NCBI GenBank assembly: GCA_027314025.1
Contig: DAHVCP010000026.1
Coordinates: forward strand, 129,237-193,236
Reading direction: 5' to 3'
Source: Acidobacteriota bacterium
Lineage (GTDB): Bacteria > Acidobacteriota > Terriglobia > Terriglobales > SCQP01
Length of the DNA stretch: 64,000 bases
In this document: positions 1-64,000 of the stretch, piece by piece
Numbering within the stretch: position 1 is the stretch's first letter
Layout of the letters: every line of letters begins with the position of its first letter
Made by a program: the position numbers and the translations under genes
The notes under the pieces: generated by a model
Database searches by the model: none
What the model was told of the DNA's origin: nothing
Seen by the model: only the letters and a program-made list of their open reading frames with translations

Positions 1-477
1 GTGGAAGCTGCGCAGGTAGTATTCCCCCGCCAGCTTGGCCGCCGCATATGGGGACAACGGGTCGGGCAGCATGTCTTCCCGCTTGGGCAGCGTCGGCTGG
101 TTGCCGTAGGCGGAGGAAGACGCGGCGTAGACCACGCGCGCCACGCCGGCATCCCGCGCCGCGACCAGCAGCTCCACCGTGGCGGTCACGTTGGCGTGGT
201 GCGTGCCCGCTGGGTCGGCGACCGAGCGGGGCACGGAGGGAATCGCCGCTTCATGGAAGATGCAACGGACGCCGCCGCAAGCCGCCGCCGCGATTTTGGG
301 GTTCGCCAGGTCGCCTTCCATCAAGTCGAGGCCCTTCAAGCCCGCCAGGTTTTCCCGCCTTCCGGTGGCGAAGTTGTCCACGCCGCGCACGGCATGGCCC
401 TGCGCCAGCAAGGCGCGGGCGATGGCGGAGCCGATGAAGCCGGCGACGCCGGTGACCAAATAGCGGGGCTCACTCAT
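1..477 (-). CDS. NAD-dependent sugar-nucleotide epimerase/dehydratase (extended SDR). Only the N-terminal 159 codons are present; the 3' end runs off the left window edge.
   Basis: My own reverse-strand translation from the ATG at 477 reads MSEPRYLVTGVAGFIGSAIARALL...SPYAAAKLAGEYYLRSFH. It has a GxxGxxG Rossmann motif and a YxxxK catalytic motif. It is absent from the ORF track because the window edge truncates it. Confidence 0.8.
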   Translation of the reverse strand, partial: MSEPRYLVTGVAGFIGSAIARALLAQGHAVRGVDNFATGRRENLAGLKGLDLMEGDLANPKIAAAACGGVRCIFHEAAIPSVPRSVADPAGTHHANVTATVELLVAARDAGVARVVYAASSSAYGNQPTLPKREDMLPDPLSPYAAAKLAGEYYLRSFH

Positions 478-525
478 GGAAAAAGGGTAACAGGCGGACG
501 ACGCGGGTCGCGCGACCCCGGCGGG

Positions 526-2055
526 TCAGGGTCGGCGCCGCGGAACGTAGAGAAAACTGCGGCGGGAATGGAATGCGAGACGATAATGGCGGGCAATCGC
601 CGTGGCCAGGGAGGGAAAGATGGCCGGTCCAGTGACATTTTCGTAATACCTGACCGGCCGCATGAGTTCCACCGCGCTGAATTGCCGCCGGCGCACTTGC
701 CCCAGCAGCGGGCGGGGGTCGAGCTGGTGGGTCAGCACGCGTTCGCTGGCGTCGAAGGGATCGTAGACGTAGGGCTTGCCGGCGCGGGCGCAGTAGAGCA
801 GGTTTTCGCAGAGCGCCGCACCCGGGTGCTGGCGCAGAAAGCGCACCTGCGTTTGGAAGCGCGTTTGGCGGCCGGACAGTTTGAAGATGGCGGTGAAATG
901 AAACTGCTTATGGGGAAAGCGCGACGAGCGCCGGTACCACGCCGGACCCAGGGACAGCAGCAGCACCAGGGGCACCGCGACCTCCGCCCTACGGCCGGCC
1001 CGCGAGGTTGCCGCCCACCGCTGCCCCTCCATCAGCCAGGGAACGAACAAAGCGCTGATTGTGGCGGTTGCGAGGAACCAGTCAAAATAGGCGTTGAACC
1101 ACACCCCGTCGCCGCCGCCGAAGACAAAGCCCACCCCCAGCGCGCACCAAAACCACAGCGCAACCACCCGCGCCCGTCCAGGCCGCAGGTGAGCCAGGCT
1201 CCATAACGCGGCGGCGATCGCGGCGACTTCAATAGGCGCGAGGCTCCAGCGGAACAGCTTGAACCAGGCCTGCGCGAGGGAATATCGGCGTGCGGACAGC
1301 AGGTTGGCGACAAAGTAGGGGCCATTGGCCCAGATCTCCCAGCCGATCGAGACCGCCAAAAACGCCGCGCCCAGGACGATGAACTTGGCCGCCGCGCGGC
1401 GGCTCGTCAGCAGGAGGTCGAGCAGCACCGCCAGCGGAAAATCCACCAGGTTGTGCTTGATATTGCCGCCGATGAGGAACAGCGCCGTCACCGCCGCCAG
1501 CCGGCCCCAGTTTGGTTCGCCGCTGATGTAAACGTAGAATCCGGCGAGAAAGAACATCTGCGCCAGGATTTGCGGGTCATCCAGGCCGACGTAGGAACGG
1601 GCGGCGATGGCGAAGATGGCGAGGCAGAAGAGAGCGGCGAAGGCGGCGTGGCGGGCGCCCGCTCCCAACCGCCGCGCGACGCAGGCTACCAGTACGCAGG
1701 AAACCAGCAGCGCGCCAAGCGACAGGAAGCGGCCGGCGAACAGGGAGGAGGCGCCTAGGCCATGCAGCCAGGCGACGATGTGAAACGATAGCGCCGGGTA
1801 GTTGAAATCCGTCCAGGCGGGCGGATGGGCGTAGACCTTGCGCCCATGAAACACCATCCGCGCGGCATACACGTTCCAGCCTTCGTTAAAGCCGAAGCCC
1901 GTCAGGTAAAACGCCCGGGCGACCGGATAGGACGCGGCGAGCAGCGCAATGATTCCGGTCAGAATCGTGGGCAGCCACAGCCAGCCGCTCGGCCGCGCGG
2001 CGGGGGGTGCGGCAGGTGAGACCTCGGGTTGCGGCGGCGTGCTGGGGGCGGGCAT
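526..2055 (-). CDS. Polytopic membrane protein, probable GT-C-fold glycosyltransferase (ArnT/PMT-like). The family is unresolved.
   Basis: A 509-aa ORF with many hydrophobic segments and aromatic-rich loops. It starts 9 nt downstream of a GT2-GtrA polyprenyl-phosphate sugar synthase gene, which is the classic donor-synthase/GT-C pairing. Confidence 0.5.
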   Translation of the reverse strand: MPAPSTPPQPEVSPAAPPAARPSGWLWLPTILTGIIALLAASYPVARAFYLTGFGFNEGWNVYAARMVFHGRKVYAHPPAWTDFNYPALSFHIVAWLHGLGASSLFAGRFLSLGALLVSCVLVACVARRLGAGARHAAFAALFCLAIFAIAARSYVGLDDPQILAQMFFLAGFYVYISGEPNWGRLAAVTALFLIGGNIKHNLVDFPLAVLLDLLLTSRRAAAKFIVLGAAFLAVSIGWEIWANGPYFVANLLSARRYSLAQAWFKLFRWSLAPIEVAAIAAALWSLAHLRPGRARVVALWFWCALGVGFVFGGGDGVWFNAYFDWFLATATISALFVPWLMEGQRWAATSRAGRRAEVAVPLVLLLSLGPAWYRRSSRFPHKQFHFTAIFKLSGRQTRFQTQVRFLRQHPGAALCENLLYCARAGKPYVYDPFDASERVLTHQLDPRPLLGQVRRRQFSAVELMRPVRYYENVTGPAIFPSLATAIARHYRLAFHSRRSFLYVPRRRP

Positions 2056-2064
2056 GCGGCGGTT

Positions 2065-3213
2065 CTATTTTGCCGCCATGCGCAACGGTTCGGGCGCCAG
2101 GACCGCGGCGTTCCGGGGCTGAATCCGGGAGGAAGCCGGAGCCGGCCAGGTCAGGGTCGCGTTGGCAGCGAAGTTCCAACTGGAGGCCAGGCCAATCCCC
2201 AGCGTGAGCGCCGGCACCCAGCCGATCGCGGGCGTCAGCATCGCCACGGCAGCCGTGTTGAGCCCCAGGCCGATCAGGGAAAAGGCAAAAAAGCGAAAAA
2301 AGCGGCGGACCACGGCGCGGGCTCCGCGGTCGGCCTGGGCGGCGGCCCGGAAGGTGAAGGTTTCGTTTCCGGCGAAGTTGTTGGCGAGGGCCAGCGCCGC
2401 GGCCAGCGCCGCCGCGGGCGCCAGGGGGGCGTCCCAATGCCGCATGGCGGCGAAGGCGGCGAAGTTCACCACCACCCCGCTCAGCCCCACCAGGCCAAAA
2501 CGGAACATTTTGCGAAGTTCGCCGGTGGCGGCGGCCAGGGCCAGCAGTTGCCGCAAGAACTGGGTGGCGACGCCGGCTCCCGCCTTGCTGCGGCCCGCCT
2601 GCCGGCGGGCAAACGTAAACGGAACTTCGCTGACCCGCGGCGGCCGGCAGCGCGCCAGAATCTCAATCAGCAACTTATAGCCCCGCGGCCGCAGCGCGCT
2701 CAGGTCCACGGCGGAGCGGCGGAACAGGAAAAACCCGGACATCGGATCGGTCAGGCCGGTCAATACGCCGGGCAGCAGCAGCCCGGCGGCCGCCGAGGCG
2801 GCGCCCGTCAGCACGCGCCGCAGCGCCGCGGCGCCTGTGTGCGCGGCGCCGGCGTAGCGGCTGGCAACGACCACATCGGCGTCCGCATCCCGCTGCCAGC
2901 GCACCATGGCCGTCAGTGTGGCCGGCGGGTGCTGAAAGTCGGCATCCATGCAGGCCAGCAGATCACCGTGCGCTTGCCTCCAGCCGGTGACGACTGCGGT
3001 GGATAGATCCCGCGACCGCGAGATCAGGCGCAGCCATGCCCGGCCCTCGGCTTGCAGCCGCTGCACCTCGGCGCCCGTGCCGTCCGGACTGGAATCGTCC
3101 ACGACGATAATCTCGAAGCTTTCGCCGCTAGCGGTCAGCGCCGCCGCCGCCTGGTCTACCACCGCGGCGATACAAGGCCGCTCGTTGTATGTGGGAATGA
3201 TGAGGGAAATCAT
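2065..3213 (-). CDS. GT2 polyprenyl-phosphate glycosyltransferase (DPM1/ArnC-like) fused to a C-terminal GtrA-like membrane domain
   Basis: GT2 motifs are MISLIIPTYNE, VVDDSSPDGT and DADFQHPP. The C-terminal part (FRFGLVGLSGVVVNF...SSWNFAANATLTW) is GtrA-like. The start was moved to the ATG at 3213; the ORF-track N-terminal extension is low-complexity. Confidence 0.8.
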   Translation of the reverse strand: MISLIIPTYNERPCIAAVVDQAAAALTASGESFEIIVVDDSSPDGTGAEVQRLQAEGRAWLRLISRSRDLSTAVVTGWRQAHGDLLACMDADFQHPPATLTAMVRWQRDADADVVVASRYAGAAHTGAAALRRVLTGAASAAAGLLLPGVLTGLTDPMSGFFLFRRSAVDLSALRPRGYKLLIEILARCRPPRVSEVPFTFARRQAGRSKAGAGVATQFLRQLLALAAATGELRKMFRFGLVGLSGVVVNFAAFAAMRHWDAPLAPAAALAAALALANNFAGNETFTFRAAAQADRGARAVVRRFFRFFAFSLIGLGLNTAAVAMLTPAIGWVPALTLGIGLASSWNFAANATLTWPAPASSRIQPRNAAVLAPEPLRMAAK

Positions 3214-3249
3214 CTGGGCGGGCCTCGTGGGCGGCAAGCAGAGCTTGAG

Positions 3250-3264
3250 GCAATCCGCGGGCCA
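3250..3264 (-). promoter_or_regulatory. Candidate sigma-54 (-24/-12) promoter for the GT2-GtrA / GT-C / epimerase operon
   Basis: The minus strand reads TGGCCC-GCGGA-TTGC, with correct GG-N10-GC spacing. The -12 element lies about 37 nt upstream of the ATG at 3213. Confidence 0.4.
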
Positions 3265-3665
3265 CCTGCCGCAGCTCGGCAGCCGTGGATAAGATCCTTG
3301 CCAACAGTGAGTTGCGGCATTCGCCCCGGAGGCGTTCGCATGTTTTTGTCGCCCCCTTGCGGCCATGGCGGCCACAATTTGTCAGCCGCCGCCGTGGCCC
3401 CCCTGGGCGCATGCGCCGGGCCGCGTCGGCGCCCGGCCGGATGGCGGCGCGGTCAGGAATTGTCAAGCTAACTCTCTGCTGGGGAAAGCATTTTCCCGCG
3501 ACGGCAATGGCCTTCCCGCGCTCCTCTGCCGCTTGCCCGCCACCGGCCCTCGGGGAGCTCCACGATTGAGTCTGCAAACTCTTGCATTTGTTCATCTTGG
3601 GCACGCTTCCGCCGTCCCGCAGAGGGCCCGCGGATGTTTGGCCCACTAGCTGCTCTATCGGGAGA

Positions 3666-4706
3666 ATGATGGCCACGGAACCACTCATTGCCTCGGCGGT
3701 GGGCAACCCGCTCCCTCCGGAAGAGGTCGTGTTTGGCGTCTCTCCGGCAATGGCTCCGGTCCGGCAGTTAGTCGGCAAGGCCGCCGGCGCCAACATCCCG
3801 GTGCTCATCCGCGGGGAAAGCGGGACCGGCAAGGAGATCATTGCCACCCTGCTGCATGAACAATCCCCGTGGGCCGCGGGTCCGTTGGTGAAGGTGAACT
3901 GTCCGGCGATTCCTGGTTCCCTGGTGGAGAGCGAGCTGTTTGGCTATGAGAAAGGCGCGTTTACCGGCGCCCAGGTCGCCAAGCCCGGACGCGTCGAGGC
4001 GGCGCACGGCGGCACGCTGTTTTTGGACGAAATCGGCGATCTCGACCCGTCGCTCCAGGCGAAGCTGTTGCAGCTGTTGCAGGACGGGAACTTCACTCGC
4101 ATCGGCTCAGCCAGCGATAAACATGTCGAGGTGCGAGTGGTTTGCGCCACCAACCGTCCTCTCGAGGAGGAGATGGCCGCGGGTGGTTTTCGGCGCGATC
4201 TGTACTATCGCATCAACGCCATCACGATTCATCTCCCACCCTTGCGCGAGCGCAGCGCGGATATTCCCATGCTGGTGGAATACCTCCTCGAGTACTACAC
4301 GCGCAAGTATAATCGCCAGCCCGCGCCGTTGTCGGCCTTGATCATGGGTGAGATGTGCCGCAATTCCTGGCCGGGAAATATTCGCCAGTTGGAAAACCTG
4401 ATCCGCAGATACGTGATCGTGGGCTCCGAGGATGTGATCTTGGCGGAGTTATTGAGCCGCTCCGACGATTGGGCGCTGCCCGTGCCGAACGGGTCCTGCT
4501 CGCTCAAAACCGTGACGCGCGAAGTGGTCGCCAAGGTGGAGCGGAAATTCATCCTGCGAGCGCTACAAGCGGCCAATTGGAACCGGCGTCGCGCCGCGGG
4601 AGCGCTCAATATCAGTTATCGCTCCCTGTTGTACAAGATCAAGGAGGCGGGCATTCCGCCGCACCGCAGCCCGGTGCGCAACAACGTGCAGCGCGAAGAG
4701 GCGTAG
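3666..4706 (+). CDS. Sigma-54-dependent transcriptional activator (bacterial enhancer-binding protein): AAA+ domain plus Fis-type HTH, with no N-terminal receiver or sensor domain
   Basis: Motifs are Walker A GESGTGKE, GAFTGA, Walker B LFLDEIGDL and a C-terminal HTH (AAGALNISYRSLLYKIKEAGI). Only about 50 residues precede the AAA+ core. The start was set at ATGATG 3666. Confidence 0.85.
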   Translation: MMATEPLIASAVGNPLPPEEVVFGVSPAMAPVRQLVGKAAGANIPVLIRGESGTGKEIIATLLHEQSPWAAGPLVKVNCPAIPGSLVESELFGYEKGAFTGAQVAKPGRVEAAHGGTLFLDEIGDLDPSLQAKLLQLLQDGNFTRIGSASDKHVEVRVVCATNRPLEEEMAAGGFRRDLYYRINAITIHLPPLRERSADIPMLVEYLLEYYTRKYNRQPAPLSALIMGEMCRNSWPGNIRQLENLIRRYVIVGSEDVILAELLSRSDDWALPVPNGSCSLKTVTREVVAKVERKFILRALQAANWNRRRAAGALNISYRSLLYKIKEAGIPPHRSPVRNNVQREEA

Positions 4707-4736
4707 CTCCGGCCGCGCGGGGACGCGGTTGCGGGC

Positions 4737-4765
4737 AAAAAAAAGGGAGCACGCACGGCGCTCCC
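4737..4765 (-). terminator. Rho-independent terminator candidate for the minus-strand exosortase operon
   Basis: The minus strand reads GGGAGC-(9 nt)-GCTCCC followed by T8 (A8 at 4737-4744 on the plus strand). It lies about 175 nt downstream of the stop of the 4942-5328 gene. Confidence 0.45.
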
Positions 4766-4941
4766 TGAAGTGCAAATGTCTGGCGCGTTCGCGCCCTCGG
4801 CTAGTGCCCAAAAAAGTTCCGCGGGTTCGCCTCGTCGCGGTGGCGGTGGTGCGCAACACCTCCAATGCGCGCGTGCTGCTCTCCCCCTGGCGACCTCCGA
4901 GCGGCGGCAGCCTGGGCGATGCGAGGCGGCCGGCGCCGAAT

Positions 4942-5328
4942 CTACGGCACGACCGCGGTGGCTTGGTTGGAATAGGCGCTCTGGACGCCGCCCGAGGTCA
5001 CTGCCGCCGTCACGTAGTAGTAGGTGTTTTTCGCCTGCACCGTCTTGTCCGTGTAGGTCGTGTTCGTAATCGGCGAGCTGGTCAGCGCCTTGTAGGGTCC
5101 GCCCGACTTCGTGCTGCGGAACACCATGTAACCCGCCACGGAGGACGTGCTGGCGGCCCAGGACAGCGACACGGAATGGGTTGTCGTCGCGCCGCCGCCG
5201 TTACTGTTGCTGCTGGAAGAACTGCTGGAACTGGAGGCGAGTGACGCGGCGCCGCCGCATCCCGCCAAGCCGAGCAGCAGCGGGGCGGCAATCAGGGCAA
5301 CGGTGAGCGAACGAAGGATTCGGTTCAT
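4942..5328 (-). CDS. Small lipoprotein with a poly-Ser linker and one fibronectin type III-like domain
   Basis: The signal peptide plus lipobox is LLLGLAGC. A run SSSSSSSSSNSNGGG is followed by SVSLSWAAS...GYMVFRS...YYYVTAAV...SNQATA, an FN3-like pattern. Confidence 0.6.
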   Translation of the reverse strand: MNRILRSLTVALIAAPLLLGLAGCGGAASLASSSSSSSSSNSNGGGATTTHSVSLSWAASTSSVAGYMVFRSTKSGGPYKALTSSPITNTTYTDKTVQAKNTYYYVTAAVTSGGVQSAYSNQATAVVP

Positions 5329-5441
5329 AGGATCCCCCTACATTAGCTCCATGATGCGGTGTATGAGTCAATGACGCCATAAGGCGAAAGACCAGGATCG
5401 GGCCAGGTCAAAGCCAGGCTGTTCACAATTGAGACACGGCG

Positions 5442-6218
5442 TCAGCTAGGCGGCGGAGACCCGTCCGGCGCGTACCCCAGTTCGGCTTCCGTATCGGGCG
5501 TGGCATTCGACCACCGCAGCCACAGCCGATGATAGCGTTCGTCGCCGAGCACGGCCTGTAGGCTGCGGGCCGCCAGGCGCCGCAATCGCTGCCGGCCGAG
5601 CGCGGCGGGCTTGGCGGCAAGTCGCGCGGCGATATCAGCGGCGGTATCGTGCCGGCGGGCCATGTAGCGCCCCAGGACCTCCACTCCGGCCAGGACCCGG
5701 GGCTGGGCGCCTGCCTCCGAGGTGAACACTCGGGCATAGCCAGCCTCGGCGCACGCCGCCACGACGCTCCCGTTCCAGCGTCCGGCCGGCATGGAGATCT
5801 CGCTGACCTCCCGTCCGATCCGGTCTTCGATCACTTGCTTGGACCGGCGCAACTCCTCATGCAGCTGTCTGCGGTCGCAGGCGGGCAGAAACACATGCGA
5901 CCAACCATGCGATTGCACCGAGTGCCCGAGGTCGGCGAGTGCCGACAGCTGGCTCCAGCTGAGAAATCCGGCCCGCGCCCCGATCCATGCCGCGGTGATG
6001 AATAACGTGGCCTTGGCGCCGCGGGCTTCCAGCCGGGGCAAAGCGTATTCGAAAATGGAGGCGTCGCCGTCGTCGAATGAGATCGCGGCGTCCGGGGGCA
6101 GGCGCGCGGCGGCCGGCGCCAGCACCTCTAAATGCGCCGCAAACTGTTCCGGCGTGACGGAATACAGGTAGCGCGCGGACTCACTGGGCCGAATCTGATG
6201 ATAGGTGAGGTGGAACAT
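5442..6218 (-). CDS. Polysaccharide deacetylase (NodB / CE4 family)
   Basis: Motifs are ISFDDGDASIFEYALPRLEARGAKATLFI and HGWSH, the NodB-homology metal/catalytic motifs. Confidence 0.75.
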   Translation of the reverse strand: MFHLTYHQIRPSESARYLYSVTPEQFAAHLEVLAPAAARLPPDAAISFDDGDASIFEYALPRLEARGAKATLFITAAWIGARAGFLSWSQLSALADLGHSVQSHGWSHVFLPACDRRQLHEELRRSKQVIEDRIGREVSEISMPAGRWNGSVVAACAEAGYARVFTSEAGAQPRVLAGVEVLGRYMARRHDTAADIAARLAAKPAALGRQRLRRLAARSLQAVLGDERYHRLWLRWSNATPDTEAELGYAPDGSPPPS

Positions 6219-6364
6219 CCGCGGCGGTTTTCCCCATCTCCATCTTGCCGGAAGGAGCGCGCCCGCGCTAGCCGTCCGGGACGGGCGCCGCGTGCGGCAT
6301 GGAATGGGAAGCCGTGAGCGGATGGGGCGTGGTTCGGCCCGTGGCGGCGGGGAGAAATCCGCCT

Positions 6365-8629
6365 TCAGTGGGCGGCCAGAATGCGCTGCGCTTCCGGGCG
6401 TTGGCGGAGCGCTGCGTTCAGCCGCACTGCGGCGGAGAGCGCAACCCGCGCCTCCCGTTTGTGGCCGTCCGCGAACAGCGCCTCGGCTAAATGGAAATGG
6501 AACATCGCGTTTTGGGGTTGCTGCTCGACCGCCGGCCGCAGGAGCGCAATGGCGCTGGCGTTCAGGTGCATTTTGAGATAGACCGTAGCCAGCGTATCGG
6601 CGACCGTGGGCACGTTCGGCAGCGCATGCAGCGCCCGCTGCGCCAGCACCATCGCTTGCGGCAGGTCACGCCCCTGTTTCGCGTAGAGATAGGCAAGATT
6701 ATTGTTCGCCACCCCGGAATCGGGCGCGATGGCCAAGGCGCGCCGGTAGTCGCGTTGCGCCTGAGCCTCGTCGCCGTTCTGCTCGGCAATCATTCCGAGC
6801 ATGGTCCATAGGCCGGCATTGTGGGGATGGCGCCGGAGCGCGGCGGCGTATTCCGCCTCCGCTGCGGACAGCTTGTGGTCTTGGGCGTAGAGGCTGGCGA
6901 GGAGCAGATAGGGCGTCAGGCTCGCGGGAGACAGCCGCACCGCGCGTTGCAGCGTTTGCTCCGCGTCCTCGGTCCGGTGTTGCCGGGCATAGAGGCTGGC
7001 GAGCAGTTCATCGAGCGGCGCGGTTTCCTGCCGGCGGACCTGGCCGCGCACCAGCTGGAGAGCGGCGCCGGGATGGCCCTGGGCAAGCTGCACGTTGGCC
7101 AGCCCAGCCACCGCCGCGGGATCGCCCGGCGCCAGCCGAAGCGCTTGCTGAAACTGCTGCTCGGCGGCCGGATAGTCCCGTCCCCGCAAGTACGCGCCGC
7201 CGAGGCGTAGGTACGGTTGAGGAAGACGGGGAGCCAGTTGCTCCGCCTGACGCCAGTCCTTGGTGGCCGCGAAATTCTGGTGCAACTGGGCTTCCGCGTC
7301 ACCTCGCACCAACCATGTCCCGGCAAATTGCGGCTGCCATGCGCTGGCCTGGGTGGCGTAGTCGAGCGCTTGGTTCGGATGGCCTTGGGCCAGCAGCAGC
7401 CGCGCCAGTGCGGCGGCGGCCAGCGCATCGCGGGGGTGGGCGCGGAGCGATCGCTGATAGGATGCGACGGCCTTCATGGGTTGGTGCAACTGGGTGTAGG
7501 CCTGTCCCAGCAGGTCATCCACCGCGGGGAGACCGGAATTGAGTTGATGCGCGGCGGTTAAGTCTTGCAGCGCCGCTTGGCTCTGGCCCAAAGCCAATTC
7601 GATCCGCGCCCGCAGCAGGCGCACCGCCGCTTGGTGGGGATGTTCTTGCGCCAACGCGTCCGCTAAGCTCCGTGCGCGGGCGGTGCGTCCCTGCGCGAAG
7701 TCAATTTCGATCCGCTGCAGGCGCGCGGGCAGAAAATTCGGCGCCGCATGCGCCAGCGCGGCATCAATCGCTTTGGCCTGCTGAGGATGCCCCTGGCTTT
7801 CCAGGAAGCGGGCCAGGGCAAAGCGCGCCGCTGGGGCGCCATGTTCCAGACGCACCACGGCGCGCAGGGCGGCCTCGGCGCGCCGCGGGTGATGCTGCTC
7901 CGCGTAGAACATGGCCAGCGTGCCGCGGGCTTGGGCGGAGCGGGGATGGGCCTGGACCGCCGCCAGCAGCTCCCGCTCCGCGGCCCCGGGATGGTGCTCG
8001 CTCAGATCCAGTCCGGCGAGCTCCCGCCGCGCCTCCAATGAGCCGGAATTGATGGCGAGCACCTGGTTCCAGGTAGCGCGCGCCCCGGCCGAATCGCCCC
8101 CCGCCAGCTCCACCGCGCCCAGCGCCAATAGTCCCGGCTGGAACCGCGGTTGGCGGGCGACCAACGCCCGCAGCAACTTCCGCGCCTCCGGCGCCTTCCC
8201 TTGCCGCGCCAGCGCCGCGGCAAGCAGGATGGTGGCATTGCCATCGCCGGGGTGCTGGGCCAGCACCGCCTGGGCGTCGGCCTGGGCCTTGGCCGTTTGC
8301 CCCGCGGCCAGTTCGATCCGTCCGGCCGCGAGCCGGGCCGCGGCGTCAGCCGGGCGCAACTGGACCGCCTGGCGATATTCTCTCAGCGCTAAGCCGAACT
8401 GCTCCTCGCGGGCGTAGGCGCGGGCCAGGCGGACGTGCAGCGCCGCGGACTGCGGCGCAATCCGCAGTGCGTTGCGGAGTTCGATGACGGCGGCGGCATA
8501 CCGCCCGCTCCGCATGTCGGCGCGGGCTTGCGCCCGGAAGTGGGCTTCCCGCTGGGCGGGGCTGCTGCATCCGGCAGCGGCGGTGAGGAGAACCGCCGCC
8601 GCGGCGAGAAAAAGGAGATGGCGTTTCAT
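6365..8629 (-). CDS. prsT: PEP-CTERM-system TPR-repeat lipoprotein (PrsT-like)
   Basis: The start was reset to MKRHLLFLAAAAVLLTAAAGCSS (lipobox). The remaining roughly 730 aa are TPR repeats throughout. Its ATG overlaps the exosortase stop (ATGA at 8626-8629). Confidence 0.7.
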   Translation of the reverse strand: MKRHLLFLAAAAVLLTAAAGCSSPAQREAHFRAQARADMRSGRYAAAVIELRNALRIAPQSAALHVRLARAYAREEQFGLALREYRQAVQLRPADAAARLAAGRIELAAGQTAKAQADAQAVLAQHPGDGNATILLAAALARQGKAPEARKLLRALVARQPRFQPGLLALGAVELAGGDSAGARATWNQVLAINSGSLEARRELAGLDLSEHHPGAAERELLAAVQAHPRSAQARGTLAMFYAEQHHPRRAEAALRAVVRLEHGAPAARFALARFLESQGHPQQAKAIDAALAHAAPNFLPARLQRIEIDFAQGRTARARSLADALAQEHPHQAAVRLLRARIELALGQSQAALQDLTAAHQLNSGLPAVDDLLGQAYTQLHQPMKAVASYQRSLRAHPRDALAAAALARLLLAQGHPNQALDYATQASAWQPQFAGTWLVRGDAEAQLHQNFAATKDWRQAEQLAPRLPQPYLRLGGAYLRGRDYPAAEQQFQQALRLAPGDPAAVAGLANVQLAQGHPGAALQLVRGQVRRQETAPLDELLASLYARQHRTEDAEQTLQRAVRLSPASLTPYLLLASLYAQDHKLSAAEAEYAAALRRHPHNAGLWTMLGMIAEQNGDEAQAQRDYRRALAIAPDSGVANNNLAYLYAKQGRDLPQAMVLAQRALHALPNVPTVADTLATVYLKMHLNASAIALLRPAVEQQPQNAMFHFHLAEALFADGHKREARVALSAAVRLNAALRQRPEAQRILAAH

Positions 8630-9576
8630 ACGGGCTCGTGAGGTTCGAGGCGCGCGGCGCCCGGCGGCGGTTCCAGTGTGCGCCGCGATTGTTCTCCGCG
8701 CCGCAGCCAAAGCAAGAGCGGCCACAGCAGAACTAAGGCGATCAGGAAGAAGACAAAGCCGCCCTCCCGGTGCAACCGGCCGTAGAGAAAGCCGCGATTC
8801 ACATGCAAAGCCAGCAGGCAGAGGGTGCAGATGCGGATCGCGTTCTTCACCGCCGAAAAGGGAATCGCGACCAGCACCAGTACGGCGCGGCGCCAAGGCG
8901 AGCGCAAATAGAAATATCCAGCCAACAGGGCGGTGATGGCCAGGGCTTGGCTGGAGCGGATGCTGCTGCATTCCTTGGCGACGTGGATCGTAATGGTGGG
9001 AATAAAGAGGTCAAACCCTTGCCGGAAGACCGGCACGCCCAAGACGCCGAAGAACCAGGCGCACATGTGCGTCGAGCCCGCTTGTAGCCAAAAGATGGAA
9101 CGGTCGAGCAGAAATGGCGGAAACGGGATGATGAGCAGAAGAAACAGCCAGGCAAACAGCCCGGCCTGGAAGACCCGGCGGCCGTATATGGCGCAGACCC
9201 CGGCAAAAAGAAACAGCACCAGGCTGAGGGCGAGCAGGCTCAGGTGATCGGCATACGGCACCCGCCCCGCCCATCCCAGGGCCCAGCCCAGGCTCAGGGC
9301 GCCAACGGCGGCGAAACTCGCCGCCGCCAGCCGGTCGCGGCCAGGGTGCGCGAAGATGGATCGCCGCTCGGTCCACAGCAGGTAAATGGAGACGAACGGA
9401 ATCAGGGGAATGTAGGAACAAAAATCGTTGCCCAGGGCGAAGGCCAGCAGTTCGCGCAGGGGCTGCGCGAATAGGGCCAGCAGCGCCGCGAAATAAATTA
9501 TCAGGGCGCGGCGCCGCCGCGGGTCTGCGGCGGTGCTGGCGCGGGAGGCGGAAGGGGTTTCAGTGGCGGGGTTCAC
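8626..9576 (-). CDS. Exosortase (EpsH/Xrt family transpeptidase); subtype not assigned
   Basis: A polytopic membrane protein with the exosortase active-site region VAKECSSIRS and a downstream NAIRI...LHV. GTG at 9576 was chosen as the start; the ORF-track N-terminus is Arg/Pro-rich junk overlapping the upstream gene. Confidence 0.75.
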   Translation of the reverse strand: MNPATETPSASRASTAADPRRRRALIIYFAALLALFAQPLRELLAFALGNDFCSYIPLIPFVSIYLLWTERRSIFAHPGRDRLAAASFAAVGALSLGWALGWAGRVPYADHLSLLALSLVLFLFAGVCAIYGRRVFQAGLFAWLFLLLIIPFPPFLLDRSIFWLQAGSTHMCAWFFGVLGVPVFRQGFDLFIPTITIHVAKECSSIRSSQALAITALLAGYFYLRSPWRRAVLVLVAIPFSAVKNAIRICTLCLLALHVNRGFLYGRLHREGGFVFFLIALVLLWPLLLWLRRGEQSRRTLEPPPGAARLEPHEPV

Positions 9577-9619
9577 GGCGAGGGGCGGTCTCAATGCTGG
9601 GGCGGTGGTACTCGCGCAG

Positions 9620-10663
9620 CTAGCGCGGAGACGAAGCGCCGGAGCGGGCGTCCACCATCGGGGCGGATGCCAGAGCCGGGGTGGTCGCCATCGGCCGCGC
9701 CGCCAGATAGTCGAGCCAGTTCTGGTACAACCGTACCGCATCCACCGCCCAGTTGCATTCGAGCTGCGCGGCGATGGGGCCGTCCGGGAACTCGGCGAGC
9801 AGCGCGGGATCGGGGCGCGCCAGCGCCTGCCGCTCGAATGCCGCCAAGGACCGCGTGGATTCGGGATCAAAGTAGTTGTGCGGCAGCGACGGGTAGTCCG
9901 GGCGCTCGCCGCGCAGAAAGCGCCGCACGTCGCGCCGGTATTCCTTGAGCAGCGTGGCGGCGTGATATTCCGGATGGCCCTGGAGGTGGACGAACAAACT
10001 GCGGCCGCGCGGCTTGACGAACAGGCCCGTGCCGGCCCCCGGCGCGTGGGTCAGGACGGTGTAGCCATGGAGCGCGAGATCGGCTTGCCGCAGATCATTC
10101 CAGCGCGAGTGGGGAAAGTAGACGGTGGGACGGGCCCCGCGCGTCAGCGGGTGCGTCTGCGCCACCTGCTCGGCAAACACGCCGATGCGCTTCCGGGCCA
10201 GCGGCTGGCGCGGGATCCCGCTTTCCTGCAAGACGGCGGCATGGGCCGCCAGGCAGGACAAAACCGCCGAGTGCGTGTGGCTCTCGGCCCAGCGCAGCAG
10301 CTCCACGAGTTCCGGCCAATACGCCTCGGCCCGCAGATCTGGCTGCAAGGGCTCGGCGCCCGTGATGATCACGCCGTCATAGCTGCGGTTGAGCAGCTCG
10401 GCAAGGCTGAAATACGCGTGGTCCAGCCGGGCTCGCGCCTCCGGCCCGCGCGGCACCGCCGGCAGATAGTGAAACGCCAGCTGCACCGGCCGCTCCCCGG
10501 CCGCCGCCGTGAGCAGTGCGGTGAACTGCTCCTCGGTGTCGGCCAACGCGGCGTCCGGCATGTTATTGACCAGCGCAATGCGGAGGCCGGCGCGGGCCGG
10601 GCCAGTGGCCCGCCCACGCGGGGTGGGGCGCGACGATGGCGGATGCTCAATGGCGACGGGCAT
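9620..10663 (-). CDS. metA: Homoserine O-acyl(succinyl/acetyl)transferase, MetA family
   Basis: Motifs are LRIALVNNMPD, a catalytic-Cys region (SAVLSCLAAHAA) and LQGHPEY. The start was reset to MPVAIEH at 10663. Confidence 0.75.
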   Translation of the reverse strand: MPVAIEHPPSSRPTPRGRATGPARAGLRIALVNNMPDAALADTEEQFTALLTAAAGERPVQLAFHYLPAVPRGPEARARLDHAYFSLAELLNRSYDGVIITGAEPLQPDLRAEAYWPELVELLRWAESHTHSAVLSCLAAHAAVLQESGIPRQPLARKRIGVFAEQVAQTHPLTRGARPTVYFPHSRWNDLRQADLALHGYTVLTHAPGAGTGLFVKPRGRSLFVHLQGHPEYHAATLLKEYRRDVRRFLRGERPDYPSLPHNYFDPESTRSLAAFERQALARPDPALLAEFPDGPIAAQLECNWAVDAVRLYQNWLDYLAARPMATTPALASAPMVDARSGASSPR

Positions 10664-10767
10664 GGCAGACTCGCTGGCCCCCTGCGAGATGGGCGTATGG
10701 GTGGGGTCGTCAGCGCGGATCGGGAGACCCGCCGCATGCCGGGAGACCGGCGCCCGGCCCGCAATCG

Positions 10768-11757
10768 TTAGTAAGCGCCGGAGACGATGTTGTGCAGCGG
10801 AGCGGATTGCAGATAACGCCGGATCTGGGCGGCGGCAAAGCGCATGGCGCGGACCATGAACTCCGGGCTGGATGCGGCGACATGCGGCGTAATCAGCACG
10901 TTCGGCGCCCGCCACAGCGGATGATCCGCGGGAAGCGGTTCCGGATCCGTCACGTCCAGGGCGGCACGGATCCGGCCCTGGCGCAGCTCGGCGACCAGCG
11001 CTTCGGTGTCAACCACGGCGCCGCGTGCGGCGTTCACTAACAGCGCCCCGCTCCGCATCCGGGCCAGCTCCGGCGCGCCAAGTAGGTGTCTGGACTCCGG
11101 GGTGAGGGGCACGGTCAGGATGACCACATCCGCCAGCGGCAGTAATCGGCGCAGCTGCGTGGCGGGCCAAATGCCCGGGCGAGCGCGGCGCGCAACCCTT
11201 AGGATCCGGGTGCGAAATGGCGCCAGGAGGCGCTCAATCTCGGCGCCAATCGCCCCGTATCCCACGATCAGAACGGATTTTCCGCGCAACTCCTCAAGCC
11301 GCACGGGCGGATAGCAGGGCGGTGCGTCGGGAAGTAAAGTCCGAAACCGAGTATCCGATTCTCCCCGGCGTTTCCAGGCGGCGTCCCGCTGGATATCTCC
11401 ATAGAGCGGAAGATATTTCAGCGACGCCAGAATCGCGGTCAAAACCCATTCGGCTGTCGCCACGGTATGAACGCCCCGCGCGTCGCAGACGACAATCCCC
11501 GGGGGAGCCAGCGGCAGCAGCCAGTCCACGCCCGCGAGTACGGATTGAATGACCCGCAGGCCGCGCAGGCGCGGCAGGGTTATTTTGACGTCCTCGGCAT
11601 AGGGCGGGGCAATCCAAAACTCGACGCGGACTGCCGTCTGCGGCGGGCATCGCAGCCGCCGTAGCTGGATGCCTGACGGGAGGGCGCTCAGCAGCGCGGG
11701 CGTGACTGCCGCGGAAACCCCAACCGCGAGTTTGCTGCGCGATGGCACCTTCCCCAA
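10768..11757 (-). CDS. D-isomer-specific 2-hydroxyacid dehydrogenase
   Basis: An NAD-binding motif (VGYGAIGAEI) plus LLVNAARG, DVTDPEP and ITPHVAA signatures. Confidence 0.8.
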   Translation of the reverse strand: MGKVPSRSKLAVGVSAAVTPALLSALPSGIQLRRLRCPPQTAVRVEFWIAPPYAEDVKITLPRLRGLRVIQSVLAGVDWLLPLAPPGIVVCDARGVHTVATAEWVLTAILASLKYLPLYGDIQRDAAWKRRGESDTRFRTLLPDAPPCYPPVRLEELRGKSVLIVGYGAIGAEIERLLAPFRTRILRVARRARPGIWPATQLRRLLPLADVVILTVPLTPESRHLLGAPELARMRSGALLVNAARGAVVDTEALVAELRQGRIRAALDVTDPEPLPADHPLWRAPNVLITPHVAASSPEFMVRAMRFAAAQIRRYLQSAPLHNIVSGAY

Positions 11758-11762
11758 GCCGC

Positions 11763-13280
11763 CTAGCCTGCATGCGCCGCGGAAAGCAGCGCGCGCAGCG
11801 CCTCCTTGCGAATCTTGCCGGTCGGCGTCAACGGCAGGGCTTCGATCTCGATCATCCGCGTGGGCTGCTTGTAGTGGGCCAGGCGCGGCCGTAACCAGGC
11901 GGCGATTTCGGGCAGCGGTAAGGGGCTTTCAACGGGCTGGAGAAAGGCTAGAATTTCTTCCCCCCCCGCCGCGCCCGCCGTGGGTTCGGCCAGAACCGCG
12001 GCGCGCTGAATGGCAGGATGCTGCTCCAGCACGGCCTCAATTTCCGCCGGATAGACATTGAAGCCGAATCGGAGGATCAGTTCCTTGGTTCGGCCCAGCA
12101 AATACAGCAAGCCGTCTTGCCGGCTGCCCAGATCCCCGGTGTGAAACCAGCCGGCTTGGTCCACCACGGCGGCGGTTTCCGCCGGTGAGCGGTAATACCC
12201 CAGCATGAGGTTGGGACCGCGGACCCAGATCTCGCCGGCTTCCCCCTCCGGCAGCGCCCGTCCGGCCGAATCCGTGATCTGGACCTCGACGCCAGGGTAG
12301 GGCCGGCCAACCGAGGTGTCTTGGCGAGGCGTGTCCAGCCGCGTCGCGGAGATGCCCGGTGAGCATTCCGTGATGCCGTAGCCGTTATGGAGCACACGTT
12401 CGAGCAAGGCCTCGGTTTGCCGCTTGGTTTCGATCGGGAGCGGGGCCGAGCAGGAGGACAGCAAGCGCAGCCGCGGCGCTTCCACCCGTTCCAGACCGCG
12501 GTATCGCGCATATTCCACCAGTTGGGCGAACATCGCGGGCGCGCCGATCCAGACCGTAATGGCGCGTTGGCGCAGCCACTCGAGGGTGGTCACTGGCTCC
12601 GTGCGCGGGGGGATGTCCACGCAGGCTCCGGCTGCAAGCCCCGCCAGCAGCACCAGCGACAGACCGCTCGAATGGGTCAGGGGCAGGCCGCCCAGCAGAC
12701 GATCCTCGGATTGAAAGCTCCGGATTTCGGCTGCCGCGCGCGCCGCGAAGATCAATCCGCCGTGCGAGAGCATGACGCCGCGCGGCGTTCCCGTGGTTCC
12801 CGACGTATAGAGGACCGCGCCCACGCGACTGCTGGGGTCCGCGGCCACCGGTTCGGGCGCGGCCGCCGGATCAAGCGGGCTGGCTGCGACCTCGCCCAGG
12901 GTTGCGACCGGATCATAGCGCGCATGGAAATGCTGGGCGTGCATCTCCGCGCGGCGGGAACGGGTGAAGACCATGCGCCGCGGACGGGCGTGCTGGGCGA
13001 CGGCTTCGATTTCCGCCGTGGCCAGCCGGGCGTTGACCAATACCGGCCAGGCGTCGAGCCGCGCGGCGGAGAAGAGCAGGGCCACGTAGGCGCGGCAATT
13101 GTCACTGACCAGCAGCACCCGGTCGCCGGGCCGCACGCCCAACTCCGCCAGCCATGCCGCCGCGGCGTTCACGGCGGCGTGCAACTCGCCGTAACTCCAT
13201 GCGCCGGCCGCGTCCGCTAGGGCGGGGGAGTCCGGGGCCGAATGCACCCAGGGATCAATGAGATCAGAGATGCGGTTCAT
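11763..13280 (-). CDS. Adenylate-forming (AMP-dependent) acyl/aminoacyl ligase
   Basis: Motifs are YTSGTTGTPRGV, GYGITE, HTGDLG and PTGKIRK. Its ATG overlaps the stop of the upstream MetY-like gene (ATGA at 13277-13280). Confidence 0.85.
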   Translation of the reverse strand: MNRISDLIDPWVHSAPDSPALADAAGAWSYGELHAAVNAAAAWLAELGVRPGDRVLLVSDNCRAYVALLFSAARLDAWPVLVNARLATAEIEAVAQHARPRRMVFTRSRRAEMHAQHFHARYDPVATLGEVAASPLDPAAAPEPVAADPSSRVGAVLYTSGTTGTPRGVMLSHGGLIFAARAAAEIRSFQSEDRLLGGLPLTHSSGLSLVLLAGLAAGACVDIPPRTEPVTTLEWLRQRAITVWIGAPAMFAQLVEYARYRGLERVEAPRLRLLSSCSAPLPIETKRQTEALLERVLHNGYGITECSPGISATRLDTPRQDTSVGRPYPGVEVQITDSAGRALPEGEAGEIWVRGPNLMLGYYRSPAETAAVVDQAGWFHTGDLGSRQDGLLYLLGRTKELILRFGFNVYPAEIEAVLEQHPAIQRAAVLAEPTAGAAGGEEILAFLQPVESPLPLPEIAAWLRPRLAHYKQPTRMIEIEALPLTPTGKIRKEALRALLSAAHAG

Positions 13281-14605
13281 GCCGGTGGGTTCGCCGCGGC
13301 GAGGGCCTGCTCCAAGTCCGCCCGGAGATCGTCAATATGCTCGATGCCCACGCTCAAGCGCAGCATCTCCGGCGTGACGCCCGCCTGGGCTTGCTCCGCG
13401 GGGGTCATTTGCCGATGCGTGGTCGAGGCGGGATGGCAGGCCAGCGACTTGGCGTCGCCGAGGTTGACCATTTGCCGGAACAGGCGCAGGGCATTGACGC
13501 ATTTCTTGCCGGTCGCAAAGCCGCCCTTCACGCCGAAGGTCAGCAAGGAGCAGTCGCGGTCGCCAAGGTAGCGCCGCGCCAAGGCGTAGCTTGGGTGTTC
13601 GCGGAACCCCGTGTAGCTGACCCAGGCGACTTGGGGATGGCTCGCCAGGAACTCCGCTACCTGCCGGGCGTTGGCGACATGGCGCTCCATGCGCAGGGCC
13701 AGGGTTTCGATGCCCTGTAGGATCAAGAACGCGTTGAACGGCGCCAGCACCGCGCCGCCGTTGCCCAGGCCGACGGTACGGCAGCGGGCGGCGAAGGCCG
13801 CCTCGCCAAAGTGGTCGGTGTAGACCACGCCGTGATAGGCCGGATCCGGCCGACTGAACTGGGGAAACCGATCCGCGTGCGCCCGCCAGTCAAAGCGCCC
13901 GCCGTCCACGATCAAGCCGCCGAGCGTGGTGCCATGGCCGCAGAGAAACTTGGTTGCCGCATGCAGGACGATATCGGCGCCATGCTCGATCGGCCGCAGC
14001 AAAATGGGCGTGGCCACGGTGTTGTCCACGATCAGCGGTACCCCATGGCGGTGGGCAACCGCGGCCAAGGCGGCAAGATCGGCGACGTTGCCGGCTGGAT
14101 TGCCGACGCTTTCGCAGAACACGGCGCGGGTACGGGCGTCCATCCGCCGCTCGACCTCCGCGGCGGCATCGCTTGCGGCGAAGCGCGCCTCGATGCCCTG
14201 TTGGGAGAAGACGTGCGCGAACAGCGTATAGGTGCGGCCGTAGAGCTGCGGCAAGGAGACGAAGTTGTCTCCCGCCGCGACCAGATTGGCGAGGGCGTAT
14301 TGCACGGCGGTCATGCCTGAGCTGACCGCCACCGCGGCGACGCCGCCCTCGAGCGCCGCGACGCGCTCCTCCAGCACCGCATTCGTGGGATTGCCCAGCC
14401 GGCTGTAGATGTGGCCCTCGACCTCCAGGTTGAACAGTGCGGCCCCGTGCTCGGCGCTGTCAAAGCCGTAGGCGACGGTTTGGTAGATGGGTACGGCGAC
14501 GGCATGGGTCGCCGGATCGCCGCCAAACCCGGCGTGCAGGGCGATGGTCTCGGGGTGGAGCTCGCCTGGTTTCCGCCCGGGCGCGTTGTCAGGATTTAGG
14601 GCCAA
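13277..14605 (-). CDS. metY: PLP-dependent O-acetylhomoserine (thiol)-lyase / gamma-replacement enzyme (MetY / Cys-Met-metabolism family)
   Basis: Motifs are ETIALHAG, AVPIYQTVAYGF, SSGMTA, VDNTVATP and ATKFLCGHG (PLP lysine). The start is uncertain: TTG 14605 was chosen, and GTG 14638 is an alternative. The ORF-track N-terminus overlaps the upstream gene and is junk. Confidence 0.75.
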   Translation of the reverse strand: MALNPDNAPGRKPGELHPETIALHAGFGGDPATHAVAVPIYQTVAYGFDSAEHGAALFNLEVEGHIYSRLGNPTNAVLEERVAALEGGVAAVAVSSGMTAVQYALANLVAAGDNFVSLPQLYGRTYTLFAHVFSQQGIEARFAASDAAAEVERRMDARTRAVFCESVGNPAGNVADLAALAAVAHRHGVPLIVDNTVATPILLRPIEHGADIVLHAATKFLCGHGTTLGGLIVDGGRFDWRAHADRFPQFSRPDPAYHGVVYTDHFGEAAFAARCRTVGLGNGGAVLAPFNAFLILQGIETLALRMERHVANARQVAEFLASHPQVAWVSYTGFREHPSYALARRYLGDRDCSLLTFGVKGGFATGKKCVNALRLFRQMVNLGDAKSLACHPASTTHRQMTPAEQAQAGVTPEMLRLSVGIEHIDDLRADLEQALAAANPPA

Positions 14606-14612
14606 GGGATTG

Positions 14613-15734
14613 TTACCGTGCGGCAATTTGGACGTCACGAGGCCGGATCTGGCGCGCCCGTTCGAGTTCCAGCCGCAGGGCGGCGGCGGTTTCGGCGACG
14701 TACGGCTCCACCAACATCGTGGCGGGATAGAGCGGCAGAATGCAGGATTCGGCGCCACCACCAGCCAACTGCTGCCAATCCGCGGCGGCCTGCCGCAGAC
14801 TGCGGTATTGCCATTTGGGCCGAAATTCGGTGATCCGTCCCGGATAGGGCAGGGCCCGGTACTCGGCGCAGGCGCGGTCGTTGGCTGCCCACACGGCAGG
14901 GAGCGGCGCGCGCGGGGCCTTCGATCCGGGAGCCCGCAGCCGGTCCCGCCACACCGGAACGCGGGCACGAAGGATCTTGACTTTTTCGCGCCACAGACGC
15001 CGCCGGTCCGAGGCATTGAGGCGGGCGAAGGCCTGCGCGTGAAAGCTCAACCGCTCCAGCTGCTTGCGGAGACGGCTCCAGGCCGTCGCTGGCGGGAGCG
15101 CGTTCCAGTTTCTGGTGTCGAGCAATCCGAGGAAAGCCACGGACTCGCCCGCGCGGGCGAGTTGCTGGGCCACTTCGTAGGCGATGGTGCCGCCGCCGCA
15201 GTAGCCAGCCAGATAATACGGCCCTGTGGGCGCGACGGAGCGTATCGCCGGGAGATATGCAGCCGCCATCGCCTCCACGCTTTGAGCCGGCTCGACTTCG
15301 CCGTCGAGGCCCGAGGCGCGGACGCCGTACACCGGCTGGTCGGGGCCCAGTCGCTGCGCGAGATGGCGGTAGCCGAAGACGTCGCCGCTCGCGTCGTGCA
15401 GCAGGAACAGGGGCGGCCAGGCGCCCGCCGCTTGTAGCGGAACGATGCGCGGAGGTAGGGCGGGGGCGCGATCCGCTAGCAGCGCGGCAAGCGAACTGAC
15501 CGTTGGCGCCTCGAACAGAACCACCAAAGGCAGCCTACGCCCGAACTCCCGTTCGATGCGGGAAAACAAGGCCACCGCTAGCGAGGAATCGCCGCCCAGG
15601 TCAAAGTAGTTGTCATCGGGGCCGACGCTGTCCAGGCCCAGCACCTCGCGCCAAATGGCGGCGAGCCGGGTCGCGGCGTCCCCAGGCGCGCCGGTGGGCG
15701 TGGCCGGCGTCGAGCGCTCGAGGTTTGCGGGCAT
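14613..15734 (-). CDS. Carrier protein (PCP/ACP) fused to an alpha/beta-hydrolase thioesterase domain
   Basis: The phosphopantetheine motif is FDLGGDSSLA (Ser50). The TE-type domain has LFLLHDASGD and the nucleophile elbow LAGYCGGG, where Cys179 (TGC at 15198-15200) replaces the usual Ser. Confidence 0.75.
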   Translation of the reverse strand: MPANLERSTPATPTGAPGDAATRLAAIWREVLGLDSVGPDDNYFDLGGDSSLAVALFSRIEREFGRRLPLVVLFEAPTVSSLAALLADRAPALPPRIVPLQAAGAWPPLFLLHDASGDVFGYRHLAQRLGPDQPVYGVRASGLDGEVEPAQSVEAMAAAYLPAIRSVAPTGPYYLAGYCGGGTIAYEVAQQLARAGESVAFLGLLDTRNWNALPPATAWSRLRKQLERLSFHAQAFARLNASDRRRLWREKVKILRARVPVWRDRLRAPGSKAPRAPLPAVWAANDRACAEYRALPYPGRITEFRPKWQYRSLRQAAADWQQLAGGGAESCILPLYPATMLVEPYVAETAAALRLELERARQIRPRDVQIAAR

Positions 15735-15737
15735 ACG

Positions 15738-17225
15738 CTACGAATTTTGTCGGGCCGTTCCCGCCGGCTGGTGCGTGGCGCCCGCGGCGGGAACGACGTA
15801 ACGCAACTGGTCGTCGTGGATCTCCGCGTACGCGATTCGGGCGCGCTCGGCCCCATCGCCCGCGATGCGCCAAGCGGCGCCGTCGTGGTGCAAGGTCATG
15901 GCGCGCCGCTGGCGCCACCAATGGCTGATTTCTCGCGGCAGGGCGAACCAGCGCTCGCCCTGGCGATGTTCCGCAGCCAGCATCTCCCCAAGACGTTGGA
16001 AGATATCCCGCGCCCGTTGCTCGATGATGTAGTCGGGATGGATCGAGAAACACATCACGCCGTGGGCGGCGGCGGTGGCGGCTAGCTGCTGTTCCCAGAT
16101 TTGGGTGGAATAGTCGCCGAGCATGTGGAACAGGATGTAATCCTGCGCCGCCGTCCCCGGGATCTCGACCATGTCGCCCAGGAAGTATGGGCGAACCGCG
16201 CAGCATCCTCCCGCTTGGGGATGAAAATGCGCGCCGTTGGGCAGGGACATGTCGTAATCGAAGCGCAAGGCGCCGAACCAGTCCAAATTCCGGTAGAGCA
16301 CCGCGGAACGAAAGCCCTGGGCCCCCCATTGGCGGCCATAGGCGTTGATGCGCTCGGCGCGGCGCAAAAACTCGTCGCGGCTGCTGAACAGGCGGCCGTC
16401 GTGGTTCAGGTCATGAACATTGATTTCAAAGCCGCGGTCGCGGATGCTCGCCAGCCACACCTCCGGGACGTCATACCGATGCTCGGGAATGATCTGGAAC
16501 GAGGCTTTCATGCCGTAGCGTTCATCCAGATCCATGAGGGTTGGGGTGAAGTCGCGGCCGGCGGCGGTCTCCACGTCGTGGGTCATGGCGACCGCCGAGG
16601 AATGGCCATCGGGCCAAAACCAAATGAACGGAATCCGGTCCACGCCGCGGGCGCGCATGGCCAGCAGCAGCAGCGCTTCGAGCGTATGCTCGACCGTCGC
16701 ATCAATCGGCCAGGCTGGGAAACTCGGCGCCGCATTCCGCTTGCGGCCCACCACAGAGCGCTGCAGATGCTTGCGGATGCCGACGGGCATTAGTGGCCGG
16801 AGGGTGTAGTAGGCCTGGGCCGCGGCCCGCTTCCAGACGGGGCCGGAGCCGGCGGGCTGTCCGGCGCCAGGATAGCGTTCGAAGAGCAGATTGCTGATGG
16901 CCTCGGCGGGATCGAACGGCAGACGGCATTCGCCGTCGCCGATCGCCACTGCTTTAAGCGCGTCCACGCGTGCGTCCTCGGGCCGCGGCGCCGCGCCGCC
17001 CGAAGCCAAGCCACCAAACAAGGTAATGTCCGGCCCGAGCCGGAAAAACCCCGCCTCGCCGGCGTCACCGGCGGGCGGGCGCAGGACGCCCATGTCATCG
17101 GGACATCGGAAGTGTTCTTGCAAAAGCCCCTTCATCGTAAGTGCAGGCCCTTCTTTAGCGGCATTGATCGCCGCCGGCGGTAAGTCCAACTGAAGCGGTG
17201 TTCCGTTGCTGATCGGCTTTGGCAT
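15738..17225 (-). CDS. Large polysaccharide-deacetylase-like (CE4-related) protein with an N-terminal domain of unknown function
   Basis: The central region (AVAMTHDVE...ASFQIIPEH...INVHDLNHDG) resembles the deacetylase fold. The roughly 180-aa N-terminal part was not recognised. Confidence 0.45.
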   Translation of the reverse strand: MPKPISNGTPLQLDLPPAAINAAKEGPALTMKGLLQEHFRCPDDMGVLRPPAGDAGEAGFFRLGPDITLFGGLASGGAAPRPEDARVDALKAVAIGDGECRLPFDPAEAISNLLFERYPGAGQPAGSGPVWKRAAAQAYYTLRPLMPVGIRKHLQRSVVGRKRNAAPSFPAWPIDATVEHTLEALLLLAMRARGVDRIPFIWFWPDGHSSAVAMTHDVETAAGRDFTPTLMDLDERYGMKASFQIIPEHRYDVPEVWLASIRDRGFEINVHDLNHDGRLFSSRDEFLRRAERINAYGRQWGAQGFRSAVLYRNLDWFGALRFDYDMSLPNGAHFHPQAGGCCAVRPYFLGDMVEIPGTAAQDYILFHMLGDYSTQIWEQQLAATAAAHGVMCFSIHPDYIIEQRARDIFQRLGEMLAAEHRQGERWFALPREISHWWRQRRAMTLHHDGAAWRIAGDGAERARIAYAEIHDDQLRYVVPAAGATHQPAGTARQNS

Positions 17226-17243
17226 GCCGGCTGTGCGCCGGCG

Positions 17244-18401
17244 TTAGGCAATATGCCGGTACAATAGTTCGCCGGCGGCAATCAATAACGGCTGCGGCAA
17301 ATAGCTGGCTAACGCCAGTGCCGGTTTCCGCGCCAGCCGGCGCCAACGGGCGCGGTGCGGCGTGGCGAGGCCCGAACTCGGGAAGCGGAAATAGGTCAGC
17401 TGCTGCGGTTGGGCGTTCCAGTGCTGCTTAAACGCCAGCAACCCGGTGTTGTCCGTGGCCGAACGGCCCAGTTCCAGCGTGCGGGCGCCGCGCCGCCGGC
17501 CCTCTTCGATGGCCCGCCACATCAGCAGCGGCATGGCGCCCAGGGCATGCCAGGCCGCATCCGATGCCCCGTACTTGTAGGTCAGGCGCTCGCGGAATTG
17601 CAAGGTCACGATCGCCGCGATGGCCCTTCCCTGCTTGCGCGCGACATATACCGTCAGCGCGTCGCCACACGCCTCCGCCAAGTGGCGAAACCAGGCCCGC
17701 GGCTGGGGTGGCAGTCCGTGCCGCCGGCGGGTGAGCGCGTGGAGAGCAAAAAAGGCATCCAGCAACGCCGGCGACCGGCCCATCTCGACATCCAGCTGTT
17801 CCCGCTCCGCCCGGCGAATGCGGCGCTGCACGCAGTCCTTGTGGAAGCTGCGCAGCAGGGGCTCGCGTGCGCCGGCGATGGGCGCGATGTGCAGCGCATA
17901 CTCCGCCGAAGGGCTCCATTCCCTATCGCCCGCGTCGTCCCCTGGCGCGCGCAAAGGACGAATCTCGATGTAGCCACGCCGGTCGCGGCACGCGGCGGCG
18001 ATGAGCCGCTGCCAGCTGTTGCCTGCGTCGTTCGGGGCGCATGCCAGCAACGGCTGGCAATGGTCGGCGAAGGGAACGGAAACCATCCGCTCCCGCGTAA
18101 GCCAGGTGCGGACGCGGCAGAAGACCAGCCCATCGGACAACGGCTCGCCCGGACTGGCGGAGGTATAGGCGATGGGTTCATATCCATAGCAGGCGCGCAG
18201 CGCGCGCAACCACGCCGTGGTGTGGAAGACGCCGGCGTCGGGATGCCACGCCAGCAGTTGCTCCCAGCGCGGGTCGCTGAGAGGATCGATTTGCCGCGCC
18301 TCCCCGGCCGACGCCGCCCTGGCGACGGCGATGGGCGCCGCGCTGGGGGCTCCGGCGGCGGCGGGATTTCCGCTCAGGCTGGGGGTGGCCATCGCATCCA
18401 T
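17244..18401 (-). CDS. FemAB-like / GNAT-fold aminoacyl- or acyl-transferase (PEP-CTERM-locus type)
   Basis: The start was reset to MDAMATPS at 18401. The size is about 385 aa. The pattern FHTTAWLRAL...VSVPFADHC...YVARKQGRAIAAIVTLQF...YKYGASD...LLMWRAIEEGRRRG...LELGRS resembles the FemAB-related proteins found beside exosortases. The call is by resemblance only. Confidence 0.5.
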   Translation of the reverse strand: MDAMATPSLSGNPAAAGAPSAAPIAVARAASAGEARQIDPLSDPRWEQLLAWHPDAGVFHTTAWLRALRACYGYEPIAYTSASPGEPLSDGLVFCRVRTWLTRERMVSVPFADHCQPLLACAPNDAGNSWQRLIAAACRDRRGYIEIRPLRAPGDDAGDREWSPSAEYALHIAPIAGAREPLLRSFHKDCVQRRIRRAEREQLDVEMGRSPALLDAFFALHALTRRRHGLPPQPRAWFRHLAEACGDALTVYVARKQGRAIAAIVTLQFRERLTYKYGASDAAWHALGAMPLLMWRAIEEGRRRGARTLELGRSATDNTGLLAFKQHWNAQPQQLTYFRFPSSGLATPHRARWRRLARKPALALASYLPQPLLIAAGELLYRHIA

Positions 18402-18432
18402 CGCTGGTGACTGCTTGCAAACGTCCTCGCGC

Positions 18433-19683
18433 TTAAAATCCGCGCTTGGCGAACAGATACGGCAGCAGGAAAATCTCGACCAAGCCCGGCCATGGATCGC
18501 GGCGGGAAAAGACGGCTTCAGTGTTGGCCCGGCGCAGGGAGCGCCAATAGGCGCTCCAGCGCTGCCGGCCGGCCCAGGCATCCAGCAGGCCGACGGGCAG
18601 ATCGGTGGCCAGGCGCACCCAGCGGACGCCGGCGCGAGCGCGGCCCTGGGTGGTGGGCAGGCCGAGTTGATCGGCGAACAGCAGATAGGGAAAGTCCACG
18701 CCCGCCGCCGCTCCAAGGCTGTGATACCCCCACGTGCGGCCGTTCACGTCCAGCAATTTATAGCGGCCATCACGGGGATCCAGCTTGTACTCCATCTCCA
18801 CCAGGCCGTAGTAGCCGATGGCGCGCAGGAACCGCTCGGAGACTTCCTCCAGGTGCGGTGCTTCCACGGTTTCCACATAGGTGCTGGCGCGGCCGAACTC
18901 GGGGGGATGCTGGCGCAGGCGGCAGACGGTCATGCTGCCCAGCGCGCGGCCATCCTTGAACATGGCGCAGTAGGCGAATTGCTGGCGGCCGTCACCGGGA
19001 ATCAATTCCTGAATCATGACCTCTTCGGCGCCGACCTGCGCGGAGGCCCGGCGGAAGGCGTGGCGGAGTTCCTGGCGCGAGTTGGCGCGCCACGCCTTGA
19101 CCCGGGTGGCGTAAAAGAAATGCTCCTTGATGGCGGGCTTGACCACATATGGCGGGTCGGCGGTGACGGCTTCCAGGTCGTCCTCGCTCCGCACCAGCCA
19201 CGTGGCGGGGGCGGCGATATCGAGCTCGCGGGCGCGGGCGTAGGTGTTGCGCTTGTCCCAGATCCATTGGACCGCGTCCCACTCCGGCGTGGCCACCCGA
19301 AACCACGGCGCCAGTTCGGCGCGATGGCGGGACAGCGCCGCCACGGTTTCATCGCGGGTGGGAAACAAGACCCAACCGTCGAGGCCGCGGCGCCGGCCGA
19401 GTTCGAGGAGGCAGGCAATGGTGGCGGCTTCATCGCGCAAATTGGCGACATGGACGGCGCCCGAGGCGTAGCGGGAGTAGCGGGCGACGGAATGCTCATT
19501 GTCGAGGACCAGCACCGGCACGCCCCGGCGACCGAGGCTGCGGACAATGCCCAAACCCTGGTAATCGCCGCCGATCACCACCGCGCCGGTAACGCCCACC
19601 CCACCGGAGTTGGGTGAAGGCGCCGGCGCGGCGGCGGAGGGGCGGACCGGGGGTTCGGACACAGCGATCAGGCGCATTGCCAT
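18433..19683 (-). CDS. ATP-grasp carboxylate-amine ligase
   Basis: Motifs are PYVVKPAI, VMIQELIPG and GLVEMEYKLDPRDGRYKLLDVNGR (ATP-grasp Mg/ATP motifs). The 5' end overlaps the upstream gene by 16 nt. Confidence 0.7.
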   Translation of the reverse strand: MAMRLIAVSEPPVRPSAAAPAPSPNSGGVGVTGAVVIGGDYQGLGIVRSLGRRGVPVLVLDNEHSVARYSRYASGAVHVANLRDEAATIACLLELGRRRGLDGWVLFPTRDETVAALSRHRAELAPWFRVATPEWDAVQWIWDKRNTYARARELDIAAPATWLVRSEDDLEAVTADPPYVVKPAIKEHFFYATRVKAWRANSRQELRHAFRRASAQVGAEEVMIQELIPGDGRQQFAYCAMFKDGRALGSMTVCRLRQHPPEFGRASTYVETVEAPHLEEVSERFLRAIGYYGLVEMEYKLDPRDGRYKLLDVNGRTWGYHSLGAAAGVDFPYLLFADQLGLPTTQGRARAGVRWVRLATDLPVGLLDAWAGRQRWSAYWRSLRRANTEAVFSRRDPWPGLVEIFLLPYLFAKRGF

Positions 19684-20882
19684 TGGGGCGCCAGCCGGGC
19701 GCGGTAGCGAGGCGCGAAATACGCCAACAGCGCCGGTCCGGCGTACCGGGTTCCGGAGACAAACTGCATGATGGGGCCCACCGTGCGCGCGGCGGGGGCG
19801 CCGAGGATGTGCAGACCGGGAACCGAGGTTTCAAAACCCGGACCCAGCACCGGATAGCCCTGGACGCGGCGAATCCGGCTGACGAGCTCCGGGGCAAGAA
19901 ACGCGTAACGGGCGATGTCCACCTGGTAGCCGGTGCCGAGCAGCAGGTGATCCACCTGGCGATCGGTTCCGTCGCTGAGCCGCAGGGCGACGCGGCCGCC
20001 TTTCTCAGCGACCGAGGTTACCTCGTAGCCCAAGCGCAGGGGAACCTCGCGCAGGCGGTCCACCAGCCAGCGGGCGCCGGCGGGACGCACGGCGCGGCGC
20101 CAAAGGCGGTCGCGCAGGCCGCGCGGCAGGGTATTGAACAGGGCGGGGCGGGCCAGCAGTTGGCTGAGGCCGGCGGGGCCGACATCGGTGGGGGCATAGA
20201 GCAGCTTCGGCACCAGGGATCCCATTTGGTGATGAAACAGCTTGGAGGCGCGGCCTTGCAACCAGTGGATGACGCGGTCGCGGGCAATGACCTCGACTTG
20301 GGCGCCGGATTCATGCAGCAGCGCGGCCGATTCCAGCGCACTCTGGCCGCCGCCGACGATCAGCACGCTGCGGCCGGCGAAACGGCCCAAATCGGGATGC
20401 TCGGCGGTGTGCGAAACCAAATCGGGAGGGAGTTGGGTAAACCGCTCCGGGCGGCGCTCGAAGCCGCGAATGCCGGCGGCGACGATGACGCGCTCGGCTT
20501 CCGCCACTTCGCCGTCGGCGAGGCGGAGGCGGAAACCTTTCGGCGCGGCCTCGACGCTGGCAACCTGGCGCCGGTCCACGCTGGGTACGGCGCGGCGCTG
20601 GAACCACTCGCCATAGGCGATGAAGCGATCGAGCGGAACGGGAGAGGGCACCGCGCCCTCATCGGCGGCGAAAGCGTCTAGGCCCAAGCGCGCGGCTTGC
20701 GCGGCCGGCGCGGCGATATGCGTCGCGGGCCAATTGGAGCGCAGGAGCATGCCGCGCGGCATGCTGCGCCAAAACGACATGGGCTCGCCAAAAATGCGAA
20801 CCTGCAACCCGGGAATAGCGGCCAAATGGGCCGCCGTGGACAGGCCGTAAGGGCCAGCGCCAACAATGGCAATTTCGCTCAT
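19668..20882 (-). CDS. FAD/NAD(P)-binding oxidoreductase, class-B flavoprotein-monooxygenase-like
   Basis: There are two dinucleotide-binding motifs: IVGAGPYG at the N-terminus and LIVGGGQSA at mid-protein. Confidence 0.6.
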   Translation of the reverse strand: MSEIAIVGAGPYGLSTAAHLAAIPGLQVRIFGEPMSFWRSMPRGMLLRSNWPATHIAAPAAQAARLGLDAFAADEGAVPSPVPLDRFIAYGEWFQRRAVPSVDRRQVASVEAAPKGFRLRLADGEVAEAERVIVAAGIRGFERRPERFTQLPPDLVSHTAEHPDLGRFAGRSVLIVGGGQSALESAALLHESGAQVEVIARDRVIHWLQGRASKLFHHQMGSLVPKLLYAPTDVGPAGLSQLLARPALFNTLPRGLRDRLWRRAVRPAGARWLVDRLREVPLRLGYEVTSVAEKGGRVALRLSDGTDRQVDHLLLGTGYQVDIARYAFLAPELVSRIRRVQGYPVLGPGFETSVPGLHILGAPAARTVGPIMQFVSGTRYAGPALLAYFAPRYRARLAPQWQCA

Positions 20883-20993
20883 GGGAAAATCACCCGGACA
20901 GGCGATGTAGCTCCGCCCTGTCAGTTCAGGCGGCGGGATCCAACTGCGGCAACGGATCCTCCGGGGGCGCGCGCCGGAAGCGGAATAGGGCTT

Positions 20994-21008
20994 GCAAGTG
21001 GTTGACCA
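20994..21008 (-). promoter_or_regulatory. Candidate sigma-54 (-24/-12) promoter of the 16-kb modification/exosortase operon
   Basis: The minus strand reads TGGTCA-ACCAC-TTGCAA. It lies about 110 nt upstream of the ATG at 20882, in an 818-nt non-coding gap. Confidence 0.6.
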
Positions 21009-21103
21009 ACGGGATAGTTGCGGCGAACTCTTTGAAAATGCTTATCCTTTGGGCCGGGCCGTTGGGCCTGGGGGTGATGCGAGGTAACACCCGTGCTGTA
21101 GCG

Positions 21104-21119
21104 GGGAAAATGATTTCCC
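21104..21119. promoter_or_regulatory. Perfect inverted repeat GGGAAA-ATGA-TTTCCC about 100 nt upstream of the 20994-21008 promoter; possible activator/UAS site
   Basis: Seen directly in the sequence. The position relative to the -24 element is typical for enhancer sites. No shared motif with the other promoters was found. Confidence 0.25.
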
Positions 21120-21700
21120 TTTACGGCATCGCGTAGACAAAAAATGGCAACGGCGCGGCGGTCACATTAAGCCGCTGGGCGTGGCGGAAGCGGAGAGCAC
21201 AGGGGCCCGGGGACGGGGGGAACTTGGGAAGTACATGTAACATGTCCGATCCCTTGTTTTCAGTGGCTTGCAGACAAAAATGTTACGTTTTCGCATTCCG
21301 TGACACCGGGGTGGACCCGCAATCAACCGCTGCATAGCCGCGGGGTGACGCGCGGTGGATCAATGGAGCCGGCGTCTGCTGTGAGCGGCGGCTGTAGTGG
21401 TGGCGGTGCCGTGGTGGAAGCTTTTGGCATGCAGAAACGGCGTTCGGGGCCGTCGCCCCTAGCGGTCGTGCCCTGGATCTCGCCCCCGGGGCTAGCCGTA
21501 GGCGGGCGAAACGGCGCGGAGCATGCGTGGCCGGTTGGGCATCGTCGGTTAGGCATGGCCGGATGGGGCGCGCGGCGTAGCCGTGCTGGGGCAATAATTA
21601 GCGGCATAACGCGGGCGGGGCTGGGGGCATCGCGGGCGGTGGCAAGAGCCCAGACCGAGCTAATCACAGACAAGCGGGCGCAGGCGGGCGCGGGCCGGGG

Positions 21701-23074
21701 CTAACGGTCAATGCGTTCGTGGGCGGAATGGGAACCAGAGGCATTGCCGGACCCGACGCCAACCCCGACCGCCACGGCATAGGCCTGCGAGGCCGGGCGG
21801 CTGGAACGCCCGGTAAAGGCGCGATCGTAGGCGGCGAGCAGGTGCGGCACGGAATATTTCCACGCCAGGCTATCGTCGAGGCGGCGGCGGCCAATTGCGC
21901 CCATGCGCAGCCGCTCCTCGGGATGGTCGAGCAGCCATGCGATCTGGTCGGCGAAATCCTCGACGCCGCGGGCGGGGTCGGCATAGAGCGAGGCCTCGCC
22001 GGCGCTGACGCGGCCCTCGGTGGACTGAAATTGCACGATCGGCTTGCCCAGCGCCATATACTCCATGATCTTGATCATGGTCGAAATGTCGTTCATGCGG
22101 CAGGGCTTGTCGGGATTGGCGCAGATGTCGGCGGTGGACAGAACTTCCAGCATTTCGCGGTCGGGCAGGCGGCCTGCGAAGGTGACCAAATCGCCCAGGC
22201 CGGCGGCGGCTACCGTGGCCTTGAGCGCGGGCAGCGTGCGGCCGCCGCCGACCAAGGTGAAGTGCGTGTCCAGGCGGCCCCGAGCCTTGAACCGGGCGGC
22301 GACTTGCAGCAGCAGATCGAGGCCATCCTGCTCGCCCATGGAGCCGACATAGCCAACCATGAAGCGTTTGCCGAAGCGCCAGGCGGGGTTTTCGGGAACG
22401 GGAAAGACGCGGCGGGGGTCGGGGGCGTTGCGGACGACGAAGACCTGGTCCGGCGCGCGATGGCCGCGCGTGATCGCCAGTTGGCGGTAACTCTCATTGG
22501 TGGCCATGACCACGTCGCTGAGGCGGTAGGTGAGCCGCTCCAGGGCCACTTGGATGCGATAGGCGAAGCCGCGTTTGTTGTATTTGGCTTCGTACAGCTC
22601 CGGGGCGGCATCGTGGTGGTCGAAGATGTAGCGGACGCCGAATAGCTTGAAGGGCGCGGCGACCAGGCAGATGGTGTCGGGTGGGTTGCAGCCCTGAATG
22701 GCGCGGAAGCCGTGGCGGAGGAAGATCCAACCGGCGAGCGCGAGCTCGAGCGCCAGGGCGACGAGGTACTCCAGCATGTAGCCGCCACGGCCGCTATCGG
22801 CGGAAGGAGTCCAGTGATGGTAGACGCGAACACCCTCAGGCACGCAAACCCGCGGCGCGCGGGAATCGCGCGGGCAGATCACCGTGACCTGATAACCGGC
22901 GGCGGCGAGGGCGGCGACCTCGTTTTGCACGCGGGGGTCCAGTTCGAAGGCGGCGTTCTCGACGATGAGCAGAACCTTGCGCCGAGGGGCAGGCTTCGCC
23001 GGATGCGCGCGCGGCAGCACCGCTGCGGGGGCGCCGGCCTGGGGGTTACCAGCAGAAGCCGTCGTATTGGCCAT
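21701..23074 (-). CDS. GT4 (group 1) glycosyltransferase
   Basis: A C-terminal GT-B signature (GRLPDREMLEVLSTADICANP...MIKIMEYMALGKPIV, EX7E-like). The start was set at MANTTAS (23074) and overlaps the upstream stop by 29 nt; it is uncertain. Confidence 0.75.
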   Translation of the reverse strand: MANTTASAGNPQAGAPAAVLPRAHPAKPAPRRKVLLIVENAAFELDPRVQNEVAALAAAGYQVTVICPRDSRAPRVCVPEGVRVYHHWTPSADSGRGGYMLEYLVALALELALAGWIFLRHGFRAIQGCNPPDTICLVAAPFKLFGVRYIFDHHDAAPELYEAKYNKRGFAYRIQVALERLTYRLSDVVMATNESYRQLAITRGHRAPDQVFVVRNAPDPRRVFPVPENPAWRFGKRFMVGYVGSMGEQDGLDLLLQVAARFKARGRLDTHFTLVGGGRTLPALKATVAAAGLGDLVTFAGRLPDREMLEVLSTADICANPDKPCRMNDISTMIKIMEYMALGKPIVQFQSTEGRVSAGEASLYADPARGVEDFADQIAWLLDHPEERLRMGAIGRRRLDDSLAWKYSVPHLLAAYDRAFTGRSSRPASQAYAVAVGVGVGSGNASGSHSAHERIDR

Positions 23075-24359
23075 TGAGGCTGCCTCGGTCGGCGATGCGA
23101 ACGAAATCGAGCAAACGCTGGCCCGGCCGTAGCCGGCCGGGAACGCGCTCAAAGTCGGGGTCGCGGTTGGCGATGACCACGGTTTCGGCGTGGCCGAGAA
23201 CTTCGTCCACGCTCGCGACCATCAGCTTGGAAATGTGGGGAATGCGGTTGAGGATGAAATCGCGATTGGCGCCGACCAGGCTGGCCAGGCGCACGTTGCG
23301 GTCGTAGAGGCGGAGGTCAAAACCCTTGCCGAGCAGGCGCTCGATGACCTCGATCACGGGGCTTTCGCGCAGATCGTCGGTGCCGCCCTTGAAGCTGAAT
23401 CCCAGAATGCCGACCTTGCGATTGCCCTGGTCGGCGATCATGCGCACGCCGCGGGCCACCTGGAGTTCGTTGCTGGGGAGGATGGAACCCAGGATGGGCA
23501 GTTCCAGATCGCGGCTCTTGGCGGCGTAGGACAAGGCGCGCAGATCCTTGGGCAGGCAGGAACCGCCGAAGGCGAAACCGGGCTGGAGGTAGGCGGGGGA
23601 GATGTTTAGCTTGCGGTCCTGGCAAAAAATGTCCATCACGCGGTGGGAGTCGAGCTCCAGGCGCTTGCAGAGGACGCCGATTTCGTTGGCGAAGCCGACC
23701 TTGAGCGCATGCCAGACATTATCCACGTATTTGATCATCTCCGCCGTGGCTAGGTCGGTGCGAATCAGCGGGCCGGGCAGGCGGGCGTAGATCTCGGCCA
23801 CCATATCCCCGCTGGCGGCGTCGAGGGCGCCGATGACGGTCTTGGGGGGATGGTGGAAGTCGTGGACGGCGGTGCCCTCGCGCAGGAACTCGGGATTATT
23901 GGCCACGCCGAAGTCCGCGCCGGCGCGCTTGCCGGAGAACTCCTCGAGCATGGGGACGACGATCTCCCGCATGGTGCCGGGCAGGACGGTGCTGCGGATG
24001 ACCACGGTATGGCGGGCGGATTTGGCTTTGAGGGCGGCGCCGATCTCCTCGCAGGCATGGCGGACGTAGCGCAGGTCGAGGTTGCCGTTGGGCTGGCTGG
24101 GGGTGCCGACGCAGACCAGGGACAGATCGGTGGCAGCGATGGCGGCGCCGGCGTCGGCAGTGGCGCGGAGGCGGCCGGCGGCGGCGGCGGTGGAGAGGAT
24201 GGGACCGATCTCCGCCTCGATAATCGGGGACTGGCCGCGGTTGATGAGGTCCACCTTGGTGGCGACGGGATCCACGCCGACGACTTCATGGCCGTCATGG
24301 GCCAAGCAGCCGGCGGAAACGACGCCGACATAGCCGAGGCCGAGGATGCTGATCTTCAT
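23046..24359 (-). CDS. algD: GDP-mannose 6-dehydrogenase-like nucleotide-sugar dehydrogenase
   Basis: [34 protein letters not shown] and GFAFGGSCLPKD. By eye it is close to Pseudomonas AlgD along its whole length. Its ATG overlaps the aspartate kinase stop (ATGA at 24356-24359). Confidence 0.7.
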   Translation of the reverse strand: MKISILGLGYVGVVSAGCLAHDGHEVVGVDPVATKVDLINRGQSPIIEAEIGPILSTAAAAGRLRATADAGAAIAATDLSLVCVGTPSQPNGNLDLRYVRHACEEIGAALKAKSARHTVVIRSTVLPGTMREIVVPMLEEFSGKRAGADFGVANNPEFLREGTAVHDFHHPPKTVIGALDAASGDMVAEIYARLPGPLIRTDLATAEMIKYVDNVWHALKVGFANEIGVLCKRLELDSHRVMDIFCQDRKLNISPAYLQPGFAFGGSCLPKDLRALSYAAKSRDLELPILGSILPSNELQVARGVRMIADQGNRKVGILGFSFKGGTDDLRESPVIEVIERLLGKGFDLRLYDRNVRLASLVGANRDFILNRIPHISKLMVASVDEVLGHAETVVIANRDPDFERVPGRLRPGQRLLDFVRIADRGSLNGQYDGFCW

Positions 24360-25927
24360 GCTTCTCTCCAATTGTCTCCCGCCAGGGTCTCGGCAGGAAT
24401 CCGGGGGTGAGCCGCCGCGTCGCCGCCGGCAGCGGCGGCGGCCGGCGCGGCCCGGGCGTCCCGCGGGAGCGAGGGCGGCGGCAGCAAGCGGCGATGCAAG
24501 GCGGCCAGGGCGCCGGGCAGGTCCGATTGCTGCACGGCAATGCCGATGACGCGCGGTTCGGCGGAGACGCCGGAGGCGAGGTAGGCGACGCCGGCATCGC
24601 GCAGGGCGGCGATGGCGCGGGCATGAATGTCCTCGACGGCGGGACCGCCGACCCCCGCGACCAACGCCACGCCGGGGACCAGGCGCAAGCGCGGATCGCC
24701 GGGCGGCAGGCGCAGCGCCCAGCGCCAAACGGCGAGAACCGCCGCGGCCTGCGCATCGGGCACGGCGATTTGGAGGATGCCCTCCCGCGGGAGGAAGCGA
24801 AAGGCGACGGCGTCATTGGCCAGGGCGGGCCAGGCCCGCGCCTGGAGCCGAGCGCGTGCGTCGCCGGTGGGATCGCGATAGGCCACGATGGCAAGATTGG
24901 AACGCGCGGCCAGGGCGAATGGGCCCGCCACCGCACCGGGGCGGGGCGATGCGGTCGCGGCGGCGGCGACTTGGGTGCCCGGGCGCTCGGGGCGAAAGGT
25001 GTTGCGAATCGAGAGCGGGATGCCGGCGGCGCGGGCGGGCTCCAGGCAGTTCGGGTGCAGGACCTTGGCTCCGGCCCGGGCCAGGAGGGCGGCGTCCTGA
25101 TAGGACAACGCGGGGAGGACCTGGGCGGCGGGAACCAGGCGGGGATCGGCGTCGTGGACGCCATCCACATCGGTCCAGATGACGGCTTCGCGGGCGTGCA
25201 TGCAGGCGGCGATGAGGGTGGCGGAATAATCCGATCCGCCGCGGCCCAAGGTGGCGGGGGCGGCGTCGTGGCGGCGGCAGATGAAGCCGGTGACCACGGG
25301 CAAGACGCCGCGTTGGAGCAGGGGGCGGAGGCGGGCGCGGCAACGGGCGGTGGAATGCGCCATGTCGGGCTCGCCCGCGGGGTTCAGGCTGATGAGTTCG
25401 GTGGCGGCGATGGCCTGGCTCCGGCGGCCGGAGGCGGCCAGTGCGGAGGCCAGCAATGGGGCGGCGAGGCGCTCGCCGAGGCCCGTGATTTCGTCGGACG
25501 CTCCCGGGGAGGAACGGGAACCGGCGAGATCGCGGCAGAGCGCCTCGGCTTCCGCCACCAGGGCGGCGGCGTGGGCGGCGTAGGCGCGATGGACGGGCGG
25601 GGGCAACAGCTCGGCGGCGACGGCGTCATGCCGGGCGCGCAACGCCTGCAGAATCTTCACGGCTGACCTGGTTTGGCCGCGGGCGGCGTCGGCGGCGCAG
25701 GCCACCAGCTGGTCGGTGGCGCCGGCGAGGGCGGAAACCACCACGATCAGTGGGGCGGGGTCATCCGTGCCGGTGACGATGGCGACCACGTGGCGGAGAC
25801 AGGCGGCGTCGGCGACCGATGTGCCACCGAACTTCATGACGACGGGGCTGGCGGTGAGGCGAGGAAGGGCAAAGGACCGCCGGGACAGGGGTACCTTTTC
25901 GCCCGAATTGTTCCCGTTCTGCTGCAT
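24356..25927 (-). CDS. Aspartate kinase with C-terminal ACT-like region
   Basis: Motifs are KFGGTSV, TLGRGGSDYSA, IWTDVDGV and AKVLHP. The start is uncertain: ATG 25927 (MQQNGNN) or ATG 25837 (MKFGGTSV). Confidence 0.8.
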   Translation of the reverse strand: MQQNGNNSGEKVPLSRRSFALPRLTASPVVMKFGGTSVADAACLRHVVAIVTGTDDPAPLIVVVSALAGATDQLVACAADAARGQTRSAVKILQALRARHDAVAAELLPPPVHRAYAAHAAALVAEAEALCRDLAGSRSSPGASDEITGLGERLAAPLLASALAASGRRSQAIAATELISLNPAGEPDMAHSTARCRARLRPLLQRGVLPVVTGFICRRHDAAPATLGRGGSDYSATLIAACMHAREAVIWTDVDGVHDADPRLVPAAQVLPALSYQDAALLARAGAKVLHPNCLEPARAAGIPLSIRNTFRPERPGTQVAAAATASPRPGAVAGPFALAARSNLAIVAYRDPTGDARARLQARAWPALANDAVAFRFLPREGILQIAVPDAQAAAVLAVWRWALRLPPGDPRLRLVPGVALVAGVGGPAVEDIHARAIAALRDAGVAYLASGVSAEPRVIGIAVQQSDLPGALAALHRRLLPPPSLPRDARAAPAAAAAGGDAAAHPRIPAETLAGDNWREA

Positions 25928-25944
25928 GTGCCGCGGCCGCGAAA

Positions 25945-25959
25945 GCAAAGCGCCCCCCA
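25945..25959 (-). promoter_or_regulatory. Weak sigma-54 promoter candidate upstream of the aspartate kinase gene
   Basis: The minus strand reads TGGGGG-GCGCT-TTGCT with correct spacing. It is only compatible with the downstream start (25837), because it sits about 18 nt from the ATG at 25927. Confidence 0.3.
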
Positions 25960-26121
25960 TGGTTCGCCCCTTGGCGCGGCCAAGGGGTGGCATGGGCAAG
26001 CGATTTCTAATCTTGGGCTTTGGGAAGCACATCAAGGGCCAAATGGCCAGGTCTTGGCCGGGGCGGCGCGCGGGCGGGGCCTGGGGGGCGGACCGGGCCC
26101 CGGTCCCGCCCACGCGCCCAG

Positions 26122-26140
26122 CGGGGCTGGGGCCCGCGCC
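26122..26140 (+). repeat. REP-like GC-rich repeat, partial copy A
   Basis: CGGGGCTGGGGCCCGCGCC, identical to the 3' 19 nt of copies B and C. Confidence 0.6.
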
Positions 26141-26156
26141 AGGGAAAAGCCGGACG

Positions 26157-26187
26157 CCCCGCCGCAGGCGGGGCTGGGGCCCGCGCC
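26157..26187 (+). repeat. REP-like GC-rich palindromic repeat, copy B
   Basis: CCCCGCC-GCAG-GCGGGG-CTGGGGCCCGCGCC (31 nt), a hairpin plus tail. It is identical to copy C. Confidence 0.65.
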
Positions 26188-26363
26188 AGGAAATTTTCAG
26201 GCTCGGCTACCGATGGGCGGCGGTGCGGCGCGGCGAGGTGCTGCAAGGTTTTGCAGACAGCGGGAAGGCATTGGGCCACCCAACGGGGGCGGGAAAGCCG
26301 GGGGCCGCAGGCCCAGCCCGGCGCGTAAGCGGCGCTCCGCGCCGCGCCAATTAAAGCGGGACA

Positions 26364-26394
26364 CCCCGCCGCAGGCGGGGCTGGGGCCCGCGCC
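26364..26394 (+). repeat. REP-like GC-rich palindromic repeat, copy C
   Basis: A 31/31 match to copy B, located 207 nt away in the same intergenic region. Confidence 0.65.
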
Positions 26395-26426
26395 CATCAG
26401 TGAATCCAGGGCCATTGCCGCATGGT

Positions 26427-27707
26427 TTAGGGTTTGGCCGAACCGTCGAGCAGGGCGAGATACAAGGCGGCGAGGGCGGAGAGCATGGTCGCCTGGCCCC
26501 AATGGAGCGTGGGGGTGCGGTTGACGATGCGTCGGGAATAGCGGCGGTAATAGAAATAGCCGGAGCGGTCCTGCATGTTGGCGATGGTCCAGCGGGCGAC
26601 GCGGAGGGCGAGATCCAGGGCCTGCGGGTCACGGTCGGAGAAATACACCAGCGTGTCTATGGCCTGCGAGGCGCATTGGATGTCGAGGGGCAGCGTCTTG
26701 TTGTGGTAATAACGCGGCGTTCCGTCGGGCAGGAAAAATGTTGCCTTCCAATATGCGTAGCCGCGCTCGAGCTGGGGAGCGAAGGATGGGTCGCCGGTGG
26801 CGTCGGCGTAATGGCGCAGGGAATCCAGGACGTAGGCGGTGTGGAAGCTGTCAATCCAGTGGACGATTTCCGCTTCGCCGTAGTACCAGGCGCCGTCGGG
26901 AAGCTGGCGCTCGGCGGAGTACATGGCGGCGCGGCGGGCCAGATCGCGCAGCGCTTCCTCGCCGGTTTCGCGATAGGTTTCGGCGAGCAGGGCGGCGCCG
27001 AGGACGTTGGCGTTATGCACCTGGCATTCCGTGCCGACGATGTAGTTGATGCAGACCGCCTCGCCATGGGGATGGCGGGCGAGGTCGAGCTGGATGTGGC
27101 GGCAGGCGCTGACGGCGGCGTCGAGGTAACGGCGGTCGCCCAACTGGCGGTAGCCATCGAGGAAGGACAGGCCGATGAGCGAGGTCCAGACGATGGTGGG
27201 CGCGCCCTTGGGGAGATAGAAGCCGCGCGACTGATAGTCGAAGTGGTTGCCCCAGCAGACGCCGGAGTAGCCGGGGGAGGGATGGTCGAGGAGCCAGTCC
27301 AGGGCGGCGCGGGCTTCGGATTCCCAAGCTTCCCGTTCCGCGGCCTCGTGGGCGGCGGCGGCGAGGCGGAGATAGCCGCGCGCGATGAAGGCCTGGCCCT
27401 TGGTGGAACGGCTTTTGGGGATGCCGAGGAGAGGGCGAATGTTGAGGGGGAAGCGGCGGACGGCCTGCTGCAAGATCTGGCGGGGCAGCTTGCGCTCGAA
27501 GGTCAGCGGCCGCAGGTACCAGGCGCTGAGGCCGTCAAAGGTATCGTAGGCGGCGTAGTCGTGGGCGCGGAGCCAGGCGATGAGGCGGTCCAGGGACGCC
27601 CGGATTTCGGGCGCGGCGGACGTTCCGGCGGATTGGGGGCCGGGGGCTGCGGCGTGGGCCGGCGCCGCCGGCGCGGGCCGCGCGGTGGTATCCGTATTTT
27701 GCGTCAT
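26427..27707 (-). CDS. Probable (alpha/alpha)6-barrel protein of unknown function (glycoside-hydrolase or epimerase-like)
   Basis: A soluble protein of about 425 aa, rich in W/Y/H repeats (CWGNHFDYQSRGFY, DGAWYYGE, HWIDSFHTAYV, SGYFYYRRY), which is typical of six-hairpin folds. The family was not recognised. The start is ATG 27707, with TTG 27806 as an alternative. Confidence 0.35.
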   Translation of the reverse strand: MTQNTDTTARPAPAAPAHAAAPGPQSAGTSAAPEIRASLDRLIAWLRAHDYAAYDTFDGLSAWYLRPLTFERKLPRQILQQAVRRFPLNIRPLLGIPKSRSTKGQAFIARGYLRLAAAAHEAAEREAWESEARAALDWLLDHPSPGYSGVCWGNHFDYQSRGFYLPKGAPTIVWTSLIGLSFLDGYRQLGDRRYLDAAVSACRHIQLDLARHPHGEAVCINYIVGTECQVHNANVLGAALLAETYRETGEEALRDLARRAAMYSAERQLPDGAWYYGEAEIVHWIDSFHTAYVLDSLRHYADATGDPSFAPQLERGYAYWKATFFLPDGTPRYYHNKTLPLDIQCASQAIDTLVYFSDRDPQALDLALRVARWTIANMQDRSGYFYYRRYSRRIVNRTPTLHWGQATMLSALAALYLALLDGSAKP

Positions 27708-27802
27708 ATGAGAATTTTGCCCTCCGGGCTCCGCAGTCCCACAATGATGGGAACTCTCTCCGCCTGGGAGCGCCGGCGTCCCGCCGGCCTGCTCCGCCTC
27801 TC

Positions 27803-28768
27803 TCAACTCCGCCCGTCCTCCTCCGTCCCGGCCGCCAATCCTAGCTTGGCACGCAGGCGGGCCATGTCCTCCCGGCGGCGAAAGGCGACAAGCTCCCGCG
27901 AGATAGGCCGCGGGGCGCGGCTGAGGGCGCCGCCCAGATATCCGGCACCGATGGCCAGCCCGCCGAGGCCGAACGGCGGCTTGGTCATCTGGTAGGCGAC
28001 ACGAAACGCCTCCCAGAGGGGATGACAGCCGAGGGCATGGTCTTTCTTGCCCATGCGGTAGCGCGCCTGGAGGCGGCGGCTTTCCGCCGTGCCCATGCGG
28101 CGGTGATGAATGACGCGAACGTCCTCGAAGGTGCGGGTTTTCCAGCCGGCGGCACGGGCCTTGAGCACGGCGACGTAGTCAATGCCGCCGCCGGCGATGG
28201 GCTCGTATCCGCCGATTTGCTCGAAGCAGTCGCGGCGGAAGAGCTGGCAGCCGCCCCAGACTCCGGCGGCGCTGGTATAGCGGTAATCGTAGAGCTGGCG
28301 GCCGCCCTCGCTGAAGGCCGGGCCGGCGACACCAAGGGCGGGGTCGGCGGCAAAACGGGCCAGCAGCGCGGCCAGGTCGCCGGGGGCGAGGGAGACGTCG
28401 GCGTCCAGGTTGCCGATGACGTCGTACTCCAAGCCCCGCACGCGCTCCATGCCGGCGTCGAAGGCCCGCACCTTGGCGGCGAAGTCGCGGCCCTGGCGGG
28501 ACGGCATTTGCGCCACCTCGATCCACGGATAGCGGGCGGCGTAACGGGAGGCAAGTTCGGCGGTGCCGTCGGTCGAGGCGTCGTCCACGACGATCCATTT
28601 CAAGGGCGGGACGGCCTGGCGGGACATGGACTCCAGGGTCTTTTCGATCTGCGCCGCCTCATTGCGGGCGGGGGTCACGAGGACGTACTGGGGCATTTTG
28701 GTCTGAGAGGGAACTTTTGGGGCAACCCCGCTGGGGTCGGGTGACATCTTAGTGCTCGTGATTGCCAT
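27803..28768 (-). CDS. GT2 glycosyltransferase
   Basis: Motifs are VLVTPARNE, WIVVDDASTDGT and IGNLDADV. Several in-frame ATGs exist (28768, 28747, 28696). Confidence 0.8.
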   Translation of the reverse strand: MAITSTKMSPDPSGVAPKVPSQTKMPQYVLVTPARNEAAQIEKTLESMSRQAVPPLKWIVVDDASTDGTAELASRYAARYPWIEVAQMPSRQGRDFAAKVRAFDAGMERVRGLEYDVIGNLDADVSLAPGDLAALLARFAADPALGVAGPAFSEGGRQLYDYRYTSAAGVWGGCQLFRRDCFEQIGGYEPIAGGGIDYVAVLKARAAGWKTRTFEDVRVIHHRRMGTAESRRLQARYRMGKKDHALGCHPLWEAFRVAYQMTKPPFGLGGLAIGAGYLGGALSRAPRPISRELVAFRRREDMARLRAKLGLAAGTEEDGRS

Positions 28769-28823
28769 TGTCGTCAGTGGCGGGTCAGGCGCGGGCTGAT
28801 CGGGTCCGACTCTCCGGATTCAC

Positions 28824-28838
28824 GCAATTTTTGTGCCA
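28824..28838 (-). promoter_or_regulatory. Sigma-54 (-24/-12) promoter, consensus match, driving the GT2 operon
   Basis: The minus strand reads TGGCAC-AAAAA-TTGCG, a perfect TGGCAC-N5-TTGC. It lies 56 nt upstream of the ATG at 28768. Confidence 0.7.
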
Positions 28839-29071
28839 AATTGGGACGGGGTTGGCGCCGGTCTGGCGCGGGCCCCGGCGCAGTTGCGCCACGCGCTCCT
28901 CCCTGTGGGCAGGCTTTCCGCAGCCTGGGGCCGCATCTGGGCTGCGGATTGGAACGAGAGTTGGGGACGGGTTGGTGTGCGGATGCTGACGGTCGAACTT
29001 GGGTTAGAGCCCCCACATTTTCAGCGGTTTGGCTGTCCCGGCGGGCAAAGGCCTGGCCAATTGGGCAGAAA

Positions 29072-29092
29072 CATGCCAGCCCGGGCGGCATG
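29072..29092. promoter_or_regulatory. Near-perfect 21-nt palindrome CATGCC-A-GCCCGGGC-G-GCATG about 90-110 nt upstream of the 29181 promoter; possible UAS
   Basis: Seen directly in the sequence. A T8 tract (29121-29128) lies between it and the promoter. Confidence 0.25.
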
Positions 29093-29180
29093 ACTCCGAG
29101 AAGACCATCGCACCAGGCGATTTTTTTTGCTGCGTAGTGCAATCCTCTGGCTGTAGGGGGGACTCATGTTGGTAAAGTAT

Positions 29181-29195
29181 TGGCAATCAGTTTGC
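29181..29195 (+). promoter_or_regulatory. Sigma-54 (-24/-12) promoter driving the secreted beta-helix protein gene
   Basis: TGGCAA-TCAGT-TTGCG on the plus strand, about 115 nt upstream of the ATG at 29310. It is divergent from the 28824-28838 promoter. Confidence 0.65.
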
Positions 29196-29309
29196 GCCCA
29201 GGCCCTGGACAGCAATGGGGCCGCGCTCGCGCCGCTTGCAAGAAATGCGCACCGGCAGGGGGAGTTGGGGGCCGGAGTGCGCCGCGGTTGGAGAGGGGAG
29301 AAGAAACTG

Positions 29310-31235
29310 ATGAAACAGCGTGCCGTTCCGCCACTGATCTTTTGCCTTGCCGCCGTGCTTGCGCTGGCCGCCAGCGCCCCCGTGCGGGCCCATGCCCAGA
29401 CCACGCCCCCTTGGACCGGCATTCTCGCGCCCAGCCGGGCGATTGACTGGTCGCAGGCGGGGGTGCCGGGCGGCATTCCGGCGCGGACCACCGTTTGCGC
29501 TTCGATCGCGCCGGAGGGCTCCTCCACGGCGCCGGTGGCGCCGGCGGACGTCAACGCCGCGATCGCGAGCTGCCCCGCGGGCGAAGTCGTGTATCTCCAG
29601 CCGGGGAATTTCTACTTTTCCAGCGGCATTGATTTCGCCAACCACAGCGACGTGACGCTGCGTGGGGCGGGCGCGGATCAGACGTTTCTTTACTTTTACG
29701 GTGATGCGTCCTGCGACGGCATGCAGGCGGACGTCTGCATCGAGAACGGGACGAACACCTGGGGCGGCAACAACGCGACCATCGCGAACTGGACGGCGGG
29801 CTATGCTCCGGGGACGACGCAGATCACGCTGGACAACACATCCGGCATCGTGCCTGGCAAAACGCTGCTAATCCTGGATCAGTTGAACGACTCGAACACC
29901 GACAACGGCGGCCTTTGGATCAACGATACCAACGGCGTCGCCGAGGACGACAACCCGAGCAACGGATATCGCCCCGGCCGGGCGCAGGGACAGGTCGTGC
30001 TGGCCACCGCCGTCAGCGGGAGCACGGTGACGATCTCGCCGGGGATTTACATGCCGAACTGGAGATCCTCGCAATCCCCACAGGCCTGGTGGTCCACGCC
30101 AGCGGTCACCGGGGACGGGGTCGAGGACCTGTCCATGGACAACAGCCACAGCAATGGGAATGCGATTGTCGTCGACAGCGGCTACAGCGATTGGGTCAGC
30201 GGGGTCCGGAGCTATCAGGAGGGCGGCATCCAGCACGTCCTGCTTTACCAATCTGCCCACTGCACCATCCAGAGCTCCTACTTTTATGGGACACCGAACG
30301 CGATCACGGAGAGCTACGGGTATGACGAGGTGATAAGCTCCGATGACCTCATTGCGAACAACATTTTCCAGCACATTGCCAGCCCCATTGTCGTCGACGG
30401 CTCCAGCAGCGGTACTGTCGCCGCCTACAATTACGCCCTAGACGATTATTTCGGCGGGGCCTCCTCGAATTGGATGGCGATAGCGTTCGAGCCCCACTCG
30501 GCGGGGATCGATTTCGAGCTGTTCGAGGGCAACGTCGGGGACGGCTTTGGCGCCGACGACATTCACGGGACGGGTAATCTCTGGACGCTCTTCCGGAACC
30601 GCCTTTATGGCTTTGATCCGCCCGACCCGGGCCGTACCAACGACACCATCGCGGTAACGGTGGACAGCTTTCACCGCTTCATGAACGTGGTCGGAAACGT
30701 CCTTGGCGATTCAGGGGTGACGACGACTTACCAGATCGTGGCGCCCGCCGGTGGTAACCAGGACATGATGGACGAGGCCTACAACCTGGGCTGGAGCAAT
30801 TGGGCGGGTTGGCCCACGCAGGATTCGGTGACCGCCTCGACGCTGTTCCGATGGGGCAACTACGACGTGGTGAACAACGCAGCGGAATGGAATCCGCTGG
30901 AGGTTCCCAGCAGCCTTGCCCAGTTGGCGAACCCGGTCCCGACGACGGAGGCTTTGCCCGCATCCTTCTTTCTTGCTTCGAAGCCGGCTTGGTGGATAAC
31001 GCCTTGGGGCACGCCGCCGTGGCCGGCGATTGGGCCCGACGTGACCGGCGGGACGGACGCCTCTGCGAATGGCCATGCGAACGCGATCCCAGCGCAGCTT
31101 TGCTACGAAAACAGCCCGGATGACCAGAACTATCCGCAGGACCAGTCAGGTCTGTACGTGAAGGTATTCAATGCCGGCGGCTGCTATGGCAAGCCGCCAG
31201 CGGCGCCGACGGGCCTAACGGCGACAGTGCAATAA
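29310..31235 (+). CDS. Secreted protein, probably a right-handed beta-helix polysaccharide lyase/hydrolase-like enzyme
   Basis: The start was reset to MKQRAVPPLIFCLAAVLALAASAPVRAHA (signal peptide; RBS GGAGAGGGGAG upstream). The body has repetitive N/G/D/T-rich beta-strand-like segments. The fold call is tentative. Confidence 0.4.
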   Translation: MKQRAVPPLIFCLAAVLALAASAPVRAHAQTTPPWTGILAPSRAIDWSQAGVPGGIPARTTVCASIAPEGSSTAPVAPADVNAAIASCPAGEVVYLQPGNFYFSSGIDFANHSDVTLRGAGADQTFLYFYGDASCDGMQADVCIENGTNTWGGNNATIANWTAGYAPGTTQITLDNTSGIVPGKTLLILDQLNDSNTDNGGLWINDTNGVAEDDNPSNGYRPGRAQGQVVLATAVSGSTVTISPGIYMPNWRSSQSPQAWWSTPAVTGDGVEDLSMDNSHSNGNAIVVDSGYSDWVSGVRSYQEGGIQHVLLYQSAHCTIQSSYFYGTPNAITESYGYDEVISSDDLIANNIFQHIASPIVVDGSSSGTVAAYNYALDDYFGGASSNWMAIAFEPHSAGIDFELFEGNVGDGFGADDIHGTGNLWTLFRNRLYGFDPPDPGRTNDTIAVTVDSFHRFMNVVGNVLGDSGVTTTYQIVAPAGGNQDMMDEAYNLGWSNWAGWPTQDSVTASTLFRWGNYDVVNNAAEWNPLEVPSSLAQLANPVPTTEALPASFFLASKPAWWITPWGTPPWPAIGPDVTGGTDASANGHANAIPAQLCYENSPDDQNYPQDQSGLYVKVFNAGGCYGKPPAAPTGLTATVQ

Positions 31236-32615
31236 GGCTGCTGGGCGGCGGGCGGCTGCAGCCCTTTCGGCGGCGGCGTCCGTCGCTGTTTGCGTCGCTC
31301 CGGTGTCGGTCGGGCGCCGGGCGGGCCGCCACGGTTTGGGAGGCGGAAAGCTGGGCTTCGGCCCGTGGCCGGTGGCCCAGTCCAAGATTGCGCTCGTTTG
31401 CCGCGCTTTTGCCTCCCAGGTCAGTCGCTCGAGGGCGTAGGCGATGCCGCCATCCCGCAGGCGCTGAAGCAGATCCCTGTCGCCGGCCAAGCGCTGCAGG
31501 ATCGCGCCCATTTGCGCCGCCACATCGTGCGGGTTCGTAAGGGGCACCTTGAATCCGGTGCCCTCCCGGACGATGTCGGCGGGGCCCCCGAAATCGGCGA
31601 CGATTGGCACGGCGCCTGACGCCAGCGCCTCGAAGACAGCGCCGCCGCCGAAGTCGCGAATGGAAGGAAAAAGCAAGACGTCGGCGCGGCGCAGCCGCGC
31701 CAGGACCTGCGCGTGGGGAACCCAGCCCGCGAACTCCACGCGCTCCGCGATTCCTAGCGATCGGGAGAGGCCCTCCAGCCGGCTTCTCTCCGGTCCGTCG
31801 CCGAGAATTGCGAGGCGCGCCCTCCCCTGCCGGGCGAGGGGCGCGACGGCGCGCAGGGCGATATCGCCGCCCTTAATTGGAACGAGCCCCGCGACAAATA
31901 TCGCATTGATCTCCCCGTTCGCCGCGCCCGTTTCGAGCGGGCGGTGACATGCCGCGGCTTCGACGCCGTTCTCCGGGACGAAGAATAGCTTCTCTGAGTA
32001 TCTTTCGAACTCGCTGCAGGTCCGGGAGGAGCCAGCTAGGATCGCCTTTGCGTGCTTGTAGGTCGAATGCGCAAATGGGGCGATCCGGCGCAGATTCCTG
32101 AGCCGTGAGATGCGCTCCCTCTGGGCCGCCGCTTGGGGGAACCCGGCGGGCCAGGGCAGGCCGCCGTTGACCGGCCCGATTAGGAACGGGATCGGCCCGT
32201 TCCGGAGGAGCCACGCGAACGGGCTCGGCACGGCAGCCGAGACCGGGGCCACGCGGAGCACGGCGTCGAACTCGCCTCCGCGGATTCGCGCGCGGTAGGT
32301 TCCCCATGCGTGGAATTCGAATGCGATGGCGCGGGGATAGCCGAGCAGGGTCCTCCACTGGCTGCTGTAATTGTTCTTGAGGACGCGCTGGAACCACCAG
32401 CGATAGGGGCGATCGAGCCAGGGCGTCCGGATCCCCCTCACTTCCGCAAACGGGGCGCCGGCGTTCCTTACGGACGGTTCGGCATCGCTCCGGACCGCGA
32501 TGGTCACGTCGTGGTGCCTTGCCAACGCTGCGGCGTGGGAGAAGCTAACCAGGGCGGTGCTGATTCCGCCCGGATTGCAGTCGGGGCCGAGCACTAGGAG
32601 CTTGAGGCGCCTCAC
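31215..32615 (-). CDS. GT4 (group 1) glycosyltransferase
   Basis: The GTG start at 32615 overlaps the upstream stop (GTGA). The GT-B C-terminal signature is LAILGDGPERSRLE...LLFPSIRDFGGGAVFEALASGAVPIV. Confidence 0.75.
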   Translation of the reverse strand: MRRLKLLVLGPDCNPGGISTALVSFSHAAALARHHDVTIAVRSDAEPSVRNAGAPFAEVRGIRTPWLDRPYRWWFQRVLKNNYSSQWRTLLGYPRAIAFEFHAWGTYRARIRGGEFDAVLRVAPVSAAVPSPFAWLLRNGPIPFLIGPVNGGLPWPAGFPQAAAQRERISRLRNLRRIAPFAHSTYKHAKAILAGSSRTCSEFERYSEKLFFVPENGVEAAACHRPLETGAANGEINAIFVAGLVPIKGGDIALRAVAPLARQGRARLAILGDGPERSRLEGLSRSLGIAERVEFAGWVPHAQVLARLRRADVLLFPSIRDFGGGAVFEALASGAVPIVADFGGPADIVREGTGFKVPLTNPHDVAAQMGAILQRLAGDRDLLQRLRDGGIAYALERLTWEAKARQTSAILDWATGHGPKPSFPPPKPWRPARRPTDTGATQTATDAAAERAAAARRPAALLHCRR

Positions 32616-33913
32616 GCTACACCCCTCCCCGCTCCGCGGCGTGGTGGGGTGGCTGGTGCGATTTGGGGAAGGTCCGCGGTGAGCTCGGCGTAGCCGGCTG
32701 AGGCGGCGGCAGCTGCCGCGCCCCATCCGTACCGGCGCCCTGCCCAGTCCTCGATTGCCCGGCGGCGTTGCTGGCAATTCCCAGCGGCGCCGCCGGCGAA
32801 GCAGCGCTCGATGTCGGCGGCCAGGGCATTTGGATCGCGGGGCGGGCAGACGAAGCCGGTTTCGCCCGCGAGGATTTCCTCGCGCAATGCGCCGACGTCC
32901 GTTACGACCGCCGGGAGGCCGAAGGTGTAGCCGAGGATGAGGACGCCGCTCCAGGAGATGTCGTTGTAGGGGAGGACCATCAAATCGGCGGCCTTGCAGT
33001 AGATTTCGGTTTCTTCATCGGGAATGAACTTGAAGCGGGAAATGATGCGGCTCGCGAAGCCCGATTCTTGGATTGCAGTCTTGATGTCCGCGAGGTATTG
33101 CTCGTCGCCAAAGTGGGGTGAACCGGCGATGAGGAGGCGATAACGCGGGTCGCTGGGGGCCAGGAGGGCGAAGGCGCGGATCAGGTTTTCCAGGCCCTTG
33201 TAGGGGCGGATGTTGCCGAAAAAAAGAAGGGCGCGGTCGCCCGGGGCGAGGCCGAGGCGGGCGCGCGCGTCCTCGCGGGTCAGATCGGTATTGGGGACGT
33301 CGTTGTTGATGCCGAAGGGAATGACGGCGACTTTGGCTGGCCGGGTGCCGAACTGGCGGCAGAGCCTTTCCTTCATGCCGTCGTTATGAACGAAGACGCG
33401 GTCGGCGAGGCGGTATTGGATTCCGAGCGTAAGGCGGTTCCAGGCGGAGTCGTGGCCGTCGCGGGCGGCTTGGTTGATGTTGTGGGCGGTGACGACCAGC
33501 TTTTTCCCCAGCGTCTTGTAATAAAGCATCAGCAGCGTGCGGTCGAAGGCTTGGAACTTGTTGTTCCAGAGGACGTGGAAGATTTTCGGCCGCGCGGCCG
33601 CCGCGTAGCGCAGAAGGCGGAGGTAATAGAGGAGGACGCGACGGATTTTTGTGGCGGCGCTGGCGCGGGCGGCTTGGTCGCCGCGGAAATTCAGGAACCG
33701 GATGCGGGGATTGGCGTGGTATTCGGGGCAATCGAGGCGGTCGCCGCCGACGATCTCCACGAAAATACCCGCCGCGGCTAGCGCCGTCGCCAGGCCGAAG
33801 GTGTAGGGCTTGTCGAAGCCGCCGGTCAGGAGCGTGACGGAGGGAGCCGCCAGCGTCTGGTCGGTGGCTCGCGCGGGGGCCGGGGCGGCGGTCTGGGGCG
33901 CGGCGGGGGTCAT
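32612..33913 (-). CDS. GT4 (group 1) glycosyltransferase
   Basis: LLIAGSPHFGDEQY...MVLPYNDISWSGVLILGYTFGLPAVV. Its ATG overlaps the methyltransferase stop (ATGA at 33910-33913). Confidence 0.75.
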   Translation of the reverse strand: MTPAAPQTAAPAPARATDQTLAAPSVTLLTGGFDKPYTFGLATALAAAGIFVEIVGGDRLDCPEYHANPRIRFLNFRGDQAARASAATKIRRVLLYYLRLLRYAAAARPKIFHVLWNNKFQAFDRTLLMLYYKTLGKKLVVTAHNINQAARDGHDSAWNRLTLGIQYRLADRVFVHNDGMKERLCRQFGTRPAKVAVIPFGINNDVPNTDLTREDARARLGLAPGDRALLFFGNIRPYKGLENLIRAFALLAPSDPRYRLLIAGSPHFGDEQYLADIKTAIQESGFASRIISRFKFIPDEETEIYCKAADLMVLPYNDISWSGVLILGYTFGLPAVVTDVGALREEILAGETGFVCPPRDPNALAADIERCFAGGAAGNCQQRRRAIEDWAGRRYGWGAAAAAASAGYAELTADLPQIAPATPPRRGAGRGVA

Positions 33914-34674
33914 GCGTGGCAGACGGGGACGTAATCGCTGTGGCGCTCGCCGGACATTGGCGTGCGCAGGGGGCAGTCCGGGGTGGGCCAGCGGGTGCGG
34001 TCCTCGTAAACGAATGGCTGGTGGATGGCGGGGAAGTCGGCCGAACCGAAGACGTCCACGCGGCTGAAGACGGCGCGGTATTTCTCGAAGTAATCCACGC
34101 CAGGGGCGCGGACATGGCCGGATTCCCGGGGATTCGGCGCGGGATATTCCACGGTTTTCGCGCAGACGACCGGCACGGGCAGGACCGCCATGCCGCCGGG
34201 CCTGAGCACGCGGCGGATCTCAGCGATGGCCCTGCGATCGTCCGGGACGTGTTCCAGGACGTGCGAGGCGAAGACGAAATCGTAGGTTGCGTCGGGAAAC
34301 GGCAGGTTTTGGATGTCGGCGCGGTGGTCCACGTCCTTCATCCCGATGTCGGCGGTCTCATAGCGGCCGAAGCGGGCCGAGAGCCTGCGGCGAAAGAATT
34401 TCTCCGGGGCGAAATGAAGCATGCGCATGCTCTTGGTGTCGCGGCCGTCAAGGGAGCGGGCCAGGGCGAGATGCTGCAACCGATGCCGTTCCAGCGCGCC
34501 ACAGCGGGGGCATTGCGCGTGCCAGCGGCGGCCGGCGAAATGTTCGAAATCGGCGAACGGTCCGCGATAGGCGCAGATCGGGCATTGGAAGCGCGGTTTC
34601 CGCGGGTGGAGCAGGCGGAACACCGGCGCCGGGGGCTTCGCCCGTTCTTTTATTATCCTAAGCGCTCGTGGCAT
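33910..34674 (-). CDS. Class I SAM-dependent methyltransferase
   Basis: FDFVFASHVLEHVPDDRRAIAEIRRVLRPGGMAVLPVP. An N-terminal Cys pair region (CPICAY...CPRCG) is zinc-ribbon-like. Confidence 0.7.
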   Translation of the reverse strand: MPRALRIIKERAKPPAPVFRLLHPRKPRFQCPICAYRGPFADFEHFAGRRWHAQCPRCGALERHRLQHLALARSLDGRDTKSMRMLHFAPEKFFRRRLSARFGRYETADIGMKDVDHRADIQNLPFPDATYDFVFASHVLEHVPDDRRAIAEIRRVLRPGGMAVLPVPVVCAKTVEYPAPNPRESGHVRAPGVDYFEKYRAVFSRVDVFGSADFPAIHQPFVYEDRTRWPTPDCPLRTPMSGERHSDYVPVCHA

Positions 34675-34828
34675 TGCGGCGATCTCCTTGTCGTGGTTCG
34701 GCGGCTCGCGTGGCGTGGGCGGCTGGCGCGTGCGCCGCGGGCTTCGGCACTGGGCCCGGGCGGGTCGCCGGTGTTAGCGCCGGGGGCGATGGCGGCGCGG
34801 CTCGCAGGGGCGAGGTGGTATGCATTGG

Positions 34829-36409
34829 TCACGCGGTACCCGGCTGGGTGAGGCCCGTCTCCCGAGGGTTGCTGGCGTTCATGGCGCGCGGGGCGGTGCG
34901 GAACTCGGCGGCTAGGGAGCGCAGCTGGCGGAAGGGACCCAGGCCGCGGTGCAAGGCGATTACGGCTGAGGCGTAGAGCGCCGCGAACACCGCCGTGCCC
35001 CAAACCGCTCTTTCTAGGGCGCCGAATGCGCCGGGGGCGGCTGCGAACAGCGGGAAGCTCTTCAGCACGGAATATGAGGCGCCGAATGCGACGGCGGAGG
35101 CGGCGATATAACGCCAGACGGCGGCCGCCACCGTTCCGACGCCCAACTGAATGGGCTTGCCGGCATACCAGAAGCCGGGGATAGCCAGGAGGAAATAGGC
35201 GGTGGTCCAGGCGGCGGCGACGCCGCGGGGGCCGAAGGGCAGGGCGGCGACGAAGAGCCCGGTGGTCAAGAGCAGCTCCACGACGCCCCAGCGCAGCCAA
35301 CGGTCTGCGCGGCCGATGGAGACGTGGATCCAGCCGGTTGCCGCGTAGAGGAGCATGACGCCGATGCCGGGACCGAAGAGCTGGAAAATGCGGCCGGCCT
35401 CGGCCCATTGCGGTCCCAATAAAAACCGGACCAAATCCCGGCCGACCAGGGTGAAATCGGCGGCGATGCCCATGCCGGCGAAGGCGACGACGGCGATCGC
35501 GCCCAGCAAATAGCGGCGGTATTGGGCCATTTCCTGCCGCACGCGGCTGAGCGTCGCGATGACGACCGACCAAATCGGGGCGGTCAACTGGTTGGCGGGC
35601 AGAACGAACATGTCATAGGCCTTTTTGTAAAAGCCCAGGGCCGAGGCGCTGAAGCGCCAGCCTACGAGCAGGTTGTCGGTGTTGTTCACCCCGTAGCCCA
35701 TGGCGTAGCGGCCGTAGATCTTTAGACCGAAGGCCAGGCTATCGCGCGTTCCGGCTGCTCGCCCGGGCAGCCCCGGCAGCCAGCCGCAGGCGGCGAGCGA
35801 ACCCGCCGCTCGTGTGATGCGATGGGCGAAATAGCCGGCCACGATGGCCCAATATCCCCAGCCCGCGAGCGCCAGCGCGATGGCGACGACGCCCCGGGCG
35901 GTTTGCGCCGCGACGCCGATGGTCGAGGCCCTGCCGAACCGCATACCACGCTGGAGGAGGGCCAGAGGCACGGTTGCGAGGCTATTGATGAGGATGACCC
36001 CGGCCATGGCCTCCGCGGCGCCGCGGACCAGGGCGTCATGGTAGAAGCCGGCGAGGAGGCCGCCCGCGCCGGCAAATACGGCTGCAAGGGCGATGGCCAC
36101 GGTGACGTTGATCCAAAACAGGTTGCTGGCCAGGCCATGGGTGACGTCCTCACGCTGAAGGATGGCTTCGGTGAAGCCGGCCATGCCGAAGGCCTCCAAC
36201 AGCAGGCTGAACGTCGCGACCATGGCGACGACGCCAAAATCGGCGGGGGTAAGCAGCCGGGCCAGGACGACCATGGCGCCGAGCTGGACGGTGAAGGAGA
36301 TTCCGGCGGCGAATACGGTGGCGCCGGCGCCGCGGACGGCGGATCGGCGGAGACCGGCGCCGGGCTGGGCTTCCAGCCGGAAGCGGCCGTCGGCATCAAA
36401 TGGCCCCAC
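34829..36409 (-). CDS. wzx: Polysaccharide flippase (Wzx / MOP superfamily)
   Basis: 526 aa with about 12-14 TM segments. The N-terminal pattern (GISFTVQLGAMVVLARLLTPADFGVVAM) is typical of Wzx-type polysaccharide biosynthesis proteins. Confidence 0.7.
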   Translation of the reverse strand: MGPFDADGRFRLEAQPGAGLRRSAVRGAGATVFAAGISFTVQLGAMVVLARLLTPADFGVVAMVATFSLLLEAFGMAGFTEAILQREDVTHGLASNLFWINVTVAIALAAVFAGAGGLLAGFYHDALVRGAAEAMAGVILINSLATVPLALLQRGMRFGRASTIGVAAQTARGVVAIALALAGWGYWAIVAGYFAHRITRAAGSLAACGWLPGLPGRAAGTRDSLAFGLKIYGRYAMGYGVNNTDNLLVGWRFSASALGFYKKAYDMFVLPANQLTAPIWSVVIATLSRVRQEMAQYRRYLLGAIAVVAFAGMGIAADFTLVGRDLVRFLLGPQWAEAGRIFQLFGPGIGVMLLYAATGWIHVSIGRADRWLRWGVVELLLTTGLFVAALPFGPRGVAAAWTTAYFLLAIPGFWYAGKPIQLGVGTVAAAVWRYIAASAVAFGASYSVLKSFPLFAAAPGAFGALERAVWGTAVFAALYASAVIALHRGLGPFRQLRSLAAEFRTAPRAMNASNPRETGLTQPGTA

Positions 36410-37808
36410 GCCATCTCTCCCCCGCCATCATTTCCGCCGGCGCCGACGTGGGCGCCACGGCTGGCGCCGATTCCGCGCTTTGTGCTTGAGTCGTGATGAT
36501 TTGCGCCGAAGCGACGAACGCGAACAGCAAGAAGATCCACGCGGGGTCAATCATCCGGAAGCCGGCCTCGGTGATGTTGTAGATGACTACGGAGACAGCG
36601 TAGCCGACCAACAGCGCTCCCAGAGCCGGGTCGCGGCGGAAAGCGGCCACGGCGCGGCGATAGGCGGTCATCAGCAATAGGGCGATGAGGGCGACGCCGA
36701 CCCAGCCGATTTCGGCGTAGACCTCGATGTAGCCGTCGTGGGACTCGTTGACCGACATGCCCGTTGGGAGGTGCCTCCAGACGCGGTAGATATTGCCGCC
36801 GGTCCAGAAGCTTTCGAAACCGACGCCGAGGATGGGGTGCGCCGCCGCCGTTTCCAGCACGCCTTTCCAGATCTCCGTTCTGCCCGACAGGCTCGTCCCG
36901 CGCCCCATTGCGTGCGTCACGTCCGCCTCGCCGCCCAACCAATAAACCGCGGCGCCCCCCAGGAGGACAGCGCAGGCGAGGAGGTGGACGGCGGCGGGTT
37001 TGCGCAGGACCGGGAGTGCGGTCAGGAGGAGGAAAAAGGTGCCGAGGGCCAGCGCGGCCATGGAGGTGTCGGAGTCGCAAAGCAGCAAAACCCAGATCCC
37101 GGCGCCTAGGAGCGCGAACTGGGCGACGAGGTGACGACCGCGGTGGGGCCAGGCCTTGTCGCGCAGAATGGCCATGAGGTGCCACACCACACCGAGCAAG
37201 ATGACGAATGTGATCACGCCCATGGTGTTTTTGGTGCCGCTGACGCCGACATTCTGGCCCGCACCCCACACGTCGTAACCCCGTCCGATGCCAGGCATGT
37301 ATCTGATGAGCACCACCGAGAGGGGCAGGAGTAGGAAGCCGACCCGGGAGAACAGGCGGCGCAGGGCTGCGCTGACGTCCGGCTCGGTGGCGATGATCAA
37401 GACGGCGAGGAGGTCGCCCCAGGATTTGAGCCAGCGCTTGACGGAGGCCTCGGTGTACAACGACCACAGTGTGCTCATTCCGCAGTAGGCGAAATAGAGC
37501 AGGACTGGCCAGGCGAGCTTGAGGATGGGCTTGACCTGCTCGCGGCGACGCCAGACGACGCGGAGAGCCGCGAGGATCAGCAGGCTAAACACGGCGGCGT
37601 CCGCAGGGCTGCCGGCCGTGATCTGCTGCTGACTTGGGTTTGCCGGGCCGACGCCGAGCCAGTAGGATACTGGCTTTGATCCGGCGATCGCGATCCAGAG
37701 CGCCGGGATCCAGAGCGCCCGCGTTACGCCCTTGGAGTCGCCGCGGTCGAGGTAGAACAGCCCAGCGACTCCCACCGCACATGCCAGCAATGCGAGCTGG
37801 GGGTTCAT
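36396..37808 (-). CDS. O-antigen ligase/polymerase-like membrane protein (Wzy_C domain)
   Basis: The start was reset to MNPQLALLACAV at 37808. It is polytopic, with a periplasmic loop GRTEIW...HPILGVGFESFW...ESHDGYIEVYAEIGWVG matching the Wzy/O-antigen-ligase signature. Confidence 0.65.
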   Translation of the reverse strand: MNPQLALLACAVGVAGLFYLDRGDSKGVTRALWIPALWIAIAGSKPVSYWLGVGPANPSQQQITAGSPADAAVFSLLILAALRVVWRRREQVKPILKLAWPVLLYFAYCGMSTLWSLYTEASVKRWLKSWGDLLAVLIIATEPDVSAALRRLFSRVGFLLLPLSVVLIRYMPGIGRGYDVWGAGQNVGVSGTKNTMGVITFVILLGVVWHLMAILRDKAWPHRGRHLVAQFALLGAGIWVLLLCDSDTSMAALALGTFFLLLTALPVLRKPAAVHLLACAVLLGGAAVYWLGGEADVTHAMGRGTSLSGRTEIWKGVLETAAAHPILGVGFESFWTGGNIYRVWRHLPTGMSVNESHDGYIEVYAEIGWVGVALIALLLMTAYRRAVAAFRRDPALGALLVGYAVSVVIYNITEAGFRMIDPAWIFLLFAFVASAQIITTQAQSAESAPAVAPTSAPAEMMAGERWRGAI

Positions 37809-37822
37809 GGCTCGTGCCTCGG

Positions 37823-39694
37823 CTAGGCTTCGGTTCCGACGGGTTGCGCGGCGGGGTTGGCGCGGGGCATCGTCGGGCCCCCGTCCACGAAGGCGCGGTG
37901 CAGCAGCTCGAGGGACAAGAGGCGATGGATTTCTTCGGTGTAGTTGCGGTCGCCCTTCAGATGGCGGCGGACGATTTGCTCGACGGCGGAGCGGTTGAGG
38001 TAGCGGCGGGCGAGGGAGCGGGGATCGAGCAGGATCTCCTGAACGTAGCTCGCCAGCGCGGTACGGAACCAGATGCGGAAGTGGTAGACCTTGTGGCGGC
38101 CGAGCCAGATGCGTTCGAGATGCAAGGGGGCGAAGAGGTGATCTGCCGCGGCGACCCATTGCGGCATGCCGTAGTCGTAGGCGTATTCGGCTTTGAAGGT
38201 GAACTCCAGATAGGCGCGCTGAATGGTGGCCGCCAAGCCCCTCCCGCCGATGCCGCGGTCGTTGCGCAAGCGGCCGAGGGCAGGGTTGGCCTCCCTAGCG
38301 AGGCGGGGCCTGGGATCGAAATCGGAATCCGGCGCGCGAAACGCCACTTGCGCCGCCGCGTTGTCTAAAAACGGCGAGCGGATGGCCAACTGGGTTTGTT
38401 CCAGCCCCAGCACGCCGTAATGGTGCCAGGGGGACTGGCGAAAGGCGACGAAGCCGGCAGTGTTGCCTTCGCGGGCGCGGCGGTAGGCCGCCGCAGCCGC
38501 CGCGACGTGGGCCATGGCTTCGGGGGCAAATACGCCAGGTTCCGGCTCCTGCGGCTTGAACATGACGGCGCGGTTGATGATTTCGCTGCCATAGGTGCCA
38601 ACCATGCGCACCGGAGCGATCCGGCGAGCCTGCTCGCTGACGTAAAGGTCCGGCACGCGGCGAGTGTCCACGCCGCCTTCGGTCAGGTACATCGTCCGTT
38701 CCGCGTAATCGGAAAAGCGGGAGAGAAATTCCTCGCCCACCGGAATGACCTGGTGGGTCTGGCCGCAGAGCTGCGCGACGCGACGGGCCAGTTTGACGTC
38801 CTGGTTGTCGCGGTAGGCGGAGCCGTAGGTGTAGCAGGGGAGCGCGCCGGGGGCGGCCAGCGAAGAGCGCATGGCTTGGGCCATGATGACGCGCGTGTCC
38901 CAGCCGCCGGTGAGGGAAACGCCGATTTTTTCCGGGCCTTGAAAATATTTGGGCAGGGCGGCGGCGAAGGCGTCGCGAAGCTGGCGGTAATATTCCTCCT
39001 CGGGCAGCGGTTCTTGGTCTTCCCATTCCCGCGGCTGGAAATAGTTGCCTTGCTCGACCAGGGGGCCGGCGCGGAAACGCCAGGCCGAGCCGGGGGGCAG
39101 GGCATGGATGCCAGGGAACAAGGTGCGGCCTTCGAGGACGCAGCCGCAGGTGATAAACTCGCCAAGGGCGCGGGGATCGAAGGCGCGCAGCTCGGGGCGG
39201 ACCGCCAAGATGGCCTTGGCCTCGCAGGCGAAATAGAAGCCGTCCTGCGCCTGGTGGAAATAAATGGGCTGAAGGCCGAAGCGGTCATTGAAGAGGAGGG
39301 CGGTTTGGGTGCGGCGGTCCACGGCCAGGCCGTGAATGCGGCCGTTGAGCTGGCGGGGGAAGTCGGGCTCTTCTTCGCAGCGGTGGACGAGATAATCCGG
39401 GCCGTCGTCGGAGACGGCATGGCCGCGGCGGCGGAGCTGGGCGCGGAGGCCGGGGTCGGGATATTCCTCGCCGCCGACGAGGAGCGTAACGTCGCCGGTT
39501 TCATTGCGCAAGGGCATGCCATCGGCGAATGAGCCCTCGCGGGCGACCCAACCGACGTAGATGCCGAGGCCAGTGTCTTCCCAAATCCCGGAGCGGTAAG
39601 ACGGCTCATGCAGCAGCGCGCGGCGCATGGCCTCCGCTTCGGCGCGGGCGGCGGAAGCGGGGCGGCGGGTGATGAGGCCGAAGATTCCGGGCAT
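37823..39694 (-). CDS. Asparagine synthetase (AsnB) family amidotransferase homologue lacking the N-terminal catalytic Cys
   Basis: There is an Ntn-amidotransferase-like N-domain and a PP-loop-like SLTGGWDTRV in the synthetase domain. The protein begins MPGIFG (codon 2 is CCC at 39689-39691) instead of the canonical MCGI. Confidence 0.7.
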   Translation of the reverse strand: MPGIFGLITRRPASAARAEAEAMRRALLHEPSYRSGIWEDTGLGIYVGWVAREGSFADGMPLRNETGDVTLLVGGEEYPDPGLRAQLRRRGHAVSDDGPDYLVHRCEEEPDFPRQLNGRIHGLAVDRRTQTALLFNDRFGLQPIYFHQAQDGFYFACEAKAILAVRPELRAFDPRALGEFITCGCVLEGRTLFPGIHALPPGSAWRFRAGPLVEQGNYFQPREWEDQEPLPEEEYYRQLRDAFAAALPKYFQGPEKIGVSLTGGWDTRVIMAQAMRSSLAAPGALPCYTYGSAYRDNQDVKLARRVAQLCGQTHQVIPVGEEFLSRFSDYAERTMYLTEGGVDTRRVPDLYVSEQARRIAPVRMVGTYGSEIINRAVMFKPQEPEPGVFAPEAMAHVAAAAAAYRRAREGNTAGFVAFRQSPWHHYGVLGLEQTQLAIRSPFLDNAAAQVAFRAPDSDFDPRPRLAREANPALGRLRNDRGIGGRGLAATIQRAYLEFTFKAEYAYDYGMPQWVAAADHLFAPLHLERIWLGRHKVYHFRIWFRTALASYVQEILLDPRSLARRYLNRSAVEQIVRRHLKGDRNYTEEIHRLLSLELLHRAFVDGGPTMPRANPAAQPVGTEA

Positions 39695-39708
39695 GGGGAG
39701 GGAACGGG

Positions 39709-40830
39709 CTAGGCGAAGACGGCGCGGTAGAGGCGGTCCAGGAACGGTGACGCAGCTCGCAGGCGGTCAGTCACCCAGACAGCAATATAGGTGCCGACGG
39801 CGGCGGCCAGGAACGTGGCGACGTGTCCGGCGAGGCCGAGGCCGGCGCGGTTCCAGAAGTGGGCCAGTACTTGAAGCGCTCCGATCTGGACGATGTAGGC
39901 GACCAGGGAGTAGCGGCCGAAGAAGGCAATGGGATTGGCGGGGCGCCAGTTGCGGACGAAGCGGGCGAGGGCGTAGATGAGCAGCAGGCTAAGCGGCACG
40001 CCGACGACCTGGAGAATATATGGCACTCCCCAATGGTTGATGGCGAGGGCATACGCGCCGTAGGCGACAACGATTGCCGGCCAGGCCTTCGCGACAAAGC
40101 GATCAATGCGCTCGGTGGGGATTGCGCCGAGCACGCCGCCGAGCAAGCCGATGGCGAGCAGCTCGAGGGTGTAGCTGTAGGTGCCGGCCAAGCCCAGGCC
40201 CACTACCCCCGCCCAGCACACCGCCAGCGCCGCAACGATCGGTTTGCGCCCGAGGCGCTTCGCCAGCACCAGGGGCGCAAGGGCAATCAGTAGGTACCCG
40301 ATGGGCACCAGGATTCCGAAAGCGGCGACCTTATCGTTTCCTCCACCCACGCCGTGGCCGGTGAGCCAGATGCCGGCCATGGTGCGGGCGTCGAGGCGGC
40401 GGATGGGGAGGTGCAGCCAGAGGTCAGAGACGGCGACGCGGGCGACGTTGAGCGCGACGAAGACGCCGAGCAGCTTGAGGCCCCGGACCACGAGCCGCCG
40501 GGCCATGGCGCCGCGAATCGCGCCGTATTTGGAGAAATAGACGCCGGAGACGATGAAGCCGGAGATGCAGATGAAAGAGGGGGTCAGGAACCGGAGGTAG
40601 AGGAAAATTGCGCCGAAGTGCGAAATGAACGCGTCCCACCAGTGGTACACCACCATGAGCAGGACTAATGATCCCTTGGTGAAGTCCAACTCCCAAAGGC
40701 GTTTGGCCTTGTCGGCGGGCGGCCGCGCAACGGGTACAGCTAGGGCCGCGGGAGCGGCGTAGCTTGTGGGCCCGGGTGTCAGCGGGGCGGGGGCGGGCCG
40801 TGGGCCCGGTGGGCTGTCGCTCGTTGGCAC
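39709..40830 (-). CDS. Integral membrane acyltransferase (acyltransferase-3 / DUF1624-like)
   Basis: RLWELDFTKGSLVLLMVVYHW fits the RxxxLDxxRG...H start of AT3-type O-acyltransferases. There are about 10 TM segments. The start is GTG. Confidence 0.5.
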   Translation of the reverse strand: MPTSDSPPGPRPAPAPLTPGPTSYAAPAALAVPVARPPADKAKRLWELDFTKGSLVLLMVVYHWWDAFISHFGAIFLYLRFLTPSFICISGFIVSGVYFSKYGAIRGAMARRLVVRGLKLLGVFVALNVARVAVSDLWLHLPIRRLDARTMAGIWLTGHGVGGGNDKVAAFGILVPIGYLLIALAPLVLAKRLGRKPIVAALAVCWAGVVGLGLAGTYSYTLELLAIGLLGGVLGAIPTERIDRFVAKAWPAIVVAYGAYALAINHWGVPYILQVVGVPLSLLLIYALARFVRNWRPANPIAFFGRYSLVAYIVQIGALQVLAHFWNRAGLGLAGHVATFLAAAVGTYIAVWVTDRLRAASPFLDRLYRAVFA

Positions 40831-40840
40831 CAGCGTTTTC

Positions 40841-41827
40841 CTAGCCCGTGGTCGCGGCGGCGTCGTACTTGCGCCGGTACCAGGCGGCGCGGGCGTCGCG
40901 GAGGCGGCCGGCGATGGATTCGGGGAGGCGGTCCTTCAAGCCGTGGTGGAGGCCGAGGCGGTAGGCGGCGGCGCCCCAGCGGGTGAGGGGCACGTAAAAG
41001 CGAGGGACGTCGATGCGCTGGAAGCCGTTGCGACGCTTGAACTCGCTGAGGCTGCTTTCCGCCTTCTTGCCGTAGGTATAGCTGCAATAGGTGAGGAAAG
41101 GGATCCGACGGCGCTCGCAGGCGCGGACGGCGTGGGCCAACAGGCCGTTAGTGGGCGCCTTGTCGCGGTGCGCCTCCAGGGAGAGGATGTGCATGATCCC
41201 AGCCTGGGTTCCGGCCTGGTTGGCGACGAGCTTGATGAAGCCAATCATGCGGCCCTGAAAAAAGGCGCCGATGAAGACGCTCAGATCCGGGAAGGTTGCG
41301 CTCATGCGCCGGACGGTTTCCAGGTCCTTGCCGTAGTGCGGGAAGCGGCGGCCCTGGCGAACGGGGGTCTCGTTATAGATTTCCCAGATGCCGCGGGCCT
41401 CAGCGTCCTCAAACGGGACCTCGCAGATCTCCACGCCGCGCCGCTCGGCCTGCCTGGTCTGGGTTCGTATTCGCGGGCTGAGTCCCCTTACCCACTCGTC
41501 GTGGCTGGTGACGCGCAGCGCGGCGAAGTTGTCCATTTCGAAGGGATAGGGAAACCTGGGCGCGGCGCCGGGGAGGGCCTGGATAAAGGTGAGGAGGTCG
41601 GCGGCCGGGCCGTGGGAGTGGAGGTGCTGGATGGCCTGCTCGGGCTTCCCGATGAACAGGAACCCGTCGCCTTCGGGCTGCGCGATGCGAACGAGGCGGC
41701 CGCTGGCGCGGAATCCGGGGAGTCCGCCCATGGCGGACGTGGAGAAGGCGGGTTGCGGGTCGCCGCGGCCCGTAGGCCCGATGTCCGCCGGAGACGAGCT
41801 GGCACTGGTGTTATCCATTGTGATCAT
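40841..41827 (-). CDS. Second FemAB-like / GNAT-fold acyl- or aminoacyl-transferase
   Basis: The start was reset to MITMDN at 41827. The C-terminal half (IGAFFQGRMIGFIKLVANQAGTQAGIMHILSLEAHRDKAPTNGLLAHAVRAC) is GNAT-like. The call is by resemblance only. Confidence 0.45.
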   Translation of the reverse strand: MITMDNTSASSSPADIGPTGRGDPQPAFSTSAMGGLPGFRASGRLVRIAQPEGDGFLFIGKPEQAIQHLHSHGPAADLLTFIQALPGAAPRFPYPFEMDNFAALRVTSHDEWVRGLSPRIRTQTRQAERRGVEICEVPFEDAEARGIWEIYNETPVRQGRRFPHYGKDLETVRRMSATFPDLSVFIGAFFQGRMIGFIKLVANQAGTQAGIMHILSLEAHRDKAPTNGLLAHAVRACERRRIPFLTYCSYTYGKKAESSLSEFKRRNGFQRIDVPRFYVPLTRWGAAAYRLGLHHGLKDRLPESIAGRLRDARAAWYRRKYDAAATTG

Positions 41828-41876
41828 TAGTGAGGTCGGCTCTGCCACGGGTATTGGCTCGGCGTCGGCGCTCGGG

Positions 41877-43130
41877 CTAGGCGCCGGCGCCGGCGGGGAC
41901 GGCGCGCTCGGGTTCGGCGGTCTCGGGGGCGTGCTTGGCCGGCGAGCCGAGGTGGGCGGCGATGGCCGCGACGGTGGCGGTGATTTGGCTGTCGGTGAGC
42001 TGGGGGAACATGGGCAGGGAAAGGATGCGCTGGGCGGCCTGCTCGGTGCGGGGGAGATCGCCGGGGCGGTAGCCGAGGCCGGCGTAGGCGCGCTGCAAAT
42101 GGAGCGGCACGGGATAATGCAGGCCGGTGGCGATGCCGGCGGCGGCGAGGGCGGATTGCAGGCCGTCGCGGTCCGGGACCTGGACGACAAAGAGATGGAA
42201 GACGGGGCGGCTGGCGGCGGGGACGTGGGGGGGGATCACGGACGGGGCCAGGGGGCGGAGGAGTTCGGTGTAGCGGGCGGCGTGGCGGCGGCGGGCGTCG
42301 TTCCAGGCGGCCAGGCGGCGAAGCTTGGCGGAGAGGAAGCCGGCTTGCAGGGCGTCGAGGCGGCCGTTGTAGCCCTCAAAGTCATGGAAATACTTTTTGG
42401 ACTGGCCGTGGTCGCGGAGCATGCGGACGCAGCGGGCCAATTCGTCGTCGTCGGTGGTGACGGCGCCGCCTTCGCCGCAGGCGCCGAGGTTTTTGCCGGG
42501 ATAGAAGCTGAAGGCGGCGAGGCGGCCCATGGAGCCGGCGGTGCGCCAGCGGCCGTCACGCGAGGAGTGGTATTCGGCGCCATGGGCCTGGCAGGCGTCC
42601 TCGATGACGGTGAGGTTGTATTCCTCGGCGAGCGCGAGGATGGGGTTCATATCGGCGCATTGGCCGAACAGGTGCACGGGGACGATGGCGGTGACCGGCC
42701 GGTTCGTCCGGCGATGGATGGTGCGGCGCAGGCGCTGATCCAGGACGCACTCGCGCTGGAGGAAGTCGCGCAGCAGCTCGGGGTCCAGGTTGAAGGTGCG
42801 GGGATCAATGTCCACGAAGAGGGGACGCGCGCCGGTTTGGCTGATGGCCTCGCCGGTGGCGATGAAGGTGTTGGCGACGGTGATGACCGCCTCGCCCGGG
42901 GCGACGCCGGCGGCGATGAGGGCGAAGCGCAGGGCGTCGGTGCCGCTGTTGACGGCGATGGCGTGGGATGCGCCGCAGAAGGCGGCGAATTCGCGCTCGA
43001 AGTCCTCGACCAAAGGTCCGCCGATGAAGGATGCGCCGCGGAGGACGGCGCGGGTAACGGCCAGGAGTTCTTCTTCCATTTCCAGATGGGGGGCGACGAG
43101 ATCCACGAAGGGGACGCGGGCGGCTTCCAT
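41877..43130 (-). CDS. DegT/DnrJ/EryC1/StrS-family PLP sugar aminotransferase (WbpE-like)
   Basis: Motifs are AVNSGTDAL, PVHLFGQCADM, EDACQAHG and FSFYPGKNLGACGEGG (PLP lysine). Confidence 0.85.
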   Translation of the reverse strand: MEAARVPFVDLVAPHLEMEEELLAVTRAVLRGASFIGGPLVEDFEREFAAFCGASHAIAVNSGTDALRFALIAAGVAPGEAVITVANTFIATGEAISQTGARPLFVDIDPRTFNLDPELLRDFLQRECVLDQRLRRTIHRRTNRPVTAIVPVHLFGQCADMNPILALAEEYNLTVIEDACQAHGAEYHSSRDGRWRTAGSMGRLAAFSFYPGKNLGACGEGGAVTTDDDELARCVRMLRDHGQSKKYFHDFEGYNGRLDALQAGFLSAKLRRLAAWNDARRRHAARYTELLRPLAPSVIPPHVPAASRPVFHLFVVQVPDRDGLQSALAAAGIATGLHYPVPLHLQRAYAGLGYRPGDLPRTEQAAQRILSLPMFPQLTDSQITATVAAIAAHLGSPAKHAPETAEPERAVPAGAGA

Positions 43131-43193
43131 TGTTTTCTTTCTCCTTGGGGCGGCGGGCGACAGGCGGGAACGCGACAGGCGAAGACGCTTATC

Positions 43194-43868
43194 CTACTTT
43201 CGTTGGTTGACAGGCGAGGACGCCCGTCCTACTGCTTGGGGCGGGTCCAGGAAGCGCAGAAGCTTGGCGGGGTTGCCGGCGACGATGGCGCGGGGCGGGA
43301 CGTCGCGGGTGACGACGCTGCCGGCGCCGACGATGGATTGCTCGCCGATGGTGACATTGGCCAGGATGGTGGCGCCGGAGCCGATGGAAGCGCCGGCCTT
43401 GACGAGGGTTTTCTCGACCTTCCAGTCGGCTTCGGTTTGCAAGGCGCCGTCGGGATTGACGGCGCGGGGATAGCTGTCATTGATGAAGACGACGCCGTGG
43501 CCGACGAAGACGCCGTCCTCGATGGTGACGCCCTCGCAGACGAAGGTGTGGCTGCTGATTTTGCAGTTGGCGCCGATGGCGGCGTTCTTCTGGATCTCGA
43601 CGAAGGCGCCGATCTTGGTGTTGGCGCCGATGGAGCAGCCGTAGAGGTTGATGAACTTGGAGAGCTTGACGCCGGGGGCGAGGCGGACGTCGGGGGCGAT
43701 GGCCAGCCATTGATTGGCGCGGGCCCCAGCGCGGCTGCGCCGCGCGTCCCGCTCCGAGTGATGGGCGCGGGCCCCAGCCCCGCCGGGGGCGGGGCGTCCG
43801 GCGCGCCCCAGGCGCTGGGCGGTGCGCGGGCGCGCTGGGCGTTGCGCTGGTTTTGCGTGGCGCTTCAT
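43194..43868 (-). CDS. Left-handed beta-helix (hexapeptide) sugar N-acetyltransferase (WbpD/WlbB-like). The N-terminal roughly 55 aa are encoded by REP-like repeats.
   Basis: Hexapeptide repeats: IGANTKIGAFVEIQKNAAIGANCKISSHTFVCEGVTIEDGVFVGHGVVFIND. The only canonical in-frame start is the ATG at 43868, which puts two REP-like copies inside the ORF. Confidence 0.7.
   Translation of the reverse strand: MKRHAKPAQRPARPRTAQRLGRAGRPAPGGAGARAHHSERDARRSRAGARANQWLAIAPDVRLAPGVKLSKFINLYGCSIGANTKIGAFVEIQKNAAIGANCKISSHTFVCEGVTIEDGVFVGHGVVFINDSYPRAVNPDGALQTEADWKVEKTLVKAGASIGSGATILANVTIGEQSIVGAGSVVTRDVPPRAIVAGNPAKLLRFLDPPQAVGRASSPVNQRK
43716..43730 (-). repeat. REP-like repeat, partial copy D (inverted orientation)
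   Basis: GGCGCGGGCCCCAGC on the plus strand, the reverse complement of the tail of copies B and C. Confidence 0.5.
43764..43794 (-). repeat. REP-like GC-rich palindromic repeat, copy E (inverted orientation)
   Basis: GGCGCGGGCCCCAGCCCCGCCGGGGGCGGGG matches the reverse complement of copy B at 29/31 positions. Both mismatches are in the hairpin loop. Confidence 0.6.
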
Positions 43869-43894
43869 TGGCGAAGTGCGTCGTGGCGCAAGGA

Positions 43895-44899
43895 CTAGAG
43901 TTCGATGAGGCGGCCGCGCTGGCAGAGGGACTGATCTGCGGCGGCGAGCATGCGGACTACTTCCAGGCCAGCTTCGCCGCCGTTGTGCGGGGCTTCGTCG
44001 CGCTCCAGGCAGTCGAGGAAGTAGTTGAGCTCGTTGGTGAGGGCCTCGCCGGGCTCGACGCGCGGCGCCCACATGTCGCCGGAGCGGTAGCTGACGAGGA
44101 GCTGGTAGATGCCCTGGCGGCTGCCGACGTCCACGCCCTTGTCGTAGACCTTGACCTTTTCATCGGCCTCGAGGTCATTCCAGACGACCATTTTTTTTTC
44201 GCCGCCGATCAGCGTGGTGCGGACCTTCACCGGGGAGAGCCAGTTGACGTTGATGTGGGCGATGACGTTGTCGGGATAGTAGGCGGTGAGGTAGGCGACG
44301 TCGGCGTGGCCGTTGAGATGGTGCTGGCCAGTGGCGACGACAGCCTGCGGCGGACGGCCGATCAAGTGGGCCATGATCGAGAGATCGTGGGGGGCCAGAT
44401 CCCAGAGGACGTTGACGTCATGCTGGAACAGGCCGAGGTTGACGCGGGTGGAGTCGTAGTAAAACAGCCGGCCGAGGGTGCCGTCGCGGAGCAGCTCGCT
44501 GATTTTGCGCACCGCGCCGGTGAACAAGAAGGTGTGGTCCACCATGATGTGGCGGCGCTGGCGCGCGGCCAGCTCGATCAGCTGCTGGCCCTGCTCGACG
44601 GTGGAGGTGAAGGGCTTTTCGACGAAGACGTGCTTGCCGGCCTCGAGCGCCGCCTGGGCCAGCTCGAAGTGAGTCCAGACCGGGGTGATGACCGCGACCA
44701 CGTCCACGTCGGGGGAGGCGATCAGCTCCGCGGCGTCGGAGAGCAGGCGGACGCCGGGGTTGTCCTGCGCGGCCCGGCGGCGCGCCTTTTCGCTGCCGTC
44801 GCAGATGGCGACGACGCGGGAACGGTCCAGCTTCTGCAAATTGCGGACCACGTTTGGTCCCCAATAGCCGTAGCCGATGATGCCAAATCCAATTTTCAC
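43895..44899 (-). CDS. Gfo/Idh/MocA-family NAD-dependent sugar oxidoreductase (WbpB-like)
   Basis: The GTG start at 44899 gives VKIGFGIIGYGYWG (Rossmann). Also KHVFVEKP. It contains an A9 tract (44191-44199). Confidence 0.75.
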   Translation of the reverse strand: MKIGFGIIGYGYWGPNVVRNLQKLDRSRVVAICDGSEKARRRAAQDNPGVRLLSDAAELIASPDVDVVAVITPVWTHFELAQAALEAGKHVFVEKPFTSTVEQGQQLIELAARQRRHIMVDHTFLFTGAVRKISELLRDGTLGRLFYYDSTRVNLGLFQHDVNVLWDLAPHDLSIMAHLIGRPPQAVVATGQHHLNGHADVAYLTAYYPDNVIAHINVNWLSPVKVRTTLIGGEKKMVVWNDLEADEKVKVYDKGVDVGSRQGIYQLLVSYRSGDMWAPRVEPGEALTNELNYFLDCLERDEAPHNGGEAGLEVVRMLAAADQSLCQRGRLIEL

Positions 44900-44990
44900 G
44901 ATATCTCGCTCCGACCCCCGGATGCGCACGCTTGCGCCGTGCCGCGCTGGCCACGATGGTGATTTGCCCGGGCGAACAGGGCTGGGGACT

Positions 44991-46040
44991 TCATGCCCGC
45001 TCCATTTCCGGTCCGCAGCCGGTCCCGGGGGGCAACTCCGGGCGGCCCTGGAGCCGCCAGAGGATGCCATCCACCCGGCGGCGGGCGGCCAGCTTGGCCC
45101 CCGGCAGCGCCACCTGCGCCCGCTTCACGGCGGCCGCGCCGAGCGGCTTTAGCCACGCATATTTCCAGGACGCCCGCGGCAGTCGCAGGTCAGCGCCCAG
45201 CTCACGCGCCAACGCTTGCGCCTGCTCCACCAGATCCATGCGGTCCGGATAGAACGCGCCCAGCCAGTTCTGCAAATACGTGCGGCAGGCGGCGCGGGCC
45301 CGCGGGCCATCGTCCAGCGAGCGGACGTAGCCGATGGTGAGCTGCATGGAGCGCCACTGCGCCTCCATCTTGCGTTCCGAGCGGCCGATATACGCCAGAC
45401 TGGCCGGGGCGATCCGATAATAGACCCTAGAGCCAGGGACGAAGCGCACGCCATCGCTGGCCAGCAGGACACGGGCGAAATACTCGCCGTCATCGTCGCC
45501 CAGCAGAGCGGTGTTCCAGGGGCCGGCCGCGGCGGTCAGCTCGCGGCTGACCAGCCAGCAAGCGGTCTGGAGGTAGGTGTTGTTCTCCAGCTTGCGGAGG
45601 ATCCATTCGGCCCGGTCCAGGTCTTGGTAGAGCGGGTTGGGGAGGAAACGGGCCGCGGCGGGGCGGTAGAGAAACCGGCCCCAAGCGCAGGAGAAGAGGG
45701 CGCGGGGATTTGCCAGGCGCTGGGCCTCCCGCATCTGGCGCTCGATTTTGTCGGGCGAAAGCAGGTCGTCGGCATCCAGCCACTGGACGTAGTCGCCCTG
45801 GCAGAGGGTGAACAGGCGGTTTCGGGTGGCGGCGGCGCCCTGGTTTTCCTGCGTGAGGATGCGGACGCCGCGGGGCTCGAAGCCGCGGGCGAGGGCGAGG
45901 GTGCCGTCGCGCGAGCCGTCGTCAAGGACGATGATTTCCTTGCGCGGCCAGATCTGGGCAAGAGCCGACTCCAGCGTGGCCGGGAGCCATTCACCCGCGT
46001 TGTAGGCAGGAATGAGGATGGAAACCAGAGGCTGGCTCAT
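44991..46040 (-). CDS. GT2 glycosyltransferase
   Basis: Motifs are [23 protein letters not shown] and VQWLDADD. Confidence 0.85.
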
Positions 46041-47023
46041 GCGCGGCCTCCGAGGGCGGCGGCGACCGGGGCGGCGGCGGCCAACTCCGCGCGGAAAAAG
46101 GCGATGGTCCGCTCCAGGCCGTCGCGGGCGGCTACCTGGGGGGTCCAGCCGAGCAGACGCTGGGCGCGGCGAATGTCCGGGCAGCGGCGCTTAGGGTCGT
46201 CTTCCGGCAGCGGGCGGCGGACGATGCGGCTGCGGCCGCCAGCTAGCTCAAGGACCAGGCGGGCGATGGCCTCGACGGTCATCTCCACGGGGTTGCCGAG
46301 GTTGATTGGGCCGGACGCGCCGGGCGCCTCGGGCGCCTGCTCCAGGACCGCGATAATTCCGGCGACCAGGTCGCTGACATAACAGAGGCTGCGGGTCTGG
46401 CTGCCGTCGCCGTAGACGGTGAGGTCTTCCCCGCTGAGGGCCTGGACGATGAAGTTGGAGACGACGCGGCCGTCGTTGGGCCGCATGCGGGGGCCATAGG
46501 TATTGAAAATGCGCACGACGCGGGTGTCCACGGCCTGGCTGCGGCGGTAGGCGAAGGTGATGGCCTCGGCGAAGCGCTTGGCTTCGTCGTAGACCGAGCG
46601 CGGGCCGATGGGGTTCACCTGGCCCCAATACGATTCCGGCTGGGGGCTGACCTCGGGATCGCCGTAGACCTCCGAGGTGCTGGCGAGGAGGAATCGCGCT
46701 TGTTTTTGCCGCGCCAGCTCGAGGGCGTTCTCGGTGCCGCGGCTGCCGACGCGAAGGGTAGCGAGGGGATGGCGGAGGTAATCCACGGGGCTGGCGGGGG
46801 AGGCGAAATGGAGGACTGCGTCCACGGGTCCGATGACGTCGCAGCGCTCGCTGACGTCCACCTGCTCGAAGGCAAAGCCGGACTGGCGGGAGAGCGCGGA
46901 GACGTTCTCGGCGCGGCCACTCAGCAAGTTGTCCAGGCAGTGGACCTGGTGGCCAGCGGCGAGCAGGCGCTCACAGAGATGGCTGCCGACAAACCCCGCT
47001 CCGCCGGTGACGACGACTCGCAT
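46037..47023 (-). CDS. uxs: UDP-glucuronate decarboxylase (UDP-xylose synthase)
   Basis: Motifs are [45 protein letters not shown] and [10 protein letters not shown]...DGRVVSNFI. Confidence 0.8.
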
Positions 47024-47035
47024 AGGATTCCTTGG

Positions 47036-48517
47036 TTAGCGAACGGCCTCGGCGAGCGCGGCCCGAGGATGGGCCGGGGCGGCGGCTTGAACGGGTGCGG
47101 CCGTCGGCGCGGCCGTCGTTGCGACCCCTGAGATGGCTGTACTTGGCGCCGCCTTCCTTGACGCGGCCGCTTTGGCGGCTTTGCCGATGCCGACGCATTG
47201 GATGCCGTGGGCGGCGAGGCCGGCGGCGGGAAGGGCGTTGCGGCCGTCGAAGATCAGCGGGCGGGCCATGGCGGCGGCGACGCGGGCCCAATCCAGATGC
47301 TGGAACTCCTTCCATTCGGTCAGGAGCAGGGCGGCGTCAGTCTGCTCGGCCGCCGCGTAGGCGTCAGCATGAAGGTGGATGGCGGGCAGCTCGCGCTGGG
47401 CCTTTTCCATGGCCTGCGGGTCGTAGGCATGGACTTCCGCGCCCTCGGCCAGCAACTGGCGGACGATGGCGATGGCGGGGGCGAAACGGACGTCGTCGGT
47501 CTCCGGCTTGAACGCCAGGCCCCAGACGGCGATCTTTTTGCCGGAGAGCGTCCACAGCTCGTCACGAAGCCGTGCGATGAAGCGGTCCACGCGGGCGAGG
47601 TTGATGGCCTCGACCTGCTTGAGGAGCCCGAAGTCGCAGCCGAAGTTCTCGGCGATTCGCACGAAGGCCTGAAGGTCCTTGGGGAAGCAGAAGCCGCCGA
47701 AGCCGATGCCGGGGCGCAGGAATGCGGCGCCGATGCGGCGGTCGCCGCCGATGCCCTGGACGACGCTGTCCACGTCCGCGCCAGCGGCTTCGCAGAGGTC
47801 CGAGACCATGTTGATGTAGGAGATCTTCATGGCCAAGAAGGAATTGGACGCGTGCTTGATGAGTTCCGCGCTGTTTGTGTCGGTGACGATGAAGGCGGCC
47901 CGGGCGCGGCCCGGCGGGCAGGCGGCGTGGACGGGGCAGGCGAAGGACTGCTCAAGCACGGGGCGGTAGATTTCCTCCATCAGGCGGCGGGCGCGGTCGG
48001 ATTCGGCGCCGACGACGATGCGGTCGGGGTGGAAGAAGTCCTCGACGGCGGAGCCTTCGCGCAGGAACTCGGGGTTGGAGACAACGTCGTATTCCAGGCT
48101 GCCGCGGCCGTAGATTTCCAGGTGGCGGCGGAGGCGCTGGCCGGTTTGGACGGGGACGGTGCTTTTCTCGACGATGAGGCGGTAGCCCTGGGCGTGGCGG
48201 GCGATCTCGCGGGCGACGGACTCGATGGCGGAAAGGTCGGCATCGCCGGTGGCGAGGGGCGGAGTGCCGACGCAGATGAACAGAGCGTCGCCGTGCTCGA
48301 AGGCTTGGCCCGCGTCCACGAAACGCAGGCGGCCGTTGGCGCGGGCGGTTGAGACGATGCCGTCCAGGCCGGGCTCGTAAAACGGCATGCGACCGGATTC
48401 CAAGACGACAAGCTTGCCGCGGTCACTGTCGGTGCAGCGCACGTCGTGCCCGATGTGCGCCAGGCAGGCTGCGGTGGTCAGCCCAACATAACCCGCTCCG
48501 ATGACGCTGATCTTCAT
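47036..48517 (-). CDS. ugd: UDP-glucose 6-dehydrogenase
   Basis: The start was reset to [12 protein letters not shown] at 48517. Motifs are [14 protein letters not shown] and [10 protein letters not shown]. There is an Ala/Pro-rich C-terminal tail. Confidence 0.8.
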
Positions 48518-48587
48518 GGCGATTTTCCTTCCGGTTTGCTGCTCGTTATGTTTTGAATCGCGCGCCGCGATCTTCCCGTGCGGCGGC

Positions 48588-49730
48588 TTAGTAGGCGCCG
48601 CTGCCGAAGAAGACGGCGCCGGGGGTGCGGAGCAGAATCTTGAGATCCAGCCACAGCGACCAGCCGCGGACGTAGCGCAGGTCGAGGCGGACCATGTCAT
48701 CGAAGGCGGTGCGGCTGCGGCCCTCGACCTGCCAGAGGCCGGTGATGCCGGGCTTGGCTTCGAAGATGCGGCGGCGGTGCCAGGTTTGGTAGCTGGCGGC
48801 TTCATAGGCGATGGGCGGGCGCGGCCCGACCAGGGACATGTCGCCGCGGAGGACGTTCCAGAACTGCGGGACCTCATCCAAGCTGGTCGTCCGCAGCCAG
48901 CGGCCGACGCGGGTGACGCGGGGATCGTTTTGGATTTTGAAGACCTTGGGGCCGCCGTTGCGCGCCGGCTGGGCGGCGGCGGGGGCCTGGCCGGCGATGA
49001 ACTGCTTGACGAACTCCTCATGCACGCGGGAGTCGCTGGCGACGTGCATGGAGCGGAACTTGAGCAGGGTGAAGGGGACGCCGAAGCGGCCCAGGCGGCG
49101 CTGGCGGTAGAAGACCGGGCCGGGCGAGGTGAACTTGATGGCAAGCGCGGCCAGGGCAAAGACGGGCGAGAGCAGGGCCAGGGCGGCGAGGCTGCCGGCG
49201 ATGTCCATGCCGCGCTTCATGGCGCGGGCCAGACGGCGGCCGGCGCGGCGGGGCTCGAGGTCGGGATAGAGGGCGGGTTCGGGGGGCAGGGCCTCGGCGC
49301 CAGGGGTTTCCGGGAACCAATGGAAGGCGAACTCGACCTTGGCCCACTGCGCCGCGTTGAGGCAGCCGCCCCAGGCGGCCTTGACCCGCTCCCGCACCGC
49401 GGTGCGGAGGGCGGCGGGATCGGCGCCGTCAATGTCGGTGTAGACCAGGCCCAAGAGGCGGCCGGTTTCATACCAGCCGCAGAAATCGGTTTCCCGCTTG
49501 ATGGCGGCCAGCGCCGCGCCGAGCTGGTCGCAGTCCCCGGGCGCGAGGTACAGCCCTTCGTCCGCGAGGGCGATCAAGGTCAGCAGAAAGGAGCGGCCGC
49601 TGCGCTCGGCGCGCTTGCGCTCCAAGCAGAGCATGGGCACGAAGGCGGATTCCGGCAGGGCCACTGCGGTGCGTCCGGGCGCCGAGAACTGGCTATCGCT
49701 TGGCGGCAGCATTTGTTCCATGGTGGACAT
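48588..49730 (-). CDS. Priming sugar-phosphate transferase (bacterial sugar transferase / WbaP-EpsL type) with an extra roughly 160-aa N-terminal domain
   Basis: Motifs are SPGPVFYRQRRLGRFG, KFRSM and DPRVTRVGRWLRTTSLDEVPQFWNVLRGDMSLVGPRP. The N-terminal domain was not recognised. Confidence 0.85.
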   Translation of the reverse strand: MSTMEQMLPPSDSQFSAPGRTAVALPESAFVPMLCLERKRAERSGRSFLLTLIALADEGLYLAPGDCDQLGAALAAIKRETDFCGWYETGRLLGLVYTDIDGADPAALRTAVRERVKAAWGGCLNAAQWAKVEFAFHWFPETPGAEALPPEPALYPDLEPRRAGRRLARAMKRGMDIAGSLAALALLSPVFALAALAIKFTSPGPVFYRQRRLGRFGVPFTLLKFRSMHVASDSRVHEEFVKQFIAGQAPAAAQPARNGGPKVFKIQNDPRVTRVGRWLRTTSLDEVPQFWNVLRGDMSLVGPRPPIAYEAASYQTWHRRRIFEAKPGITGLWQVEGRSRTAFDDMVRLDLRYVRGWSLWLDLKILLRTPGAVFFGSGAY

Positions 49731-50205
49731 GTGACTCCCCTCTCATTGCTCCAGCAGGCTGCCGGCGGCCGCGGGCGCGGCTGGGCAGCGTGATCGGCGC
49801 AGTGGCTTCATTCGACGGCGAGCTTAGCGAGCCGTCGGCGGCCACCGCGCGAACCACGTAGTAGTAGGTGTGATCGCGCTGGACGGCGCGGTCTTCATAA
49901 CAGGTTGCGGGAATGGGCGTCGGGTTGAGCAGCTGCTTGGCGCCGGTGGGCGATTCCGCCCGGTAGACGTTGTAGCCCATCAAATTTGGCGAGTGACTGG
50001 GTTGCCAGGTCAGCTCGACATGGGGCTTGGACGGATGCGCCGAGGGAGCCGGCTGGGTTCCGGGCGCGGGGCAGGGCGGATGGGCCGGGGCCGCGGCAAC
50101 GGCCGGTCGCGGCGAAGCGCCGGGGTTATCCGCGCGGAGATTGGCTGATCCAGTCATAGTCATGAGCACCACACCCACGCACGCCCATTGGCACCGGTTC
50201 CGCAT
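49693..50205 (-). CDS. Small fibronectin type III-like domain protein, paralogue of the 4942-5328 product
   Basis: VELTWQPS...GYNVYRA...YYYVVRAVAADGSLSSPSNEATA is the same pattern as 4942-5328. The signal peptide is weak and the start is uncertain. The 3' end overlaps the next gene by 38 nt. Confidence 0.5.
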   Translation of the reverse strand: MRNRCQWACVGVVLMTMTGSANLRADNPGASPRPAVAAAPAHPPCPAPGTQPAPSAHPSKPHVELTWQPSHSPNLMGYNVYRAESPTGAKQLLNPTPIPATCYEDRAVQRDHTYYYVVRAVAADGSLSSPSNEATAPITLPSRARGRRQPAGAMRGESHVHHGTNAAAKR

Positions 50206-50218
50206 CGCGCCGCGCGCC

Positions 50219-50821
50219 TCAGCGGCCTCCCGCGGCGCCCGCCGCGAAGAGCGGCGCGGGCGTTGGCGCCGGCGCCGGCAGGGGCTCGACATCGCAGGCC
50301 TCGACGTGCAGGGCGACGGAGCGCTGAATCATGTCCACGGAGACGATCAGGCGGCTCTGCCCATGCTTGCGCAGCAGCACGCCCTCGAGATCCGCCAGGG
50401 GGCCGCGGCGCACGCGCACGCGGCTGCCGACGGCGAGATAAGGATGCGGTTCGGCGAGAACGCCAGAGGCCAGGCGATCGCGCAGGGTCAGGAGCTGCTC
50501 CTCGGGCACCGGCAGGGGCCGGCCGGCCGAGGCGACCAGATACGCTACGCCGGGCACGGTCAAGACCTGGAGGCGCTGCTCAAGCGGGATGCGGACGAAG
50601 ACATAGCCGGGGAACAAGGGGAGGTCCACCTCCGCCATGCGGCTTTGCCAGCGCCGCACCGTGTGGCCGAGGGGCAGGAAGAACTCCACGCCCTTGCCGC
50701 GCAGCTGTTCCGCCACCATTTTTTCGTGCCGGGAGCGGGTGCAGGCGGCAAACCACTGCGCCGCCGCCATATCCGATCCCCACGCTGGGTTGGTTGCCAT
50801 CGCCATGTTTTGTGTCGCCAT
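50219..50821 (-). CDS. NusG paralogue (RfaH/UpxY-like operon-specific antiterminator)
   Basis: The NGN region is WFAACTRSRHEKMV...LPLFPGYVFVR and the KOW region is GSRVRVRRGPLADLEGVLL. The true start may be the ATG at 50770. Confidence 0.75.
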   Translation of the reverse strand: MATQNMAMATNPAWGSDMAAAQWFAACTRSRHEKMVAEQLRGKGVEFFLPLGHTVRRWQSRMAEVDLPLFPGYVFVRIPLEQRLQVLTVPGVAYLVASAGRPLPVPEEQLLTLRDRLASGVLAEPHPYLAVGSRVRVRRGPLADLEGVLLRKHGQSRLIVSVDMIQRSVALHVEACDVEPLPAPAPTPAPLFAAGAAGGR

Positions 50822-50978
50822 ATATAGCTCCGCCCTGTCACTTCAGCGGCCTAGTGACCCTCACCGCGGCGGTGGCGCCCAACCGCGGCGCTCCGCCAAA
50901 ATTTGTCGGGACCGGCGGCTTATGCCGCCACGGAACGACGAGTGGCGCAACCCCGCCCGTTCGTTCCCCTCCCGGCGA

Positions 50979-51024
50979 GCGATCCCGTGCCCGGCGCACA
51001 CCGCGCGCCGGACGGCGGGATCGC
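50979..51024. other. Strong 16-bp two-tier hairpin in the leader upstream of the NusG-paralogue gene
   Basis: GCGATCCCG (50979-50987) pairs with CGGGATCGC (51016-51024), and CCGGCGC (50991-50997) pairs with GCGCCGG (51005-51011). There is no U-tract on either strand. Confidence 0.5.
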
Positions 51025-51141
51025 CCGCTTACAGCCCGTACACCTTCTCGCTCCGCATCGCGCCGAGCGCGTTGCGGGTGTCCACGATGCGCGGCGCCAG
51101 CGCCGCTGCACTCGGGACCTGCAAAACCTTGCGGCGAGGAC

Positions 51142-51930
51142 TCATCGCGTGCCGTCCTCTTGGTAGCGCGGCGCGTAGTAGCCGTAGGCGTAGTCGTGCC
51201 GCGTGACGCGCTCGACGCCGTTCAGGACGACACCAAGCAATTTGGGTTCCAGCAGCGCCGCCGACTGCCGCGCCAGCGGATAGGGGGCGACGCCGGCGCG
51301 GACCACCAGGATGGCGGCGTCCACCAGGCGCACCAGGACCTGGGTGTCGGCGATGGGGCTAAGCGGCGCGGAATCCACGACGACCAGGTCGTAGGCGGCG
51401 GCGGCTTCCTCCATCAGGTCCTTCATGCGGCGGCGGTTGAGCAGCTCCACCGACTGCTCCGCCGCGGGGCGGCAGGGCAGGTAATCCAGGCGGGGATGCA
51501 GCGGAATGACGGCCTGCGACCAGCGCGGGCCGCCGGCCAGCAGGTCGCCCAGGCCGAGCTCGACGGAGCGGCCGAAGACGTGGTGCAGGCTGGGGCGGCG
51601 CAGGTCGGCGTCCACCAGCAGGACGCGCTTATCCTCCAGCTGGCTGAGGCTGAGGGCCAGGTTGGCGGAGAGCAGCGTCTTGCCCTCGCCGACGACGGAA
51701 CTGGTGACCAGGAAGCGGCGCAGGTCGCGGTCGCGCGCGGCCTCGACGACGCGGGTGCGCAGCACGCGCAGCTGCTCCCAGGCGGTGAGGCGGGGAACGG
51801 TGGCACCGGGGGCGGCGGGCAGGGCCAAAAGCTTGTCCTGCTGCCGCGCGGGGGCCAGCTGGAGTTCCGGCGCCAGCGCCTCGTCGCCGTTGGCGGGGAT
51901 CAAGCCCAGGCTGTTGATTTCCGGTTTCAT
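51142..51930 (-). CDS. Polysaccharide co-polymerase tyrosine autokinase / ATPase domain protein (Wzc C-terminal, CpsD/CapB-like)
   Basis: Walker A is VVGEGKT, Walker A' is LLVDADLRRP and Walker B is VVVDSAP. The C-terminal tail is Tyr-rich (YAYGYYAPRY). The start was set at MKPEINS (51930). Confidence 0.75.
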   Translation of the reverse strand: MKPEINSLGLIPANGDEALAPELQLAPARQQDKLLALPAAPGATVPRLTAWEQLRVLRTRVVEAARDRDLRRFLVTSSVVGEGKTLLSANLALSLSQLEDKRVLLVDADLRRPSLHHVFGRSVELGLGDLLAGGPRWSQAVIPLHPRLDYLPCRPAAEQSVELLNRRRMKDLMEEAAAAYDLVVVDSAPLSPIADTQVLVRLVDAAILVVRAGVAPYPLARQSAALLEPKLLGVVLNGVERVTRHDYAYGYYAPRYQEDGTR

Positions 51931-51935
51931 GGCGG

Positions 51936-53498
51936 CTACCAACCCATCCGGGCCAGCCATGTGGCCCCGTGCAAATACGCCACCATCGCGGCGCCGGCGA
52001 CCAGCGCCAGCGCCAGGGCGCCGATCAGCATTTGGCGGTGCAGCTGCCGCCGCCGCTCCGGCGCGGCGAGCACCAGCGGCACCTGGGCCAGCACCGGGGT
52101 CCCCAGGTAATACTCGACGTCGCGCTCGTTGCGCACGACCGGATCCGCATACTCCCGCGCCAGGCCCAGGCCCACGCCGACCAGCAGGCCGAAGACCACG
52201 GCCAGCAGGCTGAGCTTGGCGACGGCCGGCTTATCGGGGCGCTGCGGCAGGCTGGGCGGGTCCACGACGCGAAACTCCTCGCCGTCGGCCTGCGCCTCCA
52301 TGGCCGCGGCCATCTGCGCGGCGTCGCGCTTCTTGAGCAGCGATTCGTAGTTGTCGGTGGCGATCTTGTAATTGCGCTCGACCGCCGCCAGCCGCTCCTG
52401 GACGGCGGGGGCCATGGCCACGCGGGCCCGCAGCTGGGCGATGTTGGCGGAGATGCGCCGCTGCTGCCGCTGCTGCCAGCGCGCGTCCTGATCGAGGGTC
52501 GCCAACTCGCCGCGGATTTGCTGTTCGGACATGCCCGCCGGACCGGGGGCGGTCTTGGGCGCCGGGTCGGCGGCCAGCGCCTTGCTGAGCGCGCCGATCT
52601 CACGCTTCAGCCGCTGGACATCGGGATTGGCGGGCGTGTCCACCTGCTCATCCATGGCCAGCTTCACCTTGTCGGCCTGGAGCTGCGCGTCCAGCGGGGA
52701 GGTGGGCGCGGCGGTGGCCAGCGCCGGGGCGTTTTGCAGCGCGGCCAACAGCGACTGCAAGTAGGTCTTCTGCTGCTGGTCCCGCGCGGCTTGCTGCTCG
52801 GCCGCCTCCAGCGCGGTCTGCTCGGAGCCCAACTGCTGCAAGTTGCTGGCTTCCTGCTCCGGCAGCGCGCCCATGTACTGCTTCTCGAGCGCCTCTTGCT
52901 GCGCCGACTCGCGCTGCAGGCGGCGCTTCGCGCGCTGCAACTCCGAATTGATGAACTGCACCGTGCCCTGCGCCTGCTGCTGGCGCACGGCCAGATTCTC
53001 CGTGATGAACAGGCCGGCGAGATCCTGCGTGACCTCCTGCGCCTGGCGCGGCGTGGTGCCTTGGTAGGCGATCTGGAAGGCGCCGCCGTTGCGGGTCTGG
53101 TTGGGGTCGTTCGGATCGGTGATGTTCTTGACGGTGATGTCCTGGCGCATCCGCGCCGCCAGCTGCCGCTCGGTGAGCACGCCGTTGAGCTTGGGGTAGA
53201 GGCCGTATTTGTGGATGATCGCCAACAGGTGCGTGCGGCTGAGGATCTCCTCGCTGATCTCCTGAAGCAGTTCGTCGGTGTTCTCGTTGACGGTCGACTG
53301 CACGAAACTGGTCGGAACCTTCTGCGCCTCGACCAGGATCATGGTTTCCGACTGGTAGAGCTTGGGCAGGTGGCGGATGGCCATGATGCCGCCGCCGGCG
53401 ATCAGCAGCGCCGGAAGCACCACCCACGGCCAGCGGCGGCGCACGATGTCTCGGTAGTCGGCCAGCCCGCTGGGCGGCCGGTGGCGGATGGCGTTCAC
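51936..53498 (-). CDS. Polysaccharide chain-length determinant (Wzz/GumC, PCP family)
   Basis: An N-terminal TM segment is followed by YQSETMILVE. There is a long coiled-coil Q/A/L-rich periplasmic region and a C-terminal TM segment. Confidence 0.75.
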   Translation of the reverse strand: MNAIRHRPPSGLADYRDIVRRRWPWVVLPALLIAGGGIMAIRHLPKLYQSETMILVEAQKVPTSFVQSTVNENTDELLQEISEEILSRTHLLAIIHKYGLYPKLNGVLTERQLAARMRQDITVKNITDPNDPNQTRNGGAFQIAYQGTTPRQAQEVTQDLAGLFITENLAVRQQQAQGTVQFINSELQRAKRRLQRESAQQEALEKQYMGALPEQEASNLQQLGSEQTALEAAEQQAARDQQQKTYLQSLLAALQNAPALATAAPTSPLDAQLQADKVKLAMDEQVDTPANPDVQRLKREIGALSKALAADPAPKTAPGPAGMSEQQIRGELATLDQDARWQQRQQRRISANIAQLRARVAMAPAVQERLAAVERNYKIATDNYESLLKKRDAAQMAAAMEAQADGEEFRVVDPPSLPQRPDKPAVAKLSLLAVVFGLLVGVGLGLAREYADPVVRNERDVEYYLGTPVLAQVPLVLAAPERRRQLHRQMLIGALALALVAGAAMVAYLHGATWLARMGW

Positions 53499-54092
53499 AG
53501 CGCGATCTCCCTGCCCCGCAATGGGCTCGCAGGGTGTTTTGCGGGCTCAGCCATGGTTCGGGCGGCGTAGGCGGAAACACCCACCGCCGGCCGTTCCCAT
53601 GCGAACTGGGGTCTCCAAATGGGCAGCGCAACCATGCGGTTACTGCGAATGCACCTGGCGGGCCAAATCTGCCGCGGGCGCCGCGCCTGCTCCCAAGTCT
53701 TAGCAAACGCTAACGTTGGTGAGGAGGCCCCTGGGGGGGTGGCGCCGGACCGCCGATTTCCTAAGGAACGCTAGTGCCCTCTGCGGAAAACAATTTCCCG
53801 ATGTGGGCTGGGCATTTTCTGTCCATTTCCGGCTGCGTACAACAACCGGTCCGACCGTGCGGCCAGGCAGGTCGGGGATGGTCGCGAATGCCAGGGTTGC
53901 GGCCAGTTTTTTGAGGCCGGGGCCGACCGGATCTTCTCCCCCTCCTCGCCCGCGGTATGATCCCCGCCGCGCCTGCGGATGAGCCGTTTGATTCGAAAAA
54001 TGGCGCGCCACGATAAGGCGCGGATTCGATCCGCCGGGGAAACGGCGCGCTGGCCGGAGCGGCGGCTGTCCGCGCATGGGGGCGGCGCTTTT

Positions 54093-54108
54093 GTGCAAGT
54101 GTTTGCAC
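54093..54108. promoter_or_regulatory. Perfect inverted repeat GTGCAA-GTGT-TTGCAC about 110-125 nt upstream of the 54217 promoter; candidate enhancer (UAS)
   Basis: Seen directly in the sequence. An AT-rich stretch (54150-54180) lies between it and the promoter, as expected for a bend or IHF region. Confidence 0.35.
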
Positions 54109-54216
54109 TCTTTCGGTGCCGCACGCGGTTTCGCCACCCAGGGAATAGGGGCATCATTCGCTATTAACTCATTCGTTATCAGCGCGCCGATGAATTGCGC
54201 ATCGCGATTGCCGATT

Positions 54217-54232
54217 TGGTACTGTACTTGCA
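54217..54232 (+). promoter_or_regulatory. Sigma-54 (-24/-12) promoter driving the PEP-CTERM protein gene
   Basis: TGGTAC-TGTAC-TTGCAT on the plus strand, about 60 nt upstream of the ATG at 54292. Confidence 0.7.
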
Positions 54233-54291
54233 TTACCGAAGCTGTCCCTCCGACCAGGGGGTAGCCCCAATACTCGGGAGCCAATGATCCA

Positions 54292-54642
54292 ATGCTCAAA
54301 CGTTTCCCCCCCTTTACCCAAGCCGTTGCCCTCGCTGCTTTCTTGGCCCTTGCGATGGGGTTGAGCGCTCGTCCGGCTTGGGCGGGCACGATTACCAGTC
54401 CGACACAGGTGAGCTTCAGCCAGACGAACGCCTATGGCATGGGCAACTTCAACCTGTATTCGGGCAGCTTGTATCAAACGGGCACGGATCTTAGCTCGAA
54501 TACCTTCAGCGTCACCGATGGCGCGTACAGCCCGGCGGCGCAGCCGGTGTCGGCTCCGGAGCCGGCGAGTTGGCTGCTGTTGGCGGCAGGACTTGGCGCG
54601 CTGGGATTGGCCGCGCGGCGCCGCCGCGTTTCCTGGCCCTGA
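54292..54642 (+). CDS. Small secreted PEP-CTERM-anchored protein (exosortase substrate)
   Basis: The signal peptide ends ARPAWA. A mature region of about 57 aa is Ser/Thr/Gly/Asn-rich. The C-terminal sorting signal is VSAPEPASWLLLAAGLGALGLAARRRR (PEP motif, TM helix, Arg cluster). RBS GGGAG lies 12 nt upstream. Confidence 0.85.
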   Translation: MLKRFPPFTQAVALAAFLALAMGLSARPAWAGTITSPTQVSFSQTNAYGMGNFNLYSGSLYQTGTDLSSNTFSVTDGAYSPAAQPVSAPEPASWLLLAAGLGALGLAARRRRVSWP

Positions 54643-54950
54643 TCCCGGTCGCGAGGCACGCACCGTAATCTAAATGGCTCGCGGCTGCACAACGGTTCGG
54701 CGCATTTCAGTCGGCTTGGCATCGGCCCTGTTGGCGGTCGCGCCAGTTGTGCGGGGAGTGACTTAGGGAGCGACCGACCTAAAGGTCCCCGCAGCCCCGG
54801 CGTTTTCAGTTGCGGCGCAGCGCCCTCATAAGCCCAAGCTCCCGATTCTGCCCGGACTCGGTGTCTAGCTCGGTTCCCCTTGGGGCGTACCACACGTTGA
54901 AGCCTGCCTTGCGCGGCCTACTGCATAGGCTCTCGCAGCCGTGGTGGTAT

Positions 54951-55697
54951 TCAATAAAATATCGGCGAAACCGCCGCAATTCCACGTCGGGCTTCCAGCA
55001 GCAGGGGATACTCGCCGCCCTCGCAGTCAATCCTTGCGACGGCGTCAGCCCACTGCCCCAGCTTGAGCAGCGCCTCAAGTGAGTACGTCGGCACTTCCAC
55101 CCCGCGGGTGCTTTCTCGGAGCTCGGCGCTAATTGAAGCCGTGTCCGCTGACACGGTCATGCTTCCATCGCGACCGCCGCCGGCGCACAGCGGAGTGATC
55201 ACGTCCCCTAGCTGGTTGGCCGCGACGTTTGCGCGCAGCACAGAAAACGAGCCTGGGTAGGGCTCAAGGACCAATACCCGCCGCGCCCCGTTCAGCGCAA
55301 AATACACAGCGCTATCCCCGATCGACCCGCCGATGTCGAGCACCTCGCATCCGCGGACGTCGAGCCACCGGTACAGCTCGTCAACGAACTGTTCCTTGAG
55401 CACGATGTAAGATTCCCGCACGCGCCCTGACTCGAAACGAATGTGTCTCCCGCGGTACCGAAAGCTAAGCCCCCCGTTCTCGATGGTCAGGGGGCGGCAA
55501 AACTCGGCAAGGAGGGCCAGATTCCACGTTTCCCCGTTGAGCGCAGCGGGCAACTGCGAACGGTCCGTCAGGCGGAGCGTGGGCCCGGAGCGGAACCTGA
55601 CCTCTACGCTGCGTCGACAATGCGCGCGGAGGGCGGCGACCTGAATCCAGTTTCGGCAGCTCCTTCTCAGCCTGTCGAGCGCCGCCAGCTTGCGCAC
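54951..55697 (-). CDS. FkbM-family methyltransferase
   Basis: Motifs are VLDIGGSIGDSAVYFAL, VLVLEPYPGSF and RIDCEGGEYPLL. The start is GTG. Confidence 0.65.
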   Translation of the reverse strand: MRKLAALDRLRRSCRNWIQVAALRAHCRRSVEVRFRSGPTLRLTDRSQLPAALNGETWNLALLAEFCRPLTIENGGLSFRYRGRHIRFESGRVRESYIVLKEQFVDELYRWLDVRGCEVLDIGGSIGDSAVYFALNGARRVLVLEPYPGSFSVLRANVAANQLGDVITPLCAGGGRDGSMTVSADTASISAELRESTRGVEVPTYSLEALLKLGQWADAVARIDCEGGEYPLLLEARRGIAAVSPIFY

Positions 55698-55822
55698 CGG
55701 CCAATAAGCGGCATTCGCCCACCGCCCCAGGCCGCGGTCCCCAAAACGCTTTCATTGCAGCGTGTCCATCCCGCCTCCTCTGCGCGACGAAGCAAGAGCG
55801 TATTGTACGGCAGCCGGGCCCG

Positions 55823-55832
55823 CCCCCCCCCC
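55823..55832. repeat. C10 homopolymer (G10 on the coding strand of the flanking genes) in the FkbM upstream region
   Basis: Counted directly: g-CCCCCCCCCC-ggg. It is flanked by short GC hairpins (GCCCG/CGGGC and GGGCAC-CCCT-GTGCCC). Confidence 0.8.
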
Positions 55833-56023
55833 GGGCGACACGGGCACCCCTGTGCCCCCGCCTCGCATCGTGAGCCGGGGGTCGGGCCGAGCCGGGCAAG
55901 CGGGCAATTGCGGCCCTGCCCTGCTGCTGGCGGGAACAGGTAGGGGACACCGGCCATAGCGTAATCTCCGGCAAAATACGCGCGAGACGCGGGTGGCGTC
56001 CCCAGCAGCGCGCCCAACCCCAA

Positions 56024-57521
56024 TCACAGCCAGGGCGCGGGTTCTGCAGCGTCGGCGATCCCTCGTCTTGCGTTCAGCGTCGCCGGGCCGAAAATCAGAT
56101 GGTTCGGCTGATATTTCCGCAGCGCCGCCGTCACGATTTGAAAGAATTTCTGCACGTACTGCGCCATGAAGGCGTTGAGATCCGCGCGCACGGCGGGCGT
56201 CGCCGTGCTGAGGCTGATGTCGTCGTCGCCCACCCACGAATCCCGCCCGTCTTCATCCAGCAGGCCCGTGCCCGTGCCGAATCCACCGGCATCCCCGAAC
56301 GTCGTGTAATCCGCTCCCCATGCCGCGTCCAGGGCCGCGATGCTGTTGTTGTATTTCTGCTCCAGGAACGCCTGCAGCGCGTATTTCGTGTATACCTTCG
56401 TGTCCGTGTACGCCTCGCCATACTTGGTGTTGGCGATTTGCTGGAAATTCGTGCACAGCACGATCCATCCCAGGTTCGAGGTGGCATGCCCGGCCGGCAA
56501 GGTGGGCTGGTCGGGGCCGGGACCGAAGCCCCACAGATCGTCCGCGTCCTCGACCGTGGTGCCGATGATCCATGGCGAGTTGGCCACCGCCGGCGGCGAC
56601 ATCGCCGCCACTGAGCCATCCACGTACGCCGTGTAATTGGGGTCGTAGATGTCGGCGACAGGATCGCCCGCATAGTTGTGGTAGTTGCCGTCCAGACCGT
56701 TCATCAGATCCTTGACCGGTCCGGGCGCGTAATTGCCGCTGTCAATCAGCGAATAGTAGTTCGGACGGATCATTCCGATGGATGGAATCGGCGCGGTCGT
56801 GTTGCGCGTGGCGAACTGGTCCACCGCGCCCACGTAGGCCGATGAATATTCGCCCGCGGTGTTGAATCCCCACGCCTTCAGCCGCCGCGCCGCCTGCACC
56901 CCCCACTCCGCGATGCCGCCATATTTCGCCAAAACACGGTCGTAGTAGGAGGTTCCCGGCAGTCCGTCCGGCGCGTTCGAGGCGTCAACGTCGTAGACGC
57001 CCAGCATCCAAAACTCGTTCCCCAGCGGATCCACGAACACCCAACGCGAGCCGACCTTGGCTACCCGGAAATATCCCGTCGCGCCGCCCGGCGCCGCCAA
57101 ACCCACGACGCCGCCATAGGTATCCAGCGTGGGCGGCGGCGTTTGGGATGCCTGCGTTTGCGCCACCGAGACGCTCAACGTCCGTTGCGCCTTCGCCCCC
57201 GCTGCGTCTTTCACCGCGGCTTGGAACGCATACGTTCCGGCTTGCTGCGGGCTGCCGGTCAATGCCCCGCTGCTGCTCAAGCTGACGCCCGCCGGCAGTT
57301 GGCCGGCAGCCACGCTCCATTGGTAGGGCGCGCGGCCGCCGCTGGCCGCCAGCGCCGCGCTGTAGCTCTTGGCCACCGCCCCCAGGTAGCTTGGCGGTGC
57401 TGACCTCCAACCCCGCCGAAGCCTTGGCCGTCGCGTTCAATCCCGCTTGACCGCCACAACCCGCCGCGACGACTGCGGCGCCAACAATCGCCGCGAGAAA
57501 CCAAAACCTGTGCAATCCCAC
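56024..57521 (-). pseudogene. Lipoprotein with an Ig-like repeat and a glycoside-hydrolase-like domain, interrupted by a frameshift in a G5 run
   Basis: The frame from GTG 57521 encodes the lipoprotein signal MGLHRFWFLAAIVGAAVVAAGCGG...STAKLPGG and then becomes nonsense. The homologous body (VAKSYSAALAASGGRAPYQWSVAAGQLPAGVSL...) continues in another frame from 57376. The junction is the C5/G5 run at 57379-57383. A sequencing error cannot be excluded. Confidence 0.6.
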
Positions 57522-58282
57522 CCTGCCTCCAAAACTGTGCGCCGGCGGGCTGGCCTGCCGGCCATCTTGCCGGCGCCGGCATTCTCCGTACGTCTATTGA
57601 GCATCTCCACCGCCAACGCTACCCGTTCTTCTGTAGCGCCAACTACCGCATATCTCGGCGCGGTGCCGCTCCCCTGCCGCCGTTTCTCTTGGTGCCAGAA
57701 TTACCGCCCGCCGAAACACGCCTAGCGGCCAGCGAAGCAATGTTGCGCATCCCTGCCCCCTCCCTTTTCGGCCTCGGGCGCACCGCCCACCCCGGCTGGC
57801 GCGACCGGCTTAGGACGGAATGCAGCGCGCCTCGCAGGCGAGGTCCTCCGCGCCCATTCCGGTCCCCGATTCTTTTCGCAAGATACCCGGATCGCCTATA
57901 GCGCGCGCTACGGCGCTTACCCGGTTAGTGGCCGCAATTTCCCCTACAGGCAATCATCAGCCGCTGCGGTCAGTCACTGCGGCGCTCCCGGCTAACCCCG
58001 CCAGCGGGAATCGCGGCGGCGCGCGCAAGGCCCGGCCGCGGGCCGCGGGCCCGACTCCCGCGGCAGCTTAGGGCCGGCGGCCCGCAGCCTGCCGCGCGGC
58101 CTCGCGGGCGCCGGCCAACGCCGGAATGCTTCTTCGCCAACGTGCAGGAATCTTGCGACTCACTTCGCGAGGTGAGTGAGTAATCTCAGCAGAATTCTTG
58201 GTGACCACGTTGGAAGTGCAAATGCACTGGCCGCGGGGGAACAGAATCATCCCCGCCGCAATCACCAATCTTCCTGCCACGG

Positions 58283-59256
58283 GTGGTAACTGGCCGGGGG
58301 CGATTGGGCGCGGGAGAAGGAACCCCGCCATGGACCGCCCCCCCGGCCATCTCCGTTGTGCTGCCCACATACAACCGGGCGTACATTGTCGGCGAGGCGA
58401 TCCAAAGCGTACTCGCCCAGAGCTTCACTGATTGCGAGCTCATCGTGGTGGACGATGCGTCCAGCGACTAGTCGCGCCACATCATCGAGTCGTTCCGGGA
58501 CCGCCGCATCCGGTACCTGCGTCATCCGGTGAATCGCGGCTGCAGCGCCGCCTACAATACCGGCTTCCACGCCTGCCGCGCGCCCCTGGTGGCCATTCTC
58601 GACTCGGACGACCTCTGGAGCGTGGACAAGCTGGCGCGTTGCGCGGACTTCCTTTCCCGCTACCCCGCCGCCGCCGCGGTGTTTTCTGATACCGCGAAAA
58701 CCGACGGCGGCCAGCGGCTGGAATCCTTCATCCGCGCCACGCCGGTCCTGGGCCCCTCGCTCGCGAGCCGCGGATTTCCATCTGACGCCGCGAACTATAC
58801 CTGTGCCTGCGGCAAGAGGTGCCGATCAAGCCGCCCACGCTCGTGCTGCGCCGGGCCGCCCTCTTCCAGACCGGACTGTTCCGCGAGGACTGGCCCTCGG
58901 GCAGCGACTGGGAATTTCTCCTCCGCTTTGCCAAGCGCTTCCGCTTTGGCTACCTCGACGCGCCGCTGGTCACCATGCGGGTTCAGGCAGACGCCACGCA
59001 CCGAGTGCACGAGGGAAAGGACCGCGCCCTGATCCTCGCCATGCTCACCCAAGAGGCCGAAGCACTGCGCCGCGCGGGGGATCGCCAGGCTGTGCGCGCC
59101 GCCTGCGACGGCATCGTGTCCATGAGCAAGCACCTGGGCTGGTTCTACCAGGTGCAGGGGCGCAAACTGCGCGCCGCCCGGGCCTTTGCCGCGGGATTCG
59201 CGCATACCGGATCGTTCGGCCTGCTGCTGCGCGCGCCTGCGGCCGTCGTCCGCTAG
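58283..59256 (+). pseudogene. GT2 glycosyltransferase pseudogene (in-frame TAG plus at least one frameshift)
   Basis: ISVVLPTYNRAYIVGEAIQSVLAQSFTDCELIVVDDASSD is followed by TAG (58469-58471). The same frame then continues SRHIIESFRDRRIRYLRHPVNRGCSAAYNTGF...ILDSDDLW. The C-terminal part (RRELYLCLRQEVPIKPPTLVLRRAAL...) is in a different frame from about 58786. A possible original ATG at 58330 with RBS GGGAGAAGG is out of frame across a C7 tract (58338-58344). Confidence 0.7.
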
Positions 59257-59345
59257 CCGCGCCCACCTGCGGGCCTGCCTCCTCACCCCGGACCGCAACG
59301 GGTCCGGAACCCAAACCCCCAGTGCGATCCTGCTGCACCTTTCCC

Positions 59346-59374
59346 TTGACGCAGCAGGCCTGCCCCGTTATCAT
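59346..59374 (+). promoter_or_regulatory. rRNA operon promoter P1 candidate (sigma-70 type)
   Basis: TTGACG, 17 nt, TATCAT. Confidence 0.55.
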
Positions 59375-59449
59375 CATTTGAGCCTTGGTGCGCACGTCGC
59401 GGTTTCCGGCGATCGGCAACCGCAGGGGTGGTGTCGGCCGGAAAATCGG

Positions 59450-59478
59450 TTGACAGGCTGGCCAAGGCGCGCTAAGGT
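59450..59478 (+). promoter_or_regulatory. rRNA operon promoter P2 candidate (sigma-70 type)
   Basis: TTGACA, 17 nt, TAAGGT, located 104 nt downstream of P1. Confidence 0.5.
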
Positions 59479-59707
59479 AACAAGAGGCTCGATTGGCGCT
59501 ACTCGGCGCCGTTGTCGTGCCCGGGCGGTGCAAACGCCCGGCTTCGCGCAGCCGCAGTGCTCGCTGCAAGCCCCTTAGGAACCGAGACCGTGGGTCCGCG
59601 GTATGGGATCTCGGAGCGGTCGCGGCTTAAAGTTCGAGGACGGTTTTGCCTTCGGTAAAACCGGTTGGCCCCCCAGGGGGCCCCCTTCGCCTCCGGGCGC
59701 GGGGATC

Positions 59708-59719
59708 GCTGTTTGACAA
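59708..59719 (+). promoter_or_regulatory. rrn leader boxA-like antitermination element
   Basis: GCTGTTTGACAA compared with the E. coli boxA GCTCTTTAACAA. The same 12-mer recurs in the 16S-23S spacer. Confidence 0.55.
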
Positions 59720-59822
59720 CTGGATGGAACACGCCAGAAGTAAAGTCATTCCGGGTTATCAGCCGGGGCGGCCACTCAAAAGCTAAACTCGGCGGGCAGC
59801 TCGATCGCCCGCTGGGGAGTTC

Positions 59823-61346
<1,524 letters not shown>

Positions 61347-61498
61347 AGAGAACGTGGCGCGATCTCCGCCTCGGCGGAGAACGTTCGCGTCCACACCGTC
61401 CCGGCCTCTCTGGGCCCGGACCATGGCTTACTTTCACCCCTCCGCCCTCGGCGGAGCGGCGTGTTCCTCCATCCTCGAATCCTTTTGTGGCCGCCCGC

Positions 61499-61574
61499 GG
61501 GGCTGTAGCTCAGTTGGGAGAGCGCCTGATTTGCATTCAGGAGGCCGTCGGTTCGATCCCGATCAGCTCCACCA
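61499..61574 (+). tRNA. tRNA-Ala (anticodon UGC), CCA encoded
   Basis: Cloverleaf folded by hand. The acceptor stem GGGGCUG/CAGCUCC carries the G3:U70 identity pair. The anticodon loop is UUUGCAU and the T-loop is UUCGAUC. Confidence 0.9.
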
Positions 61575-61614
61575 GTTTGGCGCCGGGATCTCCGCTCCAC
61601 CCGCCCGCGCCCGC

Positions 61615-61691
61615 GGGCCTGTAGCTCAGATGGCTAGAGCGCACCCCTGATAAGGGTGAGGTCGGTAGTTCGATTCTACCCAGGCCCACCA
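61615..61691 (+). tRNA. tRNA-Ile (anticodon GAU), CCA encoded
   Basis: Cloverleaf folded by hand. The acceptor stem is GGGCCUG/CAGGCCC, the anticodon loop is CUGAUAA and the T-loop is UUCGAUU. Confidence 0.9.
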
Positions 61692-61766
61692 CCCGCGCTT
61701 CGCCGCCACCCACCGGATTCGTCCCGCCCTCGGCGGGACCGCTCGCGCCCCAGGGCGCGGCGCATC

Positions 61767-61778
61767 GCTGTTTGACAA
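61767..61778 (+). promoter_or_regulatory. Spacer boxA-like antitermination element upstream of 23S
   Basis: GCTGTTTGACAA, identical to the leader copy at 59708-59719. Confidence 0.55.
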
Positions 61779-61901
61779 CCGAATGATTGCAAGTGATTGG
61801 GCAAAACCAAGTTCCCTTCCGGCCGAAAACCGCCGGAAGGAAAGCGCGAATGGATGAAGGATCCAAATCCCCGGAACCGATGAGGCCCCGGGTGAATTTG
61901 T

Positions 61902-64000
<2,099 letters not shown>

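Follow-up and report, generated by a model that had tools for sequence, protein, structure and literature searches.

How is a sigma-54 enhancer-binding protein (EBP) controlled when it carries no domain with which to receive a signal? The question is raised by a gene in the window, by which we mean the whole 64-kb stretch of DNA from a soil acidobacterium analysed computationally here, where a receiver-less activator, EBP-A, is encoded among genes for exopolysaccharide (EPS), an exosortase and a PEP-CTERM protein. Acidobacteria rank with the most abundant bacteria in soil, where the exopolysaccharides they make influence both aggregation and persistence. To our knowledge, nothing is known about the regulation of EPS or PEP-CTERM protein production in this phylum, and a literature search found no paper joining Acidobacteria, exosortase and sigma-54.

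Results

EBP-A is a sigma-54 activator without a receiver

The gene and the motifs of its product are as follows.

3669..4706, + strand: EBP-A gene, 345-aa receiver-less sigma-54 activator (Pfam and NCBIfam scans, conserved start)
3711..3737, + strand: tail motif LPPEEVVFG, conserved, directly before the AAA+ core (N-termini of the 117 closest homologues, alignment)
3813-3836: Walker A, GESGTGKE
3954..3971, + strand: GAFTGA sigma-54 contact loop, intact (motif location, alignment)
4017-4040: Walker B, LFLDEIGD
4581..4652, + strand: HTH_8 DNA-binding helices NRRRAAGALNISYRSLLYKIKEAG (Pfam, alignment)

The architecture is that of an AAA+ core, a lid and a Fis-type HTH. Sigma54_activat spans residues 23-189 (218.5 bits against a Pfam cut-off of 20.2), AAA_lid_14 residues 194-265 and HTH_8 residues 288-327, and Pfam yields no further domain in the protein at E<=1. 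The contact loop, EKGAFTGA, occupies residues 94-101, and the arginine fingers, sensor I and II and both Walker motifs are all intact. By every test applied, EBP-A is a sigma-54 enhancer-binding protein of the PF00158 AAA+ class. It is also a type Ic EBP, with an AAA+ core and a DNA-binding domain and no signal-recognition domain, the class that holds PspF, HrpR/S and LafK (Francke 2011, PMC3162934). The original prediction had described an activator with intact GAFTGA, Walker A/B and Fis-type HTH and with no receiver or sensor domain, and the Pfam scan and motif location agree with it; the HMM scan returns no REC, GAF, PAS or V4R match.

The N-terminus needs correction. The frame is open back to TTG 3582 only, as predicted, this being the earliest possible start after an in-frame TGA at 3567-3569, and at most 54 codons lie between that stop and the AAA+ core. 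Footprinting against the two closest loci places the conserved start at the second ATG, 3669, the first (3666) reading GTG in L093, and shows that positions 3573-3653 are conserved in the manner of regulatory DNA and not of coding sequence; the tail is therefore about 21 residues long rather than the roughly 50 first counted. The possibility that the ORF runs further upstream, or that a frameshift conceals a receiver, was rejected on the evidence of the TGA and of the lack of a REC match in any frame.

EBP-A represents a large family in Terriglobales

The window's EBP is not a one-off truncation but a member of a large and uniformly receiver-less family, a membership that had been missed in the original prediction. 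We define the EBP-A clade as a monophyletic group of short EBPs with an (L/I)PP(E/D)xVIFG tail, at least 50% mutual identity and a sigma-54-type promoter; the window's EBP falls within the clade and has both the tail motif and the promoter. The clade (30 rows, SH-aLRT 100) is receiver-less in 30/30, and the family occurs in about 120 of 201 sampled Terriglobales genomes (~60%) at 50-99% identity, many complete genomes carrying an orthologue that is 50-64% identical. Among the 117 closest homologues the tail consensus is (L/I)PP(E/D)xV(I/V)FG, and 37-78 residues (median 51) precede Walker A. The clade is tied to exosortase/EPS loci: its presence tracks that of exosortase (106/120 genomes versus 27/67, a statistic inflated by relatedness). 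No small partner gene is conserved beside EBP-A orthologues across the loci examined.

The EBP-A gene lies behind a predicted sigma-54 promoter and two palindromes

3639..3653, + strand: sigma-54-type promoter TGGCCCactagCTGC of the EBP-A gene, conserved in the window, L092 and L093
3573..3586, no strand: UAS-1 palindrome TGCAAactcTTGCA, 52 nt 5' of the EBP-A promoter
3482..3497, no strand: UAS-2 palindrome GGGAAAgcatTTTCCC, in the divergent region

The window's own promoter is a weak match (TGGCCC/CTGC) that abuts the start codon; its -12 GC sits 15 nt ahead of ATG 3669, which implies a near-leaderless mRNA. Of the 31 orthologous loci, 25 have a GG-N10-GC motif 5-75 nt before the coding start, where the background rate per locus is 3.4% (binomial P ~1e-31, a value overstated because the loci are related). 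Short EBPs of Desulfobacterota, taken as a negative control, lack such a promoter, and a scan with E. coli hexamers, which may miss acidobacterial promoters, finds no sigma-70 consensus before the EBP-A gene.

In the footprint, the intergenic region has diverged except at the promoter and both palindromes, which are conserved. The palindromes are related to one another, UAS-1 being TGCAA-N4-TTGCA and UAS-2 GGAAA-N4-TTTCC. UAS-1 is kept in L004, L092, L093, L094 and L017 and has six exact copies in the 3.81-Mb genome, four of them within two EPS loci; both exact genomic copies of UAS-2 lie in the window, and at least 20 of the 31 loci have an xGAAA-N4-TTTCx site ahead of the EBP-A gene, at -170 to -240.

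Candidate sigma-54 promoters extend across the exosortase/EPS locus

2065..3214, - strand: GT2 + GtrA glycosyltransferase gene, divergent from the EBP-A gene
3250..3264, - strand: sigma-54-type promoter TGGCCCgcggaTTGC of the divergent GT2-GtrA operon, 36 nt ahead of its start (ATG 3214)
5442..9870, - strand: deacetylase-PrsT-exosortase block, convergent with the EBP-A gene
5442-6218, - strand: polysaccharide deacetylase gene
6365-8971, - strand: PrsT TPR protein gene
8626-9870, - strand: exosortase gene, the genome's only exosortase
21008-20993, - strand: candidate promoter TGGTCAaccacTTGCA, ~110 nt before ATG 20882
21104..21119, no strand: second exact UAS-2 copy, 105 nt upstream of TGGTCAaccacTTGCA
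26041-26027, - strand: candidate promoter TGGCCCttgatGTGC, ahead of the aspartokinase gene (ATG 25835)
26242..26255, no strand: third exact UAS-1 copy, ~200 nt upstream (minus strand) of TGGCCCttgatGTGC
28824..28838, - strand: exact sigma-54 consensus TGGCACaaaaaTTGC, ~55 nt before ATG 28768 of a long EPS operon
54094..54107, no strand: UAS-1 palindrome TGCAAgtgtTTGCA, upstream of the PEP-CTERM gene
54217..54232, + strand: predicted sigma-54 promoter TGGTACtgtacTTGCA of the PEP-CTERM gene
54292..54642, + strand: PEP-CTERM protein gene, 116 aa, C-terminal ...APEPASWLLLAAGLGALGLAARRRR

The PEP-CTERM locus posited at the outset is real, as PrsT passes its model (TIGR02917, 325 bits against a cut-off of 312) and the window holds both the exosortase and a PEP-CTERM gene. 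The latter is a likely regulon member, and UAS-1 with a sigma-54 promoter stands ahead of two of the four PEP-CTERM genes of this genome. In L006 the same pair precedes PEP-CTERM and PilZ genes, and a PrsT-like gene there has UAS-1 with a -24/-12 match only off-spacing. On the divergent side, the true GT2-GtrA start, ATG 3214, is fixed by the conserved N-terminus MISLIIPTYN, and TGGCCCgcggaTTGC is kept in the window, L092 and L093; an unknown 509-aa gene and then an epimerase gene follow downstream. The window's strongest sigma-54 promoter match is TGGCACaaaaaTTGC at 28838, near which neither UAS-1 nor UAS-2 occurs, with just an unrelated GCGCAacTGCGC ~45 nt upstream. A TGGCAC at 25826-25812 was rejected as a promoter because it lies inside the aspartokinase coding sequence (MKFGGTSV from 25835).

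Candidate regulators lie outside the window

Six-frame searches of the 64-kb window give no match to Response_reg or HATPase_c, and no receiver, GAF, PAS or histidine kinase in any frame. Across the genome, which is 97% complete, neither PrsK (TIGR02916) nor PrsR (TIGR02915) reaches its cut-off: the best PrsK-like match scores 103 bits against 300, the top PrsR score is 442 bits (at C36) against 502.6, and EBP-A itself reaches 290 bits, aligning to model positions 141-438 only. The expectation that the locus has no PrsK/PrsR pair thus holds genome-wide, and rpoN, on which the original prediction depended, is present and complete (C6:99-1721, 540 aa, with AID, CBD and DBD domains). PspA_IM30 (PF04012) has no match in the same genome. 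Among solved structures, those nearest to EBP-A are NtrC4-, ZraR- and NifA-type proteins rather than PspF (NtrC4 240 bits, ZraR 230, PDB NifA 260, PDB PspF 177); the AtoC model scores 309 bits, and the PspF models TIGR02974 and PRK11608 score 237 and 206 bits against cut-offs of 443.55 and 529. No HrpR/HrpS family model is among the NCBIfam matches listed for EBP-A, and the context of the gene is EPS/exosortase, not T3SS.

A conserved neighbour had gone unnoticed in the original prediction: a histidine kinase and receiver-EBP pair adjoins EBP-A in 22 of 31 related loci, and its phylogeny parallels the EBP-A tree. The orthologous pair of this genome is on contig C51, not in the window. Its kinase (308 aa, HisKA+HATPase) has no PrsK membrane domain. 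In 11 loci the stretch from a UAS-1-like palindrome to the kinase gene holds essentially no -24/-12 motif, so that this palindrome may serve as an operator and not as an enhancer, and the kinase operon can sit at the top of a cascade.

The C51 pair adjoins a second short paralogue, EBP-B, likewise overlooked before. EBP-B has no N-terminal domain; its GAFTGA loop is deleted, but both Walker motifs and the recognition helix are retained. Both palindromes and a -24/-12 motif stand ahead of its gene, and EBP-B could be a modulator in its own right. The recognition helix ISY(R/K)(A/S)LLYK is common to EBP-A, the C51 receiver-EBP and EBP-B. An attempt to assign UAS-1 and UAS-2 to single paralogues through these helices was abandoned, the helices being too similar.

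Discussion

Overall, we favour a reading, at a probability of roughly 0.55, in which EBP-A is constitutively active and a sigma-54 cascade or feedback determines how much of it is present. EBP-A is equipped with every motif for ATP hydrolysis and remodelling of the sigma-54 holoenzyme and, because no domain could hold it inactive, would most likely be active as soon as it is made. Control would then fall on its synthesis, from a -24/-12 promoter behind two related palindromic putative enhancer sites; transcription from such a promoter needs an active EBP, and because the gene sits behind it, EBP-A is probably controlled by the amount made. The upstream activator would be the co-inherited kinase and receiver-EBP pair, carried on C51 here and adjacent in most relatives, and EBP-A may add positive feedback on its own promoter. 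Alone or with its paralogues, EBP-A would act on the sigma-54 promoters of the exosortase/PEP-CTERM/EPS regulon, with PEP-CTERM protein genes bearing the TGCAA-N4-TTGCA site among the presumed targets. We infer the constitutive activity, the pairing of palindromes with paralogues and the order of the cascade alike. Some NtrC-type EBPs need their receiver domain for assembly, so the loss of a receiver is not in itself proof that EBP-A is constitutively active.

Control by abundance, one of two modes originally suggested, gains support from the sigma-54-type promoter in 25/31 orthologous loci and the conserved palindromes upstream. The other mode, an anti-activator, gains none, PspA being absent from the genome and no small conserved partner gene standing beside the orthologues. 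A protein partner could still hold EBP-A after translation, either as a PspA- or HrpV-like anti-activator or as EBP-B, which would form mixed inactive hexamers with EBP-A or compete for common DNA sites. We consider this unlikely, even though control in trans is usual among the receiver-less EBPs that have been characterised (Francke 2011, PMC3162934) and EBP-B has Walker A/B and the recognition helix but no GAFTGA, its gene lying behind the same two palindromes and a -24/-12 motif: EBP-B was seen in only three of the loci compared, and may therefore not be universal. Such control could coexist with abundance control rather than replace it. The sequences tentatively suggest a three-paralogue circuit for the Terriglobales exosortase/PEP-CTERM slime regulon, a bistable feed-forward/positive-feedback switch with EBP-B as anti-activator, which we regard as rather improbable. 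The circuit would comprise the receiver-EBP together with its sensor-less kinase, EBP-A without a receiver and EBP-B without GAFTGA, with one recognition helix and two sister palindromes in common, and both short EBP genes would be sigma-54-dependent.

FleQ and similar EPS regulators bind c-di-GMP in their AAA+ domain, and EBP-A might in like manner sense a small molecule through its AAA+ domain or LPPE tail, which would make it a one-component sensor despite the lack of any classical sensor domain. The conserved (L/I)PP(E/D)xVIFG tail would fit, as would L006, where a GGDEF gene and PilZ genes, one of these with UAS-1 and a perfect sigma-54 promoter, flank the module. That context is not seen in the window, however, and EBP-A has no arginine-containing LFRS-like motif ahead of its core. 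FleQ R185 and N186 (KEVVARNLH), which we take to be the c-di-GMP contacts of the FleQ structures, align to T and L (KEIIATLLH); we consider sensing of this kind very unlikely. A FleQ-like c-di-GMP site in EBP-A was itself rejected, the key residues not being conserved. Least credible, and in our judgement close to dismissible, is that the short protein is an artefact or a product of decay, through a mis-called start that hides a receiver or as a truncated pseudogene. The longest ORF does reach back to TTG 3582, and gene callers gave longer versions in L092 (366 aa) and L093 (358 aa); against this stand the TGA only 54 codons before the core, the lack of a Response_reg match in every frame, the conservation of the upstream stretch as regulatory DNA, the intact motifs and the breadth of the family.

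Abundance control of EBP-A offers a testable regulon model for slime control in Acidobacteria, beyond the proteobacterial PrsK/PrsR paradigm. The model supplies a receiver-less EBP family in ~60% of sampled Terriglobales, two putative enhancer palindromes, several mapped predicted -24/-12 promoters and a candidate upstream two-component pair, and EBP-A would be a natural case of a receiver-derived EBP working after receiver loss. The three-paralogue circuit, if true, would be an EBP-only architecture not described for any polysaccharide system.

Comparison with known systems

Like PspF of E. coli, the archetypal receiver-less EBP, EBP-A consists of an AAA+ core and an HTH behind a short N-terminal tail and lacks a regulatory domain, and PspF is expected to be constitutively active. 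EBP-A is nonetheless no close relative (TIGR02974, 237 versus 443 bits), its genome lacks PspA, and its gene is predicted to be sigma-54-dependent, whereas pspF is sigma-70-transcribed and negatively autoregulated. In AAA+ and HTH sequence the closest relatives are the response-regulator EBPs NtrC1, NtrC4, ZraR and AtoC, with which EBP-A shares NtrC-style palindromes; these carry a receiver domain and EBP-A does not. The receiver of NtrC1 and of DctD holds back assembly, so that these proteins become constitutively active once it is removed, the behaviour that we propose for EBP-A.

Plant-pathogenic Gammaproteobacteria offer a parallel in HrpR/HrpS and in HrpS, the HrpX/HrpY -> hrpS -> hrpL route of Erwinia and Pantoea included. 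These EBPs likewise lack a receiver; a two-component system governs their expression, which largely fixes their output, and there too paralogous short EBPs work together. The differences are that HrpY is not an EBP, that the Hrp target is a T3SS sigma factor gene, that no counterpart of the anti-activator HrpV was detected here, and that the phylum is another, with no apparent orthology. EBP-B resembles the GAFTGA-less homologues TyrR, DhaR and VpsR (Francke 2011, PMC3162934) in the deletion of its L1/GAFTGA loop, and VpsR too regulates a polysaccharide; the likeness is confined to EBP-B, as the window's EBP-A keeps GAFTGA.

The PrsK/PrsR/PrsT system regulates PEP-CTERM genes in Proteobacteria (Haft 2006, PMC1569441) and is RpoN-dependent in Aquincola and Zoogloea (PMC9850573). 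Both there and, by prediction, here, PEP-CTERM genes stand under sigma-54, a spacer of ~50-110 nt separating the upstream activator site from the -24/-12 promoter, and PrsT is present in an exosortase/EPS setting. Unlike that system, the genome analysed here has no PrsK or PrsR at cut-off, the EBP of the locus has no receiver, and the C51 kinase lacks the PrsK membrane domain. The putative activator site is a TGCAA-N4-TTGCA palindrome in place of the 17-nt motif ending TTTACA, and where the Prs system has a single PrsR, a set of three EBP paralogues is found here.

EBP-A and its reading frame

The sigma-54 enhancer-binding protein (EBP) considered here, which together with its Terriglobales family we call EBP-A, is encoded by the sole long plus-strand open reading frame with coding-type GC3 in this stretch (3582-4706). 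Read from ATG 3666, it comprises Sigma54_activat (residues 23-189, 218 bits), AAA_lid_14 (residues 194-265) and HTH_8 (residues 288-327), with no further Pfam domain at E<=1. Walker A, GAFTGA, Walker B, sensors I and II and the arginine fingers are all intact, and the domain-minimal EBP of the original prediction is thus confirmed. No NCBIfam equivalog reached its cut-off; the model for PrsR, the proteobacterial PEP-CTERM response regulator, scored 290 bits against a cut-off of 502.6 (TIGR02915), with the alignment confined to model positions 141-438, the post-receiver portion.

A TGA at 3567-3569 shuts the frame upstream, leaving at most 54 codons ahead of the AAA+ core, and six-frame searches of the whole genome placed no Response_reg or HATPase_c match within the window. 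As originally supposed, a receiver reached through a longer upstream start is therefore unlikely. The roughly 50 residues first assigned before the core must be revised: when the two closest loci, L092 (87% protein identity) and L093 (85%), are used for footprinting, the conserved start falls at ATG 3669, giving an N-terminal tail of about 21 residues, and 3482-3653 proves to be kept as separate regulatory blocks, not coding sequence.

An exosortase/EPS locus

The source genome (3.81 Mb, 97% complete), in which the window is C3:129237-193236 and which homologue names and locus titles assign to Terriglobales (Acidobacteriota), encodes a complete rpoN with AID, CBD and DBD domains, and neither PrsK, the PEP-CTERM kinase, nor PrsR reaches cut-off anywhere in it, in agreement with the earlier view that the window holds no PrsK-like kinase. 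The PEP-CTERM assignment of the locus likewise stands, and the window contains a genuine exosortase/EPS locus:

PrsT (TPR protein) gene, above its cut-off
exosortase gene, the genome's single copy
polysaccharide deacetylase gene
many glycosyltransferase genes
Wzx-like and Wzy-like genes
54292-54642, PEP-CTERM protein gene, 116 aa

Between the EBP-A and deacetylase genes lies a small lipoprotein gene (4942-5328, minus strand, 128 aa; lipobox LAGC, Ser/Gly-rich linker, FN3-like domain), kept in L092 and L093 and easily overlooked for its atypical GC1/GC2 pattern. A GC-rich hairpin with a minus-strand T-run at 4744-4766, 38 nt past the EBP-A stop codon, is likely the terminator of the deacetylase/lipoprotein operon. 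An rRNA operon closes the window (59822-64000: 16S 59822-61341, two tRNAs 61499-61688, 23S from 61902).

The EBP-A family

The 120 best database matches to EBP-A all have 338-395 aa, the identical three-domain set and 60-99% identity. In 117 of these, Walker A follows an N-terminal stretch of 37-78 residues (median 51), and a conserved (L/I)PP(E/D)xV(I/V)FG motif directly abuts the core; across 31 orthologous loci the upstream stop lies 18-109 codons from the core. Maximum-likelihood analysis of 125 EBP cores recovers EBP-A as a single clade (30 rows, SH-aLRT 100, Acidobacteriota throughout), joined in a supported group (88) by receiver-containing EBPs (22 rows, support 99), a small clade of short GAFTGA-less EBPs (EBP-B) and short EBPs of Desulfobacterota and Myxococcota. 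These comparisons show the short form to be a family trait, not a truncation. Receiver-less EBPs of the Desulfobacterota and Myxococcota clade adjoin Poly_export or EPS genes at three loci (L035, L036, L073), and no sigma-54 promoter precedes their own genes.

An EBP-A orthologue (E<=1e-100) is present in 120 of 201 sampled Terriglobales genomes. Exosortase occurs in 106 of the 120 genomes with EBP-A and 27 of 67 without it (odds ratio 11), the genomes being related rather than independent and the p-value overstated, and most EBP-A loci have exosortase, EpsI, PrsT-like, PEP-CTERM, deacetylase or Poly_export genes within 10 kb. In a same-genus genome (G043, contig C111) EBP-A is 99% identical, and 59-78 kb beyond it the contig encodes a further EBP paralogue with 52% identity, as well as a second exosortase in a 608-aa frame; the genome under study has just one.

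Promoters and palindromes

The EBP-A gene is preceded by TTTGGCCCactagCTGC (3636-3653), kept in L092 and L093 and resembling the promoter TTTGGCCCctgagTTGCA of the PEP-CTERM gene at locus L006. This predicted promoter is in itself a weak consensus match. A GG-N10-GC motif, with up to 3 mismatches allowed and lying 5-75 nt ahead of the coding start, recurs at 25 of 31 orthologous loci over a background of 3.4% per locus, statistics that shared ancestry inflates. The control sets, Desulfobacterota short EBPs before their own genes and the kinase operons, have no such -24/-12 motif, which argues that it is specific. The -12 element lies 15 nt before the conserved ATG (3653-3669), which would give an mRNA with little or no leader; L004 and EBP-B on C51 share this short spacing, with 33-60 nt in other clades. 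Scored with E. coli hexamers, the DNA ahead of the EBP-A gene shows no sigma-70 consensus promoter.

Elsewhere in the 64 kb, TGGCAC-N5-TTGC is matched exactly once, on the minus strand at 28838-28824, some 55 nt ahead of the long EPS operon and its ATG 28768; TGGTACtgtacTTGCA (54217-54232), with one mismatch, lies 60 nt ahead of the PEP-CTERM gene; and the divergent GT2-GtrA operon, whose true start is ATG 3214, has a conserved TGGCCC-N5-TTGC 36 nt upstream. The near-consensus TGGCACatcggTCGC (25812-25826, minus strand) was rejected as a promoter because it sits inside the aspartokinase coding sequence, as codons GGTSV after ATG 25835.

Two palindromes are taken as candidate enhancer sites, UAS-1 (TGCAA-N4-TTGCA, six exact copies in the genome) and UAS-2 (GGGAAA-N4-TTTCCC, whose two exact copies both lie in the window):

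3573-3586, UAS-1, before the EBP-A promoter, spacer 52 nt
54094-54107, UAS-1, before the PEP-CTERM promoter, spacer 109 nt
26242-26255, UAS-1, before the aspartokinase operon
contig C51, divergent region, UAS-1, exact copy
elsewhere in the genome, UAS-1, the two remaining exact copies
3482-3497, UAS-2, EBP/GT2 divergent region
21104-21119, UAS-2, 105 nt ahead of a -24/-12 motif

A one-mismatch UAS-2 lies beside UAS-1 on C51, and on contig C62 a second PEP-CTERM gene has a one-mismatch UAS-1 together with a -24/-12 motif ahead of it. At L006, UAS-1 stands ahead of PEP-CTERM, PrsT-like and PilZ genes, followed by clear sigma-54 promoters at the PEP-CTERM and PilZ genes. At 20 or more of the 31 loci an xGAAA-N4-TTTCx site is found 170-240 nt ahead of the EBP-A gene.

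A co-inherited kinase and receiver-EBP

At 22 related loci EBP-A is accompanied, 2-3 kb upstream and in divergent orientation, by a HisKA/HATPase kinase and by a receiver-EBP with 44-49% identity to EBP-A, and the receiver-EBP tree mirrors that of EBP-A. The genome under study has the orthologous pair on C51, where the receiver-EBP has 52-57% identity to its relatives' and the kinase (L090:7392-8318, minus strand, 308 aa, HisKA and HATPase_c) is without a transmembrane or sensor domain. Eleven loci (L008, L011-L014, L027, L030, L034, L037, L038, L081) carry a UAS-1-like palindrome 60-200 nt ahead of the kinase gene, which puts it about 740-826 nt from the EBP-A gene on the upstream side. The DNA from this palindrome to the kinase gene has no -24/-12 motif, and the palindrome may serve as an operator through which a sigma-70 promoter is autoregulated.

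The C51 pair is divergent from EBP-B, a 331-aa short EBP (L090:8898-9830, C51:~46897-47829, plus strand) heading an operon of Poly_export, Wzz-GNVR, AAA_22, CbiA and Bac_transf genes; ahead of it stand UAS-1, a UAS-2-like site and TGGCAGtgcagGTGCA, the last about 20 nt before the likely ATG. EBP-B keeps its HTH and both Walker motifs (A and B); in EBP-B and its L006 counterpart the L1/GAFTGA loop is deleted, which rules out the usual contact with sigma-54. EBP-A, EBP-B and the receiver-EBP have one recognition helix in common, ISY(R/K)(A/S)LLYK(I/L)(K/R). A third short EBP, near the start of contig C19 (L091:346-1347, 333 aa, receiver-less, GAFTGA intact), has a different HTH and is not close kin of the others.

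Discussion

Judged from its sequence, EBP-A has everything activity needs and nothing to hold it in check. Among solved structures its nearest relatives belong to response-regulator EBPs (NtrC4, ZraR, the NifA core), not PspF, and removal of the receiver from EBPs of the NtrC1/DctD class gives constitutive activity. Of the two modes of control first proposed, EBP abundance is supported by what precedes the EBP-A gene, a conserved sigma-54 promoter with palindromes resembling enhancers, which would make EBP-A synthesis dependent on an active EBP. Restraint by an anti-activator is unsupported, since the 97%-complete genome encodes no PspA and no conserved small gene adjoining EBP-A was found. 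EBP-B is a candidate modulator, and FleQ-type c-di-GMP sensing is unlikely, given that KEVVARNLH of FleQ aligns with KEIIATLLH of EBP-A.

Control by abundance would hold whichever paralogue occupies which palindrome. A gene with a sigma-54 promoter alone cannot start itself from zero, which makes the co-inherited kinase and receiver-EBP the natural trigger. We propose that this pair, apparently sigma-70-driven, would trigger EBP-A synthesis, and that EBP-A would then supply both feedback and output.

This arrangement will not surprise a sigma-54 specialist, and EBP-A offers a well-defined entry point for learning how a major soil phylum regulates its EPS. Our literature search found no paper combining Acidobacteria, exosortase and sigma-54. 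Receiver-less EBPs are a recognised class, type Ic, including PspF, HrpR/S and LafK (PMC3162934). In Proteobacteria, PrsK/PrsR/PrsT place PEP-CTERM genes under sigma-54 control through an EBP and an upstream motif (PMC1569441), with genetics done in Aquincola and Zoogloea (PMC9850573). In contrast, the acidobacterial system lacks PrsK/PrsR and uses an EBP without a receiver; its enhancer motif differs, its EBP gene is itself predicted to be sigma-54-dependent, and its set comprises three paralogues.

Follow-up and report, generated by a model that had tools for sequence, protein, structure and literature searches.

A composite nine-gene block with MetA- and MetY-family genes precedes the exosortase gene in an acidobacterial exopolysaccharide locus

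The DNA analysed here (64,000 nucleotides, hereafter the window) comes from a soil Acidobacterium (Terriglobia) and carries a Wzx/Wzy exopolysaccharide (EPS)/exosortase locus. Encoded in the window are a priming glycosyltransferase, Wzx, Wzy and two UDP-glucose dehydrogenases, together with a sugar aminotransferase, a 3-dehydrogenase, a chain-length determinant and a tyrosine kinase. Nine tightly packed open reading frames on the minus strand span positions 9620-20882, and they form a composite of two modules, M1 (genes 1-4) and M2 (genes 5-9). All nine reading frames reported in an earlier note are present, and profile scores or a fold match bear out the families that it gave them. The features are listed below in the order of transcription from the minus strand, with the single plus-strand gene last.

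24356-25837, minus strand: aspartate kinase of the upstream EPS operon (TIGR00657, 253.5 against a cutoff of 208.7; start uncertain)
21104-21119, minus strand: palindrome GGGAAATCATTTTCCC, about 100 nt upstream of the -24/-12 site
20993-21008, minus strand: sigma-54-type -24/-12 promoter candidate TGGTCAACCACTTGCA (TGGTCA-N5-TTGCA), 111 nt 5′ of the first ATG
19668-20882, minus strand: gene 1, M1, flavoprotein of class-B monooxygenase type with two dinucleotide-binding regions, "FMO2" (PF13738, 63.5 against a cutoff of 30)
18433-19683, minus strand: gene 2, M1, ATP-grasp ligase (PF15632, 30.2 against a cutoff of 29.1)
17244 to about 18401, minus strand: gene 3, M1, FemAB-like GNAT (Acetyltransf_6) transferase (PF13480, 76 bits; start by homology)
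15738-17135, minus strand: gene 4, M1 anchor, CE4-like protein with an N-terminal beta domain (start from alignment; Pfam score below cutoff, 21.2 against 23.1)
14613-15734, minus strand: gene 5, M2, peptidyl-carrier-protein (PP-binding) and thioesterase didomain, PCP-TE (profile search)
13277-14605, minus strand: gene 6, M2, MetY-family PLP gamma-replacement enzyme, O-acylhomoserine sulfhydrylase-like (TIGR01326, 606 against a cutoff of 495)
11763-13280, minus strand: gene 7, M2, adenylate-forming (AMP-binding) acyl ligase, FadD/MatB/4CL-like (profile search)
10768-11757, minus strand: gene 8, M2, D-isomer-specific 2-hydroxyacid dehydrogenase (profile search)
9620-10663, minus strand: gene 9, M2, MetA-family homoserine O-acyltransferase (NF003776, 365 against a cutoff of 358)
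8626-9594, minus strand: exosortase (TIGR02602, 109.4 against a cutoff of 105.6)
6365-8629, minus strand: PrsT TPR lipoprotein (TIGR02917, 325 against a cutoff of 312), overlapping the exosortase gene by 4 nt
5442-6218, minus strand: CE4 polysaccharide deacetylase, downstream of PrsT
4942-5328, minus strand: lipoprotein with an FN3-like domain, a Ser-rich linker and a LAGC lipobox, the last gene of the operon
4744-4766, minus strand: intrinsic terminator, a 9-bp stem followed by T8
3582-4706, plus strand: sigma-54 activator with AAA+ and HTH domains and without a receiver domain (profile search)

When gene starts are placed by homology, the spacings within the block come to -16, +31, +108, +3, +7, -4, +5 and +104 nt along the transcript. 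The -4 junction is the ATGA overlap at 13277-13280, between the MetY and ligase genes, to which the earlier note had drawn attention; it is conserved in relatives. The same note had read the block as continuing into the exosortase, PrsT, CE4 deacetylase and FN3 lipoprotein genes. Indeed, these genes lie on the same strand and are followed by the sole convincing terminator, and terminator-like matches within the block are not above chance (15 found, 13.2 expected). Thus the nine genes through the FN3 lipoprotein gene, which is kept downstream in loci L001 and L003, probably form one co-transcribed operon. Judged by its profile scores, the exosortase is of an unclassified subtype. NCBIfam cutoffs rule out both XrtC (179 against 300) and XrtA (122 against 208).

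The sigma-54 promoter candidate that had been proposed ahead of the block is judged to be real and is kept in two relatives as TGGCCAACCACTTGCA (L012) and TGGCCGGGAACGTGCA (L014). All relatives compared in this work are metagenome-assembled. The palindrome at 21104-21119 is conserved in the same two loci. Searches with it return 4 matches at up to 3 mismatches, compared to 0.38 expected, and a second copy at 3482-3497 lies 5′ of the sigma-54 activator gene, whose product is 95-99% identical in L001-L006. The palindrome is therefore a candidate binding site for the activator of the locus. The window further contains a PEP-CTERM gene that has a sigma-54 site of its own.

The block had been described as one module. 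However, in most of 80 related genomes or loci no Met genes accompany genes 1-4, and so the block is not a single module. FMO2 is 45-63% identical to the flavoprotein adjoining CE4-like genes in 46 of the 80 loci, but its identity to the flavoprotein ahead of MetY in the type I modules described below is just about 38%. The CE4-like gene is likewise accompanied by the ATP-grasp gene in 46 of the 80 loci and by the FemAB-like gene in 38, and an exosortase gene lies within 10 kb in 21. Against TIGR03019, the FemAB-like protein scores 104.8 (cutoff 260). The AF2 model of the CE4-like protein (pLDDT 84.5) matches a CE4 fold of the ArnD/polysaccharide-deacetylase kind, with Foldseek returning 3rxz (E 2.7e-9) and ArnD 8t0j. 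This protein has at least 7468 homologous clusters, every one annotated "hypothetical".

The claim that MetA, MetY, an adenylating enzyme and a carrier protein belong to one dedicated module has fared better. The same nine-gene order followed by an exosortase gene recurs in L007/L014 and L012, with partial copies in L005 and L010, although MetA is just 58-67% identical among these lineages. Among 27 metagenome loci anchored on the MetA subfamily and with enough flanking sequence, MetY and the ligase are found in all 27, the flavoprotein in 26, a TPP enzyme in 24, and PCP-TE and BCAT in 19 each. These findings support the view that the MetA/MetY pair is part of a conserved module and no chance neighbour.

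These are loci of what we call the type I module, in which flavoprotein-MetY-MetA-(ACP)-ligase faces TPP enzyme-PCP-TE(Ser)-BCAT-PCP-TE(Cys). This arrangement is widespread in Acidobacteria, and genes 5-9 (type II) are a rare, clade-restricted and reduced derivative of it, rather than a variant of the XrtA-associated ligase/ACP/decarboxylase set as had been suggested. The type I proteins are homologous to those of the window (MetA 47-58%, MetY about 70-78%, ligase 46-54%, with 46-49% in one comparison, and Cys-type PCP-TE 43-51% identity), and both types share glycan or exosortase surroundings and a recurrent aspartate kinase. The window lacks the YpdA-like flavoprotein, TPP enzyme, BCAT, small ACP and Ser-type PCP-TE of type I. 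Unlike type I, it has a D-2-hydroxyacid dehydrogenase, confined to type II among all loci fetched, and its M2 genes are co-directional behind M1 and ahead of the exosortase gene. The type II copies of MetA, of MetY and of the ligase each resemble one another more than they do any type I copy, and therefore the cassette evolves as a unit. Where type II has the dehydrogenase, type I has BCAT (NF009896, 462 bits) and the TPP enzyme (NF005760, 730 bits), a swap that points to a probable 2-oxo-acid intermediate. We found no paper or NCBIfam model describing the module.

MetA-subfamily loci usually lie within glycan or exosortase loci. The modules of L009, L094 and L176 are set amid glycosyltransferase or sugar-nucleotide genes, and, of 27 type I loci, 6 have an exosortase gene within 10 kb. 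In L176 one adjoins the module. Every type II locus has its exosortase gene 22-190 nt downstream of the MetA-like gene, and for the window and the relative nearest to it the gap is 22-25 nt. In favour of carrier use, an A-PCP-TE(Cys) fusion adjoins a CE4-like gene in L035, and a phosphopantetheinyl transferase gene adjoins the module in L176.

Catalytic residues of the MetA- and MetY-like proteins are intact. The Cys-His-Glu triad of the MetA-like protein aligns to E. coli MetA and is invariant in the alignment of homologues. The MetY-like protein, which keeps its PLP Lys, has 8sf5 as its top match (484.6 bits) and is 84-93% identical among type II relatives. No feature of its sequence separates a carbon or nitrogen nucleophile from sulfide. 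The aspartate kinase noted earlier in the adjacent operon is confirmed by its TIGR00657 score. Its stop codon shares an ATGA with the start codon of the UDP-glucose dehydrogenase gene (translational coupling), and homologues recur near Met modules in L012, L014, L080, L107, L111-114, L134 and L168.

The best family matches of the ligase are fatty-acyl, malonyl and 4CL-type ligases (FadD/MatB-like). It lacks the Asp at the A4 "FDxS" position (Asp235 equivalent) that binds the alpha-amino group, and it is therefore probably an acyl rather than an aminoacyl ligase; the earlier label of aminoacyl ligase is unlikely to be right. In the PCP-TE, the thioesterase nucleophile is a Cys (motif GYCGGG). 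The phosphopantetheine Ser is among the invariant positions, which include S50, H113, C179 and E343, and H232 is present in 24 of 26 sequences. Alignments reveal no C-terminal GxH (the canonical histidine), in place of which H232 and E343 are candidate catalytic partners. In Foldseek, the AF2 model (pLDDT 83.7) matches the EntF PCP-TE 3tej (E 5e-21) and AB3403.

From these observed families, residues, gene orders, overlaps, promoter matches and co-occurrences, we infer a chemistry whose every step, nucleophile and acceptor is conditional. We assign a probability of about 0.45 to a sigma-54 operon carrying two tailoring modules, of which M2 would load a homoserine-derived D-2-hydroxy acid on its carrier for the exopolysaccharide. 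The MetA-like enzyme would O-acylate homoserine, the supply of which the dedicated upstream aspartate kinase could raise. The MetY-like enzyme would then swap the acyl group at C-gamma, with sulfide as the default nucleophile to give homocysteine. The amino acid might pass through the 2-oxo acid to a D-2-hydroxy-4-substituted butyrate by action of the D-2-hydroxyacid dehydrogenase. The FadD-like ligase would adenylate this non-amino acid and charge the carrier domain, and the fused Cys-thioesterase would hand the acyl group on. Its likeliest acceptor would be a hydroxyl or an amino sugar within the repeat unit of the polysaccharide. On the same polymer, the CE4/ArnD-like deacylase of M1 could free an amine for subsequent re-acylation or aminoacylation by the ATP-grasp and FemAB-like enzymes.

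Several observations count against this scheme. The MetY-like protein resembles bona fide sulfhydrylases and is unusually conserved, and may simply make homocysteine. The window cassette has no aminotransferase to join the MetY product to the dehydrogenase, and no dedicated PCP-to-glycan acyltransferase was identified. Because M1 occurs without M2 in most loci, the two may not share a function. Finally, the Cys-thioesterase lacks the canonical GxH histidine; it may or may not be catalytically competent, and it could act in transfer, cyclisation or hydrolysis.

Might MetA and MetY instead be ordinary homocysteine/methionine genes lying in or captured by an EPS locus, with the ligase, dehydrogenase and PCP-TE unrelated? 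Both proteins pass biosynthetic-family cutoffs with catalytic residues kept, MetY is conserved like a housekeeping enzyme, and no second metA or metY copy is found within the 64-kb window. Regardless, linkage to the ligase in 27 of 27 loci, the glycan or exosortase setting and the nearby dedicated aspartate kinase argue that these are no stray methionine genes. Across distant Acidobacteria the flavoprotein, TPP enzyme, PCP-TE and BCAT are also linked at high frequency, the MetY/ligase overlap is conserved, and a sigma-54 promoter common to EPS and exosortase genes would be odd for an essential amino-acid pathway. We regard this explanation as improbable, the least favoured of those considered.

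A diffusible small molecule, which the Cys-thioesterase might release as a gamma-(thio)lactone or some other cyclic or strained compound and whose genes would be merely co-regulated with the EPS and PEP-CTERM genes, is unlikely but the best of the alternatives. A standalone ligase with a PCP-TE is an NRPS-like arrangement, terminal PCP-TE didomains of NRPSs give the best structural matches, and a 4-substituted 2-hydroxy- or 2-amino-butyryl thioester is well placed to close a 5-membered ring. Moreover, among solved thioesterases a nucleophilic Cys is known solely in SulM, ObiF1 and AB3403 (PMC11298585). However, the module is consistently set amid glycosyltransferases, sugar-nucleotide enzymes and exosortases, it shares a single operon with EPS genes on one side and the exosortase gene on the other, and no module-specific exporter was seen. 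Somewhat more doubtful is a product that serves as, or modifies, the acceptor or anchor for the cleaved PEP-CTERM proteins in the exosortase reaction, or that acylates these proteins. The close spacing of MetA-like and exosortase genes in every type II locus, the PrsT/exosortase overlap, the exosortase genes of the type I and CE4-like loci counted above and of L176, and the PEP-CTERM gene of the window favour such a role. Yet most type I modules have no exosortase gene within 10 kb, and Acidobacteria have many exosortase paralogues, such that proximity may reflect EPS islands alone.

The block partly resembles several known systems. The XrtA-associated set comprises an AMP-forming ligase, an ACP, a PLP decarboxylase, two hydrolases, FemAB TIGR03019, deacetylase TIGR03006, amidotransferase TIGR03108 and PrsT. 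In the window, too, the exosortase gene is accompanied by genes for an adenylating enzyme, a carrier, a PLP enzyme and proteins of hydrolase fold. FemAB-like, CE4 and AsnB-like genes are found in the vicinity, and PrsT is a true member. However, the accessory proteins of the window fall below the XrtA-associated cutoffs (FemAB as given above; deacetylase 37.7 against 276), its exosortase is not XrtA, its PLP enzyme is a MetY gamma-replacement enzyme rather than a decarboxylase, and it adds MetA, the D-2-hydroxyacid dehydrogenase and the Cys-nucleophile PCP-TE fusion.

In Dlt D-alanylation, a standalone adenylating enzyme (DltA) loads a small D-acid on a carrier (DltC) to esterify teichoic acids. 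The window would likewise pair a standalone adenylating enzyme with a carrier protein to load a small D-acid for a cell-surface polymer, but it lacks DltB (MBOAT) and DltD, its ligase lacks the amino-binding Asp, its carrier is fused to a thioesterase and its substrate would be made de novo from homoserine. The butirosin AHBA (BtrI/J/K/O/V/H/G) and Vibrio cholerae O1 tetronate (RfbK-O) systems build carrier-tethered side chains for sugar N-acylation. Their ATP-dependent ligase is of the ATP-grasp or AMP-forming kind and works with an ACP, a flavin monooxygenase and a PLP enzyme to make a 2-hydroxy-4-substituted butyryl group that is finally borne by an amino sugar. The window may be comparable, and its EPS genes include the sugar aminotransferase and 3-dehydrogenase. 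Whereas AHBA starts from glutamate, the window would start from homoserine via MetA/MetY, and no BtrH-type acyltransferase was recognised in the window.

Fub7 and CndF are MetY homologues that perform non-sulfur gamma-substitution on O-acylhomoserine from a dedicated acyltransferase. They share the fold and family of the MetY-like protein, with Fub7 structures scoring 445.8 bits compared to 484.6 for the true sulfhydrylase, but they belong to fungal pathways without a carrier protein or polysaccharide setting. Among Cys-nucleophile thioesterases, SulM and ObiF1 form beta-lactams and beta-lactones, and AB3403 also uses Cys (PMC11298585; see also PMC6668435). AB3403 (GWCFGG) is the best PDB sequence match of the window PCP-TE. 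Although these three are terminal domains of multi-module NRPSs with the canonical His, and the window protein is free-standing without GxH, all have a nucleophile-elbow Cys in place of Ser and the PCP-TE didomain fold.

The nine minus-strand genes of the block (positions 9620-20882), as named in the earlier note, are all present, and profile searches bear out the family claimed for each. Gene starts were set from alignment to relatives together with inspection of start codons.

Genes of the block, as assigned by profile searches (scores against cutoffs in brackets)
19668-20882, minus strand, Pyr_redox_3 flavoprotein
18433-19683, minus strand, ATP-grasp protein
17244 to about 18401, minus strand, Acetyltransf_6/FemAB-like transferase
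15738-17135, minus strand, weakly CE4-like protein of 465 aa
14613-15734, minus strand, PP-binding and thioesterase didomain (PCP-TE)
13277-14605, minus strand, MetY-type PLP enzyme (TIGR01326, 606 vs 495)
11763-13280, minus strand, AMP-binding ligase
10768-11757, minus strand, D-2-hydroxyacid dehydrogenase
9620-10663, minus strand, MetA-type acyltransferase (NF003776, 365 vs 358)

Successive junctions measure -16, +31, +108, +3, +7, -4, +5 and +104 nt, the -4 junction being an ATGA overlap at 13277-13280. On the same strand, the block is followed by genes for an exosortase, PrsT (in a 4-nt overlap with the exosortase gene), a CE4 deacetylase of 258 aa and a lipoprotein of 128 aa that has an FN3-like domain. 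The sole strong intrinsic terminator (4766-4744) lies after the lipoprotein gene, and terminator-like matches within the block show no excess over shuffled expectation. The exosortase exceeds the cutoff of the generic model TIGR02602 (109.4 against 105.55) and falls below those for XrtC (179.4 against 300) and XrtA (121.8 against 208), which leaves its subtype unclassified, while PrsT exceeds that of TIGR02917 (325.1 against 312.2).

The rest of the window, whose G+C content is 67-69% and whose genes within 0-53.5 kb lie nearly all on the minus strand, is a Wzx/Wzy exopolysaccharide locus. Specifically, it encodes a chain-length determinant, a tyrosine kinase, an UpxY antiterminator, a priming glycosylphosphotransferase, two UDP-glucose dehydrogenases, a PseC/LegC-like sugar aminotransferase, a UDP-GlcNAc-3-dehydrogenase-like oxidoreductase, several glycosyltransferases, Wzx, a Wzy-like protein, an AsnB-like amidotransferase and an acyltransferase-3 protein. 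The aspartate kinase that had been claimed for the neighbouring operon is real by profile search (24356-25837, minus strand). Its stop codon overlaps the start of a UDP-glucose dehydrogenase gene (ATGA at 24356-24359), and a sugar-nucleotide and glycosyltransferase operon is an unusual site for an amino-acid pathway kinase. Four further large ORFs of about 470-690 aa have coding-like codon bias (526-2064, 26427-28178 and 56024-57436 on the minus strand, and 29157-31235 on the plus strand). None has a profile match, in Pfam and NCBIfam for 526-2064, 26427-28178 and 29157-31235 and in NCBIfam alone for 56024-57436. Inside the exopolysaccharide locus, the only large gene on the plus strand is the ORF at 29157-31235.

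The sigma-54 promoter motif proposed upstream of the block is present as TGGTCAACCACTTGCA at 20993-21008, and both this -24/-12 site and an upstream palindrome, GGGAAATCATTTTCCC (21104-21119, minus strand), are kept in two of the related loci fetched from other genomes and metagenomes (L012 and L014). The palindrome has the form GGGAAA(T/G)CATTTTCCC and precedes the -24/-12 site by some 100 nt, and its copies in L012 and L014 are each near position 6120. A second copy occurs at 3482-3497 (plus strand), upstream of the gene for a sigma-54 activator (3582-4706, plus strand), where chance would give an expected 0.38 matches. Judged from sequence, the palindrome is a candidate enhancer site for this activator, which carries AAA+ and HTH domains without a receiver domain. 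A small, secreted PEP-CTERM protein ending in ...VSAPEPASWLLLAAGLGALGLAARRRR is encoded at 54292-54642 (plus strand), and about 60 nt upstream of its gene is a sigma-54-like site with a good -24/-12 match (TGGTACTGTACTTGCA, 54217-54232, plus strand). This protein is probably an exosortase substrate and a member of the same regulon. A weak copy of the palindrome is also found near its gene, at 53784-53799.

The non-coding stretch between the upstream glycosyltransferase gene and the cassette (20883-21700) is unusually long, at about 800 bp, and contains the promoter elements along with a few patches rich in A+T. The UpxY/RfaH-family antiterminator gene (50219-50842, minus strand; NF033644, 111.8 against 100) lies directly ahead of the gene for the priming glycosyltransferase. 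Thus, the locus appears to combine antitermination with sigma-54 control.

When MetA-like homologues were traced to their contigs and the neighbourhoods compared, the arrangement seen in the window, which we call type II, proved to be conserved. MetA clusters at 94, 67, 66 and 60% identity share the order dehydrogenase, MetA, exosortase, PrsT, CE4 deacetylase and FN3 lipoprotein, along with the same sigma-54 activator. All nine genes occur in the same order wherever contigs are sufficiently long (L007/L014 and L012), L005 and L010 being partial copies, and the 4-nt overlap of the MetY and ligase genes is preserved in L005, L007 and L010. The neighbourhood comparison called for by the earlier note therefore finds the MetA/MetY linkage conserved across type II lineages, down to 60% identity in MetA. 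L012, from 'Acidobacteria bacterium isolate clean272', is the closest relative, and the two sequences are collinear, with nucleotide identity of 90-94%.

Identity statistics were used to judge relatedness among type II loci. The minimum identity within type II and the maximum to any other homologue are 58% and 58% for MetA, 84% and 78% for MetY, and 71% and 54% for the ligase. Each protein is nearer its type II counterparts than other homologues, which indicates that the genes of the cassette evolve together; type II is a clade-restricted form. An AsnB-type glutamine amidotransferase gene lies between the PCP-TE and MetY genes in L012 (616 aa; 12573-14623) and in the more distant L018 (679 aa; 12369-14408). 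The corresponding junction is free of this gene in the window (14557-14652) and in three other type II lineages, where the two genes are 7-62 nt apart or overlap. This difference of about 1.95 kb is a recent, clean gain or loss.

The nine genes had been proposed to form one module, a view that counts of neighbouring genes lead us to reject. Among 80 loci anchored on the CE4-like gene, the flavoprotein (46/80), ATP-grasp (46/80) and FemAB-like (38/80) genes are frequent neighbours, followed by those for exosortase (21/80), PCP-TE (14/80), MetY (4/80), MetA (3/80) and the dehydrogenase (2/80). Thus, the first four genes constitute a module of their own, M1, that usually occurs without any Met gene. 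A scan with the CE4-like protein, taking one genome per species, yielded 294 relatives, nearly all from Acidobacteriota (Terriglobia and Bryobacterales). The 465-aa protein scores under the Pfam cutoff for PF01522 (21.2 against 23.1) and belongs to an unannotated family of at least 7468 clusters that has no Pfam model. Its AF2 model (pLDDT 84.5) matches enzymes of the CE4 fold, including 3rxz (E 2.7e-9), the lipid-linked-sugar deformylase ArnD (8t0j, 4.6e-6) and PuuE 3cl6. An alignment with its homologues reveals invariant HDVE, HDLNH and GGCC motifs and a beta-rich N-terminal domain with a conserved (Q)EHFRCPD. PDB sequence searches with the flavoprotein and ATP-grasp proteins returned weak, uninformative matches only.

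The Met genes, for their part, belong to a much larger, widespread and previously undescribed module. Most other MetA matches, at about 50-55% identity, come from Acidiferrales and other Terriglobia and are labelled 'homoserine O-succinyltransferase', and these are not lone genes. In three sampled neighbourhoods of this commoner type I module (L009, L092/93 and L094), the array flavoprotein, MetY, MetA, (85-aa ACP) and ligase faces a TPP enzyme, PCP-TE and class IV aminotransferase, with an ATP-grasp gene nearby. By profile score, the TPP enzyme belongs firmly to NF005760 (730 bits) and the aminotransferase to NF009896 (462 bits). Scanning metagenomes with MetA as anchor yielded 27 loci that extend for at least 7-8 kb to each side. 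In these, MetA is accompanied by MetY and the ligase without exception (27/27 each), by the flavoprotein in 26/27, the TPP enzyme in 24/27, PCP-TE and BCAT in 19/27 each, the small ACP in 9/27 and an exosortase in 6/27.

Many type I modules carry two PCP-TE paralogues, in the order TPP enzyme, PCP-TE(Ser), BCAT, PCP-TE(Cys). In one 8.4-Mb genome (L176) the array runs exosortase, UDP-glucose dehydrogenase, acyltransferase-3, phosphopantetheinyl transferase, PCP-TE(Cys), flavoprotein, MetY, MetA and ligase, and faces TPP-enzyme, FemAB-like, ATP-grasp and glycosyltransferase genes. Several type I modules, like type II ones, have a homologue of the aspartate kinase within 10 kb. Compared with type I, the window cassette lacks the YpdA-like flavoprotein, TPP enzyme, BCAT, small ACP and Ser-type PCP-TE, whereas the D-2-hydroxyacid dehydrogenase is, among the loci fetched, a feature of type II alone. 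Within the 64-kb window we found no second MetA or MetY, TPP enzyme, BCAT, small ACP or PPTase. The shared gene set and the missing type I partners together mark the window cassette as a reduced, rearranged relative of the type I module.

The MetA-like protein matches PF04204 (216.7 against 27) and, marginally, NF003776 (365.1 against 358). Its catalytic triad C137, H230 and E232, equivalent to C142, H235 and E237 of E. coli, is invariant in 15 sequences, and a Leu at the acyl-donor position (G111 in E. coli, E111 in B. cereus) is uninformative on the donor. The MetY-like protein scores 605.9 against 495.1 for TIGR01326, falls short of the equivalog NF004757 (644 against 790) and keeps the PLP-binding Lys, the Lys of its TKF motif aligning with that of 8sf5. 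It scores 484.6 bits to true sulfhydrylases, slightly above the 445.8 bits to Fub7. Since it groups with these sulfhydrylases and not with methionine gamma-lyases, we judge a gamma-lyase activity giving 2-oxobutyrate to be less likely. The dehydrogenase is D-isomer-specific by its NAD-binding domain (PF02826, 154.2 against 25.1) and reaches no equivalog cutoff in the NCBIfam search, its nearest solved structures being glyoxylate/glycerate and phenylpyruvate reductases.

The ligase belongs to the ANL superfamily (PF00501, 268 bits, and PF13193, 41.7 bits, both above cutoff). Its best NCBIfam match is the PRK06187 subfamily (322 against 476), with no equivalog, and its best matches overall are fatty-acyl, malonyl, feruloyl and 4-coumarate ligases and the LgrA A domains. 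The NRPS adenylation model TIGR01733 gives 200.6 against 317.4. Aligned to both LgrA A domains, the protein has Ser or Gly, within PLTHSSG, in place of Asp235 of the A4 motif 'FDxS', the residue that binds the alpha-amino group. These two results make an acid without an alpha-ammonium group the likelier substrate, and the proposal of an aminoacyl-activating ligase is rejected for want of Asp235.

The PCP-TE protein (PF00550, 67.9 bits; PF00975, 92.4 bits) has an invariant phosphopantetheine Ser50 in GGDS, and AF2 predicts for it (pLDDT 83.7) the fold of a standard NRPS PCP-TE didomain, with a Foldseek match to that of EntF (E 5e-21). Its thioesterase elbow reads GYCGGG, and Cys occupies this position in all 26 members of the Cys-type family, in which D206 is nearly invariant, H232 occurs in 24/26 and E343 is invariant. 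These 26 members show no Ser-His-Asp triad of the kind with a GxSxG elbow, and no conserved C-terminal GxH. The Ser-type paralogue, in contrast, has Ser, together with a histidine motif, GDH(L/F), that is absent from the Cys type. AB3403, the closest PDB match to the window PCP-TE by sequence, likewise has a Cys nucleophile. Among solved thioesterases, only AB3403, SulM and ObiF1 have one, SulM forming a beta-lactam and ObiF1 a beta-lactone (PMC11298585; PMC6668435). In L035, an A-PCP-TE(Cys) fusion adjoins a CE4-like gene, which supports adenylation onto the Cys-type carrier. In Ser-type carriers (L092, L094, L106, L143, L156, L168 and others), the phosphopantetheine Ser is often replaced (GGDP, GGDF, GGDA or GGDR), such that this carrier domain may have lost its function in many genomes. 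In the Cys-type paralogue the motif is always GGDS, GGNS or GGHS.

We class the cassette as a probable carrier-protein tailoring cassette in a surface-polymer and exosortase locus. Our main reading, to which we assign a probability of roughly 45%, is that a homoserine-derived hydroxy acid is loaded on the carrier and passed to the polymer on which M1 also acts; the chemistry is what we infer. In this scheme the aspartate kinase would increase the supply of aspartate-derived homoserine, which MetA would activate as an O-acyl ester. MetY would then replace the ester at C-gamma, by default with sulfide to give homocysteine, or possibly with another nucleophile. The amino acid would become a 2-oxo acid, a stage at which type I modules have their own aminotransferase and TPP enzyme, and the type II dehydrogenase would reduce it to a D-2-hydroxy-4-substituted butyrate. 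The Asp-less ligase would adenylate that acid and load the carrier, from which the Cys-thioesterase could transfer or cyclise it. The CE4/ArnD-like deacylase, ATP-grasp protein, FemAB-like GNAT and flavoprotein of M1 would act on the same polymer, and, to judge from the genes around the cassette, the acceptor may be a polymer of amino sugars and uronic acids.

Other outcomes can be drawn from the same genes. The module might make a small molecule that is released, which we regard as rather improbable, or it might serve in modifying the exosortase acceptor or PEP-CTERM proteins, which we think unlikely. MetA and MetY could instead be ordinary methionine genes, as their default annotation would have it, but the linkage of MetY and ligase in 27 of 27 loci and the sigma-54 control weaken this case, and we hold it quite unlikely. 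A more daring extension, offered as a long shot, is that a novel homoserine-derived thio- or hydroxy-acid, possibly closed to a (thio)lactone by the Cys-thioesterase, is the handle joining exosortase-processed PEP-CTERM proteins to the acidobacterial exopolysaccharide. If true, this would be the first molecular answer on the purpose of exosortase-associated ligase and carrier-protein genes.

In soil, Acidobacteria rank with the most abundant bacteria, and their exopolysaccharides shape soil aggregation; to our knowledge, the chemistry of these polymers is almost unknown. Under our main reading of a polymer-tailoring pathway, a single subfamily of the genes named 'homoserine O-succinyltransferase' and 'O-acetylhomoserine sulfhydrylase' is committed to a carrier-protein pathway of surface-polymer loci. 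Thousands of acidobacterial sequences carry the default methionine-biosynthesis annotation, which may mislead metabolic reconstructions made automatically. The underlying module occurs widely, has no annotation and lends itself to experiment, and its compact five-gene variant (MetA, MetY, dehydrogenase, ligase and PCP-TE) is a candidate for in vitro reconstitution. It also adds a large natural family of Cys-nucleophile thioesterases and offers a way to test what ligase and carrier-protein genes do beside exosortases, a question of long standing.

For the MetA/MetY/ligase/PCP-TE combination we found no NCBIfam model and no description in the searchable literature. Searches likewise returned nothing pairing exosortase with homoserine O-succinyltransferase or O-acetylhomoserine, nothing relevant on PEP-CTERM/exosortase gene clusters of Acidobacteria, and no biosynthetic cluster with MetA, MetY and a carrier protein. 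Of the named gene sets, the XrtA-associated one (ligase, ACP, decarboxylase and hydrolases, with FemAB and deacetylase) comes closest, and the cassette had been thought a variant of it. We reject that view, since none of these family cutoffs is reached (FemAB TIGR03019, 104.8 against 260.35; deacetylase TIGR03006, 37.7 against 276.2 for the 258-aa CE4 protein) and the exosortase scores below the XrtA and XrtC cutoffs. The 25 best families of the ligase, all at 189 bits or more, include no model for an exosortase-associated ligase. By analogy, the cassette may be mechanistically akin to Dlt D-alanylation, and also to the butirosin AHBA and V. cholerae tetronate pathways, in which carrier proteins are used to build 2-hydroxy-4-substituted butyryl groups for sugars.

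Follow-up and report, generated by a model that had tools for sequence, protein, structure and literature searches.

How carrier-bound products leave assembly lines is decided by thioesterase (TE) domains, and one gene of an acidobacterium raises the question of what a TE can do with a Cys nucleophile and no canonical His. The gene (P0001, 373 aa) lies at 14613..15734 on the minus strand of the 64,000-nucleotide stretch analysed here as a whole (the window). The ORF list with its translation, Pfam and fold matches define it as a free-standing PCP-thioesterase didomain gene, the ATG of which is found 3 nt past the stop of the upstream gene. Both Pfam families scored above their cut-offs, with PP-binding (PF00550) at residues 23-86 (67.9 bits, cut-off 20.8) and Thioesterase (PF00975) at residues 107-263 (92.4 bits, cut-off 26.4), as expected for a carrier-fused type I thioesterase domain with an alpha/beta hydrolase fold. 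PF00975 was the only Pfam TE model to match, and NCBIfam returned sub-threshold NRPS/PKS matches only. The PF00975 match spans only profile positions 1-157 of 226 and stops at residue 263 because the C-terminal half of the TE is too divergent. The top folds found for the protein were AB3403 and the EntF PCP-TE. PF00975 together with the secondary structure of an AlphaFold2 model (mean pLDDT 87.6) places the TE domain at about residues 95-365 (14640..15452, minus strand), and in this model three helices (218-237, 241-265 and 277-291) form the lid, the residues of which reach a pLDDT of about 93-97. The carrier domain (15477..15668, minus strand) is the sole PP-binding domain of the window in a whole-genome PF00550 scan. 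Its Ser50 (15585..15587, minus strand), in F-D-L-G-G-D-S-S, is the predicted phosphopantetheine attachment site, which we take it to be from the standard GGxS carrier motif, and neither Asp49 nor Ser50 varies across 121 homologues.

The initial annotation had read a G-Y-C-G-G elbow at 15192-15206 and had aligned it by eye to the Ser motif of other thioesterases. The motif is real: the plus strand reads gccgccgcagtagcc, the reverse complement of which is GGC TAC TGC GGC GGC, and minus-strand translation of 14613-15734 gives 373 aa including ...YYLAGYCGGGTIAYEVA..., with the Cys179 codon confirmed as TGC at 15198-15200 (minus strand) by a scripted position check. The alignment by eye was also upheld, as sequence, profile-profile and fold comparisons all place Cys179 at the nucleophile elbow. 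First, phmmer and hmmsearch runs against PDB chains set GYCGGG opposite GYSLGG of EntF and GWCFGG of AB3403. Second, hhalign put Cys179 opposite the Ser of 14 Ser-type paralogues (probability 100%). Third, in the AlphaFold2 model the residue follows strand 173-178 and precedes helix 180-194, in the G-x-Nu-x-G arrangement of an elbow. Close homologues do not alternate freely between Ser and Cys, an outcome that would have made the observation uninformative: Cys is invariant in 121/121 homologues down to an identity of 45%, and each of the 179 sequences in the wider clade described below has it too, the motif being Y-C-G in the window protein and Y-C-[GML] across the family. In comparison with a 93%-identical orthologue, dN/dS was 0.29, indicating purifying selection, and the TGC codon was identical. 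Given this invariance and selection, the elbow Cys is therefore not due to chance. By itself, a Cys at the elbow is unremarkable, since a minority of TEs are known to have one and in this family it is the norm.

The absence of the canonical His is the more unusual feature. The initial annotation had asked for the Asp and His partners of Cys179; the former was identified, the latter is missing. Asp206 (GAC, 15117..15119, minus strand) is the acid directly after strand β6, in L-L-D-T, at what has been defined as position I (PMC11298585, PMC11536411). Its counterparts in the alignments are the Asp of LLDT in EntF and the Asp of I-D-T in AB3403, and the position is Asp or Glu in 179/179 clade members. 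There is no acid at position II, where the region after strand 301-306 reads R-P-K-W-Q-Y. At the place of the catalytic His after β8 stands Pro337 (CCC, 14724..14726, minus strand), in a loop that reads L-P-L-Y-P-A-T-M-L instead of the canonical P-G-D-H-x-x-M-L. Two independent alignments agree on this, hmmsearch setting Pro337 opposite the His of AB3403 (LPGDHSSIM) and hhalign opposite the His of the Ser-type paralogues (VPGDHLGIL), and the residue is Pro in every one of the 179 clade members. The window protein hence lacks the catalytic His that type I TEs carry in the loop after β8, and its translation contains no His at all in residues 233-373. Position 348, the one further C-terminal site at which His is common among clade members (106/179), was considered as a displaced catalytic His and ruled out, being Glu here and varying between E, Q, D, Y and V in the clade. 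In terms of the AB3403/BulbE type, the protein has the Cys and the acid after β6 but not the His that completes the triad after β8. To our knowledge, the Cys thioesterases characterised so far (ObiF, SulM, BulbE and the AB3403 structure) all keep the Asp-His pair. In a widespread clade with Cys but with Pro for His, the textbook triad mechanism should not apply and a different release chemistry is to be expected.

The sequences sharing the Cys/His/Pro pattern (Cys179, His232 and Pro337) number 179, and all 85 non-redundant ones fall in one 88-tip clade, a single and separate lineage of type I thioesterase domains. This histidine-less Cys clade is defined in the present analysis and corresponds to no published family; full-text literature searches for such thioesterases returned nothing relevant, which, given their incomplete coverage, suggests only weakly that it has yet to be described. 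Its signature comprises Phe231-His232, Lys251, Asp286, Asp/Glu303, Gln309, Tyr310 and Pro337, the polar residues being located in the lid and on or after β7. Three lid residues are clade-specific: His232 (CAC, 15039..15041, minus strand) in the first lid helix, present in 179/179 members; Lys251 (AAA, 14982..14984, minus strand), present in 178/179 compared with about 20% of Ser/His TEs; and Asp286 (GAC, 14877..14879, minus strand) in the third lid helix, present in 171/179 at a position that is hydrophobic or variable in TEs with the canonical His. All five of Cys179, His232, Pro337, Lys251 and Asp286 are found in the window protein. A profile of residues 161-373 searched against the PDB aligned significantly only up to about residue 208 and around the β8 loop, so that the lid has no sequence-level counterpart in any solved structure. 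Position 232 is variable or Trp in TEs retaining the canonical His; as a separate observation, 15 of 67 Ser/His TEs have a His there.

His232 may be a substitute base or an acceptor-binding residue, a candidate role suggested by conservation. It co-occurs with Pro337 in 179 of the 181 Pro337-bearing sequences, and this covariation with the loss of the β8 His is effectively one evolutionary event across the clade. A hydrolytic or editing TE with a relocated His would build on this residue: His232, perhaps held by Asp286 or Asp303, would activate water, and the enzyme would free the acid from its own carrier domain or clean mis-loaded carriers. The invariance of His232 in the clade and its pairing with Pro337, the high pLDDT of the lid in the model and the acid kept at 206 are all consistent with such an enzyme, as is the textbook view that TE domains as a class are mostly hydrolases or cyclases. 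However, loading at the cost of ATP followed by hydrolysis would have no evident purpose in a two-protein system lacking an elongation module. Moreover, Cys in characterised TEs is tied to non-hydrolytic outcomes, Ser mutants being better at hydrolysis (PMC11536411, PMC6668435). We consider hydrolysis unlikely, if still a serious contender.

The same TE type terminates C-C-PCP-TE, C-PCP-TE, A-PCP-TE and KS-AT-ACP-TE proteins in several phyla, and since it ends NRPS and PKS modules it is therefore a working off-loading domain. This speaks directly against an inert, TE-like domain that would only scaffold or dock the carrier domain, with Cys179 kept for structural or redox reasons: where the domain is the sole off-loading domain of an end module, inertness would turn these modules into dead ends. 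The missing canonical His and a Pfam match limited to the N-terminal two-thirds of the TE model fit an inert domain, but the invariant positions include the elbow, the H-x-x-x-G motif, the acid at 206 and about 25 others in the TE, and the dN/dS value given above points the same way, so that we regard inertness as very improbable. Within the phylum, matches at E<=1e-60 occurred in at least 4 of 400 other sampled genomes, a lower bound on prevalence with four candidates scored per genome. Most relatives encode a second, Ser/His PCP-TE beside the Cys one; it is absent from the present genome, which has only one PCP-TE of this kind.

The PCP-TE is set in an exosortase polysaccharide (slime-polysaccharide) operon of a soil acidobacterium. 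On the minus strand, the first operon gene encodes a flavin-dependent monooxygenase or pyridine-nucleotide oxidoreductase (19668..20882; Pyr_redox_3, Pyr_redox_2 and Lys_Orn_oxgnase). It is followed, on the same strand, by genes for an ATP-grasp ligase homologue (18433..19683; ATPgrasp_Ter, 30.2 bits), which has orthologues at 55-60% identity in related loci, and for a FemAB/GNAT-like acyl- or aminoacyl-transferase (maximal ORF 17244..18716; Acetyltransf_6, 76 bits), which scored 104.8 bits, below cut-off, against TIGR03019 (pepcterm_femAB). A 495-aa protein (15738..17225, minus strand; Polysacc_deac_1, E=3e-4, below cut-off), with orthologues at 41-47% identity in related loci, is encoded directly upstream of the PCP-TE. 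On its other side, still on the minus strand, lie genes for a homologue of O-acetylhomoserine sulfhydrylase (MetY, 13277..14638; TIGR01326, 606 bits, cut-off 495), a stand-alone acyl-AMP ligase (11763..13280; AMP-binding, 268 bits), a D-2-hydroxyacid dehydrogenase homologue (10768..11757; 2-Hacid_dh_C, 154 bits) and a homoserine O-succinyltransferase homologue (MetA/HTS, 9620..10915; NF003776, 365 bits, cut-off 358). The start of metY is uncertain (GTG 14638, TTG 14626 or TTG 14605), and the gene overlaps or abuts the PCP-TE stop; the MetA coordinates are those of the maximal ORF, the true start probably lying further downstream. MetY is the sole MetY-grade copy and MetA the sole HTS of the genome, in which no MetX was found.

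Downstream of this cassette come an exosortase (maximal ORF 8626..9870, minus strand; TIGR02602, 109.4 bits, cut-off 105.55) and then a PrsT TPR protein (6365-8971; TIGR02917, 325.3 bits, cut-off 312.2). Both are above cut-off in one gene string, as in XrtA-like exosortase/PEP-CTERM polysaccharide loci, and no specific exosortase subtype model reached its cut-off. The window also holds glycosyltransferase and Wzx/Wzy genes. Among the homologue loci annotated with Pfam, 6/6 contain glycosyltransferase, sugar-nucleotide or FemAB-like genes and 3/6 an exosortase gene, and tblastn found an exosortase homologue in L008 and L012 as well. Full-text literature searches, of incomplete coverage, gave nothing relevant on a link between exosortase, thioesterase and homoserine. 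A sulfur relay from Cys179 to MetY was also considered, MetA and MetY being the only copies of the genome, and was dropped because four loci (L057, L070, L073 and L077) combine this FMO-MetY-MetA-ligase unit with only a Ser-type PCP-TE.

The acyl-AMP ligase probably loads the carrier domain, and the two genes are syntenic in about 20 related loci. Its motif P-L-T-H-S-S-G is devoid of the A-domain Asp that binds the alpha-amino group; in the alignment to LgrA, Ser/Gly stands opposite the F-D-x-S Asp (H-S-S-G-L-S vs F-D-x-S), and the best NCBIfam matches are acyl-CoA/malonyl-CoA ligases. Loading of an aminoacyl group was rejected, as the ligase lacks this Asp.

These data bear on the analogy that the initial annotation had drawn between the Cys elbow and the strained-ring chemistry of ObiF and SulM. 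According to this analogy, the TE would be a cyclase that turns an amino acid on the carrier into a strained beta-lactone or beta-lactam. ObiF and SulM (PDB 6N8E and 8W2D; beta-lactone and monobactam formation) do resemble the window protein in their Cys nucleophile and thioester acyl-enzyme; the G-x-C-x-G elbow is common to all three, and ObiF1 and SulM are among its distant sequence and fold matches. The likeness does not extend further. ObiF and SulM have their triad Asp after β7, at position II, and keep the His after β8 (PMC6668435, PMC11298585), with Gly or another non-acid at position I; here the acid is at I and the β8 His is missing. Two further features of SulM, its Q-C-N motif and its Arg-rich pocket, are missing from the window protein (PMC6668435, PMC11298585). 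Instead of an A domain for a beta-hydroxy or beta-amino alpha-amino acid, the sole adenylating enzyme of the operon is the ligase, and such a substrate is unlikely because this enzyme lacks the alpha-amino-binding Asp. The operon contains no condensation domain or aryl-acid partner, and AB3403 and EntF are far closer matches than ObiF (E 7.5e-31 vs 8.4e-11). The analogy is thus unsupported, and we see next to no chance of an ObiF/SulM-like cyclase.

The gene for the 2-hydroxyacid dehydrogenase, found only at this locus and in the 93%-identical relative, adjoins that of the ligase, which would suit an EntF-like, iterative TE. Such an enzyme would park a hydroxy-acid unit on Cys179 until the carrier had been charged again and would couple the units to dimers or oligo-esters; in relatives, the adjacent Ser/His PCP-TE would take part in this. 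EntF PCP-TE is among the best fold and sequence matches, and most relatives have a class IV aminotransferase between two PCP-TE proteins; this aminotransferase, with a TPP enzyme, replaces the dehydrogenase in relatives other than the 93%-identical one. Yet the similarity to EntF is limited to the core fold and ends at the lid, the present genome has one PCP-TE of this kind, and there is no product evidence for oligomers; we find this possibility rather improbable.

The initial annotation had proposed that the carrier-bound intermediate passes through a thioester on the enzyme rather than being simply hydrolysed. With Cys179 at the elbow and no Ser/Cys alternation, a thioester-enzyme intermediate with non-hydrolytic resolution is supported and is the most economical reading. 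We give about an even chance to acyl transfer, that is, to a thioester acyl-enzyme resolved by a nucleophile other than water. That the PCP-TE is a carrier-dependent acyltransferase, as opposed to a simple hydrolase or a cyclase forming beta-lactones or beta-lactams, is in our view equally likely to be right or wrong. First, a phosphopantetheinyl transferase would prime Ser50. Second, the neighbouring ligase would charge the carrier arm with a carboxylic acid other than an alpha-amino acid; judging from synteny, this is probably a 2-hydroxy or 2-oxo acid of the aspartate/homoserine branch, which MetA, MetY and the 2-hydroxyacid dehydrogenase of the same operon would serve. Third, the acyl group would move to Cys179 by thiol-thioester exchange, a step that should need little catalytic help. 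There the thioester would persist until a good nucleophile attacks, because no His is positioned to activate water. The likeliest acceptor would be an amine, such as a sugar of the exosortase-linked polysaccharide after de-N-acetylation or, alternatively, an amino acid or intermediate that the FemAB-like and ATP-grasp enzymes produce, and His232 and Asp286 may position or deprotonate it. Acyl-thioester intermediates are indeed far more activated toward aminolysis than oxoesters, and the TEs of BulbE, ObiF and SulM turn towards hydrolysis when their Cys is mutated to Ser (PMC11536411, PMC6668435).

Several points weigh against the transferase reading. His232 might rebuild an ordinary triad and so permit hydrolysis, and MetA and MetY may be mere housekeeping methionine genes and not acyl suppliers, because they are the only copies in the genome. 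The lack here of the second, Ser/His PCP-TE of most relatives counts against it as well, as do the single evolutionary event behind the His232 covariation and the Ser/His TEs with a His at 232. A more far-reaching version of acyl transfer assumes a rebuilt catalytic centre, in which, after the gain of Cys and the loss of the β8 His, a new His232-Asp286 (or Asp303) pair, contributed by the lid and β7, serves the acceptor instead of water and makes the fold a dedicated aminolytic acyltransferase. In Acidobacteriota it would N-acylate the exosortase-dependent polysaccharide, the acyl group being a hydroxy acid derived from homoserine or methionine, and in other phyla it would free PKS/NRPS products as amides. 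Taken as a whole, this scenario is speculative and probably wrong in at least some part.

For the clade in general, the release chemistry is most plausibly transfer to amines. The combination of G-Y-C-x-G-G, a lid F-H and Y-P-A-G-M-L after β8 offers a mining signature that could flag non-hydrolytic release in PKS/NRPS end modules of uncultured phyla. At the present locus, the data point to an ATP-driven, carrier-dependent acyl decoration of the acidobacterial exopolysaccharide, the logic of which would be comparable to D-alanylation of teichoic acids.

Among known systems, the best match is the termination-module TE of AB3403 (ABBFA_003403, Acinetobacter baumannii, PDB 4ZXH/4ZXI; E 7.5e-31, Foldseek E 1.7e-21). 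Both proteins share the elbow Cys (GWCFGG in AB3403), the PCP-TE arrangement and the Asp after β6 at position I (PMC11298585). In contrast, AB3403, which is functionally uncharacterised, keeps the β8 His (L-P-G-D-H) opposite Pro337, is part of a C-A-PCP-TE protein and not free-standing, and has a lid that cannot be aligned to that of the window protein. EntF PCP-TE (enterobactin synthetase, PDB 3TEJ/2ROQ) matches the didomain fold with a TM of 0.55-0.69 and is nearly identical in the elbow context G-P-Y-Y-L-x-G-Y-x-x-G-G and in the acid motif F-L-G-L-L-D-T, but it has Ser and the canonical His, ends a full NRPS module and cyclo-trimerises DHB-Ser. Pks13 TE of mycobacteria, a significant sequence and fold match, offers a functional analogy, being an acyltransferase onto a sugar (trehalose) and not a hydrolase; it differs by its Ser/Asp/His triad, its place in a large PKS and its mycolic-acid-sized substrates. 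Finally, the TE of BulbE, the bulbiferamide indolylamide macrocyclase, likewise has a Cys nucleophile and an Asp after β6, and its Cys is required for aminolysis-type release, the Ser mutant being hydrolytic (PMC11536411). It differs from the window protein in having a His after β8 (Cys961/Asp988/His1097), in being a terminal NRPS domain and in acting intramolecularly, and it sets a precedent in mechanism for the attack of a nitrogen nucleophile on a Cys thioester.

The minus-strand ORF at 14613-15734 translates into the 373 residues of the carrier-protein/thioesterase didomain protein (PCP-TE), including YYLAGYCGGGTIAYEVA. The forward strand at 15192-15206 reads gccgccgcagtagcc, whose reverse complement codes for G-Y-C-G-G, with TGC at 15198-15200 (minus strand) as the codon of Cys179. 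PCP-TE matches the Pfam families PP-binding (residues 23-86) and Thioesterase PF00975 (residues 107-263), both far over the cut-offs. Thus, the initial annotation, which reported a Cys for Ser in this motif, described both the motif and its coordinates correctly.

Four agreeing lines of evidence place Cys179 at the nucleophile position. First, phmmer against PDB chains set G-P-Y-Y-L-A-G-Y-C-G-G-G opposite G-P-Y-Y-L-L-G-Y-S-L-G-G of EntF and opposite G-P-Y-F-L-G-G-W-C-F-G-G of AB3403, and the family profile reproduced both pairings. Second, hhalign of 61 homologues (alignment A1) against 14 Ser-type paralogous PCP-TEs (A2) put Cys179 opposite their Ser, in an alignment with a probability of 100%. 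Third, an AlphaFold2 model (mean pLDDT 87.6, pTM 0.78) has strand 173-178 before Cys179 and helix 180-194 after it, which places this residue at the nucleophile elbow. Fourth, the best Foldseek matches were AB3403 (4ZXH) and the PCP-TE of EntF (3TEJ). Also, Cys occupies position 179 in all 121 homologues (45-93% identity) drawn from a search of 5.8 billion proteins, and therefore Ser and Cys do not alternate freely among close homologues. Compared with its 93%-identical orthologue (L008), the gene has a dN/dS of 0.29, and both genes use TGC for this residue. A Cys here is, by itself, an already known minority variant, and within this family it is the rule.

The partners of Cys179, which the initial annotation left to be located by alignment, were found only in part. 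Asp206, in L-L-D-T directly after strand 199-205, faces the equivalent Asp of EntF and AB3403; such an acid directly after beta6 is termed “position I” (PMC11298585, PMC11536411). ObiF and SulM have their Asp at position II; the corresponding loop of PCP-TE, which follows strand 301-306, reads R-P-K-W-Q-Y and contains no acid. Beyond the last strand (328-333), the loop L-P-L-Y-P-A-T-M-L-V-E-P is set opposite L-P-G-D-H-S-S-I-M in the AB3403 alignment and opposite V-P-G-D-H-L-G-I-L of the Ser-type paralogues by hhalign, so that Pro337 stands where the catalytic His would be expected. Only three His residues occur in PCP-TE: His113, which belongs to the general H-x-x-x-G motif, His124 and His232. 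In the translation, none lies C-terminal to residue 232. We also considered position 348, which is His in 106 of the 179 members of the clade described below, but because it is Glu here and E, Q, D, Y or V in the remaining members, it is not catalytic. PCP-TE is thus a PF00975 member by score that lacks the His of the classical triad.

By scoring PCP-TE against 1.84 billion representatives, fetching 79 genome loci and aligning 272 full-length TE domains to the family HMM, we could read the states at positions 179, 232 and 337. Cys/His/Pro was found in 179 domains, Ser/other/His in 52, Ser/His/His in 15, Cys/Trp/His in eight and other patterns in 18. When 177 non-redundant domains were placed in a FastTree phylogeny, all 85 Cys/His/Pro rows fell inside one clade of 88 tips, the remaining three being derived variants. 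Phe231, His232, Lys251 (178/179), Asp286 (171/179), Pro306, Gln309, Tyr310 and Pro337 are near-invariant in the clade and variable or hydrophobic elsewhere, as is Asp/Glu303 within strand beta7, which is Leu in other TEs. In multidomain proteins from MAGs of Acidobacteriota, Nitrospirae, Planctomycetota, Chloroflexota, Ignavibacteria, Verrucomicrobia and Bacteroidota, the clade TE is the terminal domain of C-C-PCP-TE (L019), C-PCP-TE (L026), A-PCP-TE (L035) and KS-AT-ACP-TE (L031, L069) arrangements. Since it ends PKS/NRPS-type modules, its sequence context argues that it is a working off-loading domain. At E≤1e-60, at least 4 of 400 other genomes sampled from the phylum have a match; only a few candidates per genome were scored, so the true count may be higher. 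A literature search, incomplete in coverage, found no description of a histidine-less Cys thioesterase.

Two end modules (L019 7055-11068 and L026 8453-11056) lack an adenylation domain and combine one or more condensation domains with a carrier and the histidine-less Cys TE. In five loci (L028, L030, L032, L033 and L034) the post-beta8 loop reads N-P-H-A-M-L, with a His (338) directly after the invariant Pro and His232 kept; this subgroup may show the displaced histidine in an intermediate or a different state.

The window constitutes a polysaccharide locus of the exosortase type in an acidobacterium. PCP-TE is the fifth gene of a minus-strand string that runs, in transcription order, from a flavin monooxygenase (FMO, 19668-20882) through an ATP-grasp enzyme (18433-19683), a FemAB/GNAT-like protein (17244-18716) and a weak match to polysaccharide deacetylases (15738-17225) to PCP-TE, followed by a MetY homologue (13277 to about 14638), an acyl-AMP ligase (11763-13280), a D-2-hydroxyacid dehydrogenase (10768-11757), a MetA/HTS homologue (9620-10915), an exosortase (8626-9870) and PrsT (6365-8971). 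Aspartate kinase, sugar-nucleotide dehydrogenase and glycosyltransferase genes lie farther upstream, and Wzx, Wzy, asparagine-synthase-like and Acyl_transf_3 genes elsewhere in the window. The three MetY start candidates (GTG 14638, TTG 14626 and TTG 14605) all fall no more than 25 nt from the stop codon of PCP-TE (14613-14615), which suggests translational coupling; the listed 579-aa MetY ORF (to 15016) is an over-extension. The two genes abut or overlap here and the asparagine-synthase-like gene lies at 37823-39694, while in L008 a 616-aa gene of this type (glutamine amidotransferase, 11271-13121) separates them. The Acyl_transf_3 membrane acyltransferase gene (39709-40830) is part of the polysaccharide locus, and since a family member adjoins PCP-TE genes in L001 and L003, its product is a candidate partner for acyl movement across the membrane.

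The unit FMO-MetY-MetA-ligase adjoins the Cys PCP-TE in about 20 related loci, and the synteny of the unit itself spans Acidobacteriota, one Verrucomicrobiia MAG and Rhizomicrobium MAGs. In most of these loci the Cys PCP-TE comes first and a class IV aminotransferase next, before a second PCP-TE that has Ser and keeps the canonical P-G-D-H; near such pairs lie polysaccharide genes together with those for a TPP enzyme and an Sfp-type transferase. Pairs flanking the aminotransferase were observed at L003 10001-13184, L087 10001-13117, L088 10001-13059 and L089 10001-13214, the first PCP-TE being the Cys type without canonical His. In the genome studied here we found the Cys type only and no Ser-type copy, and the 2-hydroxyacid dehydrogenase stands at the aminotransferase place. 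Its sole 4'-phosphopantetheinyl-transferase match (ACPS family) is on another contig (C75 6028-6345), beside an NRPS-like ORF, unlike several relatives in which an Sfp-type gene directly adjoins PCP-TE. The operon MetA (HTS) and MetY are the only such genes found in this 97%-complete genome, where MetX was sought and not found. Five other genomes all have the cluster HTS as their only HTS, and in four of them no MetY besides that of the cluster exceeds the cut-off. Either the cassette harbours housekeeping methionine genes, or it is itself linked to methionine/homocysteine metabolism.

The window contains no PP-binding domain besides that of PCP-TE, so the ligase has no other local partner. 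This ligase, matched best by the acyl-CoA and malonyl-CoA ligase families, reads P-L-T-H-S-S-G-L-S where amino-acid A domains have F-D-x-S; its substrate is probably an acid that lacks an alpha-amino group. Established for this system are the elbow Cys, the position I acid, the lack of a canonical-site His, and a carrier domain with a matching ligase. We propose that the ligase would load an acid derived from 2-oxo/2-hydroxy intermediates of the aspartate/homoserine branch, and that the acyl group would pass to Cys179 by thiol-thioester exchange. With no water-activating His, the thioester would await attack by a stronger nucleophile, of which an amine is the most plausible; candidate acceptors are a de-N-acetylated sugar of the polysaccharide and the product of the FemAB-like and ATP-grasp enzymes. 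Studies of BulbE, ObiF and SulM supply the chemical rationale for this non-hydrolytic proposal: a thioester is far more activated towards aminolysis than an oxoester, and replacing the Cys of these TEs by Ser shifts them to hydrolysis (PMC11536411, PMC6668435). His232, paired with Asp286 or Asp303, may either serve the acceptor or restore a triad. Its covariation with the loss of the beta8 His is effectively one evolutionary event and 15 Ser/His domains also carry His232, so that this covariation is weak evidence; searched by sequence, no lid alignment to solved structures was found. Together, the initial observation is confirmed, and its interpretation is partly supported.

Two features are worth following, the absence of the catalytic His across a widespread clade and the placement of such a TE in a polysaccharide-modifying, carrier-dependent cassette. 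The closest known system is AB3403, itself uncharacterised, which has the Cys and the Asp at position I but keeps the His (PMC11298585). ObiF and SulM, to which the initial annotation compared PCP-TE, differ from it in Asp position, His and pocket motifs (PMC6668435, PMC11298585). BulbE, which performs aminolysis, shares the Cys and the position I Asp, but has the His (PMC11536411).
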